Virus record (IMG/VR): IMGVR_UViG_3300023313_000001
Span: 165,508 to 229,507 of that record
Reading direction: 5' to 3' (one strand)
DNA: 64,000 nucleotides
Shown here: piece by piece, positions 1 through 64,000 of the stretch
How positions within the stretch are numbered: position 1 is the stretch's first letter
How the letters are laid out: the number at the start of each line of letters is the position of its first letter
Made by a program: the position numbers and the translations under genes
Notes under the pieces: generated by a model
Database searches by the model: none
Seen by the model: only the letters and a program-made list of their open reading frames with translations
Told to the model about the DNA's origin: nothing

Positions 1-11
1 GGGTAAATAAT

Positions 12-1142
12 ATGGTACATCGTAATAGGTTTATTACTAAATCTACAAAGGTGCACAATCACAAATATGATTATTCATTTGTTGAGTACAAAAACACCCA
101 CACTCACGTAACCATCGTGTGTCCAAAACACGGAAAATTTTCCCAACTACCCATGTGTCATGTGAGAGGTGAAGGGTGTGCCCAATGTTTTGGTAACACT
201 AGAAAAACCACAGAAGAGTTTATACATACAGCCTCTCAAATTCACAAGGGAAGGTATGACTATTCGTTGGTAGAGTATATAAATGTTAAAACTAAAGTTG
301 ACATTATTTGCAAACACCATGGGGTATTTAAACAGTCGCCAGACCACCATATTAATAAAAAAGGTGGGTGTGCTAAATGTGCGGGTAATGTTGTTAAAAC
401 TACCCCCGAATTTATATCAAAAGCCTTAAAAATCCACGGAGCTGCATACGATTATTCTGAAGTTACATACATCAATAGTAAAACACCTGTGCGGTTGAAA
501 TGCTCTAAGCATGGGATATTTACAATCACACCAGAGCAACATATACTCAAACATGGTGGATGTGGCAAATGTTCACCCACATTTCCCAGCAATACTACTA
601 ACTTTATTCAACGTGCCACAAACGTACATAATCACAAATATGATTATTCATTAGTTGAGTATAAAAATATCGACACTCCAATAACTATAATCTGTCCAAA
701 ACACGGAAAATTTACAACATCTCCCAAAATACATTTAAGAGGATCTCAATGTAAACAATGTTATTTAGATCAGAAAGTAGGATCATATACTGTAGATAGA
801 TTTAGATGCGATCCTGCGTTAGCTCAATCATCAGGATATGTATATGCAGTGGAGTTAACAGATTTGTCGTCCACTAAATTTATCAAGATTGGTATATCCA
901 CCAACTATAAAAAACGCATCAATCAATACGTTAAAATGAACCCAAATGTATTACATTTACATAAATCCACTTTAAAAGATGTTTTTGGTACTGAACAACA
1001 ACTATTGCAATTGTTGGCAAATGAAAAATATGATCCCCAAAACAGTTTTGGTGGACATACTGAGTGTGTCCAGTACAATGATTATACTATAAATACTATA
1101 AACTCAACATTTAACAACCTGGTGGAACGATGTCAAACATAG
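12..1142 (+). CDS. Free-standing homing endonuclease: four Zn-binding repeats (YDYSxVxY..CxxHG..CxxC) plus C-terminal GIY-YIG-like (T5orf172-type) nuclease domain
   Basis: Repeated KYDYSxVEYxN..IICPKHGxF..GCxxC units; C-terminal GYVYAVEL..FIKIGIS..R and FGGHTEC; overlaps gp15 start. Confidence 0.75.
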   Translation: MVHRNRFITKSTKVHNHKYDYSFVEYKNTHTHVTIVCPKHGKFSQLPMCHVRGEGCAQCFGNTRKTTEEFIHTASQIHKGRYDYSLVEYINVKTKVDIICKHHGVFKQSPDHHINKKGGCAKCAGNVVKTTPEFISKALKIHGAAYDYSEVTYINSKTPVRLKCSKHGIFTITPEQHILKHGGCGKCSPTFPSNTTNFIQRATNVHNHKYDYSLVEYKNIDTPITIICPKHGKFTTSPKIHLRGSQCKQCYLDQKVGSYTVDRFRCDPALAQSSGYVYAVELTDLSSTKFIKIGISTNYKKRINQYVKMNPNVLHLHKSTLKDVFGTEQQLLQLLANEKYDPQNSFGGHTECVQYNDYTINTINSTFNNLVERCQT

Positions 1143-1912
1143 AAACGTACTTTTATGATGAACAGTTTAAACGATATGCTCTACAGTTTAACGCAATCTT
1201 CAGTGGATTGCAAGTAATGGTTGGCAAATCAGCAACTTCAGATGAAAAATTAATTTCAGTACCGATCATCTATGGGTCGCAAGATCGAGTAGCATCGGCC
1301 GCAGCCCATGGACACACTCAAAACAAACACCTGAGAGTTCCCATGATGTCGTCTAACTTGGTTAATTTTGATATAGCTAATGATAGAATGAAAGGCACTG
1401 GTGCTACAAAACGTGAAGTATTTGTTCCATTGGGTGGAGTTCTTCCAAATGATGCCAAAGTAGTTCGTACCCGTATGGCAGTTCCGTACGATTTAACGTT
1501 CGATTTAAGCATATACACCAGCAATAAAGATCAGCAATTTCAGATACTGGAACAGATACTAGTGTTGTTTGATCCTATTCTCCAAATTCAAACATCAGAA
1601 GCACACTTAGATCCCACTAAAATATCAACTGTTGAAATTATCAGTATTAACCCAGAAGAATCATTTCCACCTGGAACTGAATCACGTGTAATTGTTACTA
1701 CAATACAGTTTAAAATAGACGCATACATCACCATCCCAGCCACAGTTAAAACTGACGTTGTACAACAGATATACGCCCGCATATCCACTATATCAGATGC
1801 TCACGTAGGCATAGTCCAATCAGATGGTACTGCAAACGCGGATATCCCTGCGTTGTATGATGAGTTAGGAATTGAACCAACCATAATTGCCACTGCATTT
1901 ATTGATAACTAA
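1130..1912 (+). CDS. gp15: Tail sheath stabiliser / tail completion protein (T4 gp15-like)
   Basis: N-terminus YFYDEQFKRYALQFNAIFS..VPIIYGS, VPYDLTFDLSIYT and QILEQILVLFDP resemble gp15; upstream of sheath. Confidence 0.8.
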   Translation: MSNIETYFYDEQFKRYALQFNAIFSGLQVMVGKSATSDEKLISVPIIYGSQDRVASAAAHGHTQNKHLRVPMMSSNLVNFDIANDRMKGTGATKREVFVPLGGVLPNDAKVVRTRMAVPYDLTFDLSIYTSNKDQQFQILEQILVLFDPILQIQTSEAHLDPTKISTVEIISINPEESFPPGTESRVIVTTIQFKIDAYITIPATVKTDVVQQIYARISTISDAHVGIVQSDGTANADIPALYDELGIEPTIIATAFIDN

Positions 1913-3666
1913 GTTTGCTCCCAGCCCCAAACATCATTCCCGCAGTCCCATATTCGGTCATAGTTATTGACTTGCATATTTTCCCACTCAGTCATGGTAG
2001 AATCAAACGTCGCTAGCTTGTCTTTAAGTTTATGTTTCTGAAAAACGTTCCTAGACATCAATATATTGGTATCACCTTGAATGTTAAAGTAAAAATAATT
2101 AGGTTTTGATGTGTGGGAATAAGTAAATCCAAGCTGTCCATATAATCCACCTGTATTCCAGCGCTTATCAGAATACGTTATAATTGATTTGGGGTGCTGT
2201 GATTTTAAGAAATGTTTAAATAATCTACTGGCTCCTCCCACCACTCCACAACCCATTCGGTTACTATACCGAAGTAACTCATACTCATAATTTTTGGAAA
2301 ACCGACTCTTCCCGAAAGTCATACATGCAACAATTTCACCATTGTGGGATAATCCATAATTATATCTTGATCCACACGACCCCTGAATATGATTGGCTGA
2401 TAGAAAGTCTCCTTTCTCCTTAACGGTTAACTCCACTATATTACACTGTCTCGCATAAATGCGACTTGATAAACCTAATAGATTACGTATACGTGATTTA
2501 CATATATCATTATTGTACACCCATTCTGATGAAAATATTTGAACTAATCTCACACCAAGCTTGTTACACATATCAGTTTTATTAATGTGGTATCTACTGT
2601 TTTTACCAGCCAGCTCACTATGCCAACAGACTCCATTATACTCAATAGCGATGTTTAAATCGGGTATGTATATGTCTAATTCCTGTGGAGCAATAACGTT
2701 TCTAGTGTTAGATATAACTGTTTCCGAGTAAATGACTTTAATAAACGCCAATATTTCAGACTCTGCTACAGATGTAGCAGATTTGTTGAAACTAATATTA
2801 GATCCTTCTGTTATAGTATGGATGTAAGGAAGCGTAGTGTGTAATATGTGTGCTAGTTCAGATTTTGATAAATTATACTCCTTTACAATATCCTCCACCC
2901 AAGACCTGTTAGTTAATATAGTAGATGGATCAACATCCGCATACTGTTTTCGGAGGTCATCTAACACTTCACTGAACCGCTGTGACTTGGTGATATTGTG
3001 TTTCTGTAGATTTGCTCTTACAAAATACGTGCTAGTATTGTGGCTATCTACCAGTTGATCAATAGTTTTATTGTTAATGATGTATTCGTTATATAAGTAA
3101 TCATAGCTATCAAATAGTTTACGTAGGTGTGGATCCACCATACTCCCAGCGAAAGTGGTTGCACCATATCGTCTTAGGTTGGTGATAGCAGACTTTGCTG
3201 CTGCTACATCATCTGTGCCATTTTTAACTTTAGTAGCTCTAATTTTAGCTGCTATCGTTGGGTCTTTAGCTGGAATTTCAACTCCATATCTAGCCATATT
3301 GGTGATGGATGCTTGGGTTCTGTTGTTGAAATTTTCGTCACCGTATCTGAGTTTTTTCGTCTCTTTTACACGTTTCACATTATTAGGATCCTTCCAAGCA
3401 CAATTATGACTGCAATACTGTTTGAATACACTATTTCGATAATCATAATTAGTAACATTATCACACATACCACATGCAGGCCTGGCAGTATGACCATCCA
3501 TCAGCACTCTGATTTTTAGCTTCATATCGTCACCTTCAATAAAATCTGTTGCATCATGTATTAATGAACAGACCCCAGGATTTTTATCTAATATACTTTG
3601 GAACTTAGGATTTAACTTATGTTTGGATGTTATTATGTTTATATTACGAAGAATGTCCAAGTTCAT
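1909..3666 (-). CDS. Hef-like homing endonuclease (Vsr/PD-(D/E)xK-like domain plus GNAT-like C-terminal domain)
   Basis: ELDIYIPDLNIAIEYNGVCWHSE; RYG repeats; C-terminal ITYSDKRW..RIWDCG shared with four paralogues. Confidence 0.75.
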   Translation of the reverse strand: MNLDILRNINIITSKHKLNPKFQSILDKNPGVCSLIHDATDFIEGDDMKLKIRVLMDGHTARPACGMCDNVTNYDYRNSVFKQYCSHNCAWKDPNNVKRVKETKKLRYGDENFNNRTQASITNMARYGVEIPAKDPTIAAKIRATKVKNGTDDVAAAKSAITNLRRYGATTFAGSMVDPHLRKLFDSYDYLYNEYIINNKTIDQLVDSHNTSTYFVRANLQKHNITKSQRFSEVLDDLRKQYADVDPSTILTNRSWVEDIVKEYNLSKSELAHILHTTLPYIHTITEGSNISFNKSATSVAESEILAFIKVIYSETVISNTRNVIAPQELDIYIPDLNIAIEYNGVCWHSELAGKNSRYHINKTDMCNKLGVRLVQIFSSEWVYNNDICKSRIRNLLGLSSRIYARQCNIVELTVKEKGDFLSANHIQGSCGSRYNYGLSHNGEIVACMTFGKSRFSKNYEYELLRYSNRMGCGVVGGASRLFKHFLKSQHPKSIITYSDKRWNTGGLYGQLGFTYSHTSKPNYFYFNIQGDTNILMSRNVFQKHKLKDKLATFDSTMTEWENMQVNNYDRIWDCGNDVWGWEQT

Positions 3667-3699
3667 TTTAGATATGTTCCAGTTACCGTGTCAGATGAG

Positions 3700-3750
3700 T
3701 ATTTATACATACAATTATATATTACTTTTTGAATACCAACAACATAAATA
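3700..3750. promoter_or_regulatory. Divergent T4-type late promoters (TATAAATA on minus strand 3700-3707; CATAAATA on plus strand 3743-3750)
   Basis: Match to T4 late consensus TATAAATA; YATAAATA also precedes genes at about 5606, 9677, 10376, 12870, 22016, 22476, 27317, 44883, 55647, 58180 and 60518(-). Confidence 0.65.
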
Positions 3751-3817
3751 TATTTCTACAGGTAACACCGTTTTTGTTGGTCGAACTAACTATCAGCATA
3801 CACAAAGGAGAAAAATA

Positions 3818-5575
3818 ATGCCTACACTTATATCACCAGGAGTATCCGTCACAGTAACTGATGAGTCATTCTACGTCCCGGCATCAGCCCCTACAGTTCC
3901 TATGATAATCATAGCTACTGCAGAGAATAAATTACAACCTAATGGAATTAGTGCTGCAATAGGAACTCAAGAACATGATGTTATTCGAACTGTAACTTCA
4001 CTAACTCAAAGTTCACAACTTTATGGGATTCCGAAATTCTTACAGACTGTAAGTGGTGAAGCTCAGCATGGAGACGCACGCAACGAGTATGGATTGCTAG
4101 CATTAAACCAATTCTTAGGAATAGGTAATCGTGCGTATGTAGTCCGAGCAAACGTGAATTTAAACGATGACAGAAACGACATCATCAACATGTGGCTAGC
4201 CAGAACTAATGCAGCTGCTATCAATATTGAAGTACTATCCCAAGAATTCATTAACGAATTTAATGCTGCTAATGGGTATGTTACAGGCAATCCCCTATTC
4301 AAAGAGACTATTACTCGAGTAGAACTAGTTACACTAATGAACCAGGTAATGGTTGCTGTGTATGACAGTTATAACTTTAATAGCACTATTTTTGAAACAG
4401 ATTTCGAGTCTAACCACAACCCACTGCTAGGTGGCACGGCTGCCCTCAACGTGTATGATGCAACATACACTACTGTAGTAGCATCGTTCCTAGGGTTTGA
4501 GGGAGCTGCTCTTGACTGGGAAACTAACAGCTTGGGATCGTTTGTTGGTCATACTACCGAATGGCTACCATCAGAAGCAAATACATTCTTGTCGGGCTTA
4601 GCTGATGACTTCGCATTCACTGTTGAATTTCTTAATTCAACAAGTCTAGGTGCAAATGATCCAGCTCGTCGATCAGCCATCGTTACCGCATTACAAGCAA
4701 CTGTAAATTCCCCAGATATTAGATCTGAAGCATACGAATTCAACTTAGTCTTATGTCCAGGATACCACGAACTCGTTGATGAAATGGCTACCTTAGTAAC
4801 CGATATTTCGAATGAAGCTGTGGTAATAGCAGATTCTCCAATGAACATGGATCCTGATGCTGTTGTAGTATGGATGGATGATCCAGTCAGTGGTCGAGTA
4901 TACAACGCAAATGTTGCATACTACTACAGTCATGGGTATGGCTCTAATTTAGATGGCACCAACGTTCTCGGAGCAGCATCTGGAGTTGCATTGCGTACCA
5001 TTGCATTTAGTGACGATACTACTAGTGCAGTTTGGTTTGCACCTGCTGGTGCCCAACGTGGCGTAGTCACTGGCGTATCTCAAATGGGTTATTACACTGG
5101 AATTGCTGGATCAGCGACCCAGTTCAATGAAGCGGTACTTAACGTAGGTCAACGCGACAATATGTATAAGGACCCTACCAAACTAAACCCAATAACATTT
5201 TTACCAGGTCGTGGTATTGTAGTGATGGGTCAAAAAACGTCTCCAGCAACCGCTAGCGCACTAGATCGTATAAATGTTGTTAGATTGATGGCTCACATCA
5301 AACGTCAATTACGCAAAAATACATTTGCGTTTGTTTTCGAACCTAACGATCAGTTAACCAGAGATAATCTCAAAGCGATGGTGGACAACTTCCTAGGAGA
5401 TTTGGTTGTTCGTAGAGGCTTATATGATTTCGCCTCGGTATGCGATGAGTCAAATAATACTCCAGACAGAGTAGATCGAAATGAAATGTACATAGACATA
5501 GCACTCAAACCTGTTAAGGCAGCCGAGTTCATATATGTGCCAATCCGCGTTCTATCAACTGGTGCTAGTTTGTAA
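3818..5575 (+). CDS. gp18: Tail sheath protein (T4 gp18-like)
   Basis: MPTLISPGVSVTVTDES start after AGGAG RBS; WFAPAG..RG, LDRINVVRL, FEPND, VCDESNNTP..IDIALKP sheath motifs. Confidence 0.95.
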   Translation: MPTLISPGVSVTVTDESFYVPASAPTVPMIIIATAENKLQPNGISAAIGTQEHDVIRTVTSLTQSSQLYGIPKFLQTVSGEAQHGDARNEYGLLALNQFLGIGNRAYVVRANVNLNDDRNDIINMWLARTNAAAINIEVLSQEFINEFNAANGYVTGNPLFKETITRVELVTLMNQVMVAVYDSYNFNSTIFETDFESNHNPLLGGTAALNVYDATYTTVVASFLGFEGAALDWETNSLGSFVGHTTEWLPSEANTFLSGLADDFAFTVEFLNSTSLGANDPARRSAIVTALQATVNSPDIRSEAYEFNLVLCPGYHELVDEMATLVTDISNEAVVIADSPMNMDPDAVVVWMDDPVSGRVYNANVAYYYSHGYGSNLDGTNVLGAASGVALRTIAFSDDTTSAVWFAPAGAQRGVVTGVSQMGYYTGIAGSATQFNEAVLNVGQRDNMYKDPTKLNPITFLPGRGIVVMGQKTSPATASALDRINVVRLMAHIKRQLRKNTFAFVFEPNDQLTRDNLKAMVDNFLGDLVVRRGLYDFASVCDESNNTPDRVDRNEMYIDIALKPVKAAEFIYVPIRVLSTGASL

Positions 5576-5605
5576 TATAAGCTTGACCACAATATCAATA
5601 TAGAG

Positions 5606-5642
5606 TATAAATACCTCAATAAAGTGATTTATTGAGGTATTT
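5606..5642 (+). promoter_or_regulatory. Late promoter overlapping a 15-bp hairpin that sequesters the RBS of the downstream endonuclease gene
   Basis: TATAAATA 5606-5613; perfect IR aaatacctcaataaa-gtga-tttattgaggtattt containing GAGGT; ATG at 5647. Confidence 0.7.
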
Positions 5643-5646
5643 TTAT

Positions 5647-7245
5647 ATGCAGGAAACGATACCATGCCAGATATGTGGAAAACACATGAAATGTATTGGG
5701 TGGAGACATTTACAACAACACAACACCACAGTTGACATATACAAACAACAATTTCCACAATCTCCTTTAAGGTCAGAAGCATCTACAGCTAGAAAATCGA
5801 AGTCTGCAAAACTTGCAAACGCCTCACGCAAGGGAGTAGCTAGATCTGATGTTGTGAAAACAAAAATATCACAAGCAAATAAAGGGAAGGATGCTTGGAA
5901 TAAAGGCATAGGTATGTCTGACACTCAAAAACAAACACTTTCACAAACCAAGAAAGACCAATACGCAAATGGATCTACTATCCACTGGAATACAGGCAAT
6001 ATAACTCCAAACGACGTCAAGAAAAAAATATCAGAAACAGCACTATCCCAATGTCGTACATACAGTGAACCTAGTAAACAAAAAAGACAATCTACTATGC
6101 AGCAAAAATACGACGATGGATGGGTTCATCCTAGTCATCGTCCAGAGGTGCTTCAGCAACGCAAAAAAACAATGTTCGAACGATACGGCGTAGATAATTT
6201 TATGCAACAACACATCAACCATTCGGTATTGTTAAAACTTAACGACCGTACCTGGTTAGAAGACCAACACATCACCCAACATAAACCAATCACTCAAATT
6301 TGTAAGGATTTAGGATTACATTGGAAAAACAGCAATGCTATGGTTAAATCCCGGTTGCTTAAATTTGATATACCACAACAATATGACTTCTCATGCTCTT
6401 ATCCTGAACGTGAACTTAGAGACCTATTAACGGAATGGAATATACCCTTCATAGGGAATGATAGGACTCAGATTAAACCCAAAGAATTGGATATATACAT
6501 TCCATCCAAGTCAATAGCTATTGAATATTGTGGATTGATATGGCACTCGGATGCGTTTGTAGATAAGAACTACCACAAATTAAAAATGGAGCTATGTGCT
6601 GCAGTAGGAATTAAGTTAATTACTATTTTTGAAGACGAGTGGTTGCATTGTCGTGATATAGTGATAAGTAAACTTCAACAGATACTTGGAATATCAAACG
6701 ATCAACGTATTTTTGCTCGCAACTGTAGTGTTATAGAAATTGAACACCAAACTGCTAAAGAGTTTCTGAACACTAATCACATTCAAGGATATGGACCATC
6801 TAGTATCAACTTAGGGTTGCATTATAATTCGGAATTAGTGGCAGTGGCAGCATATAAACGTGACGGATCCAGTGACTTTATACTAAACAGATTTGCAACA
6901 TCGTGTAGTGTGATTGGCGGATTTACTAAGCTTGAACGGTACTTTGATCGTAATTACCATCCTACAATGGTGTCAACATTTGCTGACATGAGATGGAGTA
7001 TTGGAGACTTATACAAAAATACTGGATACACCTTAGTTAACCTGTTGCGTCCAGATTATGCATACATCGACAAATCTTCATTCACTAGAATACATAAATT
7101 CAACTTTCGACACCACAATTTACATAATATGTTGGACGTATACGACCCATTACTTAGCGAAACCGAGAATACCAGAGCTAATGGGATACACCGAATTTAT
7201 AACTGTGGTTTAATGAAGTTTCAACGTACTAATATGTCCGAATAG
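5647..7245 (+). CDS. Hef-like homing endonuclease with N-terminal Zn finger and NUMOD3-like basic repeats
   Basis: CQICGK..HL..H; KISQANKGKDAWNKG repeats; ELDIYIPSKSIAIEYCGLIWHSD; TFADMRWS; RIYNCG. Confidence 0.75.
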   Translation: MQETIPCQICGKHMKCIGWRHLQQHNTTVDIYKQQFPQSPLRSEASTARKSKSAKLANASRKGVARSDVVKTKISQANKGKDAWNKGIGMSDTQKQTLSQTKKDQYANGSTIHWNTGNITPNDVKKKISETALSQCRTYSEPSKQKRQSTMQQKYDDGWVHPSHRPEVLQQRKKTMFERYGVDNFMQQHINHSVLLKLNDRTWLEDQHITQHKPITQICKDLGLHWKNSNAMVKSRLLKFDIPQQYDFSCSYPERELRDLLTEWNIPFIGNDRTQIKPKELDIYIPSKSIAIEYCGLIWHSDAFVDKNYHKLKMELCAAVGIKLITIFEDEWLHCRDIVISKLQQILGISNDQRIFARNCSVIEIEHQTAKEFLNTNHIQGYGPSSINLGLHYNSELVAVAAYKRDGSSDFILNRFATSCSVIGGFTKLERYFDRNYHPTMVSTFADMRWSIGDLYKNTGYTLVNLLRPDYAYIDKSSFTRIHKFNFRHHNLHNMLDVYDPLLSETENTRANGIHRIYNCGLMKFQRTNMSE

Positions 7246-7321
7246 TTAAATCAATAGATCTTTCAACTCAACGCTAGTATAGTATAATATCAAATGTGTG
7301 AAATATTTAGGAGATATTGCT

Positions 7322-7636
7322 ATGGACATTAACATCCAACTACAAGAACTACATAATAAAAACGATACTATAGGGAATAGTATCAATGAAGGCATAATGC
7401 AAGCATTCAACAATCTGGATGATTCTGATAGAGAATACATTCAAAATGAGATCCAAGAAGGAGTGATGATTGCATTGGTAGATCACTTCATGGCAAACGA
7501 GATTACAGACTTCCGAGCAACATGTGACTCGACTAACAATCAAGATGTCGCAAATACCATCAATGTAGATGTGTGGTTTACTATGGCTGGAGAGACATCC
7601 GAAACCCATATATCACGGACATGTACCATCTGTTGA
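7322..7636 (+). CDS. Small protein resembling the tail-sheath C-terminal domain (gp25-like fold)
   Basis: ITDFRATCDSTNNQDVANTINVDVWF parallels sheath LYDFASVCDESNNTPDRVDRNEMYIDIAL; AGGAG RBS. Confidence 0.5.
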   Translation: MDINIQLQELHNKNDTIGNSINEGIMQAFNNLDDSDREYIQNEIQEGVMIALVDHFMANEITDFRATCDSTNNQDVANTINVDVWFTMAGETSETHISRTCTIC

Positions 7637-7724
7637 CATAATCGGTTGATTTGAGTAGACTTATGTTCTCCCAAATTGTTCAACGTAACAATTTGGATTA
7701 ACTCACTAACCGAAGGTAATACTC

Positions 7725-7961
7725 ATGACATCAAGTAATAACTCTAATAGTAAATCCAACAAGACCACTGTAATTAACCGAATCACTGCGTATCTGGGCG
7801 GTCGAAAAACCAATGCAACCACTGTACAAATTATAAAAGCTGTTGGTGGTAATGTAGGAACGGTTAAAGCTCGATTATCCGACCTAACTCGCTCAGGAAC
7901 TATCACTCGTGTGCTCAAGCAAAATAATGGCAAAAATGTGCCTACGTTCACTTTAAACTAA
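7725..7961 (+). CDS. Small basic winged-helix DNA-binding protein
   Basis: ATTVQIIKAVGGNVGTVKARLSDLTRSGTITRV HTH-wing pattern; TTGACA promoter upstream. Confidence 0.55.
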   Translation: MTSSNNSNSKSNKTTVINRITAYLGGRKTNATTVQIIKAVGGNVGTVKARLSDLTRSGTITRVLKQNNGKNVPTFTLN

Positions 7962-7997
7962 TCCAACTCCACAAGTAACCGCTGTATAAAAAGACAA

Positions 7998-9674
7998 CTA
8001 CATGTTGTCTTTTTTATTCCACACCCATACTGAATTACCACAATCCCAGATCCTGTCATAGCCATTGTTTACCATATTATCCCATTCCGTCAATTCTACA
8101 TCAAACATCTGTAGTCTATCTTTCAACTTATGTTTTTGGAATTGCATTCTACTGAACAAAACCAACCGATCTGAATTGTGGAAATACATATAATTCGGTG
8201 GACTATAATGACTGAAACTGAAACTCAATTGCCCATACATAGCTCCAGTGTTCCACGATCTATCAGCGTATGACACTACAGACGATGGGTGGATTTGTCT
8301 AATAAAATGTTTGAATAATTTAGATGCCCCACCAACCACTGTGGAGTCAATTTTTGAACAATACCTCAATAACTCGTACTCGTATTTGTTAGAGAATCTA
8401 CTTTTACCAAACGTCATACATGCCACCAACTCACTACCATACATTAACCCGTATCGCACATGAGACTTACATGCCCGCTGTAGGTGGTTAACATCTACAA
8501 AAATATTAGCAGCCTTAGAGCTAAGTTCTACAATAGTAGTTGACCGTCCATAGATTCTACTACCTGATACTCCCAATTTAGCTCGGATCCTTGATTTTAC
8601 CACAGACTGGTGCAGCACCCACTGGTCCTGGCGTAAATGTATCAACTGTATTCCTTGAGTATTACACATTTTGGTCTTCATCAAATGGTAATCTTTCGTC
8701 TTTCCTTTTGAGTCAGAATGCCAATATATTCCATTAAACTCTATTGCGATACCATGGTCTGGCAACACTATATCTAACTCATATGGTTTAATAATACTCC
8801 GAACATGTCTATTTACTGTTACATTTAATGACTCCAAAAAAGAACAAACTTCGTTTTCTCCAGTAGAGTTGGATGATGACACCGGTAAATCGAAATATTT
8901 GAATCTGGACGTTAATAATGGTTGTGACACGTTTAATGTTTTCGCAATTTCTGTCAACGATCGTCCCTGCATATGTTGATCCAATAACCATTTCGGGTCA
9001 TGCAGTTTTTCATATACATCTATCCAGTCATCTCCATTAAATCCCGTATATCTTGCCCAGGTAGCAGCACGTTCATATAACTCTCCCGAATGTAGGTGGT
9101 GTACACGAGTATGAGAGATCTGTTCTCGAACAGAATCCGTCATGGCATGTGTGGTACCGTAACGTTCCATACATGTTTGTTGTTTTTTATCTTGAGATTG
9201 AGTAGACGACACATTCCATTCGGTACCATACTTACGTAAATTAGTTTGCTTTAACTTAGCTTGCACTTGGGTAGACTGTAAAGCATGCTTTACTCCCAAC
9301 ACGTTAAATCTATCTTCAGCCACCCTATGGGTCATTTTAAAATAATTGTCTACACCATAATGGTTCATAGTCGTCTGTTTACGCTTAGTTAATAAATCAC
9401 CACCCTCATGTACACATTTATTTGAGCAAAATTTGCGATATTCGTGTGTTGAATCATTCCAAGTAACTGTGCCAACCTTACAATGGGAACACACTACCAA
9501 CTCAGATTCCTTATGTATAATATGCCACATTCGCTGTCTCAGCCCAGATTTTATTGGTAGAAACAAGGTAGCCTTTTTAATAACATCATATTTTACGGTA
9601 TTTAACTTGATCCAAGACCTAAAATTTGACAATGCTGATAGTTCTATAATTATTTCTTGTAATTTGTGGTCCAT
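7998..9674 (-). CDS. Hef-like homing endonuclease
   Basis: CSHC..FCSNKC; KYG/RYG repeats; HTH SLTEIAKTLNVS; ELDIVLPDHGIAIEFNGIYWHSD; SYADRSW; RIWDCG. Confidence 0.75.
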   Translation of the reverse strand: MDHKLQEIIIELSALSNFRSWIKLNTVKYDVIKKATLFLPIKSGLRQRMWHIIHKESELVVCSHCKVGTVTWNDSTHEYRKFCSNKCVHEGGDLLTKRKQTTMNHYGVDNYFKMTHRVAEDRFNVLGVKHALQSTQVQAKLKQTNLRKYGTEWNVSSTQSQDKKQQTCMERYGTTHAMTDSVREQISHTRVHHLHSGELYERAATWARYTGFNGDDWIDVYEKLHDPKWLLDQHMQGRSLTEIAKTLNVSQPLLTSRFKYFDLPVSSSNSTGENEVCSFLESLNVTVNRHVRSIIKPYELDIVLPDHGIAIEFNGIYWHSDSKGKTKDYHLMKTKMCNTQGIQLIHLRQDQWVLHQSVVKSRIRAKLGVSGSRIYGRSTTIVELSSKAANIFVDVNHLQRACKSHVRYGLMYGSELVACMTFGKSRFSNKYEYELLRYCSKIDSTVVGGASKLFKHFIRQIHPSSVVSYADRSWNTGAMYGQLSFSFSHYSPPNYMYFHNSDRLVLFSRMQFQKHKLKDRLQMFDVELTEWDNMVNNGYDRIWDCGNSVWVWNKKDNM

Positions 9675-9732
9675 AGCATAAATACCTCATATAACCAAAC
9701 AGTGCTACATATTATATAGGAGCAGTTAACCA

Positions 9733-10320
9733 ATGGCTACAATCAACAACATGGGTATTCCTGGAGTTGGAACAGGGATCCTTCAACCAAAACTTAAAAA
9801 CAGATGGCGTGTGACGTTCATCGGTATAGGTGCCGAAGGAGCTAGTTCTCAACCGTTATCTATGCAAGCTGTAACTATCACTAGACCTAGCTTAACATTT
9901 CAGGAAGTCGAATTACATCGATACAACTCTCGAGCGTATGTTGCTGGAAAGCATGAGTGGGAAATGTGCCAAGTTACATTGGAAGACGATGTTACAGGAT
10001 CTGCATCAAAGGTGATTAGTGACCAGATCTCGAAGCAACAATTCTTAATTGGCGCCGAAGGTCCATTCCTCGGAGCTGCTGAAGAAGGTTCCATTTACAA
10101 ATTTGCCACAAAAATAGAGATGCTGGATGGACAAGAACAATCAATCGAACGATGGGTGCTACAAGGTTGTTTTATTCAACAAGCAGACTACACTGATCTA
10201 GATTTTGGTACAAGTGAAGCAGTAATGATCAACTTATCTCTTCGATTTGACCATGCGTTCCAAGAAATTGCTGGATACTCTGCAGGAGAAGGTGTGGCCC
10301 TTGGTGGTGCTGGCGCATAA
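9733..10320 (+). CDS. gp19: Tail tube protein (gp19-like)
   Basis: PKLKNRWRVTF, ITRPSLTF, YVAGKHEW, WVLQGCFI..DLDF..LSLRFD tube motifs; follows sheath; late promoter at 9677. Confidence 0.9.
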   Translation: MATINNMGIPGVGTGILQPKLKNRWRVTFIGIGAEGASSQPLSMQAVTITRPSLTFQEVELHRYNSRAYVAGKHEWEMCQVTLEDDVTGSASKVISDQISKQQFLIGAEGPFLGAAEEGSIYKFATKIEMLDGQEQSIERWVLQGCFIQQADYTDLDFGTSEAVMINLSLRFDHAFQEIAGYSAGEGVALGGAGA

Positions 10321-10341
10321 CCCTGTTAACTACATCGTAGT

Positions 10342-10368
10342 AAAAAAAGCCCCATTGGGGCTTTTTTT
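10342..10368 (+). terminator. Intrinsic (bidirectional) terminator
   Basis: aaaaaaagcccc-att-ggggcttttttt after tube gene. Confidence 0.85.
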
Positions 10369-10407
10369 ATACCTGCATAAATACCATAAATAACTGGAGA
10401 AGTGTAC

Positions 10408-11883
10408 ATGTCATCTAACCCTGCATGTGATACATTAGAAGCTGCTAAAACTCAAGCATTCAACGATGCGATAAATTATAAAGACGCCTTTGGAAGTCCA
10501 TCAACATGGACTGATGCTGTTTGGACAGAATATAATAGACTGATATCTATATACAACGATCGTAGCGCAGAATATGTGGATTGTTTGTTGGGTAAAAGTA
10601 AGAGCCCCGAGACACTTGCAGCTGAAGCTCGTGGGGACGATGGATCTCAACAAACACGAATATCCGCTGCCGGAAATGCGAGTGGACAACAGACCCCTTG
10701 TGACCCAGCCAAATCTAGCGGAAATAACCCAGCATCACTAACTATCGTAGATCGTGCAAAAAATGCCTTTGGTAAATCTATAGGTCAACAAGCATTCAAT
10801 ATGATACAAGATAAAGTGCCTGCATTCGCTGTAGGTGCTAATGTTAACTCAAACGTACGCGCGTTGGCAGATGCTGTGAATTCTGGGGTATCTAGTTATG
10901 CCACTTCAGGTGTTAACGCAGCTTTGGGAGACGTATACTCAGCAGCAGGAATCAATCCAAATGTGCTCCCAGCTAATCCAAATCAAGCGTCCATCTTTGA
11001 TAGTGGTAATACTGCTGCAAATTTTTTAGCAGACAGAATGATAGCAGGTACCATTGAAGCTGCTGATCTACCTGCTCCCATCAGTGCATTATCTAATATG
11101 GCTAATGTACAGCAAGCATCATCTGAAGTATCCACAGATATCACTTCACCTGGATGTGGAGTTAGTGCGTATGCACGTGACCTAATTGAATACGCTCCAA
11201 AACACAATTTTATGTTTTTTGTGGAATTCACGTTTAACTCAGATTACACAGATATGGGAATTAAACGCCATCACAATACAGCATCAGATATCAAATTTCA
11301 CATGTTAAGTCGCCAATTTACCAGACCTAACGTTAGTGTGGAGTATGAAGATGTTAATATGTACAACTTTCATACTAAGGTAGCTAAACGTGTGGTGTAC
11401 GATCCCCTAAACATTAAGCTGTTTGATGATATTAAAAATGAATCCATTGTATTTTTAGAAAAATATCTCAAAGCTCGTAGTCCAGTGGCCAGGTATGACA
11501 CCAATGGTTTATACGAAACAGCTGGAATGGATTATCAGTCTGCTAATGATGGCAACTTAACTGGATTAAACAACACTCAAGGATCATCGGCTTCTATGGG
11601 AGGGTATGTGAATGATAATAGATCTATACTCAAGCAAATCAGTGTGTATCATATATTTGGCGGTGGAAATAAAGTGAATAGATACACCTTCATTAATCCA
11701 AAAATAATGCAATTTGATATGAGTGACTTTGATATGGAAAATGGCACAGAACCTGCGTCAATCGATATCCAAGTGGCATATGATTCAATGTTTATTGAAT
11801 CAGGACTCGACGTGTCCCTCAGTCAATTGGATCACGATTCTAGATTGGGTAAACGATTCCTAGGTAAATTTGGAAAACAGTAA
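10408..11883 (+). CDS. Tube-like baseplate/tail-tube initiator protein (gp48/gp54-like) with long N-terminal extension
   Basis: C-half has tube-fold motifs PKHNFMFFVEF, FTRPNVSVEYEDVNMYN, YDPLNIKLFDD, FINPKI..IQVAYD. Confidence 0.6.
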   Translation: MSSNPACDTLEAAKTQAFNDAINYKDAFGSPSTWTDAVWTEYNRLISIYNDRSAEYVDCLLGKSKSPETLAAEARGDDGSQQTRISAAGNASGQQTPCDPAKSSGNNPASLTIVDRAKNAFGKSIGQQAFNMIQDKVPAFAVGANVNSNVRALADAVNSGVSSYATSGVNAALGDVYSAAGINPNVLPANPNQASIFDSGNTAANFLADRMIAGTIEAADLPAPISALSNMANVQQASSEVSTDITSPGCGVSAYARDLIEYAPKHNFMFFVEFTFNSDYTDMGIKRHHNTASDIKFHMLSRQFTRPNVSVEYEDVNMYNFHTKVAKRVVYDPLNIKLFDDIKNESIVFLEKYLKARSPVARYDTNGLYETAGMDYQSANDGNLTGLNNTQGSSASMGGYVNDNRSILKQISVYHIFGGGNKVNRYTFINPKIMQFDMSDFDMENGTEPASIDIQVAYDSMFIESGLDVSLSQLDHDSRLGKRFLGKFGKQ

Positions 11884-11885
11884 CT

Positions 11886-12329
11886 ATGGCGAAATCTAAA
11901 ACTGGATGGATGCAAGGACTATACACTCCAAACCACCCTGAAAAATATAAAGGTGATTTATCCAAAATCGTTTTTAGATCCTCGTGGGAGCTAACCTTTG
12001 CTAAATTCCTGGATGGCAATCCAAATGTACTAGAGTGGGCCTCTGAAGAATTCCATATCCCGTATTTTAATCCAATCAAACAAAAAAATTCTCGATATTA
12101 CCCTGATTTCTGGGTTAAATATAAAAACAAACATGGTGATATAATCCAAGAAGTGGTAGAAATAAAACCAAGCAACCAAGTCCAACGCCCGAAACGAAAT
12201 AATAAATACGAACAAGCCACGTGGTATACCAACATGGCTAAGTGGGAAGCAGCAATTCAATTCTGTAAGGGAAGAGGTTTAAAATTCCGAGTGCTTACAG
12301 AAAAAAGCATATTCAAAAATGGGAAATAA
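11886..12329 (+). CDS. gp4: Head completion nuclease (T4 gp4-like, TnsA-type)
   Basis: G.YTPNHPEKYKGD..FRSSWE..WASEE..IPY..YYPDF..EIKP..N.AKW.AA..F.VLTE. Confidence 0.9.
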   Translation: MAKSKTGWMQGLYTPNHPEKYKGDLSKIVFRSSWELTFAKFLDGNPNVLEWASEEFHIPYFNPIKQKNSRYYPDFWVKYKNKHGDIIQEVVEIKPSNQVQRPKRNNKYEQATWYTNMAKWEAAIQFCKGRGLKFRVLTEKSIFKNGK

Positions 12330-12335
12330 CACTAA

Positions 12336-12875
12336 ATGACTGATAATTTCGATAATTTTCAAAAGCAACAACTAGTTGAGAAACAAATACCTCACCCGTG
12401 TGAGACTGTATTTGATATTGAAGATGGTTCAACAACTATTGTATCAGCCCCCCCAAGAACTACCAACTTAGTACAGCCAGACCACTACGATACTAAAGAT
12501 CAGGAAATTGAAGAACAATTCCAAGAAATATATGATAAGTCTATGGACACATTCGATGACATGCAGCGAGACATGGAGGGTATTGAAGGTAAGTACAAAG
12601 CTAGGAATGGTGAAGTTAGCGTGGCATTTTTAAACACTGCACTTAATGCTGCTAAAGAAAAAGCTCGTGTAAAAGAGCACAAAGATAAACTATCACCACT
12701 ACCAAATGATGGTAAGGTTGTGAATAACACTCAAATTAACGTATCCACTTCAGACATCATTAAAATGTTAGCTGATCGCAGAGATCCTGCGAACAACTAT
12801 GTCCCAGATGAGGAAGATCTTGTCACCCCACAAAGGACCACCATAAAAAGAAAGAAGAAAGATGATCCATCATAA
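12336..12875 (+). CDS. Probable terminase small subunit
   Basis: Helical protein upstream of terL; ARNGEV..FLNTAL and VVNNTQINVSTSDIIKML tail resemble gp16-type proteins. Confidence 0.55.
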   Translation: MTDNFDNFQKQQLVEKQIPHPCETVFDIEDGSTTIVSAPPRTTNLVQPDHYDTKDQEIEEQFQEIYDKSMDTFDDMQRDMEGIEGKYKARNGEVSVAFLNTALNAAKEKARVKEHKDKLSPLPNDGKVVNNTQINVSTSDIIKMLADRRDPANNYVPDEEDLVTPQRTTIKRKKKDDPS

Positions 12876-12934
12876 ATACTTTTGAACACACGCAAATAAG
12901 TGCGCAAACATTACCTTTCTAGGAGATACACTAA

Positions 12935-13369
12935 ATGAACACCAATACTGAAAATCGTCAACACTTACGCAAAATGCTAGATGCCATCATCAATGAAGAT
13001 ATGGATACAGCCAAAACAGCCTTCCATGACTATGTAGTCAACCGATCTAAAACTATCCTAGAAATGGACTGTTGTGATCCAGTAGGCGGTACTGGAACAG
13101 CTGACCCAAAATCAGCTAAAGGCTCTAGCGATGTAAAAGCTTCCATGAGTAAAACTGCAAAAGATGAAATCGCTAAAAAAGGTGAAGCAAAAGCTGATCC
13201 AAAGGCTGCTAAAGGCTCCAAGGATGTGAAAAGTACTATGAAACGTGGTAAGGCTATTCCTAAAAAAGGTGAAGCAAAATCTGATCCAAAGGCTGCTAAA
13301 GGCTCAAAGGATGTTGAAGGTACCATGAAAAAAGCTGATGATAAAAACATCACTGGTAAGAAAAACTAA
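12935..13369 (+). CDS. Prohead core/internal protein with Lys-rich repeats
   Basis: LRKMLDAIINEDMDTAKTAFHDY..ILE N-terminus; three copies of ADPKAAKGSKDV; late promoter at 12870. Confidence 0.45.
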   Translation: MNTNTENRQHLRKMLDAIINEDMDTAKTAFHDYVVNRSKTILEMDCCDPVGGTGTADPKSAKGSSDVKASMSKTAKDEIAKKGEAKADPKAAKGSKDVKSTMKRGKAIPKKGEAKSDPKAAKGSKDVEGTMKKADDKNITGKKN

Positions 13370-13396
13370 AAGAATTCCCTGCTACCTTAGGGTATA

Positions 13397-13428
13397 AACC
13401 ATATCAGTTTCACGATTGATATGGTTTT
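13397..13428 (+). terminator. Intrinsic terminator
   Basis: aaaccatatcag..ttgatatggttttt hairpin with T tract. Confidence 0.6.
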
Positions 13429-13498
13429 TCTTTATGTGGAAGGTCAGCAACACCCGTCAGTACGGTAAATACTACAACATCGATAGGTATAGTTCACA

Positions 13499-14248
13499 AT
13501 GAATAAAACTCTCAACACGTTATTAGCTCACTTCACTTCGGAACAAAACTGGTGGGACCAGTTCCATCTAGCATACCTGATGAATCCCACAGCATTCATA
13601 GAAGACTGTATCACACTAAATACAGCCCCTATACAATTACTTCAGCATCAACGTGACCTCGTTGAAATATATGAATATCATGACCATGTGTATGTTGCAT
13701 CTGCTAGACAAGTGGGGTTATCTACAATAAACAATGCATTTATGCTTTGGCAATGTGTATTCCAACACGACACATCTATTCAAATTTTTGCACAAGACGA
13801 TACTGGAGCATGTGATCTGAGAACAATACGGCAAATGTATGACTCTCTACCTAACCAAGTACGAGCTAGAGTGAAAATTCAACTTCATAAAACTACTCAT
13901 GGAATACTATCGTTCGACAATGGGTCCTCTATCACTGTACTGTCAACCAGTTTCAATGCTCTGCATGGCATCCCACCAGCAGATGTACTACACATAGTAC
14001 GTCCATCTATGTTTTCTACCAAAAACTTACAAGAAGTAGAACAAGCGTTGATACACCCAACTGTTCATGCTGGTGGATCAATACAAGTCACCGATTGCAT
14101 CAATGCTAACCTAGAGTTAATAAACACGCATGCTATGTTTGCTTGTAAAATTCCATGGAACGTGGTGCCTGGACGAGATCAACAATTCAAAGACGACACT
14201 ATTCGCAGAATAGGACAGCAAGCCTGGAATGACGACTATGGGGATTAA
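13499..14248 (+). CDS. Degenerate terminase-ATPase-domain paralogue (predicted inactive)
   Basis: SARQVGLST (Walker A Lys to Leu), FDNGSSI, LHIVR in place of LYLDE, PWNVVPGRDQQFK..W..DY matches end of TerL ATPase domain. Confidence 0.7.
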   Translation: MNKTLNTLLAHFTSEQNWWDQFHLAYLMNPTAFIEDCITLNTAPIQLLQHQRDLVEIYEYHDHVYVASARQVGLSTINNAFMLWQCVFQHDTSIQIFAQDDTGACDLRTIRQMYDSLPNQVRARVKIQLHKTTHGILSFDNGSSITVLSTSFNALHGIPPADVLHIVRPSMFSTKNLQEVEQALIHPTVHAGGSIQVTDCINANLELINTHAMFACKIPWNVVPGRDQQFKDDTIRRIGQQAWNDDYGD

Positions 14249-14250
14249 AT

Positions 14251-15936
14251 GTGGCTAAAAATATAAATATAAAAAAAGCATACACTACCCAAGACCTCTC
14301 AACTGAACAGATTACAGAAATCGACAGATGTATGTACGGGTGCATTAACCAGACCACTGGCATCCAGGAATGTGGGCCTATATACTTTGCCAAAAATTAT
14401 GTTAGAATCCAACACCCCAAACGTGGAGATGTACCATTTCTATTATATCCATACCAAGAAAAAATGATGGACACATATCTCAACAACAATAAAGTGGTGG
14501 TGTTATCTGCTCGCCAAACAGGAAAGGAACAGCCACATACTGCACGTATAGCCACTCCTACCGGTTGGGTCACTATGGGGGACATTCAGCCTGGGGATAC
14601 CGTATTGACTCCTGATGGTAGCACGTCAACAGTCATCCAAAAACATCCTCAAGGAACTAAGCAAGTCTATCGTATTACGTTTGACGATGGGTCGTTTGCT
14701 GAATGTGGAATTGATCATTTATGGAGTTGTAATATTCATGATAGATTATCTTCCGACACTAGCACCAGTACAGTGCCAACATCTGAATTAATTACAATGA
14801 TGGATAACGATCACGTATACCAATATCGCATAGACATACCTCTAGTGGATGTAGTCAATTTTAATGAGCAACAATTGACAATGGACCCGTTTGAGCTTGG
14901 TGTGCAATTGCGAACAAATACATCTTCACAATCTCACATACCAGAAGTATACTTACGTAGTTCACCAAACCAACGTACAGCATTATTGAACGGATTGATA
15001 TCCAATAAATCCATCAGCAAGAAATTTACTGTTTCTCATATAACCTCAAAACAACTACGGTCAGACATCCAACAACTAGTATGGAGTCTAGGTGGTACCT
15101 GTTCATATAATACAACAAGTGAACAAGACGATACTGTGTACGAACTGTATATAGAACCACCATCACTATCAGGTACACTTAAACGAACAATTATATCTAT
15201 CAATGCTGTGAGACACGAACAATCATCGTGTATATCAATCGATCACCCAAAACAGTTGTATATCACAGACAATTTCACTGTCACACATAACAGCATAACA
15301 TCCGCCATATTTTTATTGTGGTTTGCTATGTTTAATCCTGATAAGACATTATTAATCGCAGCCAACAAAAACGATCTAGCCATTGAGATGATTCAACGTA
15401 TCCAGTACGCATATGAGTTCTTACCCATGTGGTTGAAACCTGGGGTTACTGACGACGGTTGGAATAAACATAGTATAAAATTTGATAACAAATCTCGCAT
15501 TGTTTCTACTGCAACATCTGCTAACTCTGGTCGTGGTATGTCTATATCGCTTTTGTATTTGGATGAATTTGCGTTTGTAGCACCAAACATTCAAGAAGAA
15601 TTTTGGACCTCAATTCTACCAACATTATCTACTGGTGGTGCTTGTATAATGTCGTCCACACCAAACGGAGCAGTGGATAAGTTTGCTAGCATTTGGCGTG
15701 CAGCCAATATGGAAAATAATACTGATGGTCTGTTGTTTAAGGCTATTGAAGTCAAATGGGACGAACCACCAGGACGAGGCGAACAATTTAAGCGTGATCA
15801 TATTGTAATGTTGGGTGAACTTAAATGGGCTCAGGAATATGAGTGTTGCTCAGGTGATACTGTAGTAACATTACAGGATGCTGTTGGTAATATATTGCAA
15901 AAAACGCTAAAGGAACTATACAGTGAGTTGGGTTGA
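14251..15936 (+). CDS. terL: Terminase large subunit, N-terminal (ATPase) part; contains a cis intein and ends in a split-intein N fragment
   Basis: YFAKNYVRI.HP..G..PF.LYPYQ, RQTGK/S, GRGMSISLLYLDEFAF, SSTPNG, QEYE. Confidence 0.93.
   Translation: MAKNINIKKAYTTQDLSTEQITEIDRCMYGCINQTTGIQECGPIYFAKNYVRIQHPKRGDVPFLLYPYQEKMMDTYLNNNKVVVLSARQTGKEQPHTARIATPTGWVTMGDIQPGDTVLTPDGSTSTVIQKHPQGTKQVYRITFDDGSFAECGIDHLWSCNIHDRLSSDTSTSTVPTSELITMMDNDHVYQYRIDIPLVDVVNFNEQQLTMDPFELGVQLRTNTSSQSHIPEVYLRSSPNQRTALLNGLISNKSISKKFTVSHITSKQLRSDIQQLVWSLGGTCSYNTTSEQDDTVYELYIEPPSLSGTLKRTIISINAVRHEQSSCISIDHPKQLYITDNFTVTHNSITSAIFLLWFAMFNPDKTLLIAANKNDLAIEMIQRIQYAYEFLPMWLKPGVTDDGWNKHSIKFDNKSRIVSTATSANSGRGMSISLLYLDEFAFVAPNIQEEFWTSILPTLSTGGACIMSSTPNGAVDKFASIWRAANMENNTDGLLFKAIEVKWDEPPGRGEQFKRDHIVMLGELKWAQEYECCSGDTVVTLQDAVGNILQKTLKELYSELG
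14527..15291 (+). mobile_element. Cis intein (255 aa, class 3 signature) in TerL Walker A with degenerate LAGLIDADG remnant
   Basis: GK|EQPHTARIATPTGW..GD.V; block B DHLW; block F SCISI; ends VTHN|S; removal restores RQTGKS. Confidence 0.88.
15844..15933 (+). mobile_element. Split intein N fragment (30 aa)
   Basis: QEYE|CCSGDTVVTLQ..KTLKELYSELG then stop; intein block A. Confidence 0.88.
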
Positions 15937-17554
15937 TGTTTATAAGTCATTAACATACTTAGTTGATGAGTTTAAACACAAACCTCCATCAAGTAACTTT
16001 AGTAGGTGGCGAACTGAGGAATTCCACTTATTGAAAGAAGCTACATCATTTTTATCAGATGCTGCATCTGCCAGTGAGCGGTTGTGGTACATTGATCATA
16101 GACAACACCATGCAACTTTGTGCAGAATATGTAATAAAAACTTATTATCGTGGATTAATAAAGAACGAGATTACAGAGCCACATGCGGTAAATGTAATGG
16201 TAAACTACCTGCAACTGCAGCTAAACGCAAAGCAACTATGCTGGAAAGATATGGTGTTGAAAGTTATACTCAGCATGACCAATTCAATGACAAACGTATA
16301 TCTACCAATCAACAACAGTATGGAACTGATTGGGGACTTCAATGTCCACACATTCAAGATAAACGCAAAAGTACCATGATGGAACGATATGGTGCTGAAA
16401 ACACTTTACAGTCGCCTGTACTAAAACAAAAAGTCATTAATACTCTTCAACAAAAATATAATGTCAAACATAATTCACAAACAACACATTGGCGTGAGTC
16501 TGTAAGGCAAACTTTTCTTGAAAACCTGGGTGTTGAACATAATACCCAACTTCAAATAGACCCAGTATCGTTAATTAAGTTAAATGATCGGAATTATCTA
16601 AAATCAAAACATATCACTGAACAAATTCCACTACATGTTATAGCCAAGGAATTACAAGTTAACCAAACCACAGTAGCCAATTATTTTAGAAAACACGATA
16701 TAACTATTCAACGATTTCCGAAATCATATGGTGAGCGAACACTAAGCGAATTTATCCAACAACTAGGAATAATTGTAATAAATGGAGATAGATCAATAAT
16801 CCAACCATACGAATTAGATATTGTATTACCTGAACATAAAATAGCCATAGAATACTGTGGTTTATTCTGGCACTCTGAAACTTGTGGAAAAGACAAACGA
16901 TACCATGAAATGAAAATGAAGTTAGCTAATGCAGCAGGGTACAGACTGTTAACAATATATGAAGATGAGTGGGTTAAACGAACCAACCAAGTCAAGAATA
17001 AAATTAAACATATGTTAGGAATGTCTGTGGATAAAGTATATGCTAGAAAATGTACTGTCGAACTAGTAGACAACAAGCAGGAATTTTTCGATAAACACCA
17101 CATCCAAGGATCAGGTCCAGGCAGCATAACATTCCAGTTAGTGGTGAATGAACGACCTTGTGCCATGATGACATTTATTCAATGTAAAAACCAATCTTTC
17201 TATTTGAACAGATATGCAACATCAATGAGTGTCGTCGGTGGTTTTAGTAAATTGTTGAAACACTTCGAAAAAAATATTAAATGGTCTAAAATAATATCAT
17301 TTGCAGACCTGAGGTGGAGTGATGGTAATTTATATCGTCAGTGTGGTTTTGAACTGGATGGAATAATCCCACCTGATTATTATTACTCACCCAATGGCGT
17401 AGATCGATACCATAAATCTAATTATAGACATGCACAATTACCTAAGCGATTAGCTAACTACGATCCAACCAAAACTGAATGGGAAAATTGTGATGTCAAT
17501 GGAATTCATCGTATTTGGGATTGTGGTAAAATGAGGTTTGTGAGATATGCCTGA
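15923..17554 (+). CDS. Hef-like homing endonuclease inserted between the two terL halves
   Basis: ERYG repeats; ELDIVLPEHKIAIEYCGLFWHSE; SFADLRWS; RIWDCG; overlaps both terL ORFs. Confidence 0.8.
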   Translation: MSWVDVYKSLTYLVDEFKHKPPSSNFSRWRTEEFHLLKEATSFLSDAASASERLWYIDHRQHHATLCRICNKNLLSWINKERDYRATCGKCNGKLPATAAKRKATMLERYGVESYTQHDQFNDKRISTNQQQYGTDWGLQCPHIQDKRKSTMMERYGAENTLQSPVLKQKVINTLQQKYNVKHNSQTTHWRESVRQTFLENLGVEHNTQLQIDPVSLIKLNDRNYLKSKHITEQIPLHVIAKELQVNQTTVANYFRKHDITIQRFPKSYGERTLSEFIQQLGIIVINGDRSIIQPYELDIVLPEHKIAIEYCGLFWHSETCGKDKRYHEMKMKLANAAGYRLLTIYEDEWVKRTNQVKNKIKHMLGMSVDKVYARKCTVELVDNKQEFFDKHHIQGSGPGSITFQLVVNERPCAMMTFIQCKNQSFYLNRYATSMSVVGGFSKLLKHFEKNIKWSKIISFADLRWSDGNLYRQCGFELDGIIPPDYYYSPNGVDRYHKSNYRHAQLPKRLANYDPTKTEWENCDVNGIHRIWDCGKMRFVRYA

Positions 17555-17906
17555 TAAGATGAAATATAATACAACTGGTTATCAAATACTAACAGATAGT
17601 GGGTTCAGACCGTTTGTGGGCATATCAATGATGGGAAAACAGATGCTCCTAAAGTTTGAGTTCAACGATGGAACATCAATTGAAGTTACTCCAGGCCATA
17701 AATTTATCTATAACACCAAACTGATTGACGGTGAGATTGTAGGTGTACCTATTCATGCAAACGTGTTGTCAGTGGGTGATCAAATATCCACGATGGATGG
17801 CGAAGTTGAGATCGTAAGTATATGTGAAAGCACTGACCAGCAAACGTACGATTTAATTGAGGTTGGTGATCACAAGTATAAAACTAACTCAGTAATATCC
17901 CACAAC
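17547..17906 (+). mobile_element. Split intein C fragment (about 120 aa)
   Basis: ILTDSGF..F.G; block B VTPGHKF; TYDLIEV..HKYKTNSVISHN|C. Confidence 0.9.
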
Positions 17907-18668
17907 TGTGAATTTTTATCATCAGATCCATTGTTAATAGATTCCATGGTGATTGGACAACTGGAAAGTAATGTCAGCTTACCTATCCGCGAAGATATGG
18001 GATTTAAATTTTGGAAACAACTACTCCCAAATAAAACATATTTAATTGGAGTCGATCCGGCAACTGGATCTGGTGAGGATTTTTCTACAATACTAGTATA
18101 TGATTTTCAAGATCTATCCATGGTTGCAGAATGGCGGTCAAACACCATGTCGTCCCCTCAATTGTATGCTGCACTCAAATTGGTACTCAAACAAATCGAA
18201 TCGCACCAAAGTATGGCATATTTCTCAATAGAAAACAATGGTGTGGGAGAGGGGGTGATTGCGTTATATGAAAATGACGAAAAATTACCGGAAAATTGTG
18301 AGTTTGTATCTGAAGAAGGCGGAAACCGATTGGGCATGCGGACTGAAAGTCGTGTCAAACTACGAACATGTATGGTGATGAAACAATTAGTTGAATCTGG
18401 AAAAATAGAGATTAAATCTGAAATGATGCTGCGTGAATTGAAAAGTTACGTGTCCACTAGAGGATCGTACGCTGCTCAAATAGGTGCAACAGATGATCTT
18501 ATATCTGCATTGCTAATTGTACTCAGACTATTATCAGAGATGGCAACGTATGAACAACGAGCTCATGAATTGATGAACCAATATGATGATATTGGTTCAT
18601 TTAGTGCTGAAGATACAGAGGGAGTATATGATGATGATAAATTTATTCCGGACAGCTTTGTTTTTTAA
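17547..18668 (+). CDS. terL: Terminase large subunit, C-terminal nuclease part, preceded by split-intein C fragment
   Basis: After SHN|CEFL: YLIGVDPATGSGEDFS, IENNGVG, GATDDLI RNase H-fold terminase motifs. Confidence 0.93.
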   Translation: MPDKMKYNTTGYQILTDSGFRPFVGISMMGKQMLLKFEFNDGTSIEVTPGHKFIYNTKLIDGEIVGVPIHANVLSVGDQISTMDGEVEIVSICESTDQQTYDLIEVGDHKYKTNSVISHNCEFLSSDPLLIDSMVIGQLESNVSLPIREDMGFKFWKQLLPNKTYLIGVDPATGSGEDFSTILVYDFQDLSMVAEWRSNTMSSPQLYAALKLVLKQIESHQSMAYFSIENNGVGEGVIALYENDEKLPENCEFVSEEGGNRLGMRTESRVKLRTCMVMKQLVESGKIEIKSEMMLRELKSYVSTRGSYAAQIGATDDLISALLIVLRLLSEMATYEQRAHELMNQYDDIGSFSAEDTEGVYDDDKFIPDSFVF

Positions 18669-18717
18669 TATAACCCAAGTATAGTCACAATATCATTTAC
18701 TAACACAGAACATTCCA

Positions 18718-19830
18718 ATGTCTACTACTTACAAATACCAGTTTGAAGAATTCTATACCAATTTCCAACAGATGTATCTATTCCAACGTATGGTGAACAC
18801 CACTGAAAATACCCATTGGCATCGGGAAGATAATGTTGGAGTTCATACCAACATGGTAGTACAAGAGTACATTCAACGATCACCTAAACGATGGTCACGA
18901 GCAGACTACCTAGGTGCAATTGCCTGTGCATTCCACGATGTTGGAAAACCCAACGCAGAACAGTACATCCAAGATAGTAGTGGAGGCCATAACACTTACA
19001 AAGGCCATGAACAGATATCAGCTAGAAAATTTGAACTATTTACATCAGATAATCCAGATTGGCTCTTGCTAGATCCGATGGACATTGCAGCAGTTTGTTG
19101 GATGATACAACACCATCTACCATACAGAACTACTAAAACACATAAATTAAATGCCCTCAAGACTACGGCAACATTCTTTAATGTTTTCGACCAATTCCTT
19201 CGTTTGGTAATGTCTGATCAATATGGTCGTGTATCAGATGACCACGACTTAAATAAGTTATCATTGATGGAGTGGATCATGCAGTTCATATTTAAATCCA
19301 CTAATAAAGAATGTTGGTTGAATATTCATAGTAAACCAATAGTATACATGTTAGTGGGGGCATCTAGTTCTGGTAAGTCTACCTTAACAAAACAATTACT
19401 ACAAGAACACGGAGCATATAATGTGTCTGTGTTCAACATGGATAAATGTAGATTAGATTGGTATTCATTAGATGACTCTAATAATTCTGAGTTGGATAGA
19501 TACCAGTACGCTTTCAAACAATCATGTGATGATCCAGATTTTACCAAACGGACAAATTCTGTATTCACAGACATGCTGCAAACTCAGAAAACTGTGATAG
19601 TTGACAACATGAATCTCACATCTAAATCCAGAAAGCGCATCTTTACGGAAGCTGCTAACAATGGATACCACGTTATCAGTATTGTCATGCAGACTCCTTT
19701 ATCTACTTTATGTGACCGTAACGAACTACGTGGAGATAGATCCCTCCCGAACGACCTTCTCATAAATATGTATTCCAGACTATCGTATCCAACCATAGCT
19801 ACAGAATGTCATGAAATTAGGGTGAATTAA
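18718..19830 (+). CDS. HD phosphoesterase fused to P-loop polynucleotide kinase (HD-Pnk-like)
   Basis: HWHRED.V.VHT, FHDVGKP, GHE, HH; GASSSGKST; VIVDNMN; R..RGDR. Confidence 0.8.
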   Translation: MSTTYKYQFEEFYTNFQQMYLFQRMVNTTENTHWHREDNVGVHTNMVVQEYIQRSPKRWSRADYLGAIACAFHDVGKPNAEQYIQDSSGGHNTYKGHEQISARKFELFTSDNPDWLLLDPMDIAAVCWMIQHHLPYRTTKTHKLNALKTTATFFNVFDQFLRLVMSDQYGRVSDDHDLNKLSLMEWIMQFIFKSTNKECWLNIHSKPIVYMLVGASSSGKSTLTKQLLQEHGAYNVSVFNMDKCRLDWYSLDDSNNSELDRYQYAFKQSCDDPDFTKRTNSVFTDMLQTQKTVIVDNMNLTSKSRKRIFTEAANNGYHVISIVMQTPLSTLCDRNELRGDRSLPNDLLINMYSRLSYPTIATECHEIRVN

Positions 19831-19831
19831 T

Positions 19832-20335
19832 ATGACTGTGAGGTTACCAATAGAAATGATGCTAGAAAGTTCCATGGATGATCTAATCTCATCCACAACT
19901 CAAGCATTTCCTGACCGATCGGAAAAAGTAAACAATGTTAGAATAACAAACAAAACCTATCAGAAATTAGATGGAGATAAGTTACTGGTGAAGGCCAAGT
20001 GTGCTGGAGAAACAAATGATTACGATACACAGGTGTTATATAATTCAGTACAATATGTAGAGGGAGGAAATCCCGAATCTATCACACTAAATGGTGGATT
20101 CAATATTCTACCGATTTCATCCGACTCCGACGTCAAAGTTGGCTGTACTTGTTTAGATTTCCATTGGACATTTGCTTGGCAAAATTCTAGTGATGGTAGC
20201 TTAATGGGAGATCCACCGTCCCCATACCAACGAAAGACTGATAGAGCACCCCGTAACCCAACCAACGCGATTGGATTATGTAAACATCTACTCAAGCTAC
20301 ATGCAGATATGACGGCTGAGGGGCTACTTGGATAA
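19832..20335 (+). CDS. SWIM zinc-finger protein
   Basis: CTCLDF...NP...GLCKHL (CxC..CxH). Confidence 0.7.
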   Translation: MTVRLPIEMMLESSMDDLISSTTQAFPDRSEKVNNVRITNKTYQKLDGDKLLVKAKCAGETNDYDTQVLYNSVQYVEGGNPESITLNGGFNILPISSDSDVKVGCTCLDFHWTFAWQNSSDGSLMGDPPSPYQRKTDRAPRNPTNAIGLCKHLLKLHADMTAEGLLG

Positions 20336-20336
20336 G

Positions 20337-20960
20337 TTACTTATCCAATTCTTTTAATAATAGCTTAACCTTTCTATCCTTTTTGCCTTTATCACTGAGT
20401 TGTTCATACGGATGGTCAGTCTTGAAAAACTGGTATCCGTTTGGTAACACTTGGTTTACTGGAACCTCATCCAGACCCTCAGTCACACTAGCTTTCTTCG
20501 TATCAGACTTTTTGGGTGCGGAAGTAGACTTTTTCTTCTCAGCAGACTTTTTCTTTTCAGCAGACTTCTTCTTCCCAGTAGAATCTTTGATCTTTATGGT
20601 ATCTTTCCCACCCTTAATTGGTTTTGGTGTTTTGATCGGTGGAACTTCCACTGAAGGAGCTATCTCAATACTATTTTTCCCAACAACCAGAAGGTTTCCC
20701 TTAACTGGTTCAAAATAAAAATCATCTACTATAACACATAATACATATTTGTACTTACCTTCGTCTAATAATTCCTTAGGGATAGTTGTTTTCCAACGTA
20801 CACCAGACACATGACTACACTGGATGGTGTAATGCAACGTCGTAGATACAGCAACGTCTAATATTACTCTACCAGTTTTAATGTCCAACCCTTGGGCTGT
20901 TGCATCAAACTCAAACTTATTGTCTATATTGCGACCTACAGTAATATCTTCCATTGTCAT
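20337..20960 (-). CDS. Hypothetical protein, beta-rich N-domain and KKKSAE repeats (probably virion-associated)
   Basis: ORF; 18-bp repeats at about 20525-20575; part of late minus-strand operon. Confidence 0.5.
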   Translation of the reverse strand: MTMEDITVGRNIDNKFEFDATAQGLDIKTGRVILDVAVSTTLHYTIQCSHVSGVRWKTTIPKELLDEGKYKYVLCVIVDDFYFEPVKGNLLVVGKNSIEIAPSVEVPPIKTPKPIKGGKDTIKIKDSTGKKKSAEKKKSAEKKKSTSAPKKSDTKKASVTEGLDEVPVNQVLPNGYQFFKTDHPYEQLSDKGKKDRKVKLLLKELDK

Positions 20961-21394
20961 CTCTTCATTTTGATTATTATATTAGCTATCTTTCGACTAA
21001 ATGTCGATACTGATGTTGATATTGATTGTAATGTCTTATTCACTACGTTTATAGCATTCACAATATGGTCAGCTCTCTTTTTATCAACAACATATTCCCG
21101 TTGTATTGTTTTCTTGTTAATTCCGACAACTATAGTTACTAGGCGCTTCTCTCGAATTGCTGCATCTCGCTTTTCCTTTTCATCATCCTCAACATCGTTC
21201 CTTTGATATGGATATGATTGTATTATACCAGCTACAGCAGATCCAGGCCTTACATGAGACCCTCCCCCGCCAGCAGAGGTTGGTGGAGACTGTACTGGAG
21301 TTACAATGCATTTTAAATGGAACGGTCCATATATCAACGTGTTACAAGCAGGTCCACCTAAACCATTGGTTAACATTCCACCCATAGAATCCAT
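20957..21394 (-). CDS. Hypothetical protein
   Basis: ORF overlapping neighbours in minus-strand operon. Confidence 0.5.
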   Translation of the reverse strand: MDSMGGMLTNGLGGPACNTLIYGPFHLKCIVTPVQSPPTSAGGGGSHVRPGSAVAGIIQSYPYQRNDVEDDEKEKRDAAIREKRLVTIVVGINKKTIQREYVVDKKRADHIVNAINVVNKTLQSISTSVSTFSRKIANIIIKMKR

Positions 21395-21969
21395 TATACT
21401 GGCACGCGCTCACAGACTTCAGCAACGCTAGGTGCTCCCGTTCCATCAAATAGGTTAAACACCTGCAGTGGAGTTACACCGTCATTATCATATACAGTCA
21501 ATGTTTTAGCTACCTTATCTATCATGGTTCTATTACTCTCGTACTTTACCAGTAGAGTCACTAGTGACATCATACTCACTACATCTAATCTTAACTGATC
21601 CACATTCGCATCAATGGCATTAACAGCCTCACCAAACGTACCAACTGTGATGTGGTCCACTTTAGGAGCATCCCATAACGAAACTGCAATATCCTCACTA
21701 AAACTTTCATTTGCAGCTATTTGATACCGCTCACTAGCTGGCAATGAAATACCTCCGTCAGATCTAAACACATAATTGTTGATCTGATCATATGTAGCGA
21801 AGTCGTATTTGTAAAAACCATCCCCAACTTCAACCATTGGATCATCTGCGATTACCAAGGTTTGAGTCCCAGGAGTAACGATCCATCCGCGAATAGTTGG
21901 AGACAACCCTAATGCCGGGGCACCATTCGATGAAAAAAAAGATGTAATCAATTTTGGTTGCATAAACAT
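21394..21969 (-). CDS. Hypothetical virion structural protein
   Basis: Ig-like N-part (GLSPTI..MVEVGDGFYKYDF); TLTVYDNDGVTPL; late promoter on minus strand near 21990. Confidence 0.55.
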   Translation of the reverse strand: MFMQPKLITSFFSSNGAPALGLSPTIRGWIVTPGTQTLVIADDPMVEVGDGFYKYDFATYDQINNYVFRSDGGISLPASERYQIAANESFSEDIAVSLWDAPKVDHITVGTFGEAVNAIDANVDQLRLDVVSMMSLVTLLVKYESNRTMIDKVAKTLTVYDNDGVTPLQVFNLFDGTGAPSVAEVCERVPV

Positions 21970-22116
21970 GTTCTCATTTATTTGACGTATTTATGTAAAT
22001 ACTTTCTTTAGCAACTATAAATACATTAAACATATGAATTGATATTGCACAATACCACCATCACGAGATAGTGCTATTCAATGATAACATAACAACTACA
22101 CTCGGATCAGTATTAT

Positions 22117-22479
22117 ATGTCAATCATACAAACACAACCAGTCGGACAACCAGGCGGTTCAACAGTATTCACAAGAAAACTGTATATTGTTCCTCCTACA
22201 GCGACTCAGGGTGTGGATAGTGTGGACATTACTACTACGATAGCTGCTAAATGGATGGTATCTATTCGAAATGTAGTCACGAATGATACTAACGTATTTG
22301 AAGTGATGGCAGTACATAATAATGCTGCAGCACTACATAATATATCAAATGAAGTTGGACAGCACATAGCAACATTTGTGAATGTTGATGTGTTCGGGTC
22401 ATTCATGGTGCTAGAAATAACTAATAATATAACAGATAACATAGAAGTACGCGTACAAAACATAACAATGCAACTATAA
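22117..22479 (+). CDS. Small virion protein (fibre C-terminal-type beta domain)
   Basis: VDS..AAKWMVSI..EVMAVHN pattern also at C-terminus of the next ORF. Confidence 0.5.
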   Translation: MSIIQTQPVGQPGGSTVFTRKLYIVPPTATQGVDSVDITTTIAAKWMVSIRNVVTNDTNVFEVMAVHNNAAALHNISNEVGQHIATFVNVDVFGSFMVLEITNNITDNIEVRVQNITMQL

Positions 22480-22514
22480 ATATCATGGTAACATACACTT
22501 AGGAGAATTACATA

Positions 22515-23732
22515 ATGGCTATTGATTTTTTTCGCGCGGGTAAAGGTATTGAGTTAGTATCTCAAGATTTTACATCCCGTGTTAACATACTAACAGGAAC
22601 AGGCGCTCCTGGGGGAGACGGCGGTGACCAAGACAACGCTACCATCGGCTCACTATACATGCGTCAAGACGTCGAAACTGACGGTTTACAGGTATACTAC
22701 AAAGCAACACTAATCAACAACAGTCCACTTGATTGGCATCAAGCAACAGACAAACAATACGTTGATGCTGTAGCACAGGGACTATCCTGGCGCGAACCAG
22801 TACGAGTATTGGATGGGACAGCATATGCCAACCCAGCAGCACTTCCAGTAGCTGGCACAATCGATGGTGTCATCTTGGCAGATGGAGATAGAGTGTTGTT
22901 CACCAATGTCGCTGCTGCAGGGGCATCTAACGTATACATCTGGTCAGCTGGTACTACCAGTTGGACAGAAGATCTTAATGCTGAAACAAACGGTGACGCA
23001 GTACTAATCCAAGAGGGTACTTTCGCTGAACAACAGTGGGTATACGACGGAACTAACTGGGTACAATTTGGTGGAGCTGCAAACGCTCAAGAGTTGAATT
23101 TTATACGTCAATTCATCGGCAAAACGGCAGCTGGTGCAGAAATGCCATCATACAGCTCAACAACCATTGTTACCGCCGCAGGCAACTTAGAAACTGCTGT
23201 AGGTGAGCTAGATGCAGCCATTGGTGGACAACTATATACTAACAACTTCACTATAACAACTGGTGAAACTGCCACATCGAGCTTAGACGCGTTGGACTCT
23301 GCTATCGGTAGTAGACTATACGCTCAAAACAATGTAATAACCGACGGTGAAGCAATTACTGCTAGTTTGGATGCACTAGATATTGTAGTTGGAGCAATCC
23401 AATCACAAAACACTGTAATCAACATACTAAACGTTACTGCAGCCACTGTAGTCGATAGTGTTCCACTTATTGATGCTGATGTGATGGAATGGCGCGTTAT
23501 TGTCGAAGATACCCTCGACCCTACTCGCAGAATTTCGTCTACTTACGTATCTTTACATGACGGAGCAGGCTCAGTGGATAACACTCGTTATGCTACTGTA
23601 CGTCGCGGTGGTAATATCGCAGGGTTAGTAGTAGATGCGGCAGTCAACGCTGGCAATTTAGAGTTAAGCATTACATCTACCAATGGTGTTGATGTAGGTA
23701 TCAAACGATTAGTTAAACTAAAAGCTAACTAA
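22515..23732 (+). CDS. Virion fibre / structural protein
   Basis: KQYVDAVAQGLSWREPV, GDRVL, repeated SLDALD coiled segments; late promoter at 22476. Confidence 0.7.
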   Translation: MAIDFFRAGKGIELVSQDFTSRVNILTGTGAPGGDGGDQDNATIGSLYMRQDVETDGLQVYYKATLINNSPLDWHQATDKQYVDAVAQGLSWREPVRVLDGTAYANPAALPVAGTIDGVILADGDRVLFTNVAAAGASNVYIWSAGTTSWTEDLNAETNGDAVLIQEGTFAEQQWVYDGTNWVQFGGAANAQELNFIRQFIGKTAAGAEMPSYSSTTIVTAAGNLETAVGELDAAIGGQLYTNNFTITTGETATSSLDALDSAIGSRLYAQNNVITDGEAITASLDALDIVVGAIQSQNTVINILNVTAATVVDSVPLIDADVMEWRVIVEDTLDPTRRISSTYVSLHDGAGSVDNTRYATVRRGGNIAGLVVDAAVNAGNLELSITSTNGVDVGIKRLVKLKAN

Positions 23733-23742
23733 GGGATAATAA

Positions 23743-25587
23743 ATGGCTAATATACTGGATGCACTCACGGCAGACTATGGGCTTAGTTTAGGCTTTAATG
23801 ATGACGTGGGCATTTTTACTAGCCCCAACGATCCCACTATCGGATTGGGAGAAGCAGCACCTGTAGGTTCGCTGCTTCTTCGATCTACTGGTGCGCTATA
23901 TATAAAAATAGGACCACTGGACACTGATTGGTTTTTAGTAGATACCACAGCAGTGATTAACCAGGATCTAGCATCTATTCAGGCTAGACGCACAACAACA
24001 TTTTCAATCCCTACCATATTCACAGATATACCATTCGACACAACCGACATACAAAACCTGCCAGCAGTAATTGAACACGATCCAATCAATCCCGACAGGT
24101 TTTTAATTAAAGAAACCGGGTTATATAAATTATCATACAATGCTACTGCAAATGTGAATGGTACTAATCAACAATTCGTATTCCAGGTAACTCAGAACGA
24201 CGTTGCTGTGGTTAACGGCAGTGTACGTACATTCACCATAGCAGTGAGTGATGCAGTAGGTGGTGATATTGTTTTTGCGGCAAATGCCAATGATTTTATT
24301 ACATTACAGATAAAATGTACCACTACACCAACAGAACTGCTAGCTAATACTGCAGTGCTAAACATAGTAAAATTACATGGGACCAAAGGAATAAAAGGAG
24401 ATGCAGGGACAGGTTCGTCTATAGCGATAGAACATACCAACATTCCTGTGCCTGGTGGACCTCACCAAACACTTAATTTTGAGGGTGGACTCACTGTAAC
24501 TGATGATGGTGGAGGACAGGCTACCATCAACGTAACTTCATCTGGTACTCCTCCAACAATTCAAGTTCGCAACACTGCAACGTTTGCTATAGCAACATCA
24601 TACACTGATGTTGTGTTTGACACATTAGACGTACTCAGCGTACCATCTGCGATCTCTCAAAATGCAAACAATACACAAATAGACATACATGAATCTGGAT
24701 ATTATTCTATTGAGTACAATATGGTATGCACTAAAGGAACTTTAGTGACAACCAGAATCATGCGTAATAGTGCAATAATAGTGAACGGCGGGGTATCCCA
24801 AACTAAACCATCATCCTCTGCAATAGATGAACAGGGAATATACCAAAAGATGGTGGTTCAGCTAACTGCTGGAGACTTTGTTACATTACAAAGTATTGCG
24901 TCATCTGCAAATGGATCCACCACAACTGATACCACTATGGTGATCACTAAATTGCAAGGCATCCAAGGTATTCAAGGGTCAGTTGGGTCAGTTGGACCAG
25001 TAGGACCTGCTGGACCATTAGGACCTGCTGGACCTGTTGGTCCACCTGGTGCAGGAGCATCTGTAAATATCAGCGATGAAGGAGTGACTCTAGGAGCATT
25101 CACAGATGTAAATTTTGTAGGGTCTGCAATCACAGCTACTGACGCTGGTGCAGGAACCGCAAATGTTACCATCACGAGCCAAACACTGATATATGGAACA
25201 GAGTACCAATATATAGAATCCCCGTCGGTAGTAGTAACCAACTCGACAGCTTATGTGAAAAAAGTGACAATGACTACCCCAAATCTACCTGCTGGAACAT
25301 ACCGTGTCGGGTGGAAATATAGCTGGAATTACAACAACACTACTAGGGACTTCAAAGGACGAATTCTGGTAGATAACACCACTCAGTATGATGTACTACG
25401 TATAGAACCAAAGGACTCTGCTGGATCGTTTGGTGCGACAGGGACTAACCAAAAACACATAGCGTCTGGTTTTTTTAACACAACATTCTCTGGCATTCAC
25501 ACAATAGATATAGAGTTTGCAACACAAACATCAGCTAATTCTGCAAGTATGTGGGATGCTAGACTAGAATTCTGGAGAGTCCAATAA
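23743..25587 (+). CDS. Collagen-like fibre with two C1q/TNF-like domains
   Basis: IPFDTTD..ETGLYKLSY..DFITLQ twice; Gly-X-Y run GIQGIQGSVGSVGPVGPAGPLGPAGPVGPPG. Confidence 0.7.
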   Translation: MANILDALTADYGLSLGFNDDVGIFTSPNDPTIGLGEAAPVGSLLLRSTGALYIKIGPLDTDWFLVDTTAVINQDLASIQARRTTTFSIPTIFTDIPFDTTDIQNLPAVIEHDPINPDRFLIKETGLYKLSYNATANVNGTNQQFVFQVTQNDVAVVNGSVRTFTIAVSDAVGGDIVFAANANDFITLQIKCTTTPTELLANTAVLNIVKLHGTKGIKGDAGTGSSIAIEHTNIPVPGGPHQTLNFEGGLTVTDDGGGQATINVTSSGTPPTIQVRNTATFAIATSYTDVVFDTLDVLSVPSAISQNANNTQIDIHESGYYSIEYNMVCTKGTLVTTRIMRNSAIIVNGGVSQTKPSSSAIDEQGIYQKMVVQLTAGDFVTLQSIASSANGSTTTDTTMVITKLQGIQGIQGSVGSVGPVGPAGPLGPAGPVGPPGAGASVNISDEGVTLGAFTDVNFVGSAITATDAGAGTANVTITSQTLIYGTEYQYIESPSVVVTNSTAYVKKVTMTTPNLPAGTYRVGWKYSWNYNNTTRDFKGRILVDNTTQYDVLRIEPKDSAGSFGATGTNQKHIASGFFNTTFSGIHTIDIEFATQTSANSASMWDARLEFWRVQ

Positions 25588-26285
25588 TGTCCACCCTATA
25601 CAACTTCGTTAAATTAGATGTATGCCCACCACAGTTAACTACAGAAATTAACGCAGCAGGACTCAGTCAGGTTTGTGAATACGTTTTGATAGAAAATGCT
25701 GATCAAGTAACCGTAAGTATGGTCGGACCGTTGGCTCCAGCTGAAATTACCACTCTGGGTGTATTAGTCACTAATCATACATGCAATGCTCCAGTCATTA
25801 CCCCTACACAAGAGGCATTACTCCCACCAGGAGAGCCAGATTCGACCCGCAATAATGAAGTGCTATCATATGCTGAGATGTCATTCTTTTTTGCAGAATC
25901 TAGTGTCAGTAATAAAGACTGGATACAGATCGGTCACGCAAGTGACTCAGATTCTGGTCATATATTTCCATATCCAGCTACCATAACTAGAGTATCAGCT
26001 CACGTAGAGAGTCAAGAAGGGTCAGGACCCAAAGCTATAGATATGTATATAAACAATGTAGTGATCAACGATGTACTGACATTTGGTGGTCCAGCTACAC
26101 AGCAATCTAGTGATGATGATGATGGGGACTCAAATAATAACTACTATGATCAACATCGAATTAGAAATGACCTAAATATTCAAGTAAACACTGGAGAAAA
26201 GGTCAGAATGCGAGGGGCCATGTCCTCTGGGCAAAAACTAAAAGACACAGTAGTAGATGTGTGGTACAAGTGGAGAATAATATAA
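25587..26285 (+). CDS. Hypothetical virion protein
   Basis: ORF translationally coupled in structural operon. Confidence 0.55.
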   Translation: MSTLYNFVKLDVCPPQLTTEINAAGLSQVCEYVLIENADQVTVSMVGPLAPAEITTLGVLVTNHTCNAPVITPTQEALLPPGEPDSTRNNEVLSYAEMSFFFAESSVSNKDWIQIGHASDSDSGHIFPYPATITRVSAHVESQEGSGPKAIDMYINNVVINDVLTFGGPATQQSSDDDDGDSNNNYYDQHRIRNDLNIQVNTGEKVRMRGAMSSGQKLKDTVVDVWYKWRII

Positions 26286-26286
26286 A

Positions 26287-27288
26287 ATGTTACTAGTAGA
26301 AAATCAAACTATAGCGGATATCGACATCAAGGATCTGAGTGTCACAGTACCAGCCAGTGGAACATATGATATTTTACCTCGTGGTAGAAGTAAAATATCT
26401 GCTAGTGACCAGTTGTTAACAGGAATAACTGGAGGGACACTAAAACTTATTCAAGACGAACTAACCACTCCGTACGTGTACTATACAACAGCAGAAGCAA
26501 TACGAGTAATCACGGGCACTACTCAGTCACTTCAGACCAATGATGCTGGTGAACTTATAACAAACATGCCGAATCTACATTCGGAAGTAGGTGAAAAAAA
26601 GTTGTGGGTCCACAATTCAGCGAAACCTGAGGTATCAGGGAAGCAATTTTACGTTCAGTACACCGGTGTTGGAGATGATGCTATCAACCACTCTATTGGT
26701 GGAGGAAATCAAACTATTATAATGGTAAAAGCTGCAGATGTTGATAAAAAATTAACGTTAGAATTTGACAATGATCCTCCACACGGGGATGTGTACATAC
26801 ATGAAGCTAATATTATGTGGAATAATGCAGGTATGGGAGATTCATTTTCAGTAAATATCCATGCACGAGGGACCCAATTACAAACAATCGTTAGCAAAGA
26901 TCTTGTACTGGAACCGTTTGGAGCAGGGAGTTTCATTAAATTAGCTCCAGGAGGACCAGGAACAGGCACTCATGGGTTTGCTGCTAACCCAGTATTGGTT
27001 AAAGACGCAAAATTCACTGGGTATTGGGACTACTCTACTACAGCAGGATTAACCCCAAACGTTGGTCGCACTGGAGGGTATAACATTTTTGATGTCGACC
27101 TAAAAGTCAATACTTTTATTAACCGTATTCCACTATTCGGTACAAGCACATCATACACTAGAATAGTCTCGAACGATACTGCCTGGATACCACCAGGATA
27201 TTATATAGAAGTGTGTTGTCACAATGCATCTCAAACAGATTGGACTATGATGATGTACATGACAGTATACCGAGAACAAACTTTCTAA
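26287..27288 (+). CDS. Hypothetical virion protein
   Basis: Beta-rich ORF in structural operon. Confidence 0.55.
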   Translation: MLLVENQTIADIDIKDLSVTVPASGTYDILPRGRSKISASDQLLTGITGGTLKLIQDELTTPYVYYTTAEAIRVITGTTQSLQTNDAGELITNMPNLHSEVGEKKLWVHNSAKPEVSGKQFYVQYTGVGDDAINHSIGGGNQTIIMVKAADVDKKLTLEFDNDPPHGDVYIHEANIMWNNAGMGDSFSVNIHARGTQLQTIVSKDLVLEPFGAGSFIKLAPGGPGTGTHGFAANPVLVKDAKFTGYWDYSTTAGLTPNVGRTGGYNIFDVDLKVNTFINRIPLFGTSTSYTRIVSNDTAWIPPGYYIEVCCHNASQTDWTMMMYMTVYREQTF

Positions 27289-27351
27289 TTAAAATACCCA
27301 GCAATCTCTCCTACTCATAAATATCTGTTATGACACAGGAGAGATCACTGC

Positions 27352-29748
27352 ATGAAAATACCATTCAGACAAGGCATCGTTAGATACCAAACCGATACAT
27401 CAAATAATCAAACATTCATGGTGGAAAATGTAGGAGGTGTCGACTTACAAGTCACTAACGAATACACTATTATCAACTTTGCCCATGGCACAGCAGACTA
27501 TCTATACACTGAGTCACGATCTGTCCTTACCGCATGGCCTGGACCGTTTGCCCCAGGGACAACATACTGGCTATATTGGGAAATTGATCCTGCTACTGGT
27601 GAACGTCAGTTTGGAAAAACTGTACTAGAGCCTACATATGGGGCTTCTGCTCCGCCAACTATAGTTGGACAAATGTGGTTTGACACATCTACCAACCTCA
27701 TGAAAGAGTTTAACGGAGCACGGTGGGTCACTAAAATCAGAGTGGTTGCATCTAAATATGATGCCGGATCGGTATTGCGCTCTTGGAATGGGAGTAATGT
27801 TTTCGCTGGATCACAAGTAGCTAACTACACCGCAGTGAAATCTGGTGCTATACTATTTGATAGTGTAAACACTCCTCTTAAGCAATTGAACGGAAACTTT
27901 CTAACTACAGAGGATGGATTTACATCAGGTGTAGCAACATCATCCCAAATACGACTTGAACCTTTAATGTTCGAAGCTGAATCAGGCACCAACATCGCAG
28001 CATACTCAGTGGTATATCTTAGTGATTTTGACAGAATACTTCCTGCATCACCATCACTGCTGTTAAATAATGTTTTCGGAATAGTAGAAGAAGACGCATT
28101 CACCGGAGAAAGAGTCCACATAACAACTAGTGGCATTGTGGGGAATCCTTCTTGGAACTGGACTACAGTAGGGGCTGACATCTACATTGATAACACTGGT
28201 CAAATAATAGATGTAATCCAACCAGGAATGAACCCAATCGGACATGTAGTAAGTCCTCACCAAGTTCTTCTCAAAACTGCTGGTGTAACTAATGTTACAG
28301 TAAACGGAGTAAGCGATGGAGTAGTTACTGCTGCTTCACTAGTAGGAACAAACCTTACATTAGATAGATCCAATGGACTACCTAGTCTTACCACTGACTT
28401 ATCTGGCATCAGCAACAGTACTCCGTCCTACATAATACAAGATAGTACTACCGATACTTTAGTCAGAGTAGACGATGCGTTGTCTACCAATCAGGACCAA
28501 GTAATTGTAGAGCTTGGGTTACCCGTCACTAAAGAAATGCCACCTGGATTCTTTCCACTACAGTTTGATGCATCATCATTCAGCATCACAATGCCACACA
28601 CTAAATTTACTACATCAGATAATGGGAGTGGCATCTCAATGATAGGTGGTGATGCATACAATGCATCTGGAATTGGATCAAAGTTGGGAGGAGGAATTGA
28701 CTTACTAGCAGGAAATGGAGTAACAAGTTCCCGAGGTGGGACGATCGCTCTTAAAGCTGGTACCAGTTCAGGAAACAATGCTGGCGGATCTGTTACTCTC
28801 GAATCTGGTAGCAGTAATGCTAATAATGGTGGGCCAATAACATTAACTGCTGGAATAGGACAGTTCGTGGGTGGTGCAATACAAGTAAAATCAGGAAATG
28901 GATCTATTGCTGGTGGGTCAATGACCCTTCAAGCTGGCACTGGTCAATCTGGAGTCGGAGGTAATGTTACAATTGGCTCTGGAGCATCAACATCCGGAAA
29001 CGGTGGCAATGTTAATATAACATCTGGAACTAGCTCATCAGTATCAAATGGGGGCAATATTAACTTAACCGCAGGAAACGGAATTTCCGGTGGACTGTTG
29101 AATTTATATGCTGGTACTTCGTTTGGAGGTAATGGCGCTGATGTGGTAATCACTGCAGGAGATAGTTCAACCGCAATTGGGGGTACCATTAAACTATCCC
29201 CAGGTACTGGAACCTTTGGAAATCCAGGAAGTGTTCAAATTCTTACCGACTTCGACGAAACAACTACTCAATTACAATTCCATAGTGCTGGTGGTCATGT
29301 ATCTATCCGAGCTAACAATTCATTGTTTAGTGTGATAGACTTAATATTACCCACCACAGCTTCCACCCAACCAGGGCAAGTTCTCACATCGGATCCAGCA
29401 GGAAATCTATCATTCAAGCCTACTGGAACTACATCGTTTGATTTTATTAGCACAGTGAATGCTAGTGGGACCATAACAATAGATCCAAAAATCCATTGGC
29501 ACACATTAAATCAGGCAGGACTGTTAACTATAGTGTTTGGTGCAAATACTGCAGGAGTGGTTAGTGAATTTACCATAGAAATTAACTCCGATTCTAATAC
29601 AGTAACATGGCCTGTGAATGTAGTAGGAGATACCACAATCGATAATGGTATGCTGAATTTATTTACATGTGTTATCCGACCTGCATCTGCCGGTTTAAAC
29701 AACACAGTTTATGTGTTTAAAGTTCCAGTTAACCAACCGGCACCTTAA
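27352..29748 (+). CDS. Large virion fibre/spike protein with Gly-rich beta-helix-like repeats
   Basis: GQMWFDT motif; about 12 GGxIxLxAGxG repeats; late promoter at 27317. Confidence 0.7.
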   Translation: MKIPFRQGIVRYQTDTSNNQTFMVENVGGVDLQVTNEYTIINFAHGTADYLYTESRSVLTAWPGPFAPGTTYWLYWEIDPATGERQFGKTVLEPTYGASAPPTIVGQMWFDTSTNLMKEFNGARWVTKIRVVASKYDAGSVLRSWNGSNVFAGSQVANYTAVKSGAILFDSVNTPLKQLNGNFLTTEDGFTSGVATSSQIRLEPLMFEAESGTNIAAYSVVYLSDFDRILPASPSLLLNNVFGIVEEDAFTGERVHITTSGIVGNPSWNWTTVGADIYIDNTGQIIDVIQPGMNPIGHVVSPHQVLLKTAGVTNVTVNGVSDGVVTAASLVGTNLTLDRSNGLPSLTTDLSGISNSTPSYIIQDSTTDTLVRVDDALSTNQDQVIVELGLPVTKEMPPGFFPLQFDASSFSITMPHTKFTTSDNGSGISMIGGDAYNASGIGSKLGGGIDLLAGNGVTSSRGGTIALKAGTSSGNNAGGSVTLESGSSNANNGGPITLTAGIGQFVGGAIQVKSGNGSIAGGSMTLQAGTGQSGVGGNVTIGSGASTSGNGGNVNITSGTSSSVSNGGNINLTAGNGISGGLLNLYAGTSFGGNGADVVITAGDSSTAIGGTIKLSPGTGTFGNPGSVQILTDFDETTTQLQFHSAGGHVSIRANNSLFSVIDLILPTTASTQPGQVLTSDPAGNLSFKPTGTTSFDFISTVNASGTITIDPKIHWHTLNQAGLLTIVFGANTAGVVSEFTIEINSDSNTVTWPVNVVGDTTIDNGMLNLFTCVIRPASAGLNNTVYVFKVPVNQPAP

Positions 29749-30050
29749 TTGGTAAAACTTTCAAACACTAGAAATTCAATCATAGCACCTCTAGGGATAT
29801 TTTTATTGAACTGGATGGTGCTGTTACTAACCTCAATATAATCTAACTGAGTTCCACAAAACTCCTTCTTTCCGTTAACAAACACCCATAAGTTGTTAGA
29901 TCCTTTCTCATATAGCGGAACATTATCATACACACGTTGTCCAGTCGCAACAATCACATTTCGACGTATCGTTAGGTTACTCATCATACTTACACCAGGC
30001 AACCTATGAGTTGGTGGCATCCCACCATTGGGTGATATATTATTCATCAT
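29745..30050 (-). CDS. Small hypothetical protein (virion beta-repeat domain)
   Basis: ATGQ..Y..G..LWVFVNG..DY.E..TIQF pattern. Confidence 0.5.
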   Translation of the reverse strand: MMNNISPNGGMPPTHRLPGVSMMSNLTIRRNVIVATGQRVYDNVPLYEKGSNNLWVFVNGKKEFCGTQLDYIEVSNSTIQFNKNIPRGAMIEFLVFESFTN

Positions 30051-30116
30051 GAGTCCTTCATATTTTACAATATTTATGTTGAGTTTATTGACCTACTCCA
30101 AGTATACTTCACTACA

Positions 30117-30238
30117 TCTTACGGTCACCCGAGGGTAAGTAAGAATAAATACTCTTCGTAATATATTTTACAAAGAACTGAATATTAATAGAACTGAATC
30201 CATTAAATTGGAACAAGCCAAGAACAGGAGAACTGAAT
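30117..30238 (+). promoter_or_regulatory. Putative gp32 autogenous translational operator: stem-loop followed by AGAACTGAAT repeats
   Basis: tcttac..acc-cgag-ggt..gtaaga stem; AGAACTGAAT at 30174, 30190 and 30229, the last abutting the ATG. Confidence 0.5.
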
Positions 30239-31132
30239 ATGGCACGTAGATCACTCGCTGATATGAAAAGCGCATACCAAACCCCAAGTGATTCGGAAGG
30301 ATCACGCCCAAACAATTACTACCCATTCTATAATATGGACTTTGATGAAAAAGCAACCATCAGATTCCTTCCAGACTTAAATGAAGAAAATCCTCTAGGA
30401 TTTTTATTGGAAAAACTTACCCATAATTTAATTATAGATGGCGAAAAAAAGAACGTCCCGTGTCTTAAAATGTATGAAGACAATTGTCCCATCTGCAAGC
30501 AATCTGCTGCATTCTATAAAGAAGATGCAGATAACGGAATCGAGGACTCTCCACGAGGGAAAGCATTATATCGTCGCAAGCAACATTTAGCTCAAGTATT
30601 AGTAGTGCAAGATCCTCTCAAATACAAAGAAGGACAAGAATCTGCTGCTGGCACAGTTAAATTAGTCAACTTAGGTTTCTCGATTTACAACAAAATTACT
30701 GAAGCCTTTAAAGAAGATGAATTAGAAGAGGTGCCTGATGATTATGAAGCAGGTACAGACTTTATGATCAAGAAAGTCAAAAAGGGTAAATGGGCTAATT
30801 ACGATAATAGTAAATTTCTCAAACGCGAACGTGCACTCACAGAATCAGAATTGGCTGTGGTAGAGGGTAGTTTAATTGACTTATCAAGTTTGCTTCCAAA
30901 AAATCCTACCGCCGAACACCTCGAAAAAATGTTAACATCACACATTACCAACGCTCCTATGGAAACGACTTCCACTCCATCACAAGCTACATCACGTGAA
31001 GAAAGTGTATCGTCTGTGGATACTGTGAAAACATCAGCTTCCACCATATCAGATGCTGTAGATGTTAATGATGCTGATGCTGATGATGTTGACGCTATTC
31101 TAGCAGACATCAGACGCCGTCGTAAAGCATAA
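30239..31132 (+). CDS. gp32: Single-stranded DNA-binding protein (gp32-like)
   Basis: ATIRFLPD, H..CL..CPIC Zn site, LVVQDP, GTDF.IK..YDNSKF, acidic tail. Confidence 0.88.
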   Translation: MARRSLADMKSAYQTPSDSEGSRPNNYYPFYNMDFDEKATIRFLPDLNEENPLGFLLEKLTHNLIIDGEKKNVPCLKMYEDNCPICKQSAAFYKEDADNGIEDSPRGKALYRRKQHLAQVLVVQDPLKYKEGQESAAGTVKLVNLGFSIYNKITEAFKEDELEEVPDDYEAGTDFMIKKVKKGKWANYDNSKFLKRERALTESELAVVEGSLIDLSSLLPKNPTAEHLEKMLTSHITNAPMETTSTPSQATSREESVSSVDTVKTSASTISDAVDVNDADADDVDAILADIRRRRKA

Positions 31133-31155
31133 TAGACTTTAACAAGTAACAAAGT

Positions 31156-31181
31156 AAAAGGGGAATATCATTCCCCTTTTT
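31156..31181 (+). terminator. Intrinsic terminator
   Basis: aaaaggggaat-atc-attccccttttt. Confidence 0.75.
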
Positions 31182-31192
31182 AGGAGACTCGT

Positions 31193-32326
31193 ATGGCAGA
31201 TTTAAGTTTTATGAATGACTTTGAAAAAAGTCTCGATAAAATGGAAAATGTAAGCAGACAAAGCACACCACCATCGCACTGGTACAACACTGGAAATTAT
31301 GTATTGAATTATATATTGTCTGGAAAGTTTGACTGTGGCATCCCCGTTGGTAGAGTAACAGCATTAGCTGGACCATCAGGATCAGGTAAAAGTTTCATCC
31401 AATGTAATGTGGCAGCACATGCACAAGAGGACGATGCTATTGTAGTAATGATAGATAGTGAAGGAGCATTGGATGATGAATTTACTAGCAAAATCGGGAT
31501 AGACCCATCTAATCCAGCATATTACTATGTATCCACAATTACTATCGATGATACTATCAAAATAGCTTCAAACTTCATGAAAGGCTACAAGAAAGATCAT
31601 AAAGATGATATGATGAATGGACCCAAGGTATTGCTAATAATTGACAGTCTGGATATGCTATTAACAAACACAGAAAATACCCACTTCGAAAAGGGAGATG
31701 GAAAAGGCGACCAAGGTCAACGAGCTAAGCAAATAAAAGCGTTTCTGAGGAATATGGTTCAACAAGTGAAAAATACCAATATAGCATTGGTAGTAACTCA
31801 CCAAGTATATGAAGCTACACAGGAAATGATCCTCAAAGGAAAGTCTGATGGAAACTGGGTAATAAACAACGCTGTTAAATATTCTCTATCCCACTTACTG
31901 CTACTAACCAAATTGAAACTCAAAGATGGTGCGGAAATATCTGGAATTAAAATGAAGTGCCAAGCAGTCAAAACTCGCTTCACTAAACCGTTCCAAGACG
32001 TGGTAATTGAAGTTCCTTACGATAAAGGAATGGATCCATACTCTGGATTGTGTGAAGTAGCTGAAGCTCTTGGGGTAATTTCTTCCAGAGGATCTCGTAA
32101 ATATTTTACAGAGGATGGTAAAGACGGTTCATCCTTCTATGCTAAATCTATAGCCGATCATAAAGATAGACTATTTTCATTAATTGAGCAAATGGACAAC
32201 GCTTCGATTGAAATGACTGACACGTTAGGACTGGAAGAAAACCTCAATGCTGAATCTAAACCACAACAAGCCAAACGTCGTAAAAATAGAATCACTGCAA
32301 TTTCAGATCAAATGAATCCTGACTGA
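31193..32326 (+). CDS. uvsX: RecA-like recombinase UvsX
   Basis: TGNYVLNYILSG, GIPVGRVT.LAGPSGSGKS, IDSEGA, IIDSL, K.RFTKPF. Confidence 0.92.
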   Translation: MADLSFMNDFEKSLDKMENVSRQSTPPSHWYNTGNYVLNYILSGKFDCGIPVGRVTALAGPSGSGKSFIQCNVAAHAQEDDAIVVMIDSEGALDDEFTSKIGIDPSNPAYYYVSTITIDDTIKIASNFMKGYKKDHKDDMMNGPKVLLIIDSLDMLLTNTENTHFEKGDGKGDQGQRAKQIKAFLRNMVQQVKNTNIALVVTHQVYEATQEMILKGKSDGNWVINNAVKYSLSHLLLLTKLKLKDGAEISGIKMKCQAVKTRFTKPFQDVVIEVPYDKGMDPYSGLCEVAEALGVISSRGSRKYFTEDGKDGSSFYAKSIADHKDRLFSLIEQMDNASIEMTDTLGLEENLNAESKPQQAKRRKNRITAISDQMNPD

Positions 32327-32341
32327 TCTGGAGTACGTTGT

Positions 32342-34012
32342 GTGGCTATATCTTTAGATCAACAAAAAGCCATATGTGACAATATCCACAATAATCAATA
32401 TGATTACTCATTGTGGGTCACAGATATCATCAACAAGGATGTTGTGGAGATAATATGCAGTACCCATGGAAAGTTCGCCCAAAAACTTGCAACTCATAAA
32501 GCAGGAAGTGGCTGTCCAGAATGTGGCAAAATAACACAAACTGCTAAAAAAAGACAGTCCTTAACACACTTCATCGACTTATGTGCTACAAAACATAACG
32601 ACAAATATGATTACTCATTGATACCTAAAAACGTCCAACGTCATGATTGTGTCGATATTATATGTCCTCACCATGGGATATTTAACCAACGGTTAAACAG
32701 TCACATCAATGGGAGTGGTTGCAACAACTGTGCATCTATATCGAGAGGAATCGCAAATGCAAAAACCAAAAAGCAATATCAGCATATCTGCAATACAAAA
32801 CACCATCAAAAGTATGACTATTCGTTATGGAGTGACAATGTACGAAGTACCAACCATGTCGATATTATATGTCCTCACCATGGGATATTTAACCAACGGT
32901 TAAACAGTCACATCAATGGGAGTGGTTGTAAGAAGTGTAGTTTAATTTCATACAAACAAACAATGGTGGACATGTTTGGAGTTGACCATCCTCACCATAG
33001 ACATATATTACCACAGACCTTAGCATTATTGGATGATCCACAATGGCTGACCACCCAACACGTAACTTACAAGAAACCTATTACTCAAATAGCAAGTGAA
33101 TTGTTTGTTGACGACACCACTGTCAATCGCAGATTGGTAAAATTTAACATTCCAATCATTCACTATACCCAATCAATGGGAGAGAAACAAGTACTACAAT
33201 TCATTAGGCAACTAGGTATTGAAGCACTCTCTGGTGACAGGATTATGATTAAACCATATGAACTTGACATATATATCCCTTCACATAACTTAGCAATAGA
33301 ATATTGTGGGTTGTATTGGCATAGTGAACAACAAGGAAAAGATAGATGGTACCACCAAAATAAACACGTTTTGTGTAAAAATCAGAACATTCAATTATTA
33401 ACTATATTCGAAGACGAGTGGGTAACTAGAGCACCACAAGTTAAACGAAAATTAAGACACTTGCTACATAAAACCCTATCCGATAGAATATTTGCACGCA
33501 AATGTTCATTAATAGATGTGTCTACTAATAATAAGAAACTGTTTTTCGATCAACATCATATCCAGGGAAATGGTCCTGGAAGTATCAATTTAGGATTAGA
33601 ACATAATGGCAATCTAGTCGCATGTATGAGCTTTATTAAACATAAACACCACCACTACTACCTGAATAGATATGCAACATCCTGTACTGTTGTGGGGGGG
33701 TTTTCTAAATTATTAAAGTGGTTTGAAAACACAGTGAGCTGGAACACCATCGTGTCTTTTGCAGATAATAGGTGGAGTAATGGTGATTTATATTTTCAAA
33801 CAGGATGGACTTTAGACAAAGTAATACCTCCAGATTACAGTTATTCTCCTGACAGCAAACAACGGCTTCACAAATTTAACTATAGGCGAATACATCTGCC
33901 AAAAAAGTTGAAACATTACGACGAACTATTATCTGAACGTCAGAATTGTGACGCTAATGGAGTATTGCGGATTTGGGATTGTGGAAAAATGAGATTCATA
34001 AAACGTTGTTAG
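32342..34012 (+). CDS. Hef-like homing endonuclease with three YDYS/CxxHG Zn repeats
   Basis: YDYS..IICPHHG..GC..C three times; ELDIYIPSHNLAIEYCGLYWHSE; SFADNRWS; RIWDCG. Confidence 0.78.
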   Translation: MAISLDQQKAICDNIHNNQYDYSLWVTDIINKDVVEIICSTHGKFAQKLATHKAGSGCPECGKITQTAKKRQSLTHFIDLCATKHNDKYDYSLIPKNVQRHDCVDIICPHHGIFNQRLNSHINGSGCNNCASISRGIANAKTKKQYQHICNTKHHQKYDYSLWSDNVRSTNHVDIICPHHGIFNQRLNSHINGSGCKKCSLISYKQTMVDMFGVDHPHHRHILPQTLALLDDPQWLTTQHVTYKKPITQIASELFVDDTTVNRRLVKFNIPIIHYTQSMGEKQVLQFIRQLGIEALSGDRIMIKPYELDIYIPSHNLAIEYCGLYWHSEQQGKDRWYHQNKHVLCKNQNIQLLTIFEDEWVTRAPQVKRKLRHLLHKTLSDRIFARKCSLIDVSTNNKKLFFDQHHIQGNGPGSINLGLEHNGNLVACMSFIKHKHHHYYLNRYATSCTVVGGFSKLLKWFENTVSWNTIVSFADNRWSNGDLYFQTGWTLDKVIPPDYSYSPDSKQRLHKFNYRRIHLPKKLKHYDELLSERQNCDANGVLRIWDCGKMRFIKRC

Positions 34013-34107
34013 CTCTACCACTTAACATGAATGCAGTTAAACGATTTACGTTATAATATTTATTGAGTATGATAGGATTCATATATTATTGTTAAGGTCA
34101 CTATATA

Positions 34108-35175
34108 ATGAACATTAGACAACCCCATGAAATGCTAAACGATGGATTACTTGTTAGACATCTTGCTGGCAGTCGTGCATATGGCACCAGTCTTCCAACG
34201 TCAGATACTGACATTAGAGGAATATTCTGTGCAGACGAGGTATATCATCGTAGTCCTTGGTTTTCAGTTAATGAAATATCTATACCTGATGAAGAAGATA
34301 CCAAATACTATGAGCTAACCAAATATATGCAGTTATTAGTCGACCAAAATCCTAATATTATAGAATCGTTATGGGTAGACACTTCCACCATTATCCAAGC
34401 CTCTCCAGCATACGAGTATCTACGATCCAAGCGATCTGAACTATTGAGTTCCAAAGTAGCATTTACATTTTCAGGATATGCTATAGCTCAGTTGAAGAGA
34501 ATAAAAGGTCATAACAAATGGATCACTAATCCCCAACCTGAACACTCTCCGAACCAGATCGACTATGTATCTCTTGTGCAAAATTTTTCTAAAGAAAAGA
34601 TATTGAAAATGGATAAGACCATAATGAAATCGCTTCGTCAGGACCACAGACTAATTTCATATGGTGGTAATGTATTCGGGATATATGATGCTCCAGGATG
34701 CAAATTGTTTGATGACCAATACACATTAAATACCAACAATGATGTTGATAGAACCAACCTAGGCTATCCAAAACTTATTATTAAATTCAACAAAGAAGAA
34801 TATCGCAAAGCGAAAGAACTATGGAAAAATTATTGGTCTTGGAAGAAACATCGTAACGAGGCTCGAGCCAGCTTAGAGGAACAGTTTGGTTTAGATACTA
34901 AACACGCCATGCACTTGGTTCGATTACTTAGAATGGGCAAAGAAATACTAACAGAAGGTGAGGTCTACGTGATGAGACCTGATGCTAGTGAATTATTGGA
35001 TATTAGAAATGGTAAATGGTCATATGAAGAATTGGTTAACTACGCTGAAGAAATGGATAATGAGATCACCAACACTTACTACAAAAATGCCGTTATTCAA
35101 AAACGTGTCTGTCCCAAGGTTGCAACAGAAATTTTACTCAACACTCAACAGCGTGTCTGGGACGCCAGATCATAA
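34108..35175 (+). CDS. Pol-beta-superfamily nucleotidyltransferase (RlaP / NrdC.11-like)
   Basis: GSRAYGTSLPTSDTDIRGIF; NPNIIE.L; DTKHAMHLVRLL..E; LL.IR.G. Confidence 0.85.
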   Translation: MNIRQPHEMLNDGLLVRHLAGSRAYGTSLPTSDTDIRGIFCADEVYHRSPWFSVNEISIPDEEDTKYYELTKYMQLLVDQNPNIIESLWVDTSTIIQASPAYEYLRSKRSELLSSKVAFTFSGYAIAQLKRIKGHNKWITNPQPEHSPNQIDYVSLVQNFSKEKILKMDKTIMKSLRQDHRLISYGGNVFGIYDAPGCKLFDDQYTLNTNNDVDRTNLGYPKLIIKFNKEEYRKAKELWKNYWSWKKHRNEARASLEEQFGLDTKHAMHLVRLLRMGKEILTEGEVYVMRPDASELLDIRNGKWSYEELVNYAEEMDNEITNTYYKNAVIQKRVCPKVATEILLNTQQRVWDARS

Positions 35176-35179
35176 TATC

Positions 35180-35539
35180 ATGCAATTATTTCATGAACGA
35201 GATACACAATATGCTGCACACACTAAACATATACTACAACGACTAGTCCATGTCACTCAAGCAATAATAGAGTACCAACCATTACCAGCTGGAGGAACAA
35301 TTAGATGGACTGCAATAGAGTTAATATTTAAAGATGGGGTAGAAATGTTAGGAATCGTTGGCGTGGTACTACTGACTAACGATGACGGTCATAATCTTCA
35401 ATCCAAATTGCACGGACTGATTCCTATGTCAACTGTGTTAAAATTTAATAAACAGCTAATATTTGAATATTTTGACACCCAAGCTCGTAGTGCGTTGTTT
35501 GCAAATACTGGCATTACTGATACTGACACCATACACTGA
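35180..35539 (+). CDS. Hypothetical protein
   Basis: ORF between NTase and uvsY. Confidence 0.5.
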   Translation: MQLFHERDTQYAAHTKHILQRLVHVTQAIIEYQPLPAGGTIRWTAIELIFKDGVEMLGIVGVVLLTNDDGHNLQSKLHGLIPMSTVLKFNKQLIFEYFDTQARSALFANTGITDTDTIH

Positions 35540-35550
35540 GGAGTATATTA

Positions 35551-36009
35551 ATGAGTTATTTTCTGGACTTAAAAGATGACTTTTCTAATTTTGACGCTTT
35601 AATAACACACTATGATGATCAACTAGCTAATGTTGAACAAGATTTAGACCCCAGCAATAAATCTCTACACGATGCTAATAAAGCTCACCCAGTATCTTAC
35701 CAACAATATGCTGGTTTACGCAGCGAACTCAAAGCCTTGGAACGATATGTTGATATGCTATACACTAGGCAAAAAGGACTTGCACGTAAACGATTAATGG
35801 AAACGAGCAACATAGCATACGGAGCAAGAGACTTAGACGTTATTGTTGCTGCTGATGATAGAGTTATTGCCACGCAGAAATTTTTAATAATCACTCAAGA
35901 ATTGCTAGGACAATATGATGTAGTAGTCAAAGCATTCGAGCACCTAGGATACAAACTTAAAAATATAACTGATGCTAGAATAGCTGAAGTTCATCAATTT
36001 GTAATATGA
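35551..36009 (+). CDS. uvsY: Recombination mediator UvsY-like
   Basis: Helical 152 aa, ends KAFEHLGYKLKNITDARIA; directly before UvsW. Confidence 0.65.
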   Translation: MSYFLDLKDDFSNFDALITHYDDQLANVEQDLDPSNKSLHDANKAHPVSYQQYAGLRSELKALERYVDMLYTRQKGLARKRLMETSNIAYGARDLDVIVAADDRVIATQKFLIITQELLGQYDVVVKAFEHLGYKLKNITDARIAEVHQFVI

Positions 36010-36010
36010 A

Positions 36011-37471
36011 ATGAATATGACCGAACTAACTATAATTATTAAAGATGAAATTAACTGTAACTTAATTGGAATAAGTAGTGAACATAATGACATACTATAC
36101 AACCAATTCGGATTAAAAATAAACAACTGGTTCTTTAACCCAAAAGTTAAGCTTGGGGTATGGGATGGAAAGATAAGACTATATTCCAGTACTGGAAAAA
36201 CATACGTGTATCTTCTTGAGCAGATCGTCCCTAGGTTACTCAAGTGGAAATATGATGTCAGGCTGCAAGACAACCGTAAATCTGATATGCTGGATATGGA
36301 CCCTATCAGTGCTGATATATTCTCTCATGTGAAGAATGAACACGGAGATCCATATATCCTTCGCCCGTATCAAGTCGAAGCTGTAAACGCTGTGTTACAC
36401 TCAAACGGCGGAATAATAATTGCGGGAACTGGTGCTGGAAAAACATTAATTGGAGCATCAATTGCAAAATCGTACGAAGAGCATGATCTTAAAACTATCA
36501 CTATAGTTCCCAGTAAAACGCTAGTCTTTCAATCAGCAGAAGACTATAAAATGTGGGGACTAGATTGTGGACAATATTGTGGTGACATTAAAGAATTAGG
36601 TCACCAACATATGGTCACCACGTGGCAAAGTTTACAAAACGTACCTACTATTCTCAAAGACTACGACGTGGTCAATGTTGATGAGTGTCACGGAGCTAAA
36701 GCCATGGTTCTAGCTAAAATGTTAGAACAGCATGGTAATCATATGGTGTACAGGTTTGGTATGACTGGAACTATGCCTGATTATGAATTAGACAACTTAC
36801 AAGTCAAACTCATGTTAGGTGACGTTAAATATGAGATCCCTGCTCACAGTCTGATAGATGGAGGGTTCTTATCTACCATTAAAATCACTATCAAACAACT
36901 GGTAGAACCTTTTGATGACCAATATTTTCCGGATTACACTTCAGAAAAAAACTACCTACAAAGTGCTAAACCGAGATCAAAATGGATTGCTGAGTTCACG
37001 GATAACCTCAGTAACCAAAAGAATAGTAATGTGTTGATGCTGGTGACATCTATTGCTGCCGGTAAACAACTTACCAAAATGATTCCCAACGCCCATTTTG
37101 TATATGGGGCAGATAAAACCACTGCCAGAAAAAACATATACAATTTATTTAAAACTGAAAACAACCTAGTAGTTGTTACAACAGCGCAGGTTGCAGGAAC
37201 TGGGTTAAGCATCAACCGTATATTTAATTTAATATTAGTTGATATAGGTAAGTCATCCATTAGAGTGATTCAAGCGATTGGTAGAGGGTTGCGTAAAGAT
37301 TCTAAGACTGGTAAGACTCATTGTAATGCGTACGACATTTGCTCGTCTCTAAAACACTCTAGAAAACATCTAACAGCTCGAACTAAACACTATCGTGATC
37401 ATCAATACCCCTACAAAATAGAACGAATAGAATACCATGAGTCTAATCCCATAGACAGTGACTCATTATAA
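36011..37471 (+). CDS. uvsW: SF2 helicase UvsW
   Basis: GVWDGKIRL, LRPYQ, GTGAGKT, DECH, GMTGT, QAIGRGLR. Confidence 0.92.
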   Translation: MNMTELTIIIKDEINCNLIGISSEHNDILYNQFGLKINNWFFNPKVKLGVWDGKIRLYSSTGKTYVYLLEQIVPRLLKWKYDVRLQDNRKSDMLDMDPISADIFSHVKNEHGDPYILRPYQVEAVNAVLHSNGGIIIAGTGAGKTLIGASIAKSYEEHDLKTITIVPSKTLVFQSAEDYKMWGLDCGQYCGDIKELGHQHMVTTWQSLQNVPTILKDYDVVNVDECHGAKAMVLAKMLEQHGNHMVYRFGMTGTMPDYELDNLQVKLMLGDVKYEIPAHSLIDGGFLSTIKITIKQLVEPFDDQYFPDYTSEKNYLQSAKPRSKWIAEFTDNLSNQKNSNVLMLVTSIAAGKQLTKMIPNAHFVYGADKTTARKNIYNLFKTENNLVVVTTAQVAGTGLSINRIFNLILVDIGKSSIRVIQAIGRGLRKDSKTGKTHCNAYDICSSLKHSRKHLTARTKHYRDHQYPYKIERIEYHESNPIDSDSL

Positions 37472-37528
37472 TTGTTGACAGTCGGTATCCACTGACTGTA
37501 TACTATACTAGACTATATAGGAGCATAT

Positions 37529-38014
37529 ATGTTAATTTTAGACGACAATAATAAAGCCATTGTGTTAAACAGTATTCACGTGCCAACATCGGCAACTCAC
37601 TTCTGGGTGTTAGACTTGCAACTATTAGATTATACCCTAGCTCCACTGTTAGTACTTGAGGAAATCTGGTGCCCGTCGATAGCTATTCAAATCGAAGGAT
37701 ACCAGTTTAGTATACCTGCAACTTGGAATTTGTTAGTTATGGACGAAGACACATCGCAATTAGATATTGTGGCAATAAAAGATATTGCGGGCAAACCGTT
37801 TAAGGCTATGGTGTTAGACCACCAACGTAACACAGCTCATGGCAGTCAAATTAGAGTAATGGACTACAGCAACGAATCCCATAACGTAAATCCTTCGTTG
37901 AACCGGCATCACATGTTATGTCATCCGATAGGCCCAACTAACTGGATATGCATTGCTCCTAATGATTCGTACAATAAATACCTCAAAAATTTAGTAGTAG
38001 GAGATATACTATGA
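37529..38014 (+). CDS. Hypothetical protein
   Basis: AGGAG RBS and TTGACA/TATACT-type promoter upstream. Confidence 0.6.
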   Translation: MLILDDNNKAIVLNSIHVPTSATHFWVLDLQLLDYTLAPLLVLEEIWCPSIAIQIEGYQFSIPATWNLLVMDEDTSQLDIVAIKDIAGKPFKAMVLDHQRNTAHGSQIRVMDYSNESHNVNPSLNRHHMLCHPIGPTNWICIAPNDSYNKYLKNLVVGDIL

Positions 38015-38517
38015 TATACACCCCCAGAGATAAGTTATCAACACACTTCACCCATTATGAAGTGTGTAAATCGTCTACAGCAGCTAGACATGACATCGAC
38101 AACACTCCTAGTGAGCAAATTTTAGTAGCTGCTTCAGGGCTGGCAGAGAATGTGCTCGAACCAATCAGAAATCATTTCGGAATCCCATTCTCTCCCCAGT
38201 CATGGTACCGAGGAGAGGCACTGGAGAAGCTTATAACAGTAAACAGCTTTGTACGATGGTCTAAACGCAAAGGGTATCCTCAACCTGATCAATCAGCATG
38301 GGATGATTATTTTGCCAGGAAGAGTCACCCCAGAGGACAAGCTGCAGATATTGAAATTCCGTCAATACCAAATGATACCCTGTATGACTGGATTCGTGCA
38401 AATTTAGAGTACGACCAACTTATCAGAGAATTTGCAAAAGCTGGAGACCCTTACTCTGGTTGGGTACACGTGTCCTGGGCAGGAAAAAATAATCGTAACC
38501 AACATTTCACTATATGA
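38011..38517 (+). CDS. Peptidase M15A family Zn peptidase (peptidoglycan hydrolase)
   Basis: LSTHFT..E, SWYR, SHPRGQAADI, DQLIRE, WVHVS. Confidence 0.85.
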   Translation: MIYTPRDKLSTHFTHYEVCKSSTAARHDIDNTPSEQILVAASGLAENVLEPIRNHFGIPFSPQSWYRGEALEKLITVNSFVRWSKRKGYPQPDQSAWDDYFARKSHPRGQAADIEIPSIPNDTLYDWIRANLEYDQLIREFAKAGDPYSGWVHVSWAGKNNRNQHFTI

Positions 38518-38538
38518 TGTACCATGGAGACCCTCATT

Positions 38539-38931
38539 ATGGCTAAGACCCCTAGAAAACGTAAATTAAAACCCCAAACCTTGATAGAATTTAAAGCATG
38601 GTTATCTGGTGTGGAAGAGATGCACGACGACGACTGGATACCAAACGCAACACAATGGTCTCTAATTAAACAACGAATTGATTTAGTATGTGACCAGGTA
38701 GTTGATCATCCTCCCCAAGCATCACAGCACCATGAGGATTCTAGGCCTAGCACAGTTCAGCCATACGTTCCACCATCTGTCCCGATGCCTGGTACAGCAT
38801 TTGATAACGTTGAGGTGGTTGGATCGACTGCGTTACCTCAACGTCCACCTGTCACACCTTCACCGATGATGGACACAGGAGTAACCCCAGATATAGACTC
38901 ATCCGCAGGTTATACTTCTGGGTTTGAGTAA
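38539..38931 (+). CDS. Hypothetical protein
   Basis: EFKAWLSGVEEM..W.PNATQW..I domain and Pro-rich tail. Confidence 0.55.
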   Translation: MAKTPRKRKLKPQTLIEFKAWLSGVEEMHDDDWIPNATQWSLIKQRIDLVCDQVVDHPPQASQHHEDSRPSTVQPYVPPSVPMPGTAFDNVEVVGSTALPQRPPVTPSPMMDTGVTPDIDSSAGYTSGFE

Positions 38932-39478
38932 TATGAAAGGATCTAAGTTGCAGGATAGGTTTCTATGGCACGATGGGAGCATCACAGTGAAATTTGATAA
39001 TGTGGTTACCTTCTTAGACCATATAAAACACCTTTATGTAGACGAAATGACCCCAGAAATTGTTCAGTATAACAAATTTAGTCCAGGTACTGACCAAATC
39101 ACCGTAAAGCGTTCAATGGTACCGCTAAACACTAGTTGGAGAATTCCTGAACCATATTTAAATATGGATATGTTGAGCTGGATTACCAATACGTTACATA
39201 AGTTACGAACTATTGATAGAATGTCTACAGAAGATTTTGACATTCGCTTAGAACGTGTGATGATGGAATTTAAAGAGTTTAAACGATTAAATATGCTTGA
39301 GATACTACGCTCCCTAATTTATATCATAAATACATTTGAACAACACGATGTAGTGTGGGGTCCAGGACGAGGTAGCAGCGTATCGTCGTATATGTTATAC
39401 CTAATTGGCGTACACGATGTAGATAGTGTAGAATATGATTTGGACATATCTGATTTTATTAAAGATATCCAACAATAG
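38924..39478 (+). CDS. dnaE: Miniature DNA polymerase III alpha, N fragment (palm N-part)
   Basis: R...E......L..LIYI...F...VVWGPGRGSSVSSYMLYLIGVHDVD..YDL...F equals DnaE GPGRGS region. Confidence 0.85.
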   Translation: MSNMKGSKLQDRFLWHDGSITVKFDNVVTFLDHIKHLYVDEMTPEIVQYNKFSPGTDQITVKRSMVPLNTSWRIPEPYLNMDMLSWITNTLHKLRTIDRMSTEDFDIRLERVMMEFKEFKRLNMLEILRSLIYIINTFEQHDVVWGPGRGSSVSSYMLYLIGVHDVDSVEYDLDISDFIKDIQQ

Positions 39479-39487
39479 GAGATAACC

Positions 39488-39796
39488 ATGGTTAAGAAAG
39501 TCCGAAGTGCACGAGGTGTGGAAGTAAACTTTGACGCACTCAAAATTAAAGAACAATTGGCTGATAGTCCAGCCCCAATGGAGGTCCAAGCACGTGAGGA
39601 TTTTGTAGATCAACGGCTCAAGCGTAGAGCTCGTAGACAAGCCCAACAAGCTGCAGCGGCTCTAGCGTTAGAGCAAACACAACCAGAAGAACAACCATCG
39701 GAATCCACACCAGAGGAACCTGTAGTTGATACTGCAGCAGTTGAACCCATTGTGGAACAACCTCGTAAGCAAAAAACTAAATCTAAGAAAAAATAA
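39488..39796 (+). CDS. Hypothetical protein
   Basis: RSARGVEVNFDALKIK N-motif; AGGAG RBS. Confidence 0.6.
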   Translation: MVKKVRSARGVEVNFDALKIKEQLADSPAPMEVQAREDFVDQRLKRRARRQAQQAAAALALEQTQPEEQPSESTPEEPVVDTAAVEPIVEQPRKQKTKSKKK

Positions 39797-39797
39797 C

Positions 39798-40103
39798 ATG
39801 AATTTAACTCCAATACACGACAATATAGTTATACAGTTCAAAGACGAAGTTCGAAACGGTTTTTTTGTAGACTCGCCAAGTTCTAACGTTGGGATAGTTA
39901 CTGACTTGGGTGGGAACCATGAACGCTCTGGGAAATATTGTAGAATAGCCACGGTGAAAAGCGTTGGACAGGCAGTAACTGAAATAACTGTAGGAGATAC
40001 CATCGTTATAGATCATTTAATGTGGACTACTGGTTTTAAGTTCGATGGTGAAATGTATTGGATGACTCAACCAAAATGTATTGTAGGGTTAATGCAGGAG
40101 TAA
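39798..40103 (+). CDS. groES: GroES-like co-chaperonin
   Basis: LTPIHDNIVI, V.SVG..V..I.VGD.IV, C-terminal IVG. Confidence 0.75.
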   Translation: MNLTPIHDNIVIQFKDEVRNGFFVDSPSSNVGIVTDLGGNHERSGKYCRIATVKSVGQAVTEITVGDTIVIDHLMWTTGFKFDGEMYWMTQPKCIVGLMQE

Positions 40104-40105
40104 TC

Positions 40106-41179
40106 ATGCCGTTTATCATATTAGTAATAACTATGGCTTTATTTGTGGCAGGTGCAGCTGCATACTTTAGCATATATGGCTTGGCGTTAATTTTTTCTGG
40201 AGCAACCATTCCAGTAATTATTATGGCATCATCCTTAGAAATAGGAAAACTATGTGCTACATCTGTAGTGTACAACTATTGGGATAGACTAGGTATATTA
40301 ATGCGAACATACCTAGTGAGCGCAGTAGTTATACTAATGTTAATAACATCAGGAGGAATATACGGATTCCTGAGCGCAGCATATCAAACCGATCAAATAC
40401 CACTGGAGCAAATCAACGCTAAGGTAGCACTATTAACTAGTGAGTATGATCGGAAAACTGCCCGACTCAAACAAATGGACGACACTGTAGCTAGAATCGC
40501 TGCAAATTTCATCACCAAACGGCTGGAAGAAAAAGCTCAACAACAAGATGAACGAGTGACCCTTAATGCTCGCATAAATGAAATCGAACGCGAAAAACTG
40601 CAACTCACATCATCTAAGATTGAAACAGAAGCTCATATTGGTCCCATTATATACATGGCCAAAGCGTTTGGAAAGTCTACTGATGAAGCAACCCACTGGT
40701 TAATTTTATTGTTCATTTTTGTATTTGATCCGCTAGCAGTTGCGTTGACTATAGTAGCAAATATGCTACTTGCAATTCGTAATGAGAAAGATGTTGAAGA
40801 TGTTGAAGATGTTGAAGATGTTGAAGATGTTGAAGATGTTGAAGATGTTGAAGATGTTGAAGATGTTGAAGATGTTGAAGATGTTGAAGATGTTGAAGAT
40901 GTTGAAGATGTTGAAGATGTTGTGAATTTCACGTCTACTGAGCTACCAGTATACGACACTGATTTACCTACTGTCAAAATAATTGATCAACCTAGCCCCA
41001 CAACTACTGATGAACTTAACACTATAACAGATTCCATAAAAGAGTTGCAAGAATCTATACAACGTATTAACGATGCACAGCAACCGGTTACTCCAACCCC
41101 AGTAAACAACAATCCCACTGATAAACAACAACACCGCAGAGCACTCATAGGACAAATACGTAGTAATAGTCTCGACTGA
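40106..41179 (+). CDS. Membrane protein with coiled coil and (DVE)14 repeat
   Basis: Three N-terminal TM segments (AAYFSIYGL, LEIGKL, TSGGIYGFLS), IGPIIY, FVFDPLA TM. Confidence 0.7.
   Translation: MPFIILVITMALFVAGAAAYFSIYGLALIFSGATIPVIIMASSLEIGKLCATSVVYNYWDRLGILMRTYLVSAVVILMLITSGGIYGFLSAAYQTDQIPLEQINAKVALLTSEYDRKTARLKQMDDTVARIAANFITKRLEEKAQQQDERVTLNARINEIEREKLQLTSSKIETEAHIGPIIYMAKAFGKSTDEATHWLILLFIFVFDPLAVALTIVANMLLAIRNEKDVEDVEDVEDVEDVEDVEDVEDVEDVEDVEDVEDVEDVEDVEDVVNFTSTELPVYDTDLPTVKIIDQPSPTTTDELNTITDSIKELQESIQRINDAQQPVTPTPVNNNPTDKQQHRRALIGQIRSNSLD
40790..40921 (+). repeat. Perfect 9-bp tandem repeat (GATGTTGAA)14 plus partial unit
   Basis: Direct reading. Confidence 0.95.
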
Positions 41180-41244
41180 GTTGAATGGTACAAAATCAAG
41201 TAGTATGATATCCTCATAAAGTTTACATTATTAATGAGGATAAT

Positions 41245-42198
41245 ATGTTAGATAGTGCAATTGCTAAAATGTGGCCTGAAAAGTACAGACCTAAGACACT
41301 TGATGAATACATCTTTCAGAACCCCAGTCATCAACAATCTTTTAAACAGATTGTTGATAGCGGAACCACACCCCATTTATTGCTATCGGGCGTTCAAGGC
41401 ACTGGCAAAACAGCCATCGCGCAAATTATTATAGCTGCATGCATTCCCGATCAAGATGATAGAGATATCGATGTACTGAAGATCAATGCATCAGACGACA
41501 ATTCTGTAGATATTATCCGTGAAGAGGTACGCTCTCATGTGATGTCATACGCATCAGGATCGTTTAAGATTGTCTGGTTGGAAGAGGCTGACAGACTAAC
41601 ACCTAATGCACAAGACGCGTTACGTGATTACTTCGAAACATATGAACAACAATGCAGGTTTATTCTCACGTGCAATCATGTTCATCGTATAATCCCAGCG
41701 ATTAAATCACGTTGTCAGCAGTATACTTTTGCTGCATGTGATAAAGAAGATGCTACTGAACTCGTAGCTAAAATTTTACTAGCTGAGAAAGTAAAATTTA
41801 CATTAGATATACTCGACCGTCACATAGATTTGCACTACCCAGACCTACGGGCTACTATCAACAGTGTAGCACAATATAGTCATGATAGTAGATTACACTC
41901 ACCTGAGTCTCAAAACTCAATGGAAGATGCCAAAATGGGAGTGCTGGACAGTATTATCACGGATAACTGGATGGAACTGCAGCGAACGCTATGTGCAACC
42001 GTGGTAGACGATGAATGGGAAGAGATCTATGAATTTCTCTATCAAAACCTAGATAAAAGCCCCAAATGTAAACGCAATAACGACACATGGGGAGAAGGAA
42101 TGATTATCATTGCAGACCATCTGGTACACCACTACACTCATGGAAAACCGCACATTAATGCTGCGTCTATGTTCATTCAACTCCACTTATTAAAATAG
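41245..42198 (+). CDS. gp44: Clamp loader ATPase subunit (gp44/RFC-like)
   Basis: WPEKYRP, GVQGTGKT, INASD, LEEAD.LT..AQ.ALR, IKSRC. Confidence 0.92.
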   Translation: MLDSAIAKMWPEKYRPKTLDEYIFQNPSHQQSFKQIVDSGTTPHLLLSGVQGTGKTAIAQIIIAACIPDQDDRDIDVLKINASDDNSVDIIREEVRSHVMSYASGSFKIVWLEEADRLTPNAQDALRDYFETYEQQCRFILTCNHVHRIIPAIKSRCQQYTFAACDKEDATELVAKILLAEKVKFTLDILDRHIDLHYPDLRATINSVAQYSHDSRLHSPESQNSMEDAKMGVLDSIITDNWMELQRTLCATVVDDEWEEIYEFLYQNLDKSPKCKRNNDTWGEGMIIIADHLVHHYTHGKPHINAASMFIQLHLLK

Positions 42199-42209
42199 GT
42201 ATCATTAAC

Positions 42210-42551
42210 ATGGCTAAAAAACGTAAACCCGATAACGAAACATCAGTACAGCAACAAGAGCGATTGACTAAAGAATCCATTGCTAATTATGCCACCCGTA
42301 GTGAAAAAACGTCGTGGAATAGAAAACGACTCAATATGGAAAAAGTTATCAATACCGAAATTAGGCCGGTGGAGGAAAGGATTTTAGACCTCCATTTAGA
42401 ACTAAGACCACTGTACGATACTATAGCATCTATGCGTAGCGAAATGGTAGAATTTTGTGTTCATCCGTTTGATTTATTGGTGCATGTAGGGGATGATATA
42501 CACTGTAAGTTTTGTCAAAAAACAATGGCACCACGTCCGGCTGACGAGTAG
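42210..42551 (+). CDS. Hypothetical protein (CxH..CxxC)
   Basis: ORF in replication operon. Confidence 0.55.
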   Translation: MAKKRKPDNETSVQQQERLTKESIANYATRSEKTSWNRKRLNMEKVINTEIRPVEERILDLHLELRPLYDTIASMRSEMVEFCVHPFDLLVHVGDDIHCKFCQKTMAPRPADE

Positions 42552-42555
42552 TAAC

Positions 42556-43011
42556 ATGAAGTTGAATTTATTTGAGTTATTACAAAATTTAGATGAAGGT
42601 AACCTTACCTACTATAGGGAATTAACTCCAGAGTTACGGAAGCAATTTTCTCCGTTTATGGCAATGCAATGGTTATCCTGTACTAAGAACAACACTCAAC
42701 TAATTTTACTTAACGAACTTGTCAACAGACACATATTTACACTGCATAAACATCCAGAGTTATTGTATTATCTACTGACTATATGCACTAGTGGGACTAA
42801 GCAGTTTTACAAATGGAAAAAACCACCATCTACAGCCACAAAGTTTCCTATATCAGTTGCTGTAATTAAAGAAGCCCTAGAATATAGTACGTCCACTGCA
42901 ATTGCATCTCTGGCAGTATTGTCTGTAGATGATATTTTAGAAATAGCTCATGATCTAGGTTACCAGAAAGATATGGTATCCAAACTGAAAACAGAGTTAA
43001 AAAATAAATGA
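42556..43011 (+). CDS. Probable clamp loader small subunit (gp62-like)
   Basis: FSPFMAMQWLS..LNE.VN..H..L.Y; near gp44. Confidence 0.55.
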   Translation: MKLNLFELLQNLDEGNLTYYRELTPELRKQFSPFMAMQWLSCTKNNTQLILLNELVNRHIFTLHKHPELLYYLLTICTSGTKQFYKWKKPPSTATKFPISVAVIKEALEYSTSTAIASLAVLSVDDILEIAHDLGYQKDMVSKLKTELKNK

Positions 43012-43697
43012 CGAATATTCCAGAAGGGTTTACTTGTGCTTATTGTGGACACGTTATCAAGCGAGAAGTAAATTTCTTAAAACACGAATGTAAAGAGATG
43101 GTTCGACACGCCCAAGTACGTAGCGTGGTAGGAAAGCGAGCATATGGGTTATACAGTTACTGGCTATCCAGAAAGAAACAAGGAAACCACAATCTGGCCA
43201 CATTTAGTAAATCTAAATTCTTTTCATCTTTTTACAAATTTGCCAAGTGGTCCACCAAGGTAAACATTCCAGACAAACAACTATACATAAGGTTTAATAT
43301 CCTCAAAAACTATCCACCCAATATGTGGACAGATAACATGGTGTACGTGCAATTTATAGAGTGGATAGATATGAAATGGACAGCAGCAGACCACTTTCGT
43401 TACACATACAATACACTAAAGCAAATATCAAATGCTGCTGAATGTGACATTACAGACGCCTTAAATCAACTGCACCCAAACCAAATACTAGTATATGTTA
43501 CTGCTAGAAAATTATCACCATGGGTGTTGTTGTGGATGAAATCATTTAAGACTTTATTTGCAAATTTATCAACTGAACAACGTCTCAGATTTCAACAAGC
43601 TATCAGACCAATGCATTGGACCAAAATAATACAAGATCCGGCACTAGCTGAGGATAACTACCTAATAAAAGAAGCAGTACGGAGAGCAAAAATATGA
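43008..43697 (+). CDS. Hypothetical protein with N-terminal Zn finger
   Basis: FTCAYCG..FLKHEC; LSPWVLL. Confidence 0.55.
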   Translation: MTNIPEGFTCAYCGHVIKREVNFLKHECKEMVRHAQVRSVVGKRAYGLYSYWLSRKKQGNHNLATFSKSKFFSSFYKFAKWSTKVNIPDKQLYIRFNILKNYPPNMWTDNMVYVQFIEWIDMKWTAADHFRYTYNTLKQISNAAECDITDALNQLHPNQILVYVTARKLSPWVLLWMKSFKTLFANLSTEQRLRFQQAIRPMHWTKIIQDPALAEDNYLIKEAVRRAKI

Positions 43698-44326
43698 CAG
43701 TAACAAAATTGGCTTCATGGCAAATAGACCCAACAGATTCTTCTACAACGATATCTCCATTTCACTTCAACATATTAGCTGAAGTGAGTCGAGCGATTAT
43801 CCAGGCCACCGAATGGGTTGAAGAGTCGTCTGATATTGATTTAGAGTATTGGAAGCGATACCGTACCAAGGTAAGCACTGCGGTTGAAAATAACTGGACC
43901 AGTTGGAATGATTGTCCAGACGACGAATTTGGTAAATTGTGGATATGCAAATACCACGCATTAAATCAACTATACACAGAGATCAATACCTTATACATTA
44001 AATATGGTATTGAACCATATCAAGCAGAGATCTACCGTGAAAAGTTTGACCAAGCAATAGACTGGACTACATCATCAGATCCAGATACTGCAGCATATCC
44101 GTTATTGAAAGCTGAAAGTGAGGTATTCAATACGAGTATGGATGATGTAGCATCCAATATTCTTAAAAAGCGAGCTTTCTGGATAAACATGATGGCTAAC
44201 ATTGAACGAGTACGATTATTCACTAAGAGCATGATTCTGCATACATTATCCACCCCCACAACAGTAGATGATCTACTAAAAACTTCAATTAAGTCATTGC
44301 AAGAGTTGGATACGTCGTGGACATAG
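43694..44326 (+). CDS. Hypothetical protein (C-half resembles tail-fibre-assembly-type domain)
   Basis: Y..K..QA..W....YPLL.AE......A..IL.K...W......IE..RL pattern. Confidence 0.4.
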   Translation: MTVTKLASWQIDPTDSSTTISPFHFNILAEVSRAIIQATEWVEESSDIDLEYWKRYRTKVSTAVENNWTSWNDCPDDEFGKLWICKYHALNQLYTEINTLYIKYGIEPYQAEIYREKFDQAIDWTTSSDPDTAAYPLLKAESEVFNTSMDDVASNILKKRAFWINMMANIERVRLFTKSMILHTLSTPTTVDDLLKTSIKSLQELDTSWT

Positions 44327-44886
44327 ACATCGACCTACAGACAACGTTTGATCCAACAGATTATTTCAAGGTAGTCCGAGCGTCAATTATCACAGGAGAT
44401 AAAATTAAACCTCACCCATGTGGAGTGTATTTTCAGCGAATGCCTCAGGATCCTGTCACTCAGCTTGCAGCAATTCCACATAAAGAGGCTGAACACTATG
44501 GATTTATGAAGATTGATTTTCTACACCTACAGGTGTTAGATTATTTTGAAAACAAGCGAGAAATTCGAGCACTACTGCATAAAAAACCTAATTGGGGATT
44601 ACTCCTCAGATCAGATGTAGTATCTAAGCTGTTCCAACTACATAACAATGGGGATATTCTTCGTAGAATTCAACCTAAAAGCATACTAGAATTAGCAGAC
44701 TGCATATCAATCATTCGTCCTGGAAAAATAGATTTACTGGACGACTATATAAACGATCCTCATCGTGTTCGTACTGAATTGTACCATATAAAAAAAGGAT
44801 CGTACTCCTACAAAAAAGGGCACGCTATTTCTTATGCCATGATTGTTGTCCTCCAATTACATCTAATCGAAGCTGGTATACTATAA
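44317..44886 (+). CDS. dnaE: Miniature DNA polymerase III alpha, C fragment (catalytic aspartates, short fingers)
   Basis: DIDID, HPCGVYF, KIDFL, LFQL, IRPG, YSYKKGHAISYA correspond to DnaE DFDVD, HAGG, KFDFL, VFQL, RPG, FNKSHSAAYA. Confidence 0.88.
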   Translation: MDIDIDLQTTFDPTDYFKVVRASIITGDKIKPHPCGVYFQRMPQDPVTQLAAIPHKEAEHYGFMKIDFLHLQVLDYFENKREIRALLHKKPNWGLLLRSDVVSKLFQLHNNGDILRRIQPKSILELADCISIIRPGKIDLLDDYINDPHRVRTELYHIKKGSYSYKKGHAISYAMIVVLQLHLIEAGIL

Positions 44887-44914
44887 ATACATCATAATAA
44901 TTTGGATCTCTTTC

Positions 44915-45274
44915 ATGAAACTAATATATCAATTACAAGAAGCAATACAACCTACAGCATACCGTCCATCTCAATATGAGCGAACTGTACTAGCAAAAAT
45001 CATTGTATCCACTACCCCACAGCTTGCATATGATCAAATTGCTAGAGGGATTAAATTAAATGCTGCCAAAGAAAAATTAGTTCAATTAGGATTTATCGAA
45101 ATAATCGATGGAGAGGCTTCCTTAACACTAGCTGGTGAAGAGTTGGCTAAAGCCCAAGCGTTATTAGACGACACTGGTGAACCTGGGACTGATGCAACAT
45201 CTGCTGCTGATGACACTGAACGATTACCAACATCTACAGACGATGGTCAATCTAGTGGATTAGATGATTTTTAA
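44915..45274 (+). CDS. Hypothetical late protein
   Basis: TATAAATA at 44883; acidic tail. Confidence 0.5.
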   Translation: MKLIYQLQEAIQPTAYRPSQYERTVLAKIIVSTTPQLAYDQIARGIKLNAAKEKLVQLGFIEIIDGEASLTLAGEELAKAQALLDDTGEPGTDATSAADDTERLPTSTDDGQSSGLDDF

Positions 45275-45717
45275 TTAGTTTTATTGACAATAGGAATGTT
45301 TGTAGGAAGATCTTTTCGCTTTCTACGACGTATATTGCGGCTAGCAGCCATTTGGAATGTAGGTAATGGTCCAATCACTCTGGTCACGAAATCGGTATTG
45401 AACGTCTTATATATTCTCGCGACAGCCTCAGTCATATTCAGTATAGAAAACTCAAATGATAATGGATATCGATCTCGTCTATTGTAATACCAATCTGCAA
45501 TGACTACAATAATACTTTCCTCATCCACTCGCTCTGGACCACACAAATCCAAAACATATGCACTAACAGCAGTATCATCTGAATTATCTATTACTGTTAA
45601 TAAATGCTGTTTATTATACTGCAACAAAGTTATGAATGGGTATCCAGTATAATCTGATGGATGGGACTCTATAATCAAGGGGGCCTGATGACTAATTTTT
45701 CTTCGCTTTGTTGCCAC
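45271..45717 (-). CDS. Hypothetical protein
   Basis: GTG start after GGAG; YPFITL..IDN..YVLD; late promoter near 45750. Confidence 0.55.
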   Translation of the reverse strand: MATKRRKISHQAPLIIESHPSDYTGYPFITLLQYNKQHLLTVIDNSDDTAVSAYVLDLCGPERVDEESIIVVIADWYYNRRDRYPLSFEFSILNMTEAVARIYKTFNTDFVTRVIGPLPTFQMAASRNIRRRKRKDLPTNIPIVNKTN

Positions 45718-45831
45718 AACAATCTCCAACATATTAATAAATATAAGCGTATTTATGTTGGTGTATTCCACACAACCTATAAATACCATCACATAGCAAC
45801 TGACTAAATACAAATATTGACGAGGAATCAT

Positions 45832-46722
45832 ATGAGTAGTATATTATCACAACTAATTACTGAATTAGCCGGCGGAGCCCCAGGTTCAGTTGCATCCAGT
45901 CCATCCAGCTTGATGACTCTTGCCAAAAAAGAGAAATCTGTTAAAAACAAAAAAGCAATGCCTATAAAACTAATTAGATATGATGACGATCAGCCAGACC
46001 TTACAGATGAACAACCAAAGTATGGAACTACCGACGAACTAGACCCAGATTATGATGATTTAGATGATGATTCTAGTACAGATGATTTAGATGATGATTT
46101 AGATGATGATTTAGATGATGATTTAGATGATGTATCTAGTACAGATGATATGTTAGCTCCTGAAGATTCTGATGATCCTGTTACGAATGATAATACTCAA
46201 CTGTTCCAACAGTTCAAACAATGGCTACAACAAAACACTGATTTGCTATCCACTCAACAACCAGATGATGTAGCTATGACACCATCTGCCAATATTGGAA
46301 TGGGGATATACTCAACTGTTACTCCTACTGAAACAGAGGATGAAGAAGAGGGTGATATTGAGGAAATTGACCAAACTATAGATCCTGATATGACTGATAT
46401 TGATCCCAATGAATCTAACGAATCTGAAGGTATGGAAGCCAATATGGAAGAACAGGATCCAAATAGAGAAGGTACTATTCGAACAGTGGAAGGTTCTCAC
46501 CTAGTATACAAACGCAAACAACCCGATGGGTTTTATGAAGAGTTGTGGTTTTATAATATTGGGAAAAATGCAGCTAGAGACGAATTAGAAATTAAACGGG
46601 ACATATTATCAGCTACAGATATTAAACCAAACCAAACAACATCAGATGATGGTGCTCAAACGTACGAGATATGGTCTGTAGGGAACGGACAAATGATTAG
46701 AATTACTGGTATTCCTAATTAA
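45832..46722 (+). CDS. Acidic protein with DDLD repeats (possible internal head protein)
   Basis: Very Asp/Glu-rich; folded C-domain GTIRTVEGSHLVYKR..YEELW. Confidence 0.55.
   Translation: MSSILSQLITELAGGAPGSVASSPSSLMTLAKKEKSVKNKKAMPIKLIRYDDDQPDLTDEQPKYGTTDELDPDYDDLDDDSSTDDLDDDLDDDLDDDLDDVSSTDDMLAPEDSDDPVTNDNTQLFQQFKQWLQQNTDLLSTQQPDDVAMTPSANIGMGIYSTVTPTETEDEEEGDIEEIDQTIDPDMTDIDPNESNESEGMEANMEEQDPNREGTIRTVEGSHLVYKRKQPDGFYEELWFYNIGKNAARDELEIKRDILSATDIKPNQTTSDDGAQTYEIWSVGNGQMIRITGIPN
46081..46128 (+). repeat. 12-bp tandem repeat (GATGATTTAGAT)4
   Basis: Direct reading; flanked by tctagtacagatgat direct repeats. Confidence 0.85.
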
Positions 46723-46780
46723 CTGCTGTTGTATGTGAGTCGATCCTATGGTATGATACAAAAAAATAGAGACCACTAAA

Positions 46781-47074
46781 ATGATTTACGATAAAAACGA
46801 TAATGACGTCAATCTGACTGCAGCCAAGACTCCAATCGATGTCAACAGCGAGCTTACTCCTGTATCGCACCAACCGGTTGGTGCGATACAATCGCACTTA
46901 TGGGAAAGCCCAGATGTATCCACAGAATTCCTCAACAACCAACTTATCACAATGCAAGATAGACTAAACGCAGCTCAATCACTACGAAACTCCAGCATGA
47001 TATCATTTCTAGTTCAAGGAATACAACAACTTAATTCAATACTGAACAATAGATTCAATAAGGATTGTCAATAA
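46781..47074 (+). CDS. Hypothetical protein
   Basis: ORF. Confidence 0.5.
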   Translation: MIYDKNDNDVNLTAAKTPIDVNSELTPVSHQPVGAIQSHLWESPDVSTEFLNNQLITMQDRLNAAQSLRNSSMISFLVQGIQQLNSILNNRFNKDCQ

Positions 47075-47553
47075 TGCATTTTAGTGTCCCAATCGAGTTG
47101 CCCCCTAAAAAAATATCATATGACTGGGCGGATGTGTACTTTTTAGCTGAATTAGAACAAAGTACATATCAAGATGCCAAGATTATCACCCTCAAACAAT
47201 CGTTCAGAAACCAAATCTACCAACAAGCTCTCGATGTGGTACTATCCAAATACCCACATTGGGGATATACAACAAATAAGCGTGCAGAAAACTTTCTACG
47301 CAAAACTGAACGCGACTTATTAAAAGATTGTGAGGGATCTGTTCAAGAGCATATTGAGATTCTAGATAATGGTACAATATCTATTGTTGTGGACGTTGAT
47401 GATGCTAATAGTGATGCAGCCATAGATCGAGCATTAGAAATGTACTCAATGTACCGTGGTAACGGTGCCAGAGAGAATTTTGGTAGGCCAGTTACGTACG
47501 ACAAATCCCAATTTAATTTTGCAGAGTTTGTGGAAGATGAGTATCTATGTTAA
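47074..47553 (+). CDS. Hypothetical protein
   Basis: ORF coupled to neighbours. Confidence 0.5.
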   Translation: MHFSVPIELPPKKISYDWADVYFLAELEQSTYQDAKIITLKQSFRNQIYQQALDVVLSKYPHWGYTTNKRAENFLRKTERDLLKDCEGSVQEHIEILDNGTISIVVDVDDANSDAAIDRALEMYSMYRGNGARENFGRPVTYDKSQFNFAEFVEDEYLC

Positions 47554-48134
47554 TTGCTATCAGTGGATCTCAAGGGACTGGTAAATCCACGTTAATCTCT
47601 GCCTTGCAACAGCAATACAATTGTAATGTAGTTGAACGAAAAACTGCTAGATCAATACTATCCGATTGGAACACATCCCTAGATGAGGTTTACCAAACCC
47701 CTTCAACAATATGCAAATTTCAAGACGAATTATTGTGCAGGAAGTTTGCAGATGAGGCAGATGCACGAGCCAGTAATAATATATGGATCACTGAAAGATC
47801 ATTCGTAGACTTACTTGCATACTCCACAGCTAATATTGGGCGGTTAAATAAGTATAGTGACTGGCTAGAACGATATTATCAACAATGTACTACTAATCAA
47901 CAATACTATGACTATGTAGTTTACTTAAAAGGAGGGTCGTTTACTATTAAATCAGATGGTGTTCGACCTCATAACACTCAATACGGAGCCATGATAGATT
48001 TGTTCATGGAACACTACAATAAATCCACACTAGGGTCTCGATTGTCAATCATATCAGATACCGTGTTACAACACCGTGTTGATTACCTAGCTCCATACAT
48101 ACTAAAAAGGACTCACCATAATGTCTGCCCCTAA
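47547..48134 (+). CDS. P-loop nucleoside/nucleotide kinase (AAA_28/NadR-like)
   Basis: IAISGSQGTGKST, E..AR, ITERSFVD..AY, DGVR. Confidence 0.75.
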   Translation: MLIAISGSQGTGKSTLISALQQQYNCNVVERKTARSILSDWNTSLDEVYQTPSTICKFQDELLCRKFADEADARASNNIWITERSFVDLLAYSTANIGRLNKYSDWLERYYQQCTTNQQYYDYVVYLKGGSFTIKSDGVRPHNTQYGAMIDLFMEHYNKSTLGSRLSIISDTVLQHRVDYLAPYILKRTHHNVCP

Positions 48135-48450
48135 AACTATAATCATCGCAGTGATCAACAAGGACAATGTTCGTGTGTTTCAAAATACGATGGAACATCA
48201 GTCTATTAGCGCATACTTCATGACGCCAAACTTTGCTGAGTTTGCAGCAAATGCTGAAGTAGATTCTGATATGCTTTCATCAATATCCAATGGACTGACT
48301 GTGTTCATTCGACAGGAGTCTGAAATTAACAACACACTAAAATGGGCTAGAAATGCTGACGCTGTATGTGTCAGTGCTAGTGTAGCTCCAATCAAAGATA
48401 GTGACGATGTTCAAGTACTATTTCTTATTGAGATTGTCTCCAATGAATAA
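48121..48450 (+). CDS. Hypothetical protein
   Basis: ORF. Confidence 0.5.
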   Translation: MSAPKTIIIAVINKDNVRVFQNTMEHQSISAYFMTPNFAEFAANAEVDSDMLSSISNGLTVFIRQESEINNTLKWARNADAVCVSASVAPIKDSDDVQVLFLIEIVSNE

Positions 48451-49120
48451 ATTTACCACCCCTCTCAAATATGATCAAGGATCACTACCTACGGTGTCTA
48501 AAGACACCATGCATTATCACTATGAAAAACACTATCTTGGGTATTGTAAAAATCTTGCCAAAATAATTAAAAACACTAAGTATGATGATATGGAGTTGGA
48601 TAGCATAGTGGATATGTCTGCCCCATTAAATACCACACCAAACTCATCCAACCCAATATACAACAACGCCGCTCAAATTAAAAACCACGATTTCTTCTTC
48701 GAACAATTGACTCCAACATACTCAGATCTTGAAGATGGGGAACTTAAAAATTTAATAGTATCAGAATATGGATCAGTAGACAAATTGCTTAACCACTACA
48801 AAACCAAACTAACCAGTTTTTTTGGGGTAGGATGGGTGTGGCTCACACTAGAACAACATAAACAATGGGATTCTCCATCGATTAAAGTCGTAGCTACTCG
48901 TGATGGGAATACATTTATTAATCATAAATCTACTGAACACTTCGTTGGACCAATATGTGTGCTGGACGTATGGGAGCATTCATATTATATAGACCACAAG
49001 AACGACAGATCAGCCTATTTCGACAGTATAATCCAGTGCATTGATTGGGAAATCATATCTCAGAGGTTTTCTACCCACAGTTCTACTCTATTTGACTACA
49101 CCAAGCCGTTCGAACTGTAG
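48443..49120 (+). CDS. sodB: Fe/Mn superoxide dismutase (Fe-type AAQ signature)
   Basis: HYEKH..Y, NNAAQ..NH.FF, FG.GW.WL, DVWEHSYY. Confidence 0.9.
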   Translation: MNKFTTPLKYDQGSLPTVSKDTMHYHYEKHYLGYCKNLAKIIKNTKYDDMELDSIVDMSAPLNTTPNSSNPIYNNAAQIKNHDFFFEQLTPTYSDLEDGELKNLIVSEYGSVDKLLNHYKTKLTSFFGVGWVWLTLEQHKQWDSPSIKVVATRDGNTFINHKSTEHFVGPICVLDVWEHSYYIDHKNDRSAYFDSIIQCIDWEIISQRFSTHSSTLFDYTKPFEL

Positions 49121-49189
49121 TACAAACGTTGATATCTATGGGTAACAGAGGTATTGTTGTTGTACATTCATTACGCGAGTACAATAATA

Positions 49190-49720
49190 ATGCATGATCC
49201 TATAAAAACACTAGATAACGTCTACGGATTAACGTTAGATAGTAAAACCAAGGCCGTCCTCAGTATCAAGTACGATCATCCATTTACTACGTGGACGCAA
49301 TCTCAGTTTGAGGATGCTATAAATACAGTTCTAGGTGAGTCTCATTCACATACATTTATATCATTACATGATGCCAAATACACTTTAATGTACTTTGTTC
49401 AGAACTTGATATCATACGAACATCAAGGGTTGGTAACTGATCCGGCCGAAGTACTTCAATACTCCCGAATACAATCTACCACATTTCAACACACTAATGC
49501 CATTGCACTATCATTGGAAGATGGGTACGAAAATGATACCATTACTCATCGCACTGGAACCAAATCCGAACAGGCATATCAGATTTACTGTGAGAATATC
49601 GACAAGGAAGATGCTCGATCCGTTATAACGAAGTTATTCCAATCTGAATTAGATATGTCTACAGGTGGTAGTACTACTTATTTTCATAACTGCAAACGAC
49701 GGTATACATCCAACCTATAA
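49190..49720 (+). CDS. Hypothetical protein
   Basis: C-terminal ELDMSTGGSTTYFHN HTH-like segment. Confidence 0.5.
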   Translation: MHDPIKTLDNVYGLTLDSKTKAVLSIKYDHPFTTWTQSQFEDAINTVLGESHSHTFISLHDAKYTLMYFVQNLISYEHQGLVTDPAEVLQYSRIQSTTFQHTNAIALSLEDGYENDTITHRTGTKSEQAYQIYCENIDKEDARSVITKLFQSELDMSTGGSTTYFHNCKRRYTSNL

Positions 49721-49791
49721 AGTTCCCACAAAACCTTTGACTCTGATTATAGTATCTGTTATCATACTGAAATTATAATAGGAGTTTTCGT

Positions 49792-50172
49792 ATGGCAAGA
49801 ACAACAGAAGTATTCTGCACATTATCATTTGATGCAATCCATAATTGGGCAGACTGTCCGATTGAAGAGGTCACATTTTTACGACATCCTCACCGACATA
49901 TGTTTCATGTGAAAGCATGGACAAAAGTGCTACATGACGACAGAGATGTTGAATTTATCAATCTTAAACATGATATTTTGGAATATATTGATCATCGATT
50001 CACCAATGCATATCTAGATTTACCAACTACAGCACGAGTATACGACCTAAAATCCATGTCATGTGAAATGATTGCTGAAGTTCTTATGGATCAATTTTCA
50101 TTGTCTCGGTGCGAAGTTAGTGAGGATAATGAAAACGGTGCTATTGTCACTGAGGATACTATCAATGTGTAG
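49792..50172 (+). CDS. dpdL: QueD-like T-fold protein with LxxxHRHxF motif (DpdL-type, putative CDG decarboxylase)
   Basis: FDAIH, LRHPHRHMF (QueD CxxxHGH Cys replaced), DRDVEFI, SCEMIA, VSEDNENGA. Confidence 0.7.
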   Translation: MARTTEVFCTLSFDAIHNWADCPIEEVTFLRHPHRHMFHVKAWTKVLHDDRDVEFINLKHDILEYIDHRFTNAYLDLPTTARVYDLKSMSCEMIAEVLMDQFSLSRCEVSEDNENGAIVTEDTINV

Positions 50173-50383
50173 TAGTAGTGAGTTAGATTTAACCAGCGAT
50201 GAACTAGACAATGTAGCGCGTATAACAGCAAAGGCTGCTATAACTGATCCGTGTAGTTTAGAAATATTTGACAAACTTATGACACAGGGTGTTGGACGAT
50301 TTGAAGCATTGGGTCAAGCATTGTTCAACCAACACTTAGTTAGTGTGTTGAAGTTGGCAATGAATGAAGATGCTATCAAATAG
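50165..50383 (+). CDS. Hypothetical protein
   Basis: Short ORF overlapping previous stop. Confidence 0.45.
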   Translation: MCSSSELDLTSDELDNVARITAKAAITDPCSLEIFDKLMTQGVGRFEALGQALFNQHLVSVLKLAMNEDAIK

Positions 50384-51120
50384 TGTCTAACCGTAAATGG
50401 CATAATGAAAGTATAGACCATAAACTAGCTGATCGCAATATTGTTAGGGTTACGGATGTGTCTAATATACGTTCGCCATCTAATACTAAAATACAGTGGA
50501 TGTGTGAAGTATGTAATGGTGTTTGGTCAACTACTGTAGACAGTGTGATTAATTTAAACTCAGGATGTCCTCATTGTGCTGGCAACACCAAACTTACAGT
50601 AGTGGAATGTCAATATAGACTATCAGAATTGGATGTGTCTGTTATTAGTCTGGATGATTGTGGAACGTTTAACCATGAACGAAAGGGACAATTTGTTTGC
50701 AATAAATGTGATAATATATGGGAAACTACATTATCAAACATTTTTTCAAATAACCAAGGGTGTCCGAAATGTGGAAAGAGTGGTAGATATACTTCATCGT
50801 GGTTTGAATCAAACGATGGTTCGATTCCTGGCATACTGTATCTTATTAAATTATCTAACGACAATGAAGTGTTTATTAAGGTAGGTATAACAAAACATAC
50901 GCTTACTCACCGAATTGCTTCCATACCATACCAAGTGGATGTGTTGTATAAGTATCGTACAACACTGCACAACGCGTTTAATCTCGAACAAAGTATCAAG
51001 CATCAGTTTAATGCATACAACCCGACTATCAAGTTTGGTGGATGGACTGAATGTTTTCACAAAGATACATCTCAACAAATAATCAATTTTATCAAAGGAC
51101 ATTTACCATGCATTTATTAG
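50383..51120 (+). CDS. Homing endonuclease: two Zn ribbons plus GIY-YIG-like domain
   Basis: C..C..W....GCP.C twice; GILYLIKL..FIKVGIT..R; FGGWTECF. Confidence 0.72.
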   Translation: MSNRKWHNESIDHKLADRNIVRVTDVSNIRSPSNTKIQWMCEVCNGVWSTTVDSVINLNSGCPHCAGNTKLTVVECQYRLSELDVSVISLDDCGTFNHERKGQFVCNKCDNIWETTLSNIFSNNQGCPKCGKSGRYTSSWFESNDGSIPGILYLIKLSNDNEVFIKVGITKHTLTHRIASIPYQVDVLYKYRTTLHNAFNLEQSIKHQFNAYNPTIKFGGWTECFHKDTSQQIINFIKGHLPCIY

Positions 51121-51926
51121 ACAGAACCCCTGAATTTTGTATCATAGCACCAACACAATACTTGGAAGAGTATGCACTTCAATCCGAAAGCCATTTAATA
51201 TTAGCCCACTTAATCGATACAGACGATAGATACGCTGAATTCTATAAAGGTTTGTCCGAGGATCATTTGAAAATAATGGACAATGGGGCGTTCGAACTTG
51301 GAGAAAGTTACAATCCATCTAAGTTGATCGGGTTAGCTACTAAGTGTGGTGCAGACGTGATAGTGCTACCAGATTATCCATTCTGTGGTGGGTTTAAAAC
51401 TATAAACGCTGCCGAAGAGATTATTGATCAAATTAAAGCAGCTGGATTCAAAACTATGTTCGTCCCACAATCTCAAACGGGGGATACACAAGACTGGATC
51501 GATACATATAGTTGGGCTGCATCTCATCCAGATATTGATATTATAGGAATGAGTATTTTGGGAATACCAAATGCTATTCCACATATTCATAAAGGATATG
51601 CCAGAGTGGTAATGACTCAAATGTTAATTGACCTAAATGTATTTAATGCGGGAAAACATCATCACTATCTGGGATTAAACTCTGGTCCCAAACTAGAAAT
51701 TCCCTCACTAATACAAATGGGTGCATTAGACACATGTGACAGTTCGGCACCAGTCTGGGCAGCAATTGCTGGCCATAGATACTGTGTAAATACAGACAGT
51801 TACATGCACACTAGCAAAGTTCCTCTCCCAGTAGATTTCTCCCAACAAAGTACTACAAATATGGATGTACATGAAAATATTCAGTACAATATTGATCTAA
51901 CATTGATGCTATTTGACCAGATGTAA
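51108..51926 (+). CDS. TGT/DpdA-like TIM-barrel (putative 7-deazaguanine transglycosylase)
   Basis: IMDNGAFE, VLPD, M.VPQ, HYLG, TCDSS parallel TGT/DpdA DSGGF, H.LG, FDS; next to DpdL-like gene and QueE. Confidence 0.6.
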   Translation: MHLLDRTPEFCIIAPTQYLEEYALQSESHLILAHLIDTDDRYAEFYKGLSEDHLKIMDNGAFELGESYNPSKLIGLATKCGADVIVLPDYPFCGGFKTINAAEEIIDQIKAAGFKTMFVPQSQTGDTQDWIDTYSWAASHPDIDIIGMSILGIPNAIPHIHKGYARVVMTQMLIDLNVFNAGKHHHYLGLNSGPKLEIPSLIQMGALDTCDSSAPVWAAIAGHRYCVNTDSYMHTSKVPLPVDFSQQSTTNMDVHENIQYNIDLTLMLFDQM

Positions 51927-51989
51927 CGTTGACACAACTCAATGAGTTGTGTAGGCTGGATGGCTATACAACTCAATGAGGACCATATA

Positions 51990-52538
51990 ATGTTTATTGA
52001 CCCAAAGACTGCTATCGAAAACAACTGGATAACCCATCCAGAATGTAACACATTACAAGACTGGATAGATCGAAAGTATCTAGGACCAAATGCTATTGAT
52101 TTCACCCTAGATCAACTATACAGTATCAACCACCACAATTTATTCACTATAAGTGAAGACACCAAACAAATGCGTGGTGGAGAGTTGCTTGGAATAGCAA
52201 ATACTGACGCTGAAGGGAATGAGTACTGGACATTATCTGCTCATGAAACATACGATGGAATGTCCTCAATGACTTTAGACCTTCCTGTAGGGGTAGCTTG
52301 CCAATTAGTGATCAGATCTACATTCAATCGCAATGGAATCTATCTCACATCTGGTTTGTACGACTCCAAGTTCCAAGGAGCATGTGGTTTCGCATTGCAC
52401 AACAGATCTGGTCTAGCCATGGTACAAAAAGGTGTACGAGTCGGACAAATTATCTTTGTATCATCTAGTTCAGACAGAGAATATGCTGGTGGCTGGAATC
52501 ATGCAGCTGGAACACATTGGTCAGAAACAAATGAGTAA
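51990..52538 (+). CDS. Trimeric dCTP deaminase/dUTPase family protein
   Basis: PNAIDFTL, RSTFNRNG, GLYDSKFQG, RVGQIIF, YAG.W. Confidence 0.8.
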   Translation: MFIDPKTAIENNWITHPECNTLQDWIDRKYLGPNAIDFTLDQLYSINHHNLFTISEDTKQMRGGELLGIANTDAEGNEYWTLSAHETYDGMSSMTLDLPVGVACQLVIRSTFNRNGIYLTSGLYDSKFQGACGFALHNRSGLAMVQKGVRVGQIIFVSSSSDREYAGGWNHAAGTHWSETNE

Positions 52539-53145
52539 TATAGTCCCAACAGGACATTTCAGTAAATTTCTTTGTATGGATTCGGAGACTAGTGGGGTTG
52601 CATTTGACTCAGCTGATCCTACCCACAATAGTAATACTGGTGAAACCTACCAATCAATTTCATGGGGATTAGTTGTAGTAGATTCCGTTACACTCACCCC
52701 GATCGATAAACTGTACGTTGAAATTAAATGGAATGGAGTGTCCACCTGGAGCTCTCAAGCTGAACAAATACATGGACTATCAAAACAACACCTAGACCAA
52801 CATGGCATGGATGAACAGGATGCTGCATGTGAGATTGCATCGTTTATTTTAGACCACTTTGATTCAAACACATCGGTCAATGTAGCTGGGCATAACGTAG
52901 CAACGTTCGATATGGCATTCATGCGACAACTACTGTCAAAGTATGGTATCATGTTTAAATGTTCCCACAGGTTCATTGACACCAACTCAATTGGATTCGC
53001 AGCATTCGACACCTATACATCGGATCAACTGTTTGAGTTAGTTGGTATTGAACGTAAACAACATAATTCACTAGAAGACGCTATGGCAGTGGTACGGGTG
53101 CTGCGTGTAACTAGGCAACTGTACAATACTATACTAGGAGACTGA
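52531..53145 (+). CDS. DEDDh 3'-5' exonuclease (DnaQ/RNase T-like)
   Basis: DSETSG, A..IHG, GHNVATFD..F, IDT, HNSLEDA. Confidence 0.88.
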   Translation: MSNIVPTGHFSKFLCMDSETSGVAFDSADPTHNSNTGETYQSISWGLVVVDSVTLTPIDKLYVEIKWNGVSTWSSQAEQIHGLSKQHLDQHGMDEQDAACEIASFILDHFDSNTSVNVAGHNVATFDMAFMRQLLSKYGIMFKCSHRFIDTNSIGFAAFDTYTSDQLFELVGIERKQHNSLEDAMAVVRVLRVTRQLYNTILGD

Positions 53146-53146
53146 C

Positions 53147-53419
53147 ATGAAAACGATATACAAATTGATGTTATGTAAGAGAACTAGTAGGTATCGTATC
53201 ATGGTGTACACCCCAATATCATCTAACTCACATGTGAGATTTACGCATACTTGGACTGATGATAATGGTCAGCTATTTAATATGAACTGGTTACAGACGT
53301 CCAACACTCCACTATCTATAGTACAATTCGATAGCGAAGAAGTTGCCAAAATTGCTATTGATGATCTACAGCGGGTATACGATATGGACAAGTACATTGA
53401 TGTTAGTTGTAGTACATAA
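53147..53419 (+). CDS. Hypothetical protein
   Basis: ORF with AGGAG RBS. Confidence 0.5.
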   Translation: MKTIYKLMLCKRTSRYRIMVYTPISSNSHVRFTHTWTDDNGQLFNMNWLQTSNTPLSIVQFDSEEVAKIAIDDLQRVYDMDKYIDVSCST

Positions 53420-53649
53420 TCCAATGTTGTACTACAGACATTGCAGAAATCTGTATTCAAAACAACACGTTACATAACATACATGAGATTAATGTTGACT
53501 GCATACCAATATACTCGTATTCTACTCCCCAAGTCCCCAGGTATTGGGGATTAAGAACTTTTTATCACTTATGTTGATAAAAGGGTTGTAATAGTACCCG
53601 TTTTCGGGTATAATAATTGAACATAGTATTGGAACCAAGAGGATTTACG

Positions 53650-54129
53650 ATGAATAATGTATCTACACTTAATTGGCAGCAACGTCTTGCCATTATTAGT
53701 AAACTAGCTCCAACAGATGAACGAGCATCTAAAGTTTTTGGTGTATCTGTTGATGAAATCAACACAGCACGAGATTCTATCACAGCAGATGAGAATTTTG
53801 ATGTAACACCATTCGCATCACAATTTACAACAACTGCTACAACAACTACAACAACAACAACTGCTACATCTACTGCAACAGGTATAAAGAAAAAACGTGG
53901 ACGTACTGGCAGTCGTGTAATCAATGCGTTTGCTAATGTATCATCCACACCAGTTGCGTTGGCTGACTTTGCCACTGCAAACAATGTGTCTGAAAATGTG
54001 TTACGCCAAGTTAAACGGTTTACTCACAACAATCAGGGAACTGTTCTTCCACAATTTGAACACAAAACTATTCGAGTTGGTAAGCGTGATGGTACATCTT
54101 GTATCTGGTTAGACGAAGTCTCTGCATAA
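53650..54129 (+). CDS. Hypothetical two-domain basic protein with poly-Thr linker (possible DNA-binding)
   Basis: FGVSVDEI HTH-like; TTTATTTTTTTTATSTAT; KKRGRTG; own promoter and terminator. Confidence 0.55.
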   Translation: MNNVSTLNWQQRLAIISKLAPTDERASKVFGVSVDEINTARDSITADENFDVTPFASQFTTTATTTTTTTTATSTATGIKKKRGRTGSRVINAFANVSSTPVALADFATANNVSENVLRQVKRFTHNNQGTVLPQFEHKTIRVGKRDGTSCIWLDEVSA

Positions 54130-54151
54130 CACAGTTATCCAATACTCATTT

Positions 54152-54178
54152 AAAGAGGGCATATGCCCTCTTTTTTTT
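54152..54178 (+). terminator. Intrinsic terminator
   Basis: aaagagggc-atat-gccctctttttttt. Confidence 0.85.
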
Positions 54179-54263
54179 ATGAGGAAGAGATTATTTGAGT
54201 CTTTTGTCTTGAATAAACAATAATTATCTAGTATAGTGATGGCATAATACCAGGAGGTACATC

Positions 54264-55178
54264 ATGGCAACAGATCCCACATTCAAATATTCAGAAATAT
54301 TTGCCAGTCTACAGGGCGAGGGTGCATATACTGGGCATGCTACTGCGTGGATTCGATTCTTTTTATGTAACCTGTCATGCGACGGGTTTGGACAATCTGA
54401 TCCAACAGATCCGTCCACGTATGTTTTACCATACAAAGATTTAGATTTAGTTGATATTAAAACTATAGAAGAGCTCCCTGTTTTTTCATATGGCTGTGAT
54501 AGTTCCTATACCTGGTCTAAGCGGTATAGACACTTAGCTAAAAATCACACTGCAGTAGAAATATGTAACCAAATACAAAAAGTTTACACACACCCATCAA
54601 ACCCTGATGGGTTGTTTCATCATCCCACTAGCGGTCAAGACACCCATATGGCATTCACTGGCGGAGAACCAATGCTAAATCAACGAGCAATTCGTTGTAT
54701 TTTAGAAGAGTTTGCAGATCGTAACAACTATCCTAAATTTGTTACAGTAGAAACTAATGGAACTAGACCATTCAAAAAAGACAATCTGAATACATTAATC
54801 GACTTCAGTTTCAACAACAGTAGCAGTAGAGAATGGTTTTGGTCTTGCAGTCCAAAATTATTCTCAACAAGTGGAGAAAAAGAAAAAAAAGCAATTCGAC
54901 CAGATGTAGTTGCATCATATGCCAATGTTAGTAATCATGGACAACTGAAGTATGTTGTAGATGGTTCTGACCTTAGTTGGAGTGAGGTCGAACGACATAC
55001 AAAATCATTTAGGGATGCTGGGGTAGATTGGGATGTGTACATAATGCCAGTAGGGGCTACTAAAGAATCACAAGAGGAAGATCGAATTGCTGAAATATCT
55101 ATAGAAGCAATTCAACGAGGATATAATGTATCAGGACGGTTACACTGCTATATCTTTGGTAACAAAATCGGAACATAA
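54264..55178 (+). CDS. queE: 7-carboxy-7-deazaguanine synthase QueE (radical SAM)
   Basis: SEIFASLQGEG..G..IRF..CNLSC..CDS, TGGEPML, ETNGT, SPKL, RLH..IFG. Confidence 0.9.
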   Translation: MATDPTFKYSEIFASLQGEGAYTGHATAWIRFFLCNLSCDGFGQSDPTDPSTYVLPYKDLDLVDIKTIEELPVFSYGCDSSYTWSKRYRHLAKNHTAVEICNQIQKVYTHPSNPDGLFHHPTSGQDTHMAFTGGEPMLNQRAIRCILEEFADRNNYPKFVTVETNGTRPFKKDNLNTLIDFSFNNSSSREWFWSCSPKLFSTSGEKEKKAIRPDVVASYANVSNHGQLKYVVDGSDLSWSEVERHTKSFRDAGVDWDVYIMPVGATKESQEEDRIAEISIEAIQRGYNVSGRLHCYIFGNKIGT

Positions 55179-55197
55179 TTAATACATAAGGAATACT

Positions 55198-55626
55198 ATG
55201 GCTGAAAAAATATACAGAGCTGGACTAATTCCAGTATACATCGATTCTGATAAGGAAATGCATATGTTGTTTATGCAACCATCCGATACTAGATATGGTG
55301 GATCAGATTACCAAATTGCTAAAGGTAGAATCGAAGAAGATGAGGAACCATACGATACTGCAATACGAGAAGCTGGTGAGGAGCTAGGGTTACGTCCAGA
55401 TAACATGACTGATGTGTATGATTGTGGCAGATGGCTTGGACGAACCTATTTTTATGTCGCAATAGTCGCAGATAAAGAGGATTTTGGGGATTTTCATTTC
55501 GAAACAGCTAGCACTAAATGGATGACACCAATGGAATTCGCTAAGAATGGTCGTGATATTCATCGCGAAGTGGTGCGCCACGCTACTAACATTGTGGAAA
55601 TGGCAACAATGTATACCGATATTTGA
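55198..55626 (+). CDS. Nudix hydrolase
   Basis: Nudix box KGRIEEDEEPYDTAIREAGEELG. Confidence 0.9.
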   Translation: MAEKIYRAGLIPVYIDSDKEMHMLFMQPSDTRYGGSDYQIAKGRIEEDEEPYDTAIREAGEELGLRPDNMTDVYDCGRWLGRTYFYVAIVADKEDFGDFHFETASTKWMTPMEFAKNGRDIHREVVRHATNIVEMATMYTDI

Positions 55627-55691
55627 ATACTTTACTTTGGCAATCACATAAATAGATAACACCAAACAACCAATACATGAGGCTAATATAA

Positions 55692-56378
55692 ATGTTTACT
55701 GATCAAATAGACGATCTCGAGCAACGAGGATTCACCATTACCAAGACAAGAGATGTTCAAACGATCTTAGAGCATTCTAATCCATTTACAGTAAAGGGAT
55801 CTGAGCGAGACATTCCTGCACCATTCAACGACACTACCAACAAATTCACAGTCACATTCTCTGGGTATCCAGTGTCGAATACTCTTCAGGAAAACGTTAG
55901 GCAACATACACTACCGTTATTTAATTCAATTAACGAATTAATTAATAAATTACCTAACGAGGACGAATCCACCAACGAAGCTAGCCAGCCAAATCTAGTA
56001 GAAACCACCTTCGGTCAACTAGACATCAATAGTGAATTCATGAGAAGTAACGACTTTACCAAACATCGTCCATACATTAAAATTGATAATACATCATGCA
56101 AGCGAAATGATGATTCTATTGGTAGTGTATTGGAAACAGTATTATCTAATGATGAAATCGTTTACATCCAACCATTAGTAGAAATGGACTACAGTGCGTT
56201 ATCTCCTGATCAAAAACGTAGTATTGTTCATGCTGCTCAAGAAGGATTATCAGAATCAGAATTCAATGAATACGCTGCAAACGAGCTTGAAGATGTTGCT
56301 GGTGTAGAAACCCTTGAAGAAGACGCCTATGCGGATTTGATAGAAGAACTTTATCAAATGTACTCTACCACCAAATAA
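55692..56378 (+). CDS. Hypothetical acidic late protein
   Basis: CATAAATA at about 55647; acidic; LVE motifs. Confidence 0.5.
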   Translation: MFTDQIDDLEQRGFTITKTRDVQTILEHSNPFTVKGSERDIPAPFNDTTNKFTVTFSGYPVSNTLQENVRQHTLPLFNSINELINKLPNEDESTNEASQPNLVETTFGQLDINSEFMRSNDFTKHRPYIKIDNTSCKRNDDSIGSVLETVLSNDEIVYIQPLVEMDYSALSPDQKRSIVHAAQEGLSESEFNEYAANELEDVAGVETLEEDAYADLIEELYQMYSTTK

Positions 56379-56614
56379 TCCTATTCCAATTATTAGCTGA
56401 CATGTGGGCAATTACACCATATGTCAACTGATAATTAATTACCAAATTCCCCTATAATCTATACACATATTCCGTTAATATTTGCGTAGTTATGCCATTA
56501 TTCCCGTTGACGTAACTACAATATGTCGATATACTCGATCGTGTATTCATATCATAAACAAGGCAACAATAACAACGACAATACCAACAACTACATCATC
56601 AAGGAGTTAATGCA

Positions 56615-56947
56615 ATGACAGACCACACAGCAGATATAGTGGATTTTATCGCTTTTAAAAAGGCACATATCCCACTGACGGCGCAAGGGTTTTGTAATAA
56701 TCTTACCTTATTACAATCCATTATGAAACTGACAAATCGCATAGGAGAACAATACGACCAATCTATAGCCGTCGGCAAAGAGATAGATGAAGACGCAGCT
56801 GATGTTACCGAACATATTATTGGCTTGATTCGAGACACCTACCGAATCTCCACCCTTGAAATAGAAACACATATCCAATCAACGTTTAATATACGCAACA
56901 ATCTACCTTCATACACTACAGAATATACTGGAACATTACCCGTATAA
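56615..56947 (+). CDS. Hypothetical protein
   Basis: AAGGAG RBS; TTGACG/TATACT promoter. Confidence 0.55.
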   Translation: MTDHTADIVDFIAFKKAHIPLTAQGFCNNLTLLQSIMKLTNRIGEQYDQSIAVGKEIDEDAADVTEHIIGLIRDTYRISTLEIETHIQSTFNIRNNLPSYTTEYTGTLPV

Positions 56948-56955
56948 CTGTGGCA

Positions 56956-57014
56956 CGTCTTTGTTGATCTTTAGGGTATATTGTCATATAATACCCTAAA
57001 GATCGACAAAGACG
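56956..57014 (+). promoter_or_regulatory. Sigma70-type promoter embedded in a 24-bp inverted repeat
   Basis: TTGATC-17-TATAAT; arms cgtctttgttgatctttagggtat and ataccctaaagatcgacaaagacg. Confidence 0.7.
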
Positions 57015-57022
57015 AGGTTCAC

Positions 57023-57517
57023 ATGAAGCAATTTATACTTTTAACCACATTAGTCCTATCAATACCAGGGTGCGCTACTGCTGCATCAAGATCGTTATCT
57101 ACCAAACCTAAATTAACCACTATGGGAACACCCTCAGCATGTGGAGTTAAATCCGATATCGTCAACCAAATAACATCAGCTTTCCCTAATAGGATATCTA
57201 CTGATGGTGGATATGATGAAAATGGTGATGGTAGAGTTGACACTATAGAATCAGTTACCACCTGGGATTTCTTTCAAATGACTCGAGTGTTGAATCAGGG
57301 TGTCGAATTTAAGCAATATCACTGGACAAATATCGATACCTGTTTCAAATTTAAGATGATTGGGGAAAACTACTACGAAGACAAAACTAAACCAATCGTA
57401 TGGCGCACTTGTCGAACCTTCACATACAACGTTATGGACCATCTAGGTAATCCACTTGGTAGCACATCAGGACATGCTTGTAAAAACTTTGGAACACATC
57501 AATGGAAAATATTATAA
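57023..57517 (+). CDS. Putative lipoprotein
   Basis: MKQFILLTTLVLSIPGC lipobox-like signal; C-terminal CRTF..G.AC..W. Confidence 0.6.
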   Translation: MKQFILLTTLVLSIPGCATAASRSLSTKPKLTTMGTPSACGVKSDIVNQITSAFPNRISTDGGYDENGDGRVDTIESVTTWDFFQMTRVLNQGVEFKQYHWTNIDTCFKFKMIGENYYEDKTKPIVWRTCRTFTYNVMDHLGNPLGSTSGHACKNFGTHQWKIL

Positions 57518-57584
57518 TTTAATCGTTGACCTCATTAACTATATTAGGGTATAATTCAACATACTTAAACTAAAGGATACTATT

Positions 57585-58112
57585 ATGAATGAACCAATTG
57601 AGTTTTCAATAATCAACACCAATATTACACCATCCACCACTCGTGTTTCACCTTCTGACCTACGAACTGAAACTGAAACTGAAATTCATTTAGATGCATC
57701 CACATCAACTAGATCTATTCTGGGCGGACATATCGTTCCTTCTGAAATTCCTTTAGGAAACGACAACGTAGGAATTGCATCTAGTGAAGCAAATATTGAC
57801 TCGTTTATTAACGTACAGGTCGACATGCTACAACGCCTGTACTCTGGAATGTATATCATGTCGCAAACGTTCTATCATATCTATGGTGATGAAAAACTGG
57901 CGATGTGTAAAGTTGCACTAGACGAAAACCTATTTGCCCCCCTTATTAGAGTGTACCCACAATTGGAAGATTTCGAATATCACTTGGAACTAGATGACGA
58001 CTGTCAAATTGTGGTGATTGGTGAGAATACGTTTGCAAAAACATTATTGCATGCAATTCAACAGTCGCTCGACGCTCCAATATCTGACACCGAACCCACC
58101 ATATTGTCGTAA
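57585..58112 (+). CDS. Hypothetical protein
   Basis: TTGACC-17-TATAAT-like promoter, AAGGA RBS. Confidence 0.55.
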   Translation: MNEPIEFSIINTNITPSTTRVSPSDLRTETETEIHLDASTSTRSILGGHIVPSEIPLGNDNVGIASSEANIDSFINVQVDMLQRLYSGMYIMSQTFYHIYGDEKLAMCKVALDENLFAPLIRVYPQLEDFEYHLELDDDCQIVVIGENTFAKTLLHAIQQSLDAPISDTEPTILS

Positions 58113-58224
58113 GTCCAATTTGTGGGGTATACAGTAGCTGTACATACCCCACAAATTATTCCCCAACTTCCCAGTCAACCATAAATACTCTCATATAAAT
58201 TAACGCTAGTTAAGGAAAATTTTT

Positions 58225-58536
58225 ATGCGAACTATCAGCATCCCTTTGGCCCTAGTTAGGGGACCAAGCATTGATATGGTAATTGAGATATTGCAAGCAA
58301 TACAGGATAGTGTTACTGAGCACAGCGACATATTTGAGTACAGTGTAGAGGAAGCTCTCACCCGTATTCACCAGGACATTGACGATGCCATCATTGATAC
58401 TGCAGAAACCTATCCAAATGCTATTAATATGGACTACATGATGGTGTATAACGGGGTAGCATGTGACTTTCTTCCTTGCAATGAATACACAGACGAAGTA
58501 GTTAATATCATGCAAGGAATATTAGGCGAACCCTAG
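58225..58536 (+). CDS. Hypothetical protein
   Basis: AAGGA RBS, late promoter at 58180. Confidence 0.5.
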   Translation: MRTISIPLALVRGPSIDMVIEILQAIQDSVTEHSDIFEYSVEEALTRIHQDIDDAIIDTAETYPNAINMDYMMVYNGVACDFLPCNEYTDEVVNIMQGILGEP

Positions 58537-58569
58537 ACATTATTAATGAGCTGATATATCATACGGCTC

Positions 58570-58905
58570 ATGAAAACATACAATATCAGACCAATACTAC
58601 TCACCTTTGTGGTCCTCAATATACTAGACCTAATATCAACAATATACCTTACTCAAATATACGGAATAGATGTTGAACAAGCCCCATTAGCTAAACATGC
58701 CCTTGAACTATTTGGTATAGTTGGATTATTACTAATTAAAGTGATTCCAATCGGATGCATTGTCGCTATCATTATTAACTACAAACCATATGTGATGATT
58801 CGCGCAATATTCTTTTGTAACTTCATTTTTACTGGAATTGTTATCAATAATCTAGGATGGATATATCTATCTCATAACCCAATACTAACACTTATCTATT
58901 CTTAA
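58570..58905 (+). CDS. Small membrane protein (three TM, LD..ST..E.P pattern)
   Basis: Hydrophobic segments; LNILDLISTIY..EQAPL..K..NN. Confidence 0.6.
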   Translation: MKTYNIRPILLTFVVLNILDLISTIYLTQIYGIDVEQAPLAKHALELFGIVGLLLIKVIPIGCIVAIIINYKPYVMIRAIFFCNFIFTGIVINNLGWIYLSHNPILTLIYS

Positions 58906-59164
58906 CATCCTGAATCTCTAATTTAAACGACTTCAACATTAATTTCGCAGTATTGATTGTCCATACAGGCATCCCTATAAACCCACCTTCATTATTTGTT
59001 CCAAATAATCCAAATATTTGATCATCATCCCTAGCTTCAGGATCGTACGCAACGTAATACGTCCCTGTTTGAGTTAAAACCTTCCTAACATCTAAATGAT
59101 GATTTAGGACATCATTAATCCAATCAACTACCATCGTTCTATTGTATAATGTTCGTTTGATCAT
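58892..59164 (-). CDS. Hypothetical protein
   Basis: ORF. Confidence 0.5.
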   Translation of the reverse strand: MIKRTLYNRTMVVDWINDVLNHHLDVRKVLTQTGTYYVAYDPEARDDDQIFGLFGTNNEGGFIGMPVWTINTAKLMLKSFKLEIQDVKNR

Positions 59165-59176
59165 ATTAGTTCCATT

Positions 59177-59199
59177 AAAAAAGGGGGCAAATACCCCCT
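59177..59199 (-). terminator. Intrinsic terminator
   Basis: agggggt-attt-gcccccttttttt on minus strand. Confidence 0.7.
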
Positions 59200-59224
59200 C
59201 TCAATTCATTTATTAACTAGTTGA

Positions 59225-60484
59225 TTACTCACTAAGCAACGCATTGCTTAAATACGAAGTAAACCCTTCCCCAGTCATAGATAATCTTTGAGATTTAACA
59301 AAAGCCTTAATATTATGCTCAACTTCACCCATCTCCATATCATCTACCTCAGCCCATCTTCCACCATCTTGACTACCATCATCAAAATTAACAAACTGAC
59401 CTGTCGCTAAATCATACTCAAAATCAAACTTAGACGGTATACTATCACCATCTTGCCCAGTTAAATACCCGTCGTAACCATGGCCAAATACAGTCTGACT
59501 AGATCGATCATACTCCAGCCCTGCAAAATCACTACTCTCCTCATTCTCCATACTTACATCATCTTTATCATAATCACTATAGTCAGTAGACATCGATCCG
59601 CCTTCATCCCGCGCCAAATCATTCTCATAAGAATCATCAATATCACTCCCATAATCCCTATCACCCTTCATCATCATGTCATCTTGAGCAAAATCTTCAG
59701 GATAATCACCGTCAGTTCCCTCAACACCATCACTTCCCATCTTGAAAGCCCTATCACCACCAGGCTTGACACGACCGTCAACTACTCCATTAGAATGCGA
59801 CGGCTTCGTAATATCCTTCTCAGCCCACTGACCATCATCAATGTCACCAAAGCTATCATACTCTGGCTCACTGTCACCATACTCAACTTCATAGTCAGGC
59901 TCATAATCCTTAGGCGCAAACTCCTCATTCTCATAATGATCAGGCTCATACTCTGGATTACCATCATACTCTGGCTCACTGTCACCATAATGATCAGGCT
60001 CGTAATCACTATTCTCCTCATTCTCGTACTCTACCTCCCCAACTCCATTAATAGGCAAATCATAATCATCTTGATTACTACTGCCAACCATTGCAGATGG
60101 CATAGACTGCCCAACATCATCCGAATAAGCACCCAAATTAGTAAAATAATCGTCAACGTCAAAACTCTCCAATTCCTCATTCTCAGCATCTACCTGATTC
60201 TGAACCAATCGATTGACAAATCCCCTGATCTTATTCAAATTACCCATCACACGCTGCGCATGCTTAACCTTCTCAGTACCAGCAGGCAACTTGTTAACAA
60301 AACCTAAACCACGCTTGGCAGCATCTAACATCTTAACCGCCTGCTCAATGTCCTTACTATCAAAATTGAGTCGCTCACTCAACGCAACTAAACACCTCGT
60401 GGCATTAAGAACACCCTCATGTAATAATACACTTCGCTCACTATCCTCAGCTAACTGTACCCCTTCCCATAACCCTTTTAACAT
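59225..60484 (-). CDS. Highly acidic late protein with YEPD/YGDSEPEY repeats (possible internal head protein)
   Basis: TATAAATA at 60518-60525(-), GGAG RBS; D/E/Y-rich repeats; ENEE motifs. Confidence 0.65.
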   Translation of the reverse strand: MLKGLWEGVQLAEDSERSVLLHEGVLNATRCLVALSERLNFDSKDIEQAVKMLDAAKRGLGFVNKLPAGTEKVKHAQRVMGNLNKIRGFVNRLVQNQVDAENEELESFDVDDYFTNLGAYSDDVGQSMPSAMVGSSNQDDYDLPINGVGEVEYENEENSDYEPDHYGDSEPEYDGNPEYEPDHYENEEFAPKDYEPDYEVEYGDSEPEYDSFGDIDDGQWAEKDITKPSHSNGVVDGRVKPGGDRAFKMGSDGVEGTDGDYPEDFAQDDMMMKGDRDYGSDIDDSYENDLARDEGGSMSTDYSDYDKDDVSMENEESSDFAGLEYDRSSQTVFGHGYDGYLTGQDGDSIPSKFDFEYDLATGQFVNFDDGSQDGGRWAEVDDMEMGEVEHNIKAFVKSQRLSMTGEGFTSYLSNALLSE

Positions 60485-60557
60485 CAATGTTCTCCAACAA
60501 TATTCTATATGTGCTCCTATTTATATAACAACTCTACATTTCATCCCTTTTTAGCAC

Positions 60558-60677
60558 CTATACATACGATAATATCGAAAATACTATCCATACCATCACT
60601 ATCGCAAACACCACAGGCACCACTACCGAAATAACCCCTAACAAACCCCTTATCATTCCATTTAATACTTTTATCAT
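60558..60677 (-). CDS. 39-aa hydrophobic peptide (below ORF-track cutoff)
   Basis: MIKVLNGMIRGLLGVISVVVPVVFAIVMVWIVFSILSYV; GGGAGG upstream. Confidence 0.4.
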   Translation of the reverse strand: MIKVLNGMIRGLLGVISVVVPVVFAIVMVWIVFSILSYV

Positions 60678-60732
60678 CCATCCTCCCAGACCAACCATGT
60701 AACCCTATTTACCGTCAATAAACTATAAACAT

Positions 60733-60764
60733 AAAAAAAGGGCGATATCTTTCAATATCACCCT
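60733..60764 (-). terminator. Intrinsic terminator
   Basis: agggtgatat..atatcgcccttttttt on minus strand. Confidence 0.75.
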
Positions 60765-60858
60765 CAGGTACTACTAAGGAGGCGCCTCAATCAATTAATG
60801 GCCAATCTCTTGAGACATAACTACCTTAACACATTACTATCATTGAGTCAACAATTAT

Positions 60859-61131
60859 CTAAAACCTACACATATACACATAACGCGCGTGACGATCGTT
60901 AATCCTTAACCACCTACTACTACCATACGCACCAATGATTACATCATACCTAGCACCATTAGTCGCCGTCAATGTACAATACACCACCCTATTAACATTA
61001 TTCCGCAAACTAACCCAATATACCGCAGCATTACCAACATAACCAACCCTTGTACTGGACGTTACTGCACCCAATACACTACCACTCACCATTAATACTA
61101 ATACTAATACTACCCTTATCCAAATCTTCAT
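60859..61131 (-). CDS. Small secreted protein
   Basis: AGGAG RBS; MKIWIRVVLVLVLMVSGSVLGA signal peptide; two Cys. Confidence 0.55.
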   Translation of the reverse strand: MKIWIRVVLVLVLMVSGSVLGAVTSSTRVGYVGNAAVYWVSLRNNVNRVVYCTLTATNGARYDVIIGAYGSSRWLRINDRHARYVYMCRF

Positions 61132-61284
61132 AACATAATCTCCTACATATGCAGTACTTATCAAAAAAACTCTATACAACTCAAAAATTTTTAGAAATTT
61201 TTTTGAATTAGACAATTTCAATATAAGAAATCGTTTCAAATCCATAATATAGGGAATTATATCACGATAATAACAGTTTTGGGT

Positions 61285-61364
61285 AACCAATAATTAGGAT
61301 AATCTTGAAAAAACTTTTGAACCAATAATTAGGATAATCTTGAAAAAACTTTTGAACCAATAAT
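61285..61364. repeat. 35-bp tandem direct repeat, 2.3 copies, non-coding
   Basis: aaccaataattaggataatcttgaaaaaacttttg twice plus aaccaataat. Confidence 0.9.
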
Positions 61365-61495
61365 GTTGCCCCTCGATCGTAGCACCCGTACGCAGGAAGT
61401 CAACAAAAAATTTATTATGTTAGGACAATCGAGATCCGGATGCTGATCTGAGCCTATGCCCCTACTATACAGCATGTTGACTTAGACTCATGAGT

Positions 61496-61726
61496 CTATA
61501 TATTGCTGTCATCCACATATGACTGTACATAATCCTCATCTGATGGACACAATGATCGAGACGACTCACATCCTAACACCCTGGTTTCCATCCATTCAAT
61601 GATATCTGCACGATCGGACATACTGTTTGATGTATCGAACACAAACTCATCAATTAGATCAAACAGTCTAGAATTGTCGTGGAAGCTGTCTCTAATTTCA
61701 GATGCCATAATTCTAACAGCTGTCAT
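61496..61726 (-). CDS. Small early protein
   Basis: AAGGAG RBS in promoter cassette; MTAVRIMASE.. Confidence 0.6.
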   Translation of the reverse strand: MTAVRIMASEIRDSFHDNSRLFDLIDEFVFDTSNSMSDRADIIEWMETRVLGCESSRSLCPSDEDYVQSYVDDSNI

Positions 61727-61790
61727 AATGGATCTCCTTAATGAATTAGACCCCATTATAATACAATAGGGTCTAAAGGTCAACGATTGT

Positions 61791-62051
61791 TTATATGTTC
61801 ATATCGCGAGTGGACTTGCGAATCTTTTCGAGAGCTCGCCAAACTGAGTGAAGTTGTTTACTTCTGTTTCTCACAAAAGCGATTGAAGCTTCCCCATCGC
61901 ATGATATGTTTTCGGGGCTAAGTTGACATTCAAGGCGTTGAAAGAATGGTTCACATTCTTCAGCATTGGTAGGTCTAACCAGTTCAGGTTGTTTAAAGTG
62001 TTTAGCTTCCCAACCGTTGAACTCATTAATATATTTGTTAAGTGCAGTCAT
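61791..62051 (-). CDS. Small early protein
   Basis: GAGGAG RBS; LSPENISCDGE motif. Confidence 0.65.
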   Translation of the reverse strand: MTALNKYINEFNGWEAKHFKQPELVRPTNAEECEPFFQRLECQLSPENISCDGEASIAFVRNRSKQLHSVWRALEKIRKSTRDMNI

Positions 62052-62112
62052 AATAGATCTCCTCAATGAATTAGACTACATTATAACCTAATTCCTTGAT
62101 TGGGTCAACAGG

Positions 62113-62481
62113 TTATTTCATTACGAATGTGTAGCGAGCTGGTATTGCTGGGAGCTTATCTTCCGTCCATCGTTTACCATTTACTGAGACCACTTCACCA
62201 TTTTTGACTTGAATGACGTGTTCAATATCGAGTTGTTCATCGGCGCATTTGTATCCCATGCCAGTATCGATTGTGTACGATGATATGTCACCTGACTTGA
62301 CTCCATAATCGGAATCGCATTGAGAGCCAGTTAGGAATAGAGGGACTTGTTTATCGTACCCATAATGACGAGTAGCGACTACGATTGTACAGTTAGGCTC
62401 TTCTCTAATTACTTTAGGAAGGCCAAGTTTGCGACCTGATGAAGTCATGTGATGAGCTTTCATGATATAAAAGTGTGACAT
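62113..62481 (-). CDS. Small early protein
   Basis: Own promoter cassette and RBS. Confidence 0.6.
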   Translation of the reverse strand: MSHFYIMKAHHMTSSGRKLGLPKVIREEPNCTIVVATRHYGYDKQVPLFLTGSQCDSDYGVKSGDISSYTIDTGMGYKCADEQLDIEHVIQVKNGEVVSVNGKRWTEDKLPAIPARYTFVMK

Positions 62482-62547
62482 TTGTTTCTCTCCTCAACGA
62501 ATTAGACCCCATTATAATACAATAGGGTCTAAAGGTAAACTATTAGT

Positions 62548-62832
62548 TTATCGTTCTACTAAGTCTTTAAGACCATCGATTTCATAATATACAACACAGT
62601 TTTCTGAATCTTCGATGAAATATTTATTACCATGTTTTCTACAACATGATTCATACAATTCATCAAACCCTTGTTCATCAACACCCATATCATATTCTTT
62701 ACTTACAGCAAATTTAATGAATTGTTCAAATTTAGTAAACTGTTCAGAACTGTCACAATCATTTATTATTAATGATACGTTACAATCATTGACACTACCA
62801 CCAACCAATATTTCCAATCGAACTACTAACAT
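62548..62832 (-). CDS. Small early protein
   Basis: Own promoter and GAGGAG RBS. Confidence 0.6.
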   Translation of the reverse strand: MLVVRLEILVGGSVNDCNVSLIINDCDSSEQFTKFEQFIKFAVSKEYDMGVDEQGFDELYESCCRKHGNKYFIEDSENCVVYYEIDGLKDLVER

Positions 62833-62964
62833 ACGTTATCTCCTCAGATTTAATTAACAAAGCCATTATAACATTTTACACCCTAAAGTACAACGATTAA
62901 ATGAGTTAATATAAATGAATAGGAGCAGCTTAGTTCAGCTGCTCCATCCACTCGTTGAGGTTAG

Positions 62965-63159
62965 TTACCTGGCAATGTAATCTGTTAGTGTTTTGATCAA
63001 CTCGACTGCTTGGGCTTTGTCCAGTTGGACGTATCCTGGAGTAGATAGTCCACCGAGTCCTTGAGTGAGTTGAAGTCGTGTAGTTTGACTAAAGTACCTT
63101 GTTACTGTAACCGGTTGTACGTCAGACGTAGATTCTAAAATTTTCAATTCTGTAGCCAT
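62965..63159 (-). CDS. Small early protein
   Basis: Own promoter cassette and RBS. Confidence 0.6.
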   Translation of the reverse strand: MATELKILESTSDVQPVTVTRYFSQTTRLQLTQGLGGLSTPGYVQLDKAQAVELIKTLTDYIAR

Positions 63160-63221
63160 TTGATTTATCTCCTCAACGAATTAGACCCTATCATATAACA
63201 ATAGGGTCTAAAGGTCAACGA

Positions 63222-63851
63222 TTACTTAAATGTAGATTTCTTGACAAATCGTAAAGCATCACCATCTTGGGTTACAGCTGCTAAGCAGATCTCGGGTGTT
63301 TGCTTTTTGACTAATTGTAAGGCGTACCCATGTTGAGTTACAGCTGCTAAGCAGATCTCTGGTGTTTGCTTTTTAACAGATTGTAAGGTGTAACTATCCT
63401 GAGTTACTGCTGCCAAGCAAATCTTATGCGTTTGCTGTTTAACGTATATTAATGCCTCACCACGCTTGGTTACTGCTAACATACAAATTGCTGGCGTTTG
63501 CTTTTTAACAAATCGCAAAGCCTCACCATCTGCAGTTACAGCAGCCATACAGATCTCTGGTGTTTGCTTTTGGACAAATTGTAGGGCGTAACCGTTTTGA
63601 GTTACAGCAGCCATGCATAGCTCTGGTGTTTGCTTTTTAACATATTGCAAAGCATAACTAGCTTGATGTACGGCAGCCATACATATTTCTGGCGTTTGTT
63701 TTTTGATAAATTGTAAGGTATACCCATGTCGGGTTACTGCAGCCAAACAACTTTCTGCAGTCTGGTCGAACATACCGTCCATTTTATCTTCACTTGTGGA
63801 TGGCGACAATGCGATTCGCTCCACATCCGCATACGTGATTTTTTTTGACAT
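63222..63851 (-). CDS. DUF4116-like repeat protein
   Basis: Eight 22-aa repeats QTPEICxAAVTQxGxALQFVKK; GAGG RBS. Confidence 0.8.
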   Translation of the reverse strand: MSKKITYADVERIALSPSTSEDKMDGMFDQTAESCLAAVTRHGYTLQFIKKQTPEICMAAVHQASYALQYVKKQTPELCMAAVTQNGYALQFVQKQTPEICMAAVTADGEALRFVKKQTPAICMLAVTKRGEALIYVKQQTHKICLAAVTQDSYTLQSVKKQTPEICLAAVTQHGYALQLVKKQTPEICLAAVTQDGDALRFVKKSTFK

Positions 63852-64000
63852 TTGATTTATTTCCTCAATGATCTTTTTGAATAAGGCGGCCAACACGGGG
63901 AAGTTACTTGAGGAGATGTCACCTCGTGTCAGCCTAAACTGGATTACCCTGTAAATACTAGTTTCAGGGCTCTTCCGTAATCGGAAGTTGTGTCGATCAA

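Follow-up and report, generated by a model that had tools for sequence, protein, structure and literature searches.

A stand-alone homologue of the large terminase ATPase domain with degenerate catalytic motifs, encoded directly upstream of terL in a jumbo phage

Genes around the terL locus

The window, i.e. the whole stretch of DNA that was analysed, comprises 64,000 nucleotides and is the final 64 kb of a 229.5-kb viral contig from a microbial-mat metagenome. As CheckV rates this contig as 65% complete, the phage is a jumbo phage. In the region of interest, two tail-tube genes are followed by the gene of a gp4-like head-closure nuclease (11886..12329), a candidate small terminase subunit gene, a lysine-rich ORF, a hairpin, the ORF that is the subject of this work (13499..14248, plus strand) and terL. 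This ORF encodes a protein of 249 amino acids, referred to below as the paralogue, which BLASTP, PHROG, AF2/Foldseek and profile alignment characterize as a stand-alone and, from its motifs, catalytically dead counterpart of the ATPase domain of the large terminase subunit TerL. It opens with an ATG and ends with a TAA located 2 nt ahead of the GTG start of terL at position 14251, in agreement with the initial, sequence-only reading of the locus, which had described an intact ORF directly upstream of terL.

The candidate small subunit (TerS; 12336..12875, plus strand) resembles gp16 of phage T4 (phrog_445, 3.4e-6), has a homologue in locus L036 (1.6e-7) and is distinct from the paralogue. The lysine-rich ORF of 144 amino acids (12935..13369, plus strand) contains three copies of a short repeat of the type K-G-E-A-K-x-D-P-K-A-A-K-G-S-K-D-V; a search for family matches returned none, and ORFs with 65-69% identity occupy the same position in L025 and L027. 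Between the lysine-rich ORF and the paralogue lies a terminator-like hairpin (13396..13427; 13396..13437 with its T-run, plus strand) that has a 14-bp stem, and this stem shows compensatory substitutions in L025 and L027. Since two relatives thus retain the hairpin, the terL transcription unit probably begins with the paralogue. A conserved 16-nt motif, CCCTGCTACCTTAGGG, precedes the hairpin (window 13375..13437).

TerL itself is encoded in two parts. The N-terminal gene (14251..15936, plus strand) comprises the active ATPase extein, an intein inserted in the P-loop (14527..15291) and, at its end, the 30-aa N-fragment of a second, split intein (15844..15933). The C-terminal gene (17547..18668, plus strand) starts with the 120-aa C-fragment of the split intein (17547..17906), which ends with ..SHN ahead of CEFLSSD, and continues with the RNase H-like nuclease domain (Terminase_6C, 1e-11). 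Between the two halves, a free-standing homing endonuclease gene is found (15923..17554, plus strand; phrog_3339, 1e-113), the product of which has 543 amino acids and is of the Vsr-like/DUF7487 type. This arrangement is the 'fractured gene' layout described by Dassa et al. 2009 (PMC2677866). L003, L004 and L022 share the terL split site of the window, while terL is unsplit in L025 and L027. The second intein of the window (15844..17906) we take to be an atypically split intein like that of AceL-TerL. The P-loop intein is located between G-K and S, starts with a Glu and not with a Cys or Ser, and contains the motifs D-H-L-W, S-S-C-I-S-I-D and T-H-N|S; presumably it is a class-3 ('WCT') intein. 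In the related phage L040 the same P-loop intein additionally carries a LAGLIDADG domain. There, a kinase gene directly follows the terL N-half and a homing endonuclease gene (L040:4001-8816), and no intein C-fragment with a nuclease half was seen in the 8.8 kb examined. In the closest relative, two more DUF7487 homing endonuclease genes flank the tail-tube gene (L025:1053-5067). The DUF7487 homing endonuclease family is active across the phage group to which the window belongs.

Homology, fold and catalytic motifs of the paralogue

BLASTP aligns residues 73-247 of the paralogue with residues 345-530 of the TerL encoded next to it (62.8 bits, E 1e-15, 26% identity), and a second segment pairs residues 44-73 with residues 62-91. 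In TerL, the P-loop intein lies between these two segments and accounts for the gap. The paralogue matches the PHROG terL family 5989 (3e-19), while a Pfam scan returned no match at E 0.1; the profile of the family described below matches T4 gp17 with 3e-61. An AF2 model built from a 47-sequence family alignment reached a pLDDT of 88.4 and a pTM of 0.87. Its top Foldseek matches in the PDB are structures of the T4 gp17 ATPase domain (2o0h, 2o0j and 3cpe; E 6e-14 to about 1e-13, TM 0.77), other large terminases rank next, and the TerL bound by Avs3 (8dgc) is found at rank 11 (TM 0.61). Hence, the model has the TerL-type ASCE P-loop ATPase fold, and structure prediction alone leads back to the terminase ATPase that had been proposed from the sequence. 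The paralogue is collinear with the gp17 ATPase domain (2o0h, 3cpe; Terminase_6N) in its N-terminal subdomain, Q-motif, P-loop, strand order and hinge, so the colinearity with TerL noticed in the sequence-only reading holds.

The C-terminal RNase H-like nuclease domain is absent, as had been recognized from the sequence. The ORF stops at the hinge between ATPase and nuclease domain and shows no match to Terminase_6C, whereas the real nuclease domain at 17547..18668 does. Its C-terminus, ..WNDDYGD, stands where TerL reads ..WAQEYE and where the second, split intein starts. The earlier suggestion that the ORF ends near the position at which terL is split is thus correct as to position; the implied link to the split is a coincidence at a domain boundary, as orthologues of the paralogue precede unsplit TerLs. 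ORF 13499..14248 encodes a free-standing protein that is homologous to the TerL ATPase domain and has no nuclease domain.

The catalytic motifs were compared in a profile alignment of 50 paralogues and 54 TerLs. In the window copy, the equivalent of the Q-motif, L-L-Q-H-Q (residues 47-51; 13637..13651, plus strand), retains the adenine-contacting Gln, Q51. The P-loop is degenerate and reads S-A-R-Q-V-G-L-S-T (residues 68-76; 13700..13726, plus strand); Arg70 and Gly73 are kept, while the Walker A Lys is replaced by Leu74, so that G-L-S is found in place of G-K-[S/T]. At the Walker B position, Val167-Arg168 (13997..14002, plus strand) replace the Asp-Glu pair, and at the C-motif position S-T-P has become D-C-I (residues 199-201; 14093..14101, plus strand). 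The Arg of the G-R-G stretch, located between the F-D-N-G-S strand and Walker B, is replaced by H156. The Walker A and Walker B substitutions and the retained Gln of the adenine motif, all three read from the sequence beforehand, are confirmed by this alignment. Judged by its motifs, the window paralogue cannot hydrolyse ATP, as the Walker A Lys, both Walker B acids, the G-R-G Arg and the C-motif are all replaced. These residues and the nuclease domain distinguish it from T4-type TerLs; besides, its gene stands on its own next to a complete terL, and its evolution is several-fold faster. The paralogue fails three of the four features that define a TerL, and it should be annotated neither as terL nor as terS.

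Across the family, loss and retention follow the same pattern. The Walker A Lys is present in 51 of the 54 TerLs; as the database paralogues were picked for lacking it, the comparison at this position is partly circular, while the other positions are independent. The catalytic Glu is found in all 54 TerLs and in only two of the 50 paralogues, where it is substituted by Asp (19 sequences), Asn (13), Gln (4) or other residues, and the Walker B Asp occurs in 28 of 50 paralogues compared to 54 of 54 TerLs. The P-loop Arg and the P-loop Gly, on the other hand, are kept in 50/50 paralogues each, the Q-motif Gln, nearly invariant as Q51, in 48/50 and the Arg of the G-R-G stretch in 34/50. The N-terminal subdomain and the C-terminal hinge motifs are likewise retained. 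The most degenerate members include the window copy and its two nearest orthologues. A minority of the stand-alone proteins retains some or all catalytic residues: P0021 has kept the Lys and carries Asp in place of the Glu, and P0081, a 271-aa ATPase-only protein encoded in the same slot as the window copy in phage L040, has intact Walker A, Walker B and C-motifs. The L040 protein belongs to a different subclade of the tree. As the members that keep their motifs are scattered among dead ones on the tree, catalysis has been lost repeatedly within the family.

Non-catalytic subunits of P-loop machines and other pseudoenzymes are ATPase duplicates that have kept the fold and part of the nucleotide pocket without the catalytic Lys and Glu. 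The paralogue family follows this course, as it keeps the fold and parts of the pocket and recurrently loses the same two residues. Unlike such subunits, it is encoded by a gene that is dispensable in close relatives.

Distribution, selection and divergence

Some of the searches for relatives gave few results. Neither a megablast of the region against isolate phages nor a pattern-based locus search with the ORF returned a match, and a word-indexed protein search found no protein besides the ORF itself when run with the paralogue and 7 proteins only when run with the family profile. With tblastn, 739 of 50,697 phage records were matched; all of the matches listed lie under genes annotated as terL or unnamed, with an identity of 27% or less. 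An exhaustive HMMER search returned 925 matches, and the best 150 include about 45 proteins of 220-310 amino acids that lack the Walker A Lys. The closest of them, P0002 (E 1e-37) and P0007, are encoded on contigs that share full synteny with the window (tube, gp4-like, TerS-like, K-rich ORF, paralogue, terL, kinase). The terL genes of these two contigs are unsplit; one encodes 896 amino acids including a LAGLIDADG intein, the other an intein-free protein of 528 amino acids. Intact syntenic orthologues are found in L025/L026 and L027. In the closest relatives, the gene is thus present and intact and not frameshifted.

In more distant phages, 21 terL loci were collected from IMG/VR with the TerL nuclease half as bait. 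Eight of these viral contigs carry an intact paralogue of 214-296 amino acids that overlaps the start of an unsplit terL; the stop codon of the paralogue and the start codon of terL are 2 nt apart in the window and overlap by 4 nt in other loci. P0005, P0009 (on a 368-kb contig), P0010 and P0021 likewise lie directly 5' of terL and represent four further metagenomic lineages. Altogether, the paralogue stands beside a complete terL, as a rule directly 5' of it, in the window, L025, L027, L040, L036, L039, L037 and the eight IMG/VR loci. Two exceptions are L038, a short contig, and the isolate Sinorhizobium phage Phosso, in which an equally dead copy is located 52 kb from terL (PV764938.1 249808..250653; L035:3809-4654). 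This copy has G-R-S-M-G-I-T as its P-loop and F-A-D-N at the Walker B position. A close homologue of the Phosso copy was not found in other isolates, and no resemblance to TerL was seen in the ORFs that precede terL in Phosso, PA5oct and Vibrio phage 2.275.O.

In the protein atlas, the paralogue is surrounded by dozens of viral-protein clusters of 246-330 amino acids with 66-131 members each, and neither Pfam nor PHROG holds a dedicated family for these proteins. The members have about 215-300 residues, typically ~250, consist of the ATPase domain only and end at the hinge, ..W..EY(EC.F); the window copy fits this description. Most carriers have an unsplit and intein-free terL. The paralogue belongs to an old and widespread 'TerL-N-like' family of T4-like and jumbo phages that is known mostly from metagenomes, and is not, as the sequence-only reading had implied, peculiar to the phage of the window. 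No description of a family of dead TerL ATPase-domain paralogues was found in the literature on large terminases, TerL paralogues and Avs, nor did a text search of a 2021 review on jumbo-phage comparative genomics and of an Avs5 preprint reveal any mention of it. The proteins apparently form an undescribed family of terminase-derived pseudoenzymes.

Several other origins of the ORF were considered and rejected. N-halves of split terL genes (Dassa et al. 2009, PMC2677866), which occur in the window (14251..15936) and among the database matches, resemble the paralogue in being ATPase-only, in their similar length and in ending at the same hinge; they contain, however, all catalytic residues and an intein N-fragment of ~30 amino acids for trans-splicing, neither of which the paralogue has. 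A duplicate of such an N-half is not compatible with the absence of an intein fragment, with the unsplit terL of most carriers and with the fact that family members usually extend 3-6 residues beyond the split site (..EYECEF). A fusion with TerL by read-through or frameshifting was dismissed, as the relative frames differ among orthologous loci. A recent tandem duplication is contradicted by the low identity of the paralogues to their own TerLs (24-49%) and by their clustering apart from the TerLs. An open frame of 249 codons at 38% GC has a chance probability of ~2e-8 by our own estimate from the base composition of the window; since the frame is also open in every orthologue found, it is not a chance product. 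Metagenome contigs from a microbial-mat run cover the locus at ~200x, show no variants and bridge both ends of the ORF, but as this run may be the source sample of the window, the coverage is no independent support. The only RNA run of the sample contains nothing from the paralogue region, which has no bearing on expression.

The paralogue is under purifying selection at the protein level, as estimated from dN/dS ratios in unsaturated pairs of relatives. The ratio is 0.12 for L015 versus L016 and 0.32-0.38 for L011 versus L015 or L016, compared to 0.08-0.12 for terL in the same pairs. Purifying selection is accompanied by rapid divergence. An identity of 83-93% between TerL ATPase domains goes along with only 25-40% between the paralogues: 89-93% versus 25-36% among the window, L025 and L027, 90% versus 40% between L036 and L039, and 86% versus 30-34% between L011 and both L017 and L020. 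Within the gene block of the window, the paralogue has the lowest identity and the highest dN of the genes compared; dS is saturated there. The reading frame is nevertheless open in every lineage examined, despite an amino-acid divergence of >60%.

On the tree, the paralogues cluster away from their own TerLs, and in a first tree 43 of the 50 fell on one side of a well-supported branch. A tree that constrains all 50 to a single clade was not rejected and had a likelihood above that of the free tree (AU test p = 0.68), from which it follows that the duplication is probably old and that the gene was retained. With the caveat of long branches, the tree points to one old duplication as the origin of the paralogues.

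The presence of the gene is patchy. L006 carries a paralogue, whereas L005 and L008 lack it despite nearly the same TerL. One and the same alpha/beta-hydrolase gene precedes the paralogue and terL in six loci and terL alone in five. In L011-type phages, this gene encodes ~193 amino acids and lies just 5' of the paralogue or of terL (L011:2360-2938, L005:8596-9207 and homologues); at the loci where it precedes the paralogue it had been considered as a candidate TerS, an assignment that was dropped when it turned out to be a hydrolase. As the paralogue is missing from loci with nearly the same TerL, it cannot be an obligatory part of the motor. Such patchiness, together with very fast divergence next to a near-static TerL, would suit an accessory role or one in conflict, for a decoy and a regulator alike, and argues against an obligatory motor subunit.

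Possible roles of the paralogue

Large terminases belong to the most conserved and most thoroughly studied enzymes of phages and are a main target of bacterial pattern-recognition immunity. The role that we tentatively put first for the paralogue is that of an accessory partner or regulator of TerL that is independent of hydrolysis. This ranking reflects that the place of the gene at the start of the terL unit is conserved and that the hallmarks of TerL are retained. The protein would be made together with TerL from one transcription unit and would act without hydrolysis, as an accessory of the packaging enzyme. The surfaces inherited from TerL would probably bind TerL, TerS or the portal, by which the paralogue may tune assembly or restrain premature ATPase or nuclease activity; in some lineages it would be dispensable. 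The paralogue does not simply stand in for TerS, as separate gp16-like candidates for this subunit exist in both the window and L036. Should it bind TerL, TerS or the portal, it would add a new level of regulation to the packaging motor of large phages.

Some observations stand against an accessory partner. A static TerL (89-93% identity) predicts a slowly evolving partner, yet the paralogues are 25-36% identical. The paralogue and terL may be neighbours only because the one arose from the other by tandem duplication, and phage genes often overlap in any case; in Phosso and on L038 the gene does not adjoin terL. A complex prediction for the window paralogue with the TerL of L027, the ATPase domain of which is 93% identical to that of the window, gave a score of 0.01 with an alignment that left out three isolate sequences; according to the tool, a low score is no evidence against binding.

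Rapid divergence beside a static TerL and patchy presence are also typical of genes involved in conflict, and a TerL mimic is therefore ranked second, although we consider it unlikely. Made with TerL or shortly ahead of it, the dead domain would occupy STAND sensors of the Avs1-3 type without triggering them, or soak up host or satellite factors directed against TerL. In favour of this, the fold is shared with the targets of Avs1-3, and Avs3 binds TerL directly in a structure that is among the fold matches of the paralogue (PDB 8dgc). The very fast divergence next to a conserved TerL, the patchy presence among close relatives and the retention of all non-catalytic sequence hallmarks of TerL are consistent with mimicry as well, and the repeated, independent loss of catalysis indicates that activity is not what is selected. 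Avs3, however, reportedly contacts both the ATPase and the nuclease active site of TerL and its bound nucleotide, and the paralogue has neither the nuclease half nor the active-site residues. If such a fragment did bind, it could switch the sensor on instead of blocking it. In addition, the gene is located in the structural and packaging module and not in an early or accessory hotspot, and its dN/dS is well below 1. If the family did consist of mimics that giant T4-like phages keep for conflict and not for packaging, blunting Avs-type host factors or satellite factors which recognise or exploit the terminase fold, this would be a new counter-defence principle and the first case of a protein that serves as decoy for a conserved phage 'pattern' protein.

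The shared fold also raises the question of whether the paralogue is built into the motor. A non-catalytic subunit of a heteromeric packaging ring or holoterminase would have the fold of the ring-forming domain and would be co-encoded with terL, as observed, and some family members, e.g. P0081, retain every catalytic motif. Inactive paralogous subunits are known from other P-loop machines, such as F1 alpha and the delta/delta' subunits of clamp loaders. In T4, however, ATPase-dead subunits poison the pentameric packaging motor. As sister phages with a near-identical TerL lack the gene, as its divergence is extreme while TerL is static, and as the complex prediction, with the reservation given above for low scores, lends no support, we regard such a subunit as improbable.

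Poisoning could in turn be the purpose of the protein, which would then act as a dominant-negative weapon against relatives or satellites that co-infect the cell and need a TerL of this type. Fast evolution and patchy distribution would fit such a conflict between viruses; since the TerLs of carriers and non-carriers are nearly identical, self-poisoning would be hard to avoid, which makes this role very improbable.

It appears hardly credible that the ORF has no function and is the decaying leftover of a partly duplicated terL or of a resident terL that was displaced. While the degeneracy of the window copy and its dN, the highest of the gene block, could be taken as signs of decay, no lineage examined has lost the open frame, unsaturated pairs give a dN/dS of 0.12-0.38, the fold is predicted with confidence, and the single clade compatible with the AU test speaks for an old and retained gene.

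Equally far-fetched is a functional small terminase subunit or an intein-free backup for the split terL. The slot directly 5' of terL is the classical position of terS, as for gp16 of T4, with which the paralogue may share a regulatory link to TerL, and the terL of the window is burdened with two inteins and a homing endonuclease gene. The ASCE ATPase fold of the paralogue is, however, unrelated to that of TerS, a small oligomeric helical protein, and the gp16-like ORF lies two genes upstream of it; as to a backup, the terL of most carriers is unsplit and intein-free, and a dead ATPase cannot replace an active one. The annotation of the Phosso copy as 'terminase small subunit', which would favour a TerS, is probably wrong for what is a dead paralogue of the TerL ATPase domain. 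At present, TerL-N-like ORFs are annotated as hypothetical, terL or terS, and such annotations can mislead terL phylogenies and the calling of terminase genes in metagenomes.

Follow-up and report, generated by a model that had tools for sequence, protein, structure and literature searches.

Does a group of seven genes in an uncultured phage genome, in which enzymes of 7-deazaguanine synthesis are interleaved with enzymes of nucleotide metabolism, encode the replacement of guanine in the phage DNA, a known anti-restriction trick, and if so, is the base exchanged in finished DNA, as currently proposed, or on free nucleotides before replication? We addressed this question in a window of 64,000 nucleotides, which represents the last 64 kb of IMG/VR contig 3300023313_000001 (229.5 kb, microbial mat).

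Gene content of the locus

All seven genes named in a preliminary description of the sequence (QueE, a QueD paralogue, a TIM barrel, a P-loop kinase, a 'dCTP deaminase/dUTPase', a DEDDh exonuclease and a Nudix hydrolase) were recovered on the + strand at or near the positions proposed there (Table 1). That description had not mentioned a superoxide dismutase, a homing-endonuclease-like gene wedged between DpdL and the barrel, or four ORFs without assignment. In addition, tblastn revealed no FolE, QueD or QueC homologue in the window, as the description had stated. Note that this arrangement is not due to chance, since the order DpdL, DpdA3-like, DCD-like, exonuclease ... QueE, Nudix, with the kinase upstream, recurs in at least 16 other IMG/VR contigs that display only 54-64% DpdA3 identity.

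Table 1. Features identified in the window between positions 47547 and 55626; labels starting with L denote sampled loci.
Position	Strand	Assignment	Supporting data
47547..48134	+	P-loop nucleotide/nucleoside kinase (AAA_28 / dNK type); proposed to phosphorylate the 7-deaza-dG nucleotide	Pfam AAA_28 2.6e-19, dNK 1.8e-8; phrog_2107 'thymidylate kinase'; Walker A GSQGTGKST; homologue on the same contig as DpdA3-like in 10 related loci, upstream in 9
48121..48450	+	ORF of 109 aa, no assignment	No Pfam or PHROG hit; JGI gene call
48443..49120	+	Fe/Mn superoxide dismutase, link to the pathway unknown	Sod_Fe_C 4.7e-25, Sod_Fe_N 9.4e-14; JGI gene call; weak homologue in L011
49190..49720	+	Conserved ORF of 176 aa upstream of DpdL, function unknown	Homologues upstream of DpdL in L011, L012, L020 and L021; no family hit; atlas search uninformative
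49792..50172	+	DpdL, QueD-paralogous T-fold protein; proposed CDG decarboxylase giving 7-deazaguanine	LRHPHRHMF at residues 30-38; 38% identical to phiST DpdL (CGPG_00067), 41% to the Vibrio phage D479 homologue; phrog_17812 3.8e-21; AF2 pLDDT 92.6, best PDB matches E. coli QueD 4ntk and PTPS homologues
50165..50383	+	Small ORF of 72 aa, no assignment	JGI gene call; no homologue in related loci
50383..51120	+	Homing-endonuclease-like insertion (treble-clef Zn fingers plus T5orf172/GIY-YIG-like domain)	DUF4379 1.6e-13, T5orf172 6.6e-4, MUG113 4.3e-4; DpdL and DpdA3 adjacent in most relatives
51108..51926	+	DpdA3-family transglycosylase-like TIM barrel; proposed to exchange guanine for 7-deazaguanine	MDNGAFE, HHHYLG and CDSS; hhalign 99.9% full-length to the phiST (8e-32) and immuto 2-6A (4e-33) DpdA3; AF2 pLDDT 95.2, pTM 0.92; Foldseek PDB top five hits TGT, E 1.4e-7; BFVD hit to phiST M4SLA5, TM 0.82; D58, H186 and D211 invariant in 68 diverse homologues; no Zn CxCxxC..H motif
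51990..52538	+	dUTPase/DCD-superfamily NTP pyrophosphatase without the deaminase Glu; proposed dGTP-removing and dGMP-supplying enzyme	Pfam DCD 4.7e-8; start probably 51990, not 51942; profile versus PDB 9w59 'probable dUTPase' 5e-22, then DCDs
52483..53145	+	DEDDh (DnaQ-like) 3'-5' exonuclease, probably a replicase proofreading subunit	RNase_T 1.5e-5; phrog_192 'DNA polymerase exonuclease subunit' 3.6e-19; Pol III epsilon NCBIfam hits below cut-off; conserved after the DCD-like gene in the jumbo relatives
53629..54129	+	Conserved ORF of 166 aa with a Thr-rich low-complexity stretch, function unknown	Homologues upstream of QueE in at least 8 related loci; no significant family hit
54152..54173	+	Terminator-like hairpin followed by a T-run, separating the upstream genes from QueE-Nudix	9-bp stem with 5 GC pairs, 4-nt loop, then TTTTT
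54264..55178	+	QueE (7-carboxy-7-deazaguanine synthase), phage type with unusual Cys spacing	phrog_2076 'QueE-like radical SAM' 7.6e-53; 42-46% identical to the QueE of Aeromonas phage Ahp1 and Vibrio phage nt-1; C35, C39 and C78 invariant across phage QueE including phiST and immuto; bacterial QueE equivalog models only 28-40 bits, below their cut-offs
55198..55626	+	Nudix hydrolase with intact Nudix box; candidate second (d)GTP-clearing enzyme	NUDIX 1.7e-13; G-x5-E-x7-REAGEELGL; homologues follow QueE, and precede QueD in L017 and L021

Affiliation to the phiST-type pathway

The identities proposed in the preliminary description held up when tested. Indeed, the protein with the LxxxHRHxF motif, which the description gave as a mark of DpdL, is a DpdL: the motif is kept in 22 of 23 homologues and matches that reported by Cui et al. 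2023. The barrel displays a predicted TGT fold and is a full-length member of the DpdA3 family; however, sequence profiles alone do not link DpdA3 to TGT, and this link rests on fold and motif comparison. In contrast, the 'dCTP deaminase/dUTPase' had to be corrected, since the Glu of the DCD 'TLELxN' motif aligns to Ala here and in the family consensus (the 9w59 dUTPase has Met there), making it a pyrophosphatase-type member of the superfamily. In addition, nothing ties the exonuclease to the modification.

The genes absent from the window were found on the same contig near 38-41 kb, where FolE (2e-54), QueD (5.9e-17, CxxxHGY), a second NMP-type kinase (AAA_17/18, homologous to phiST CGPG_00066 with an E of 1e-12) and a deoxyribosyltransferase-like gene are located. 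This completes the gene set of phiST, whose product is 100% dDG (2'-deoxy-7-deazaguanosine), and the identity of the pathway is therefore already published (Cui et al. 2023). Moreover, DpdL and QueC never co-occur in the 121 loci sampled (45 DpdL loci and 12 QueC loci without overlap), and no QueC lies in the window or in L036, although only about 76 kb of the 229.5-kb genome was covered by this search.

We are thus highly confident that the region encodes a DpdA3/DpdL/QueE deazaguanine pathway, best explained as the distal part of a phiST-type dDG genome-modification pathway in a myovirus-like phage, even if the catalytic activities and the presence of dDG in the virion are inferred. In this pathway, FolE and QueD (about 38-40 kb into the contig) would convert GTP to CPH4, QueE would make 7-carboxy-7-deazaguanine (CDG), DpdL is proposed to decarboxylate CDG to 7-deazaguanine, and the DpdA3-family barrel would swap 7-deazaguanine for guanine by TGT-like chemistry through two conserved Asp residues (D58 and D211).

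Level at which guanine may be exchanged

The preliminary description also inferred a pre-replicative route from the kinase and the Nudix enzyme. This inference is not proven, but our comparative data, which are the new element here, make it stronger. We favour the reading that the swap is made on a deoxyguanosine nucleotide (most simply dGMP) and not on polymerised DNA. The DCD-like pyrophosphatase, and perhaps the Nudix enzyme, would hydrolyse dGTP to dGMP, which removes the competitor and supplies the substrate; the P-loop kinase, with the second NMP-type kinase next to QueD, would re-phosphorylate 7-deaza-dGMP; and host NDP kinase and the phage replicase would then put 7-deaza-dGTP into DNA, giving complete replacement of G. 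No enzyme of this locus has been assayed, and we consider this nucleotide-level mechanism only slightly more likely than not, whereas the whole scheme, pathway and mechanism together, stands at about even.

This reading first relies on the kinases. A recognisable kinase, from one of several kinase Pfam families, is present in 32 of 49 DpdA3-like loci, and a nucleotide kinase sits beside DpdA3 in all three characterised phages with 100% G replacement. As an example, DpdA3-like is fused C-terminally to DUF3310 in RHph_I1_18 EVB91_073 and in P0132, P0150, P0159 and P0161 (our labels), while a free-standing DUF3310 gene lies immediately next to it, or one gene away after the DCD-like gene, in L116, L070, L071 and L079. 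T7 gp1.7, a dTMP/dGMP kinase (PMC11897194, citing Tran 2012), is the DUF3310 archetype (4.5e-23); however, DUF3310 is a 60-residue domain whose role within gp1.7 is not defined, and it could be a binding or oligomerisation module and not the catalytic part. Other kinase families occupy the same slot, namely DNMK in D479, Ahp1 and L062, AAA_18 in phiST, and AAA_28 in the window, immuto gp203 and CP220 gp057.

An NTP (pyro)phosphohydrolase was likewise found in 37 of 49 loci, being DCD-like in 36 (in most of these next to or within about 2 kb downstream of DpdA3-like), MazG in phiST, PRA-PH in immuto gp208, and HD fused to a kinase in CP220 gp055. In CP220, the HD-kinase, DpdA3, kinase trio forms an island inside structural genes. 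Moreover, the DCD-like subfamily occurs in only four of 50,697 phage records, which are exactly the four with the closest DpdA3-like. Note that the specificity of this enzyme cannot be read from sequence, and its closest solved relative is annotated as a dUTPase.

As a control, we compared 80 QueD-centred loci: those with DpdA3 have a kinase in 10 of 12 and an NTPase in 11 of 12, while those without have 2 of 68 for each (Fisher p 2.5e-9 and 8.7e-11, respectively). This control set is biased, because the queries were taken from DpdA3-linked examples. In addition, DpdA3 lacks the TGT Zn subdomain and is very acidic in this phage (pI 4.8, charge -18; family median pI 5.8). DpdA3 phages show 100% G replacement, and DpdA3 and DpdL gave no product when expressed alone in E. 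coli (Cui et al. 2023).

Alternative readings

The main alternative, which remains possible although we hold it less likely, keeps the same pathway and product (dDG) but assumes that DpdA3 works as published for the DpdA family, exchanging guanine for 7-deazaguanine in already replicated phage DNA. Indeed, every characterised TGT/DpdA enzyme acts on a polynucleotide, Cui et al. propose a post-replicative step for all subfamilies, and the fold (predicted) and catalytic motifs are TGT-like. Kinases and dUTPase-like genes are also common in large phages, and in this window they lie in a replication module (clamp loader, helicase), so that the kinase, DCD-like enzyme, Nudix and exonuclease could be ordinary nucleotide-pool and replication genes that merely share an early or replication module with DpdA3; the dUTPase annotation mentioned above points the same way. 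However, this reading does not explain the repeated DpdA3::DUF3310 fusions, the replacement of one kinase family by another in the same slot, the CP220 island, the near-absence of these genes from QueD loci without DpdA3, or the restriction of the DCD-like subfamily to DpdA3 phages. In addition, we infer that complete replacement of roughly 87,000 G per genome copy would be kinetically demanding for a post-replicative exchanger, and the acidity and missing Zn subdomain of DpdA3 also speak against it.

It is unlikely that the base enters the nucleotide pool by salvage, through a 6-oxopurine phosphoribosyltransferase (in relatives) or the nucleoside deoxyribosyltransferase-like protein (in this genome), followed by kinases and ribonucleotide reductase, with DpdA3 playing another role such as destroying dG nucleotides by N-glycosidic cleavage or mopping up residual G in DNA. 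A Pribosyltran gene closest to purine and hypoxanthine-guanine PRTs (E about 1e-6) does lie in 21 of 49 DpdA3-like loci and in immuto 2-6A, and a PF15891 deoxyribosyltransferase-like gene sits next to FolE and QueD in this genome and within about 3 kb of DpdA3-like in L013 and L023. However, the window has no PRT, and the 16.7-kb phiST region examined around its deazaguanine cluster shows neither a PRT nor an NDT-like gene, yet phiST is 100% dDG. PRT is not significantly enriched with DpdA3 (7 of 12 versus 20 of 68, p 0.09), so it may simply recycle released guanine into GTP, and DpdA3 keeps both TGT catalytic Asp motifs and the base-binding motif, which fits exchange and not hydrolysis.

Finally, a role in tRNA queuosine/archaeosine-type modification or general pterin metabolism, or a barrel that is not a transglycosylase at all, with unmodified phage DNA in each case, appears very unlikely: although no chemistry was measured, sequence profiles alone do not reach TGT and QueE scores below the bacterial equivalog cut-offs, the barrel is a full-length homologue of the DpdA3 proteins of phages whose DNA was shown by LC-MS to be fully modified, the fold search puts TGT first, and DpdL, QueE, QueD and FolE co-occur with it in dozens of phage contigs.

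Gene content of the region and of a second locus on the same contig

The interval 47547-55626 carries 13 co-directional genes (see the table below), and the observation made in the preliminary description, i.e., a probable 7-deazaguanine DNA-modification pathway with nucleotide-pool enzymes, is confirmed. Indeed, the motifs that it reported (seen as LRHPHRHMF for the QueD-like protein, and MDNGAFE, HHHYLG and CDSS for the barrel protein) can be read directly in the translations, and tblastn with phage FolE, QueD and QueC finds no such gene in the window, in agreement with that description. Comparison of the region at the DNA level (megablast against 50,697 phage records) found nothing, and promoter-like sites were no more frequent than in shuffled sequence. 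Among the ORFs without assignment, the ORF at 49190-49720 gave no lead in an Atlas search. The homing-endonuclease-like gene is inserted between DpdL and DpdA3, which are adjacent in most relatives, and its stop overlaps the DpdA3 start by 13 nt; weak homologues sit near DpdA3 in three related loci (L014, L015 and L018). The superoxide dismutase, for which only one related locus (L011) has a weak homologue in the same place, lies between the kinase and DpdL and may protect the oxygen-sensitive radical-SAM QueE, but this remains speculation.

The barrel protein is encoded on JGI contig Ga0256748_1000001 (IMGVR_UViG_3300023313_000001), a contig of 229,507 bp from a microbial-mat metagenome, of which the window is the last 64 kb (165508-229507). 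Other window genes (tail sheath, large terminase, helicase, clamp loader and at least five ~550-aa HNH homing endonucleases) show a myovirus-like large phage. One of these endonucleases sits directly after the large terminase ORF and overlaps the next ORF, which suggests a terminase gene interrupted by a mobile element. In addition, GC skew drops sharply (-0.30 to -0.35) where coding switches to the minus strand, marking a change of transcription or replication direction near the contig end.

A search of IMG/VR with an alignment of phage QueD proteins returned the same contig at 38.3 kb. This second locus (hereafter L036) encodes, in order, an AAA_17/18 NMP-type kinase, QueD, FolE, a PF15891 nucleoside-2-deoxyribosyltransferase-like protein and a TROVE/Ro60-vWA protein, the last of which hints at an RNA-quality-control module. 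The genome therefore has FolE, QueD, QueE, DpdL and the barrel, which is the gene set linked to complete replacement of dG by 2'-deoxy-7-deazaguanosine (dDG) in Cellulophaga phage phiST (Cui et al., NAR 2023, PMC10516641).

Coordinates of the features in the window, in the second locus of the same genome (L036) and in other DpdA3-like or related loci
Locus	Coordinates	Feature	Support
Window	47547-48134	P-loop kinase	AAA_28 2.6e-19, dNK 1.8e-8; Walker A GSQGTGKST
Window	48121-48450	ORF without assignment	
Window	48443-49120	Fe/Mn superoxide dismutase	
Window	49190-49720	ORF without assignment	
Window	49792-50172	Weak PTPS/QueD-like protein (DpdL)	PTPS 0.0043; phrog_17812 3.8e-21
Window	50165-50383	ORF without assignment	
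Window	50383-51120	Zn-finger/T5orf172 homing endonuclease-like gene (treble-clef Zn fingers plus T5orf172/GIY-YIG-like domain)	
Window	51108-51926	ORF with no Pfam hit (DpdA3-family barrel, predicted fold)	phrog_20335 only
Window	51942/51990-52538	DCD/dUTPase-superfamily protein	
Window	52483-53145	DEDDh exonuclease	
Window	53629-54129	Conserved ORF upstream of QueE, without assignment	Long Thr/Ala low-complexity run, no family hit
Window	53565-53984 (-)	Overlapping ORF, looks spurious	
Window	54264-55178	QueE	phrog_2076 7.6e-53 over the whole length
Window	55198-55626	Nudix hydrolase	NUDIX 1.7e-13
Window	1909-3666 (-), 5632-7245 (+), 7998-9674 (-), 15923-17554 (+), 32342-34012 (+)	Paralogous ~540-585 aa HNH homing endonucleases	phrog_3339/phrog_559, E 1e-99 to 1e-130
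Window	14251-15936	Large terminase ORF	
Window	17547-18668	Next ORF, overlapped by an HNH endonuclease	
Window	58000-62000	Sharp drop of GC skew	Coding on the minus strand, for example 59225-60487
L036	5983-6498	QueD	PTPS 5.9e-17, with CNAIHGY
L036	6792-7583	FolE	2e-54
L036	8338-8856 (contig ~40.6-41.1 kb)	PF15891 nucleoside-2-deoxyribosyltransferase-like gene	5.7e-26; best PDB match the uncharacterised 4mcj
L036	9560-11107	TROVE/Ro60-like protein with a vWA domain	TROVE 4.9e-29
L062	1857-2381	Phosphoribosyltransferase (PRT) closest to purine and hypoxanthine-guanine PRTs	E ~1e-6
L070	6452-6970	PRT, as above	E ~1e-6
L071	6670-7155	PRT, as above	E ~1e-6
L114	6822-7217	PRT, as above	E ~1e-6
L070	5382-5990	2OG-Fe(II) oxygenase gene	
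L071	5393-5983	Similar position (not scanned)	
L118	1-2818 and 4034-4687	Family-A DNA polymerase with a UDG domain and an intein, and MT-A70 methyltransferase	

Identity of the encoded proteins

The QueD-like protein carries the DpdL motif LxxxHRHxF in place of the QueD CxxxHGH motif (LRHPHRHMF at residues 30-38), is 38% identical to phiST DpdL (CGPG_00067) and 41% identical to its counterpart in Vibrio phage D479. The motif is kept in 22 of 23 homologues, while the genome's own QueD has CNAIHGY, and the motif definition is confirmed in Cui et al. The AF2 model (pLDDT 92.6) supports a QueD/PTPS T-fold, since the top 19 PDB hits are QueD/PTPS homologues, mostly E. coli QueD (4ntk, E 5.9e-6, TM 0.67-0.70). 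However, sequence-level support for this fold is weak, with the faint PTPS match and an hhalign probability of 72% over 43 columns to phage QueD, and the decarboxylation of CDG to 7-deazaguanine remains a proposed activity, unproven even for phiST DpdL.

The barrel protein has 961 homologues at 90% clustering in the 5.8-billion-protein set and 1,201 clusters at 50% identity, many of them on 100-350 kb contigs; fully G-substituted genomes may therefore be common among uncultured large phages. A profile of 68 sequences aligns end to end with the DpdA3 of phiST (CGPG_00065; hhalign 99.9%, E 8e-32 over 253 columns) and with that of immuto 2-6A (gp206; 99.9%, E 4e-33 over 255 columns), thus placing the protein in the DpdA3 subfamily. 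AF2 gives a confident (beta/alpha)8 barrel (pLDDT 95.2, pTM 0.92, eight beta-alpha units), whose five best PDB matches are tRNA-guanine transglycosylases (TGT; E 1.4e-7 to 5e-6, TM 0.56-0.66); more broadly, ranks 1-5 and 7 are TGT/QTRT1 (E 1.4e-7 to 2e-5, TMq 0.56-0.66), and generic aldolase barrels score lower. In the viral structure library (Foldseek against BFVD), the best matches are the Rhizobium phage homologue (TM 0.89) and phiST DpdA3 (M4SLA5, TM 0.82/0.86, rmsd 2.4), with phage 'queuine tRNA-ribosyltransferases' further down. Therefore, the non-TGT fold that would have spoken against the preliminary description was not found. Note that sequence profiles alone do not reach TGT, since neither the single sequence nor the 68-sequence profile gave a TGT hit against PDB sequences and hhalign of the profile against E. 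coli Tgt was not significant; the TGT link thus rests on fold search and motifs. D58, H186 and D211 are invariant, and D89 nearly so, in the 68 homologues, and by order and pattern these motifs appear to correspond to the E. coli Tgt motifs TDSGGFQ (D89), FDECTP (D143), YLMGVGKPE and IDMFDCVMP (D264), although this correspondence is a motif-level inference. The Zn-binding CxCxxC..H segment is absent.

QueE is 42-46% identical to annotated phage QueE, whereas bacterial NCBIfam equivalogs reach only 28-40 bits against cut-offs of 200-300, so this is the phage QueE clade and not a bacterial equivalog. C35, C39 and C78 are invariant in five phage QueE, but their spacing is C-x3-C-x38-C here, with a ~32-residue insert shared with the QueE of Aeromonas phage Ahp1 and of the distant locus L070, and C-x3-C-x7-C in phiST and immuto; none has the canonical CxxxCxxC.

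For the DCD-like protein, alignment with 19 orthologues puts the start at Met17, position 51990. The family profile best matches PDB 9w59, a 'probable dUTPase' (5e-22), and then dCTP deaminases. In the profile alignments to the DCD structures 4xjc and 2qxx, the catalytic Glu of the deaminases (the G..(I/V)TLE motif, TLELxN) aligns with Ala in the window's protein (FALHN) and in the family consensus, and the 9w59 dUTPase has Met there. N50, D53, R125, S126, R130, D141, G146 and Q169 are invariant, including the motif-3 Asp. The protein is therefore a pyrophosphatase-type member of the superfamily, of unknown specificity, and the dCTP deaminase alternative of the preliminary description's 'dCTP deaminase/dUTPase' was rejected. 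Finally, the Nudix box (GX5EX7REUXEEXGU) is read in the translation as G-RIEED-E-EPYDTAI-REAGEELGL, while the MutT, NudB and RppH models all score far below their cut-offs.

Conserved gene context and closest known systems

In at least 16 other IMG/VR contigs, with DpdA3 only 54-64% identical, the same order recurs: kinase ... DpdL, DpdA3, DCD-like, exonuclease ... QueE, Nudix (and QueD). More distant loci carry compact cassettes, namely QueE, 2OG-oxygenase, QueD, PRT, FolE, DpdL, DpdA3, DCD-like, DUF3310 in L070; DpdA3, DUF3310, DCD-like in L071, L079 and L116; and ... DpdA3, DCD-like, DNMK kinase, QueD in L062. Among isolated phages, D479 and Ahp1 have DpdL, DpdA3, DNMK kinase, DCD-like, and RHph_I1_18 has a DpdA3::DUF3310 fusion followed by the DCD-like gene; four further representatives (P0132, P0150, P0159 and P0161) carry the same fusion. 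DUF3310 is the Pfam domain of T7 gp1.7 (4.5e-23), which phosphorylates dTMP and dGMP (PMC11897194, citing Tran et al. 2012). In contrast, a suspected DpdA3::NadR-kinase fusion in Bacillus phage BSTP12 was rejected, since the protein has only 262 aa and the name is a mis-annotation, and a faint 'Phage_T7_kinase' hit in another locus (L120) was ignored. In the three phages with measured 100% replacement, the arrangements are MazG, DpdL, AAA_18 kinase, DpdA3 (phiST), PRT ... PRA-PH pyrophosphatase, DpdA3, DpdN, AAA_28 kinase (immuto 2-6A), and HD::AAA_33, DpdA3, AAA_28 kinase, as an island among capsid and tail genes (CP220).

Over 49 DpdA3-like loci, 36 have the DCD-like gene and 37 have some NTPase, 32 have a recognisable kinase (DUF3310 in 12, AAA_28 in 12, immuto-type in 5, DNMK in 4 and AAA_17/18 in 1), and 21 have a purine-PRT-like gene. 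Since the deazaguanine genes of phage nt-1 are scattered and thus uninformative as a negative control, QueD loci without DpdA3 were used instead. Among 80 QueD-centred loci, those that include DpdA3 have a kinase in 10 of 12 and an NTPase in 11 of 12, and those without have 2 of 68 for each (Fisher p 2.5e-9 and 8.7e-11). However, this control is biased towards the query subfamilies because the queries came from DpdA3-linked genes. Of the four exceptions among the loci without DpdA3, one is the window's own genome (L036, kinase), and the rest fall on two short contigs (L040, NTPase only; L049, both) that carry the DCD-like gene near the QueD match. Independently, tblastn of the DCD-like protein against the 50,697 phage records finds only four records, which are exactly the four with the closest DpdA3-like gene. 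In addition, DpdL and QueC do not overlap between the 45 DpdL loci and the 12 QueC loci sampled, and no QueC lies in the window or L036, although about 150 kb of this genome was not read; in the loci sampled, this fits 7-deazaguanine, and not preQ0 or ADG, as the base made here.

The closest characterised system is that of phiST, which has the same five-gene enzymatic set, the same three invariant Cys in QueE, and a kinase (CGPG_00066) with a homologue next to QueD in this genome. However, the two DpdA3 are only about 24% identical, the genes are here split between two loci about 175 kb apart, the NTPase is DCD-like plus Nudix where phiST has MazG, and there is an extra AAA_28 kinase, an SOD and a homing endonuclease inserted between DpdL and DpdA3. 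In immuto 2-6A and CP220, DpdA3 is flanked by an AAA_28 kinase, as in the window, and by an NTP phosphohydrolase, but these phages make other derivatives and their hydrolases are PRA-PH/MazG-like or HD, not DCD-like. Indeed, the immuto 2-6A record carries QueF and the formyltransferase DpdN, Cui et al. report QueC for it and propose a QueC-like ADG synthase for CP220, and no DpdL was found in the immuto 2-6A region examined.

The closest isolated-phage relatives of the window's DpdA3-like (30-38% identity) and DCD-like (25-35%) proteins are found in the uncharacterised cassettes of Vibrio phage D479, Aeromonas phage Ahp1_CNU-2021, Rhizobium phage RHph_I1_18 and Vibrio phage Bakedbeans. D479, Ahp1 and RHph_I1_18 share the gene order, with FolE nearby, while in Bakedbeans the DpdL, DpdA3-like and DCD-like matches are spread over about 13 kb. 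Their kinase is DNMK (T4 gp1 type) or a fused DUF3310, where the window has AAA_28; all are annotated 'hypothetical', with no DNA chemistry reported in the literature searched. Compared with bDpdA, DpdA1 and DpdA2 DNA-guanine transglycosylases and bacterial/eukaryotic TGT, the predicted TIM-barrel fold is shared, and the motifs D-[SN]-G-[GA]-F-[QE], YL.G..G and G.D..D[SC]..P appear to occur in the same order as in E. coli Tgt, but the protein is about 100 residues shorter. Those enzymes modify 0.1-30% of G, whereas DpdA3 phages reach 100%.

Substrate level of the proposed exchange

The steps from GTP to H2NTP (FolE), to CPH4 (QueD) and to CDG (QueE) are established by homology, whereas the conversion of CDG to 7-deazaguanine (DpdL) and the exchange for guanine (DpdA3) are proposed in the literature. 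We infer that this exchange is made on a dG nucleotide, since DpdA3 is repeatedly fused or adjacent to nucleotide kinases, unrelated kinase and NTP-hydrolase families replace one another in the same slot, and these genes track DpdA3 and not the base-synthesis genes. Moreover, DpdA3 has lost the Zn subdomain and is acidic (pI 4.8 here; family median 5.8), DpdA3 phages replace all G, and DpdA3 plus DpdL alone gave no dDG in E. coli (Cui et al.). In the simplest scheme, dGTP would be hydrolysed to dGMP by the DCD-like enzyme or the Nudix, dGMP plus 7-deazaguanine would give 7-deaza-dGMP plus guanine by DpdA3, and phosphorylation by the phage kinase and host NDK would be followed by polymerisation. 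Candidate genes for the dNTPase, the base-changing enzyme and the dNMP kinase are present and their linkage to DpdA3 is conserved and specific, but none of these activities is shown, and the nucleotide-level reading is therefore only suggested.

In its strongest form, which we consider about as likely as not, DpdA3 would not be a DNA transglycosylase but a guanine:7-deazaguanine exchange enzyme acting on dGMP or a related dG nucleotide, forming an obligate triad with a dGTP-clearing pyrophosphatase and a dedicated kinase. The 7-deazaguanine genomes with 100% replacement (phiST, CP220, immuto 2-6A, and this jumbo-phage clade with about 1,000 homologues in metagenomes) would then be built pre-replicatively from 7-deaza-dGTP. 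The same logic is found, as an analogy only, in T4 hmC (dCTPase gp56, dCMP hydroxymethylase gp42, dNMP kinase gp1) and in Z-genome phages (PurZ, MazZ, DatZ), in which a dNTP pyrophosphatase removes the canonical dNTP and supplies the dNMP, an enzyme remakes the base at the monophosphate level, a dedicated kinase returns it to the pool, and replacement is complete. Here, however, the base-changing enzyme would be a transglycosylase exchanging a whole pre-made base, which has no precedent at the nucleotide level.

The identity of the pathway as a DpdA3/DpdL system is already known, but the comparative case that DpdA3 systems are triads of exchanger, kinase and dNTPase working on the nucleotide pool does appear to be new, as no paper proposing or testing it was found in the literature searched, and recent papers still cite 7-deazaguanines as the example of nucleic-acid-level modification. 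7-Deazaguanines are the main known guanine modifications of phage DNA, they defeat restriction enzymes and some CRISPR nucleases, and they are now known targets of bacterial glycosylase defences. If the swap is made on nucleotides, the failure of DpdA3 and DpdL alone in E. coli is explained by the missing kinase and dGTPase, a minimal gene set is defined for making fully 7-deaza-G DNA in vivo, and a base-exchange enzyme is added to the short list of pre-replicative strategies (hmC, hmU, Z).

The published view, exchange in DNA, remains a serious rival that we regard as possible though less likely; the nucleotide-level route was inferred without read-level or chemical data (only assembled contigs are public for the sample, and the RNA run from the same sample holds none of the sequence). 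A salvage route through the PRT or the deoxyribosyltransferase-like protein is an unlikely, minor alternative. Note that the purine-PRT-like gene is a frequent member of the deazaguanine clusters, being detected by tblastn in further loci including 10 jumbo relatives (L007, L008, L010, L011, L016-L018 and L020-L022), but it is also present in 20 of 68 QueD loci without DpdA3 and is absent from the window; in the relatives, it would recycle the released guanine or alternatively salvage the deaza base. The deoxyribosyltransferase-like gene lies about 0.75 kb downstream of FolE, with QueD just upstream, and its homologues lie 2-3 kb upstream of DpdA3-like in the loci L013 and L023; it is a possible alternative base-exchange or dGMP-cleaving enzyme.

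In L070, the 2OG-Fe(II) oxygenase gene sits between QueE and QueD in a compact DpdL-DpdA3 cassette, and this may point to a further, undescribed derivative of 7-deazaguanine in that phage. In addition, a distant DpdA3-like locus (L118, 27% identity) sits beside a family-A DNA polymerase that carries a UDG domain and an intein, and beside an MT-A70 methyltransferase.
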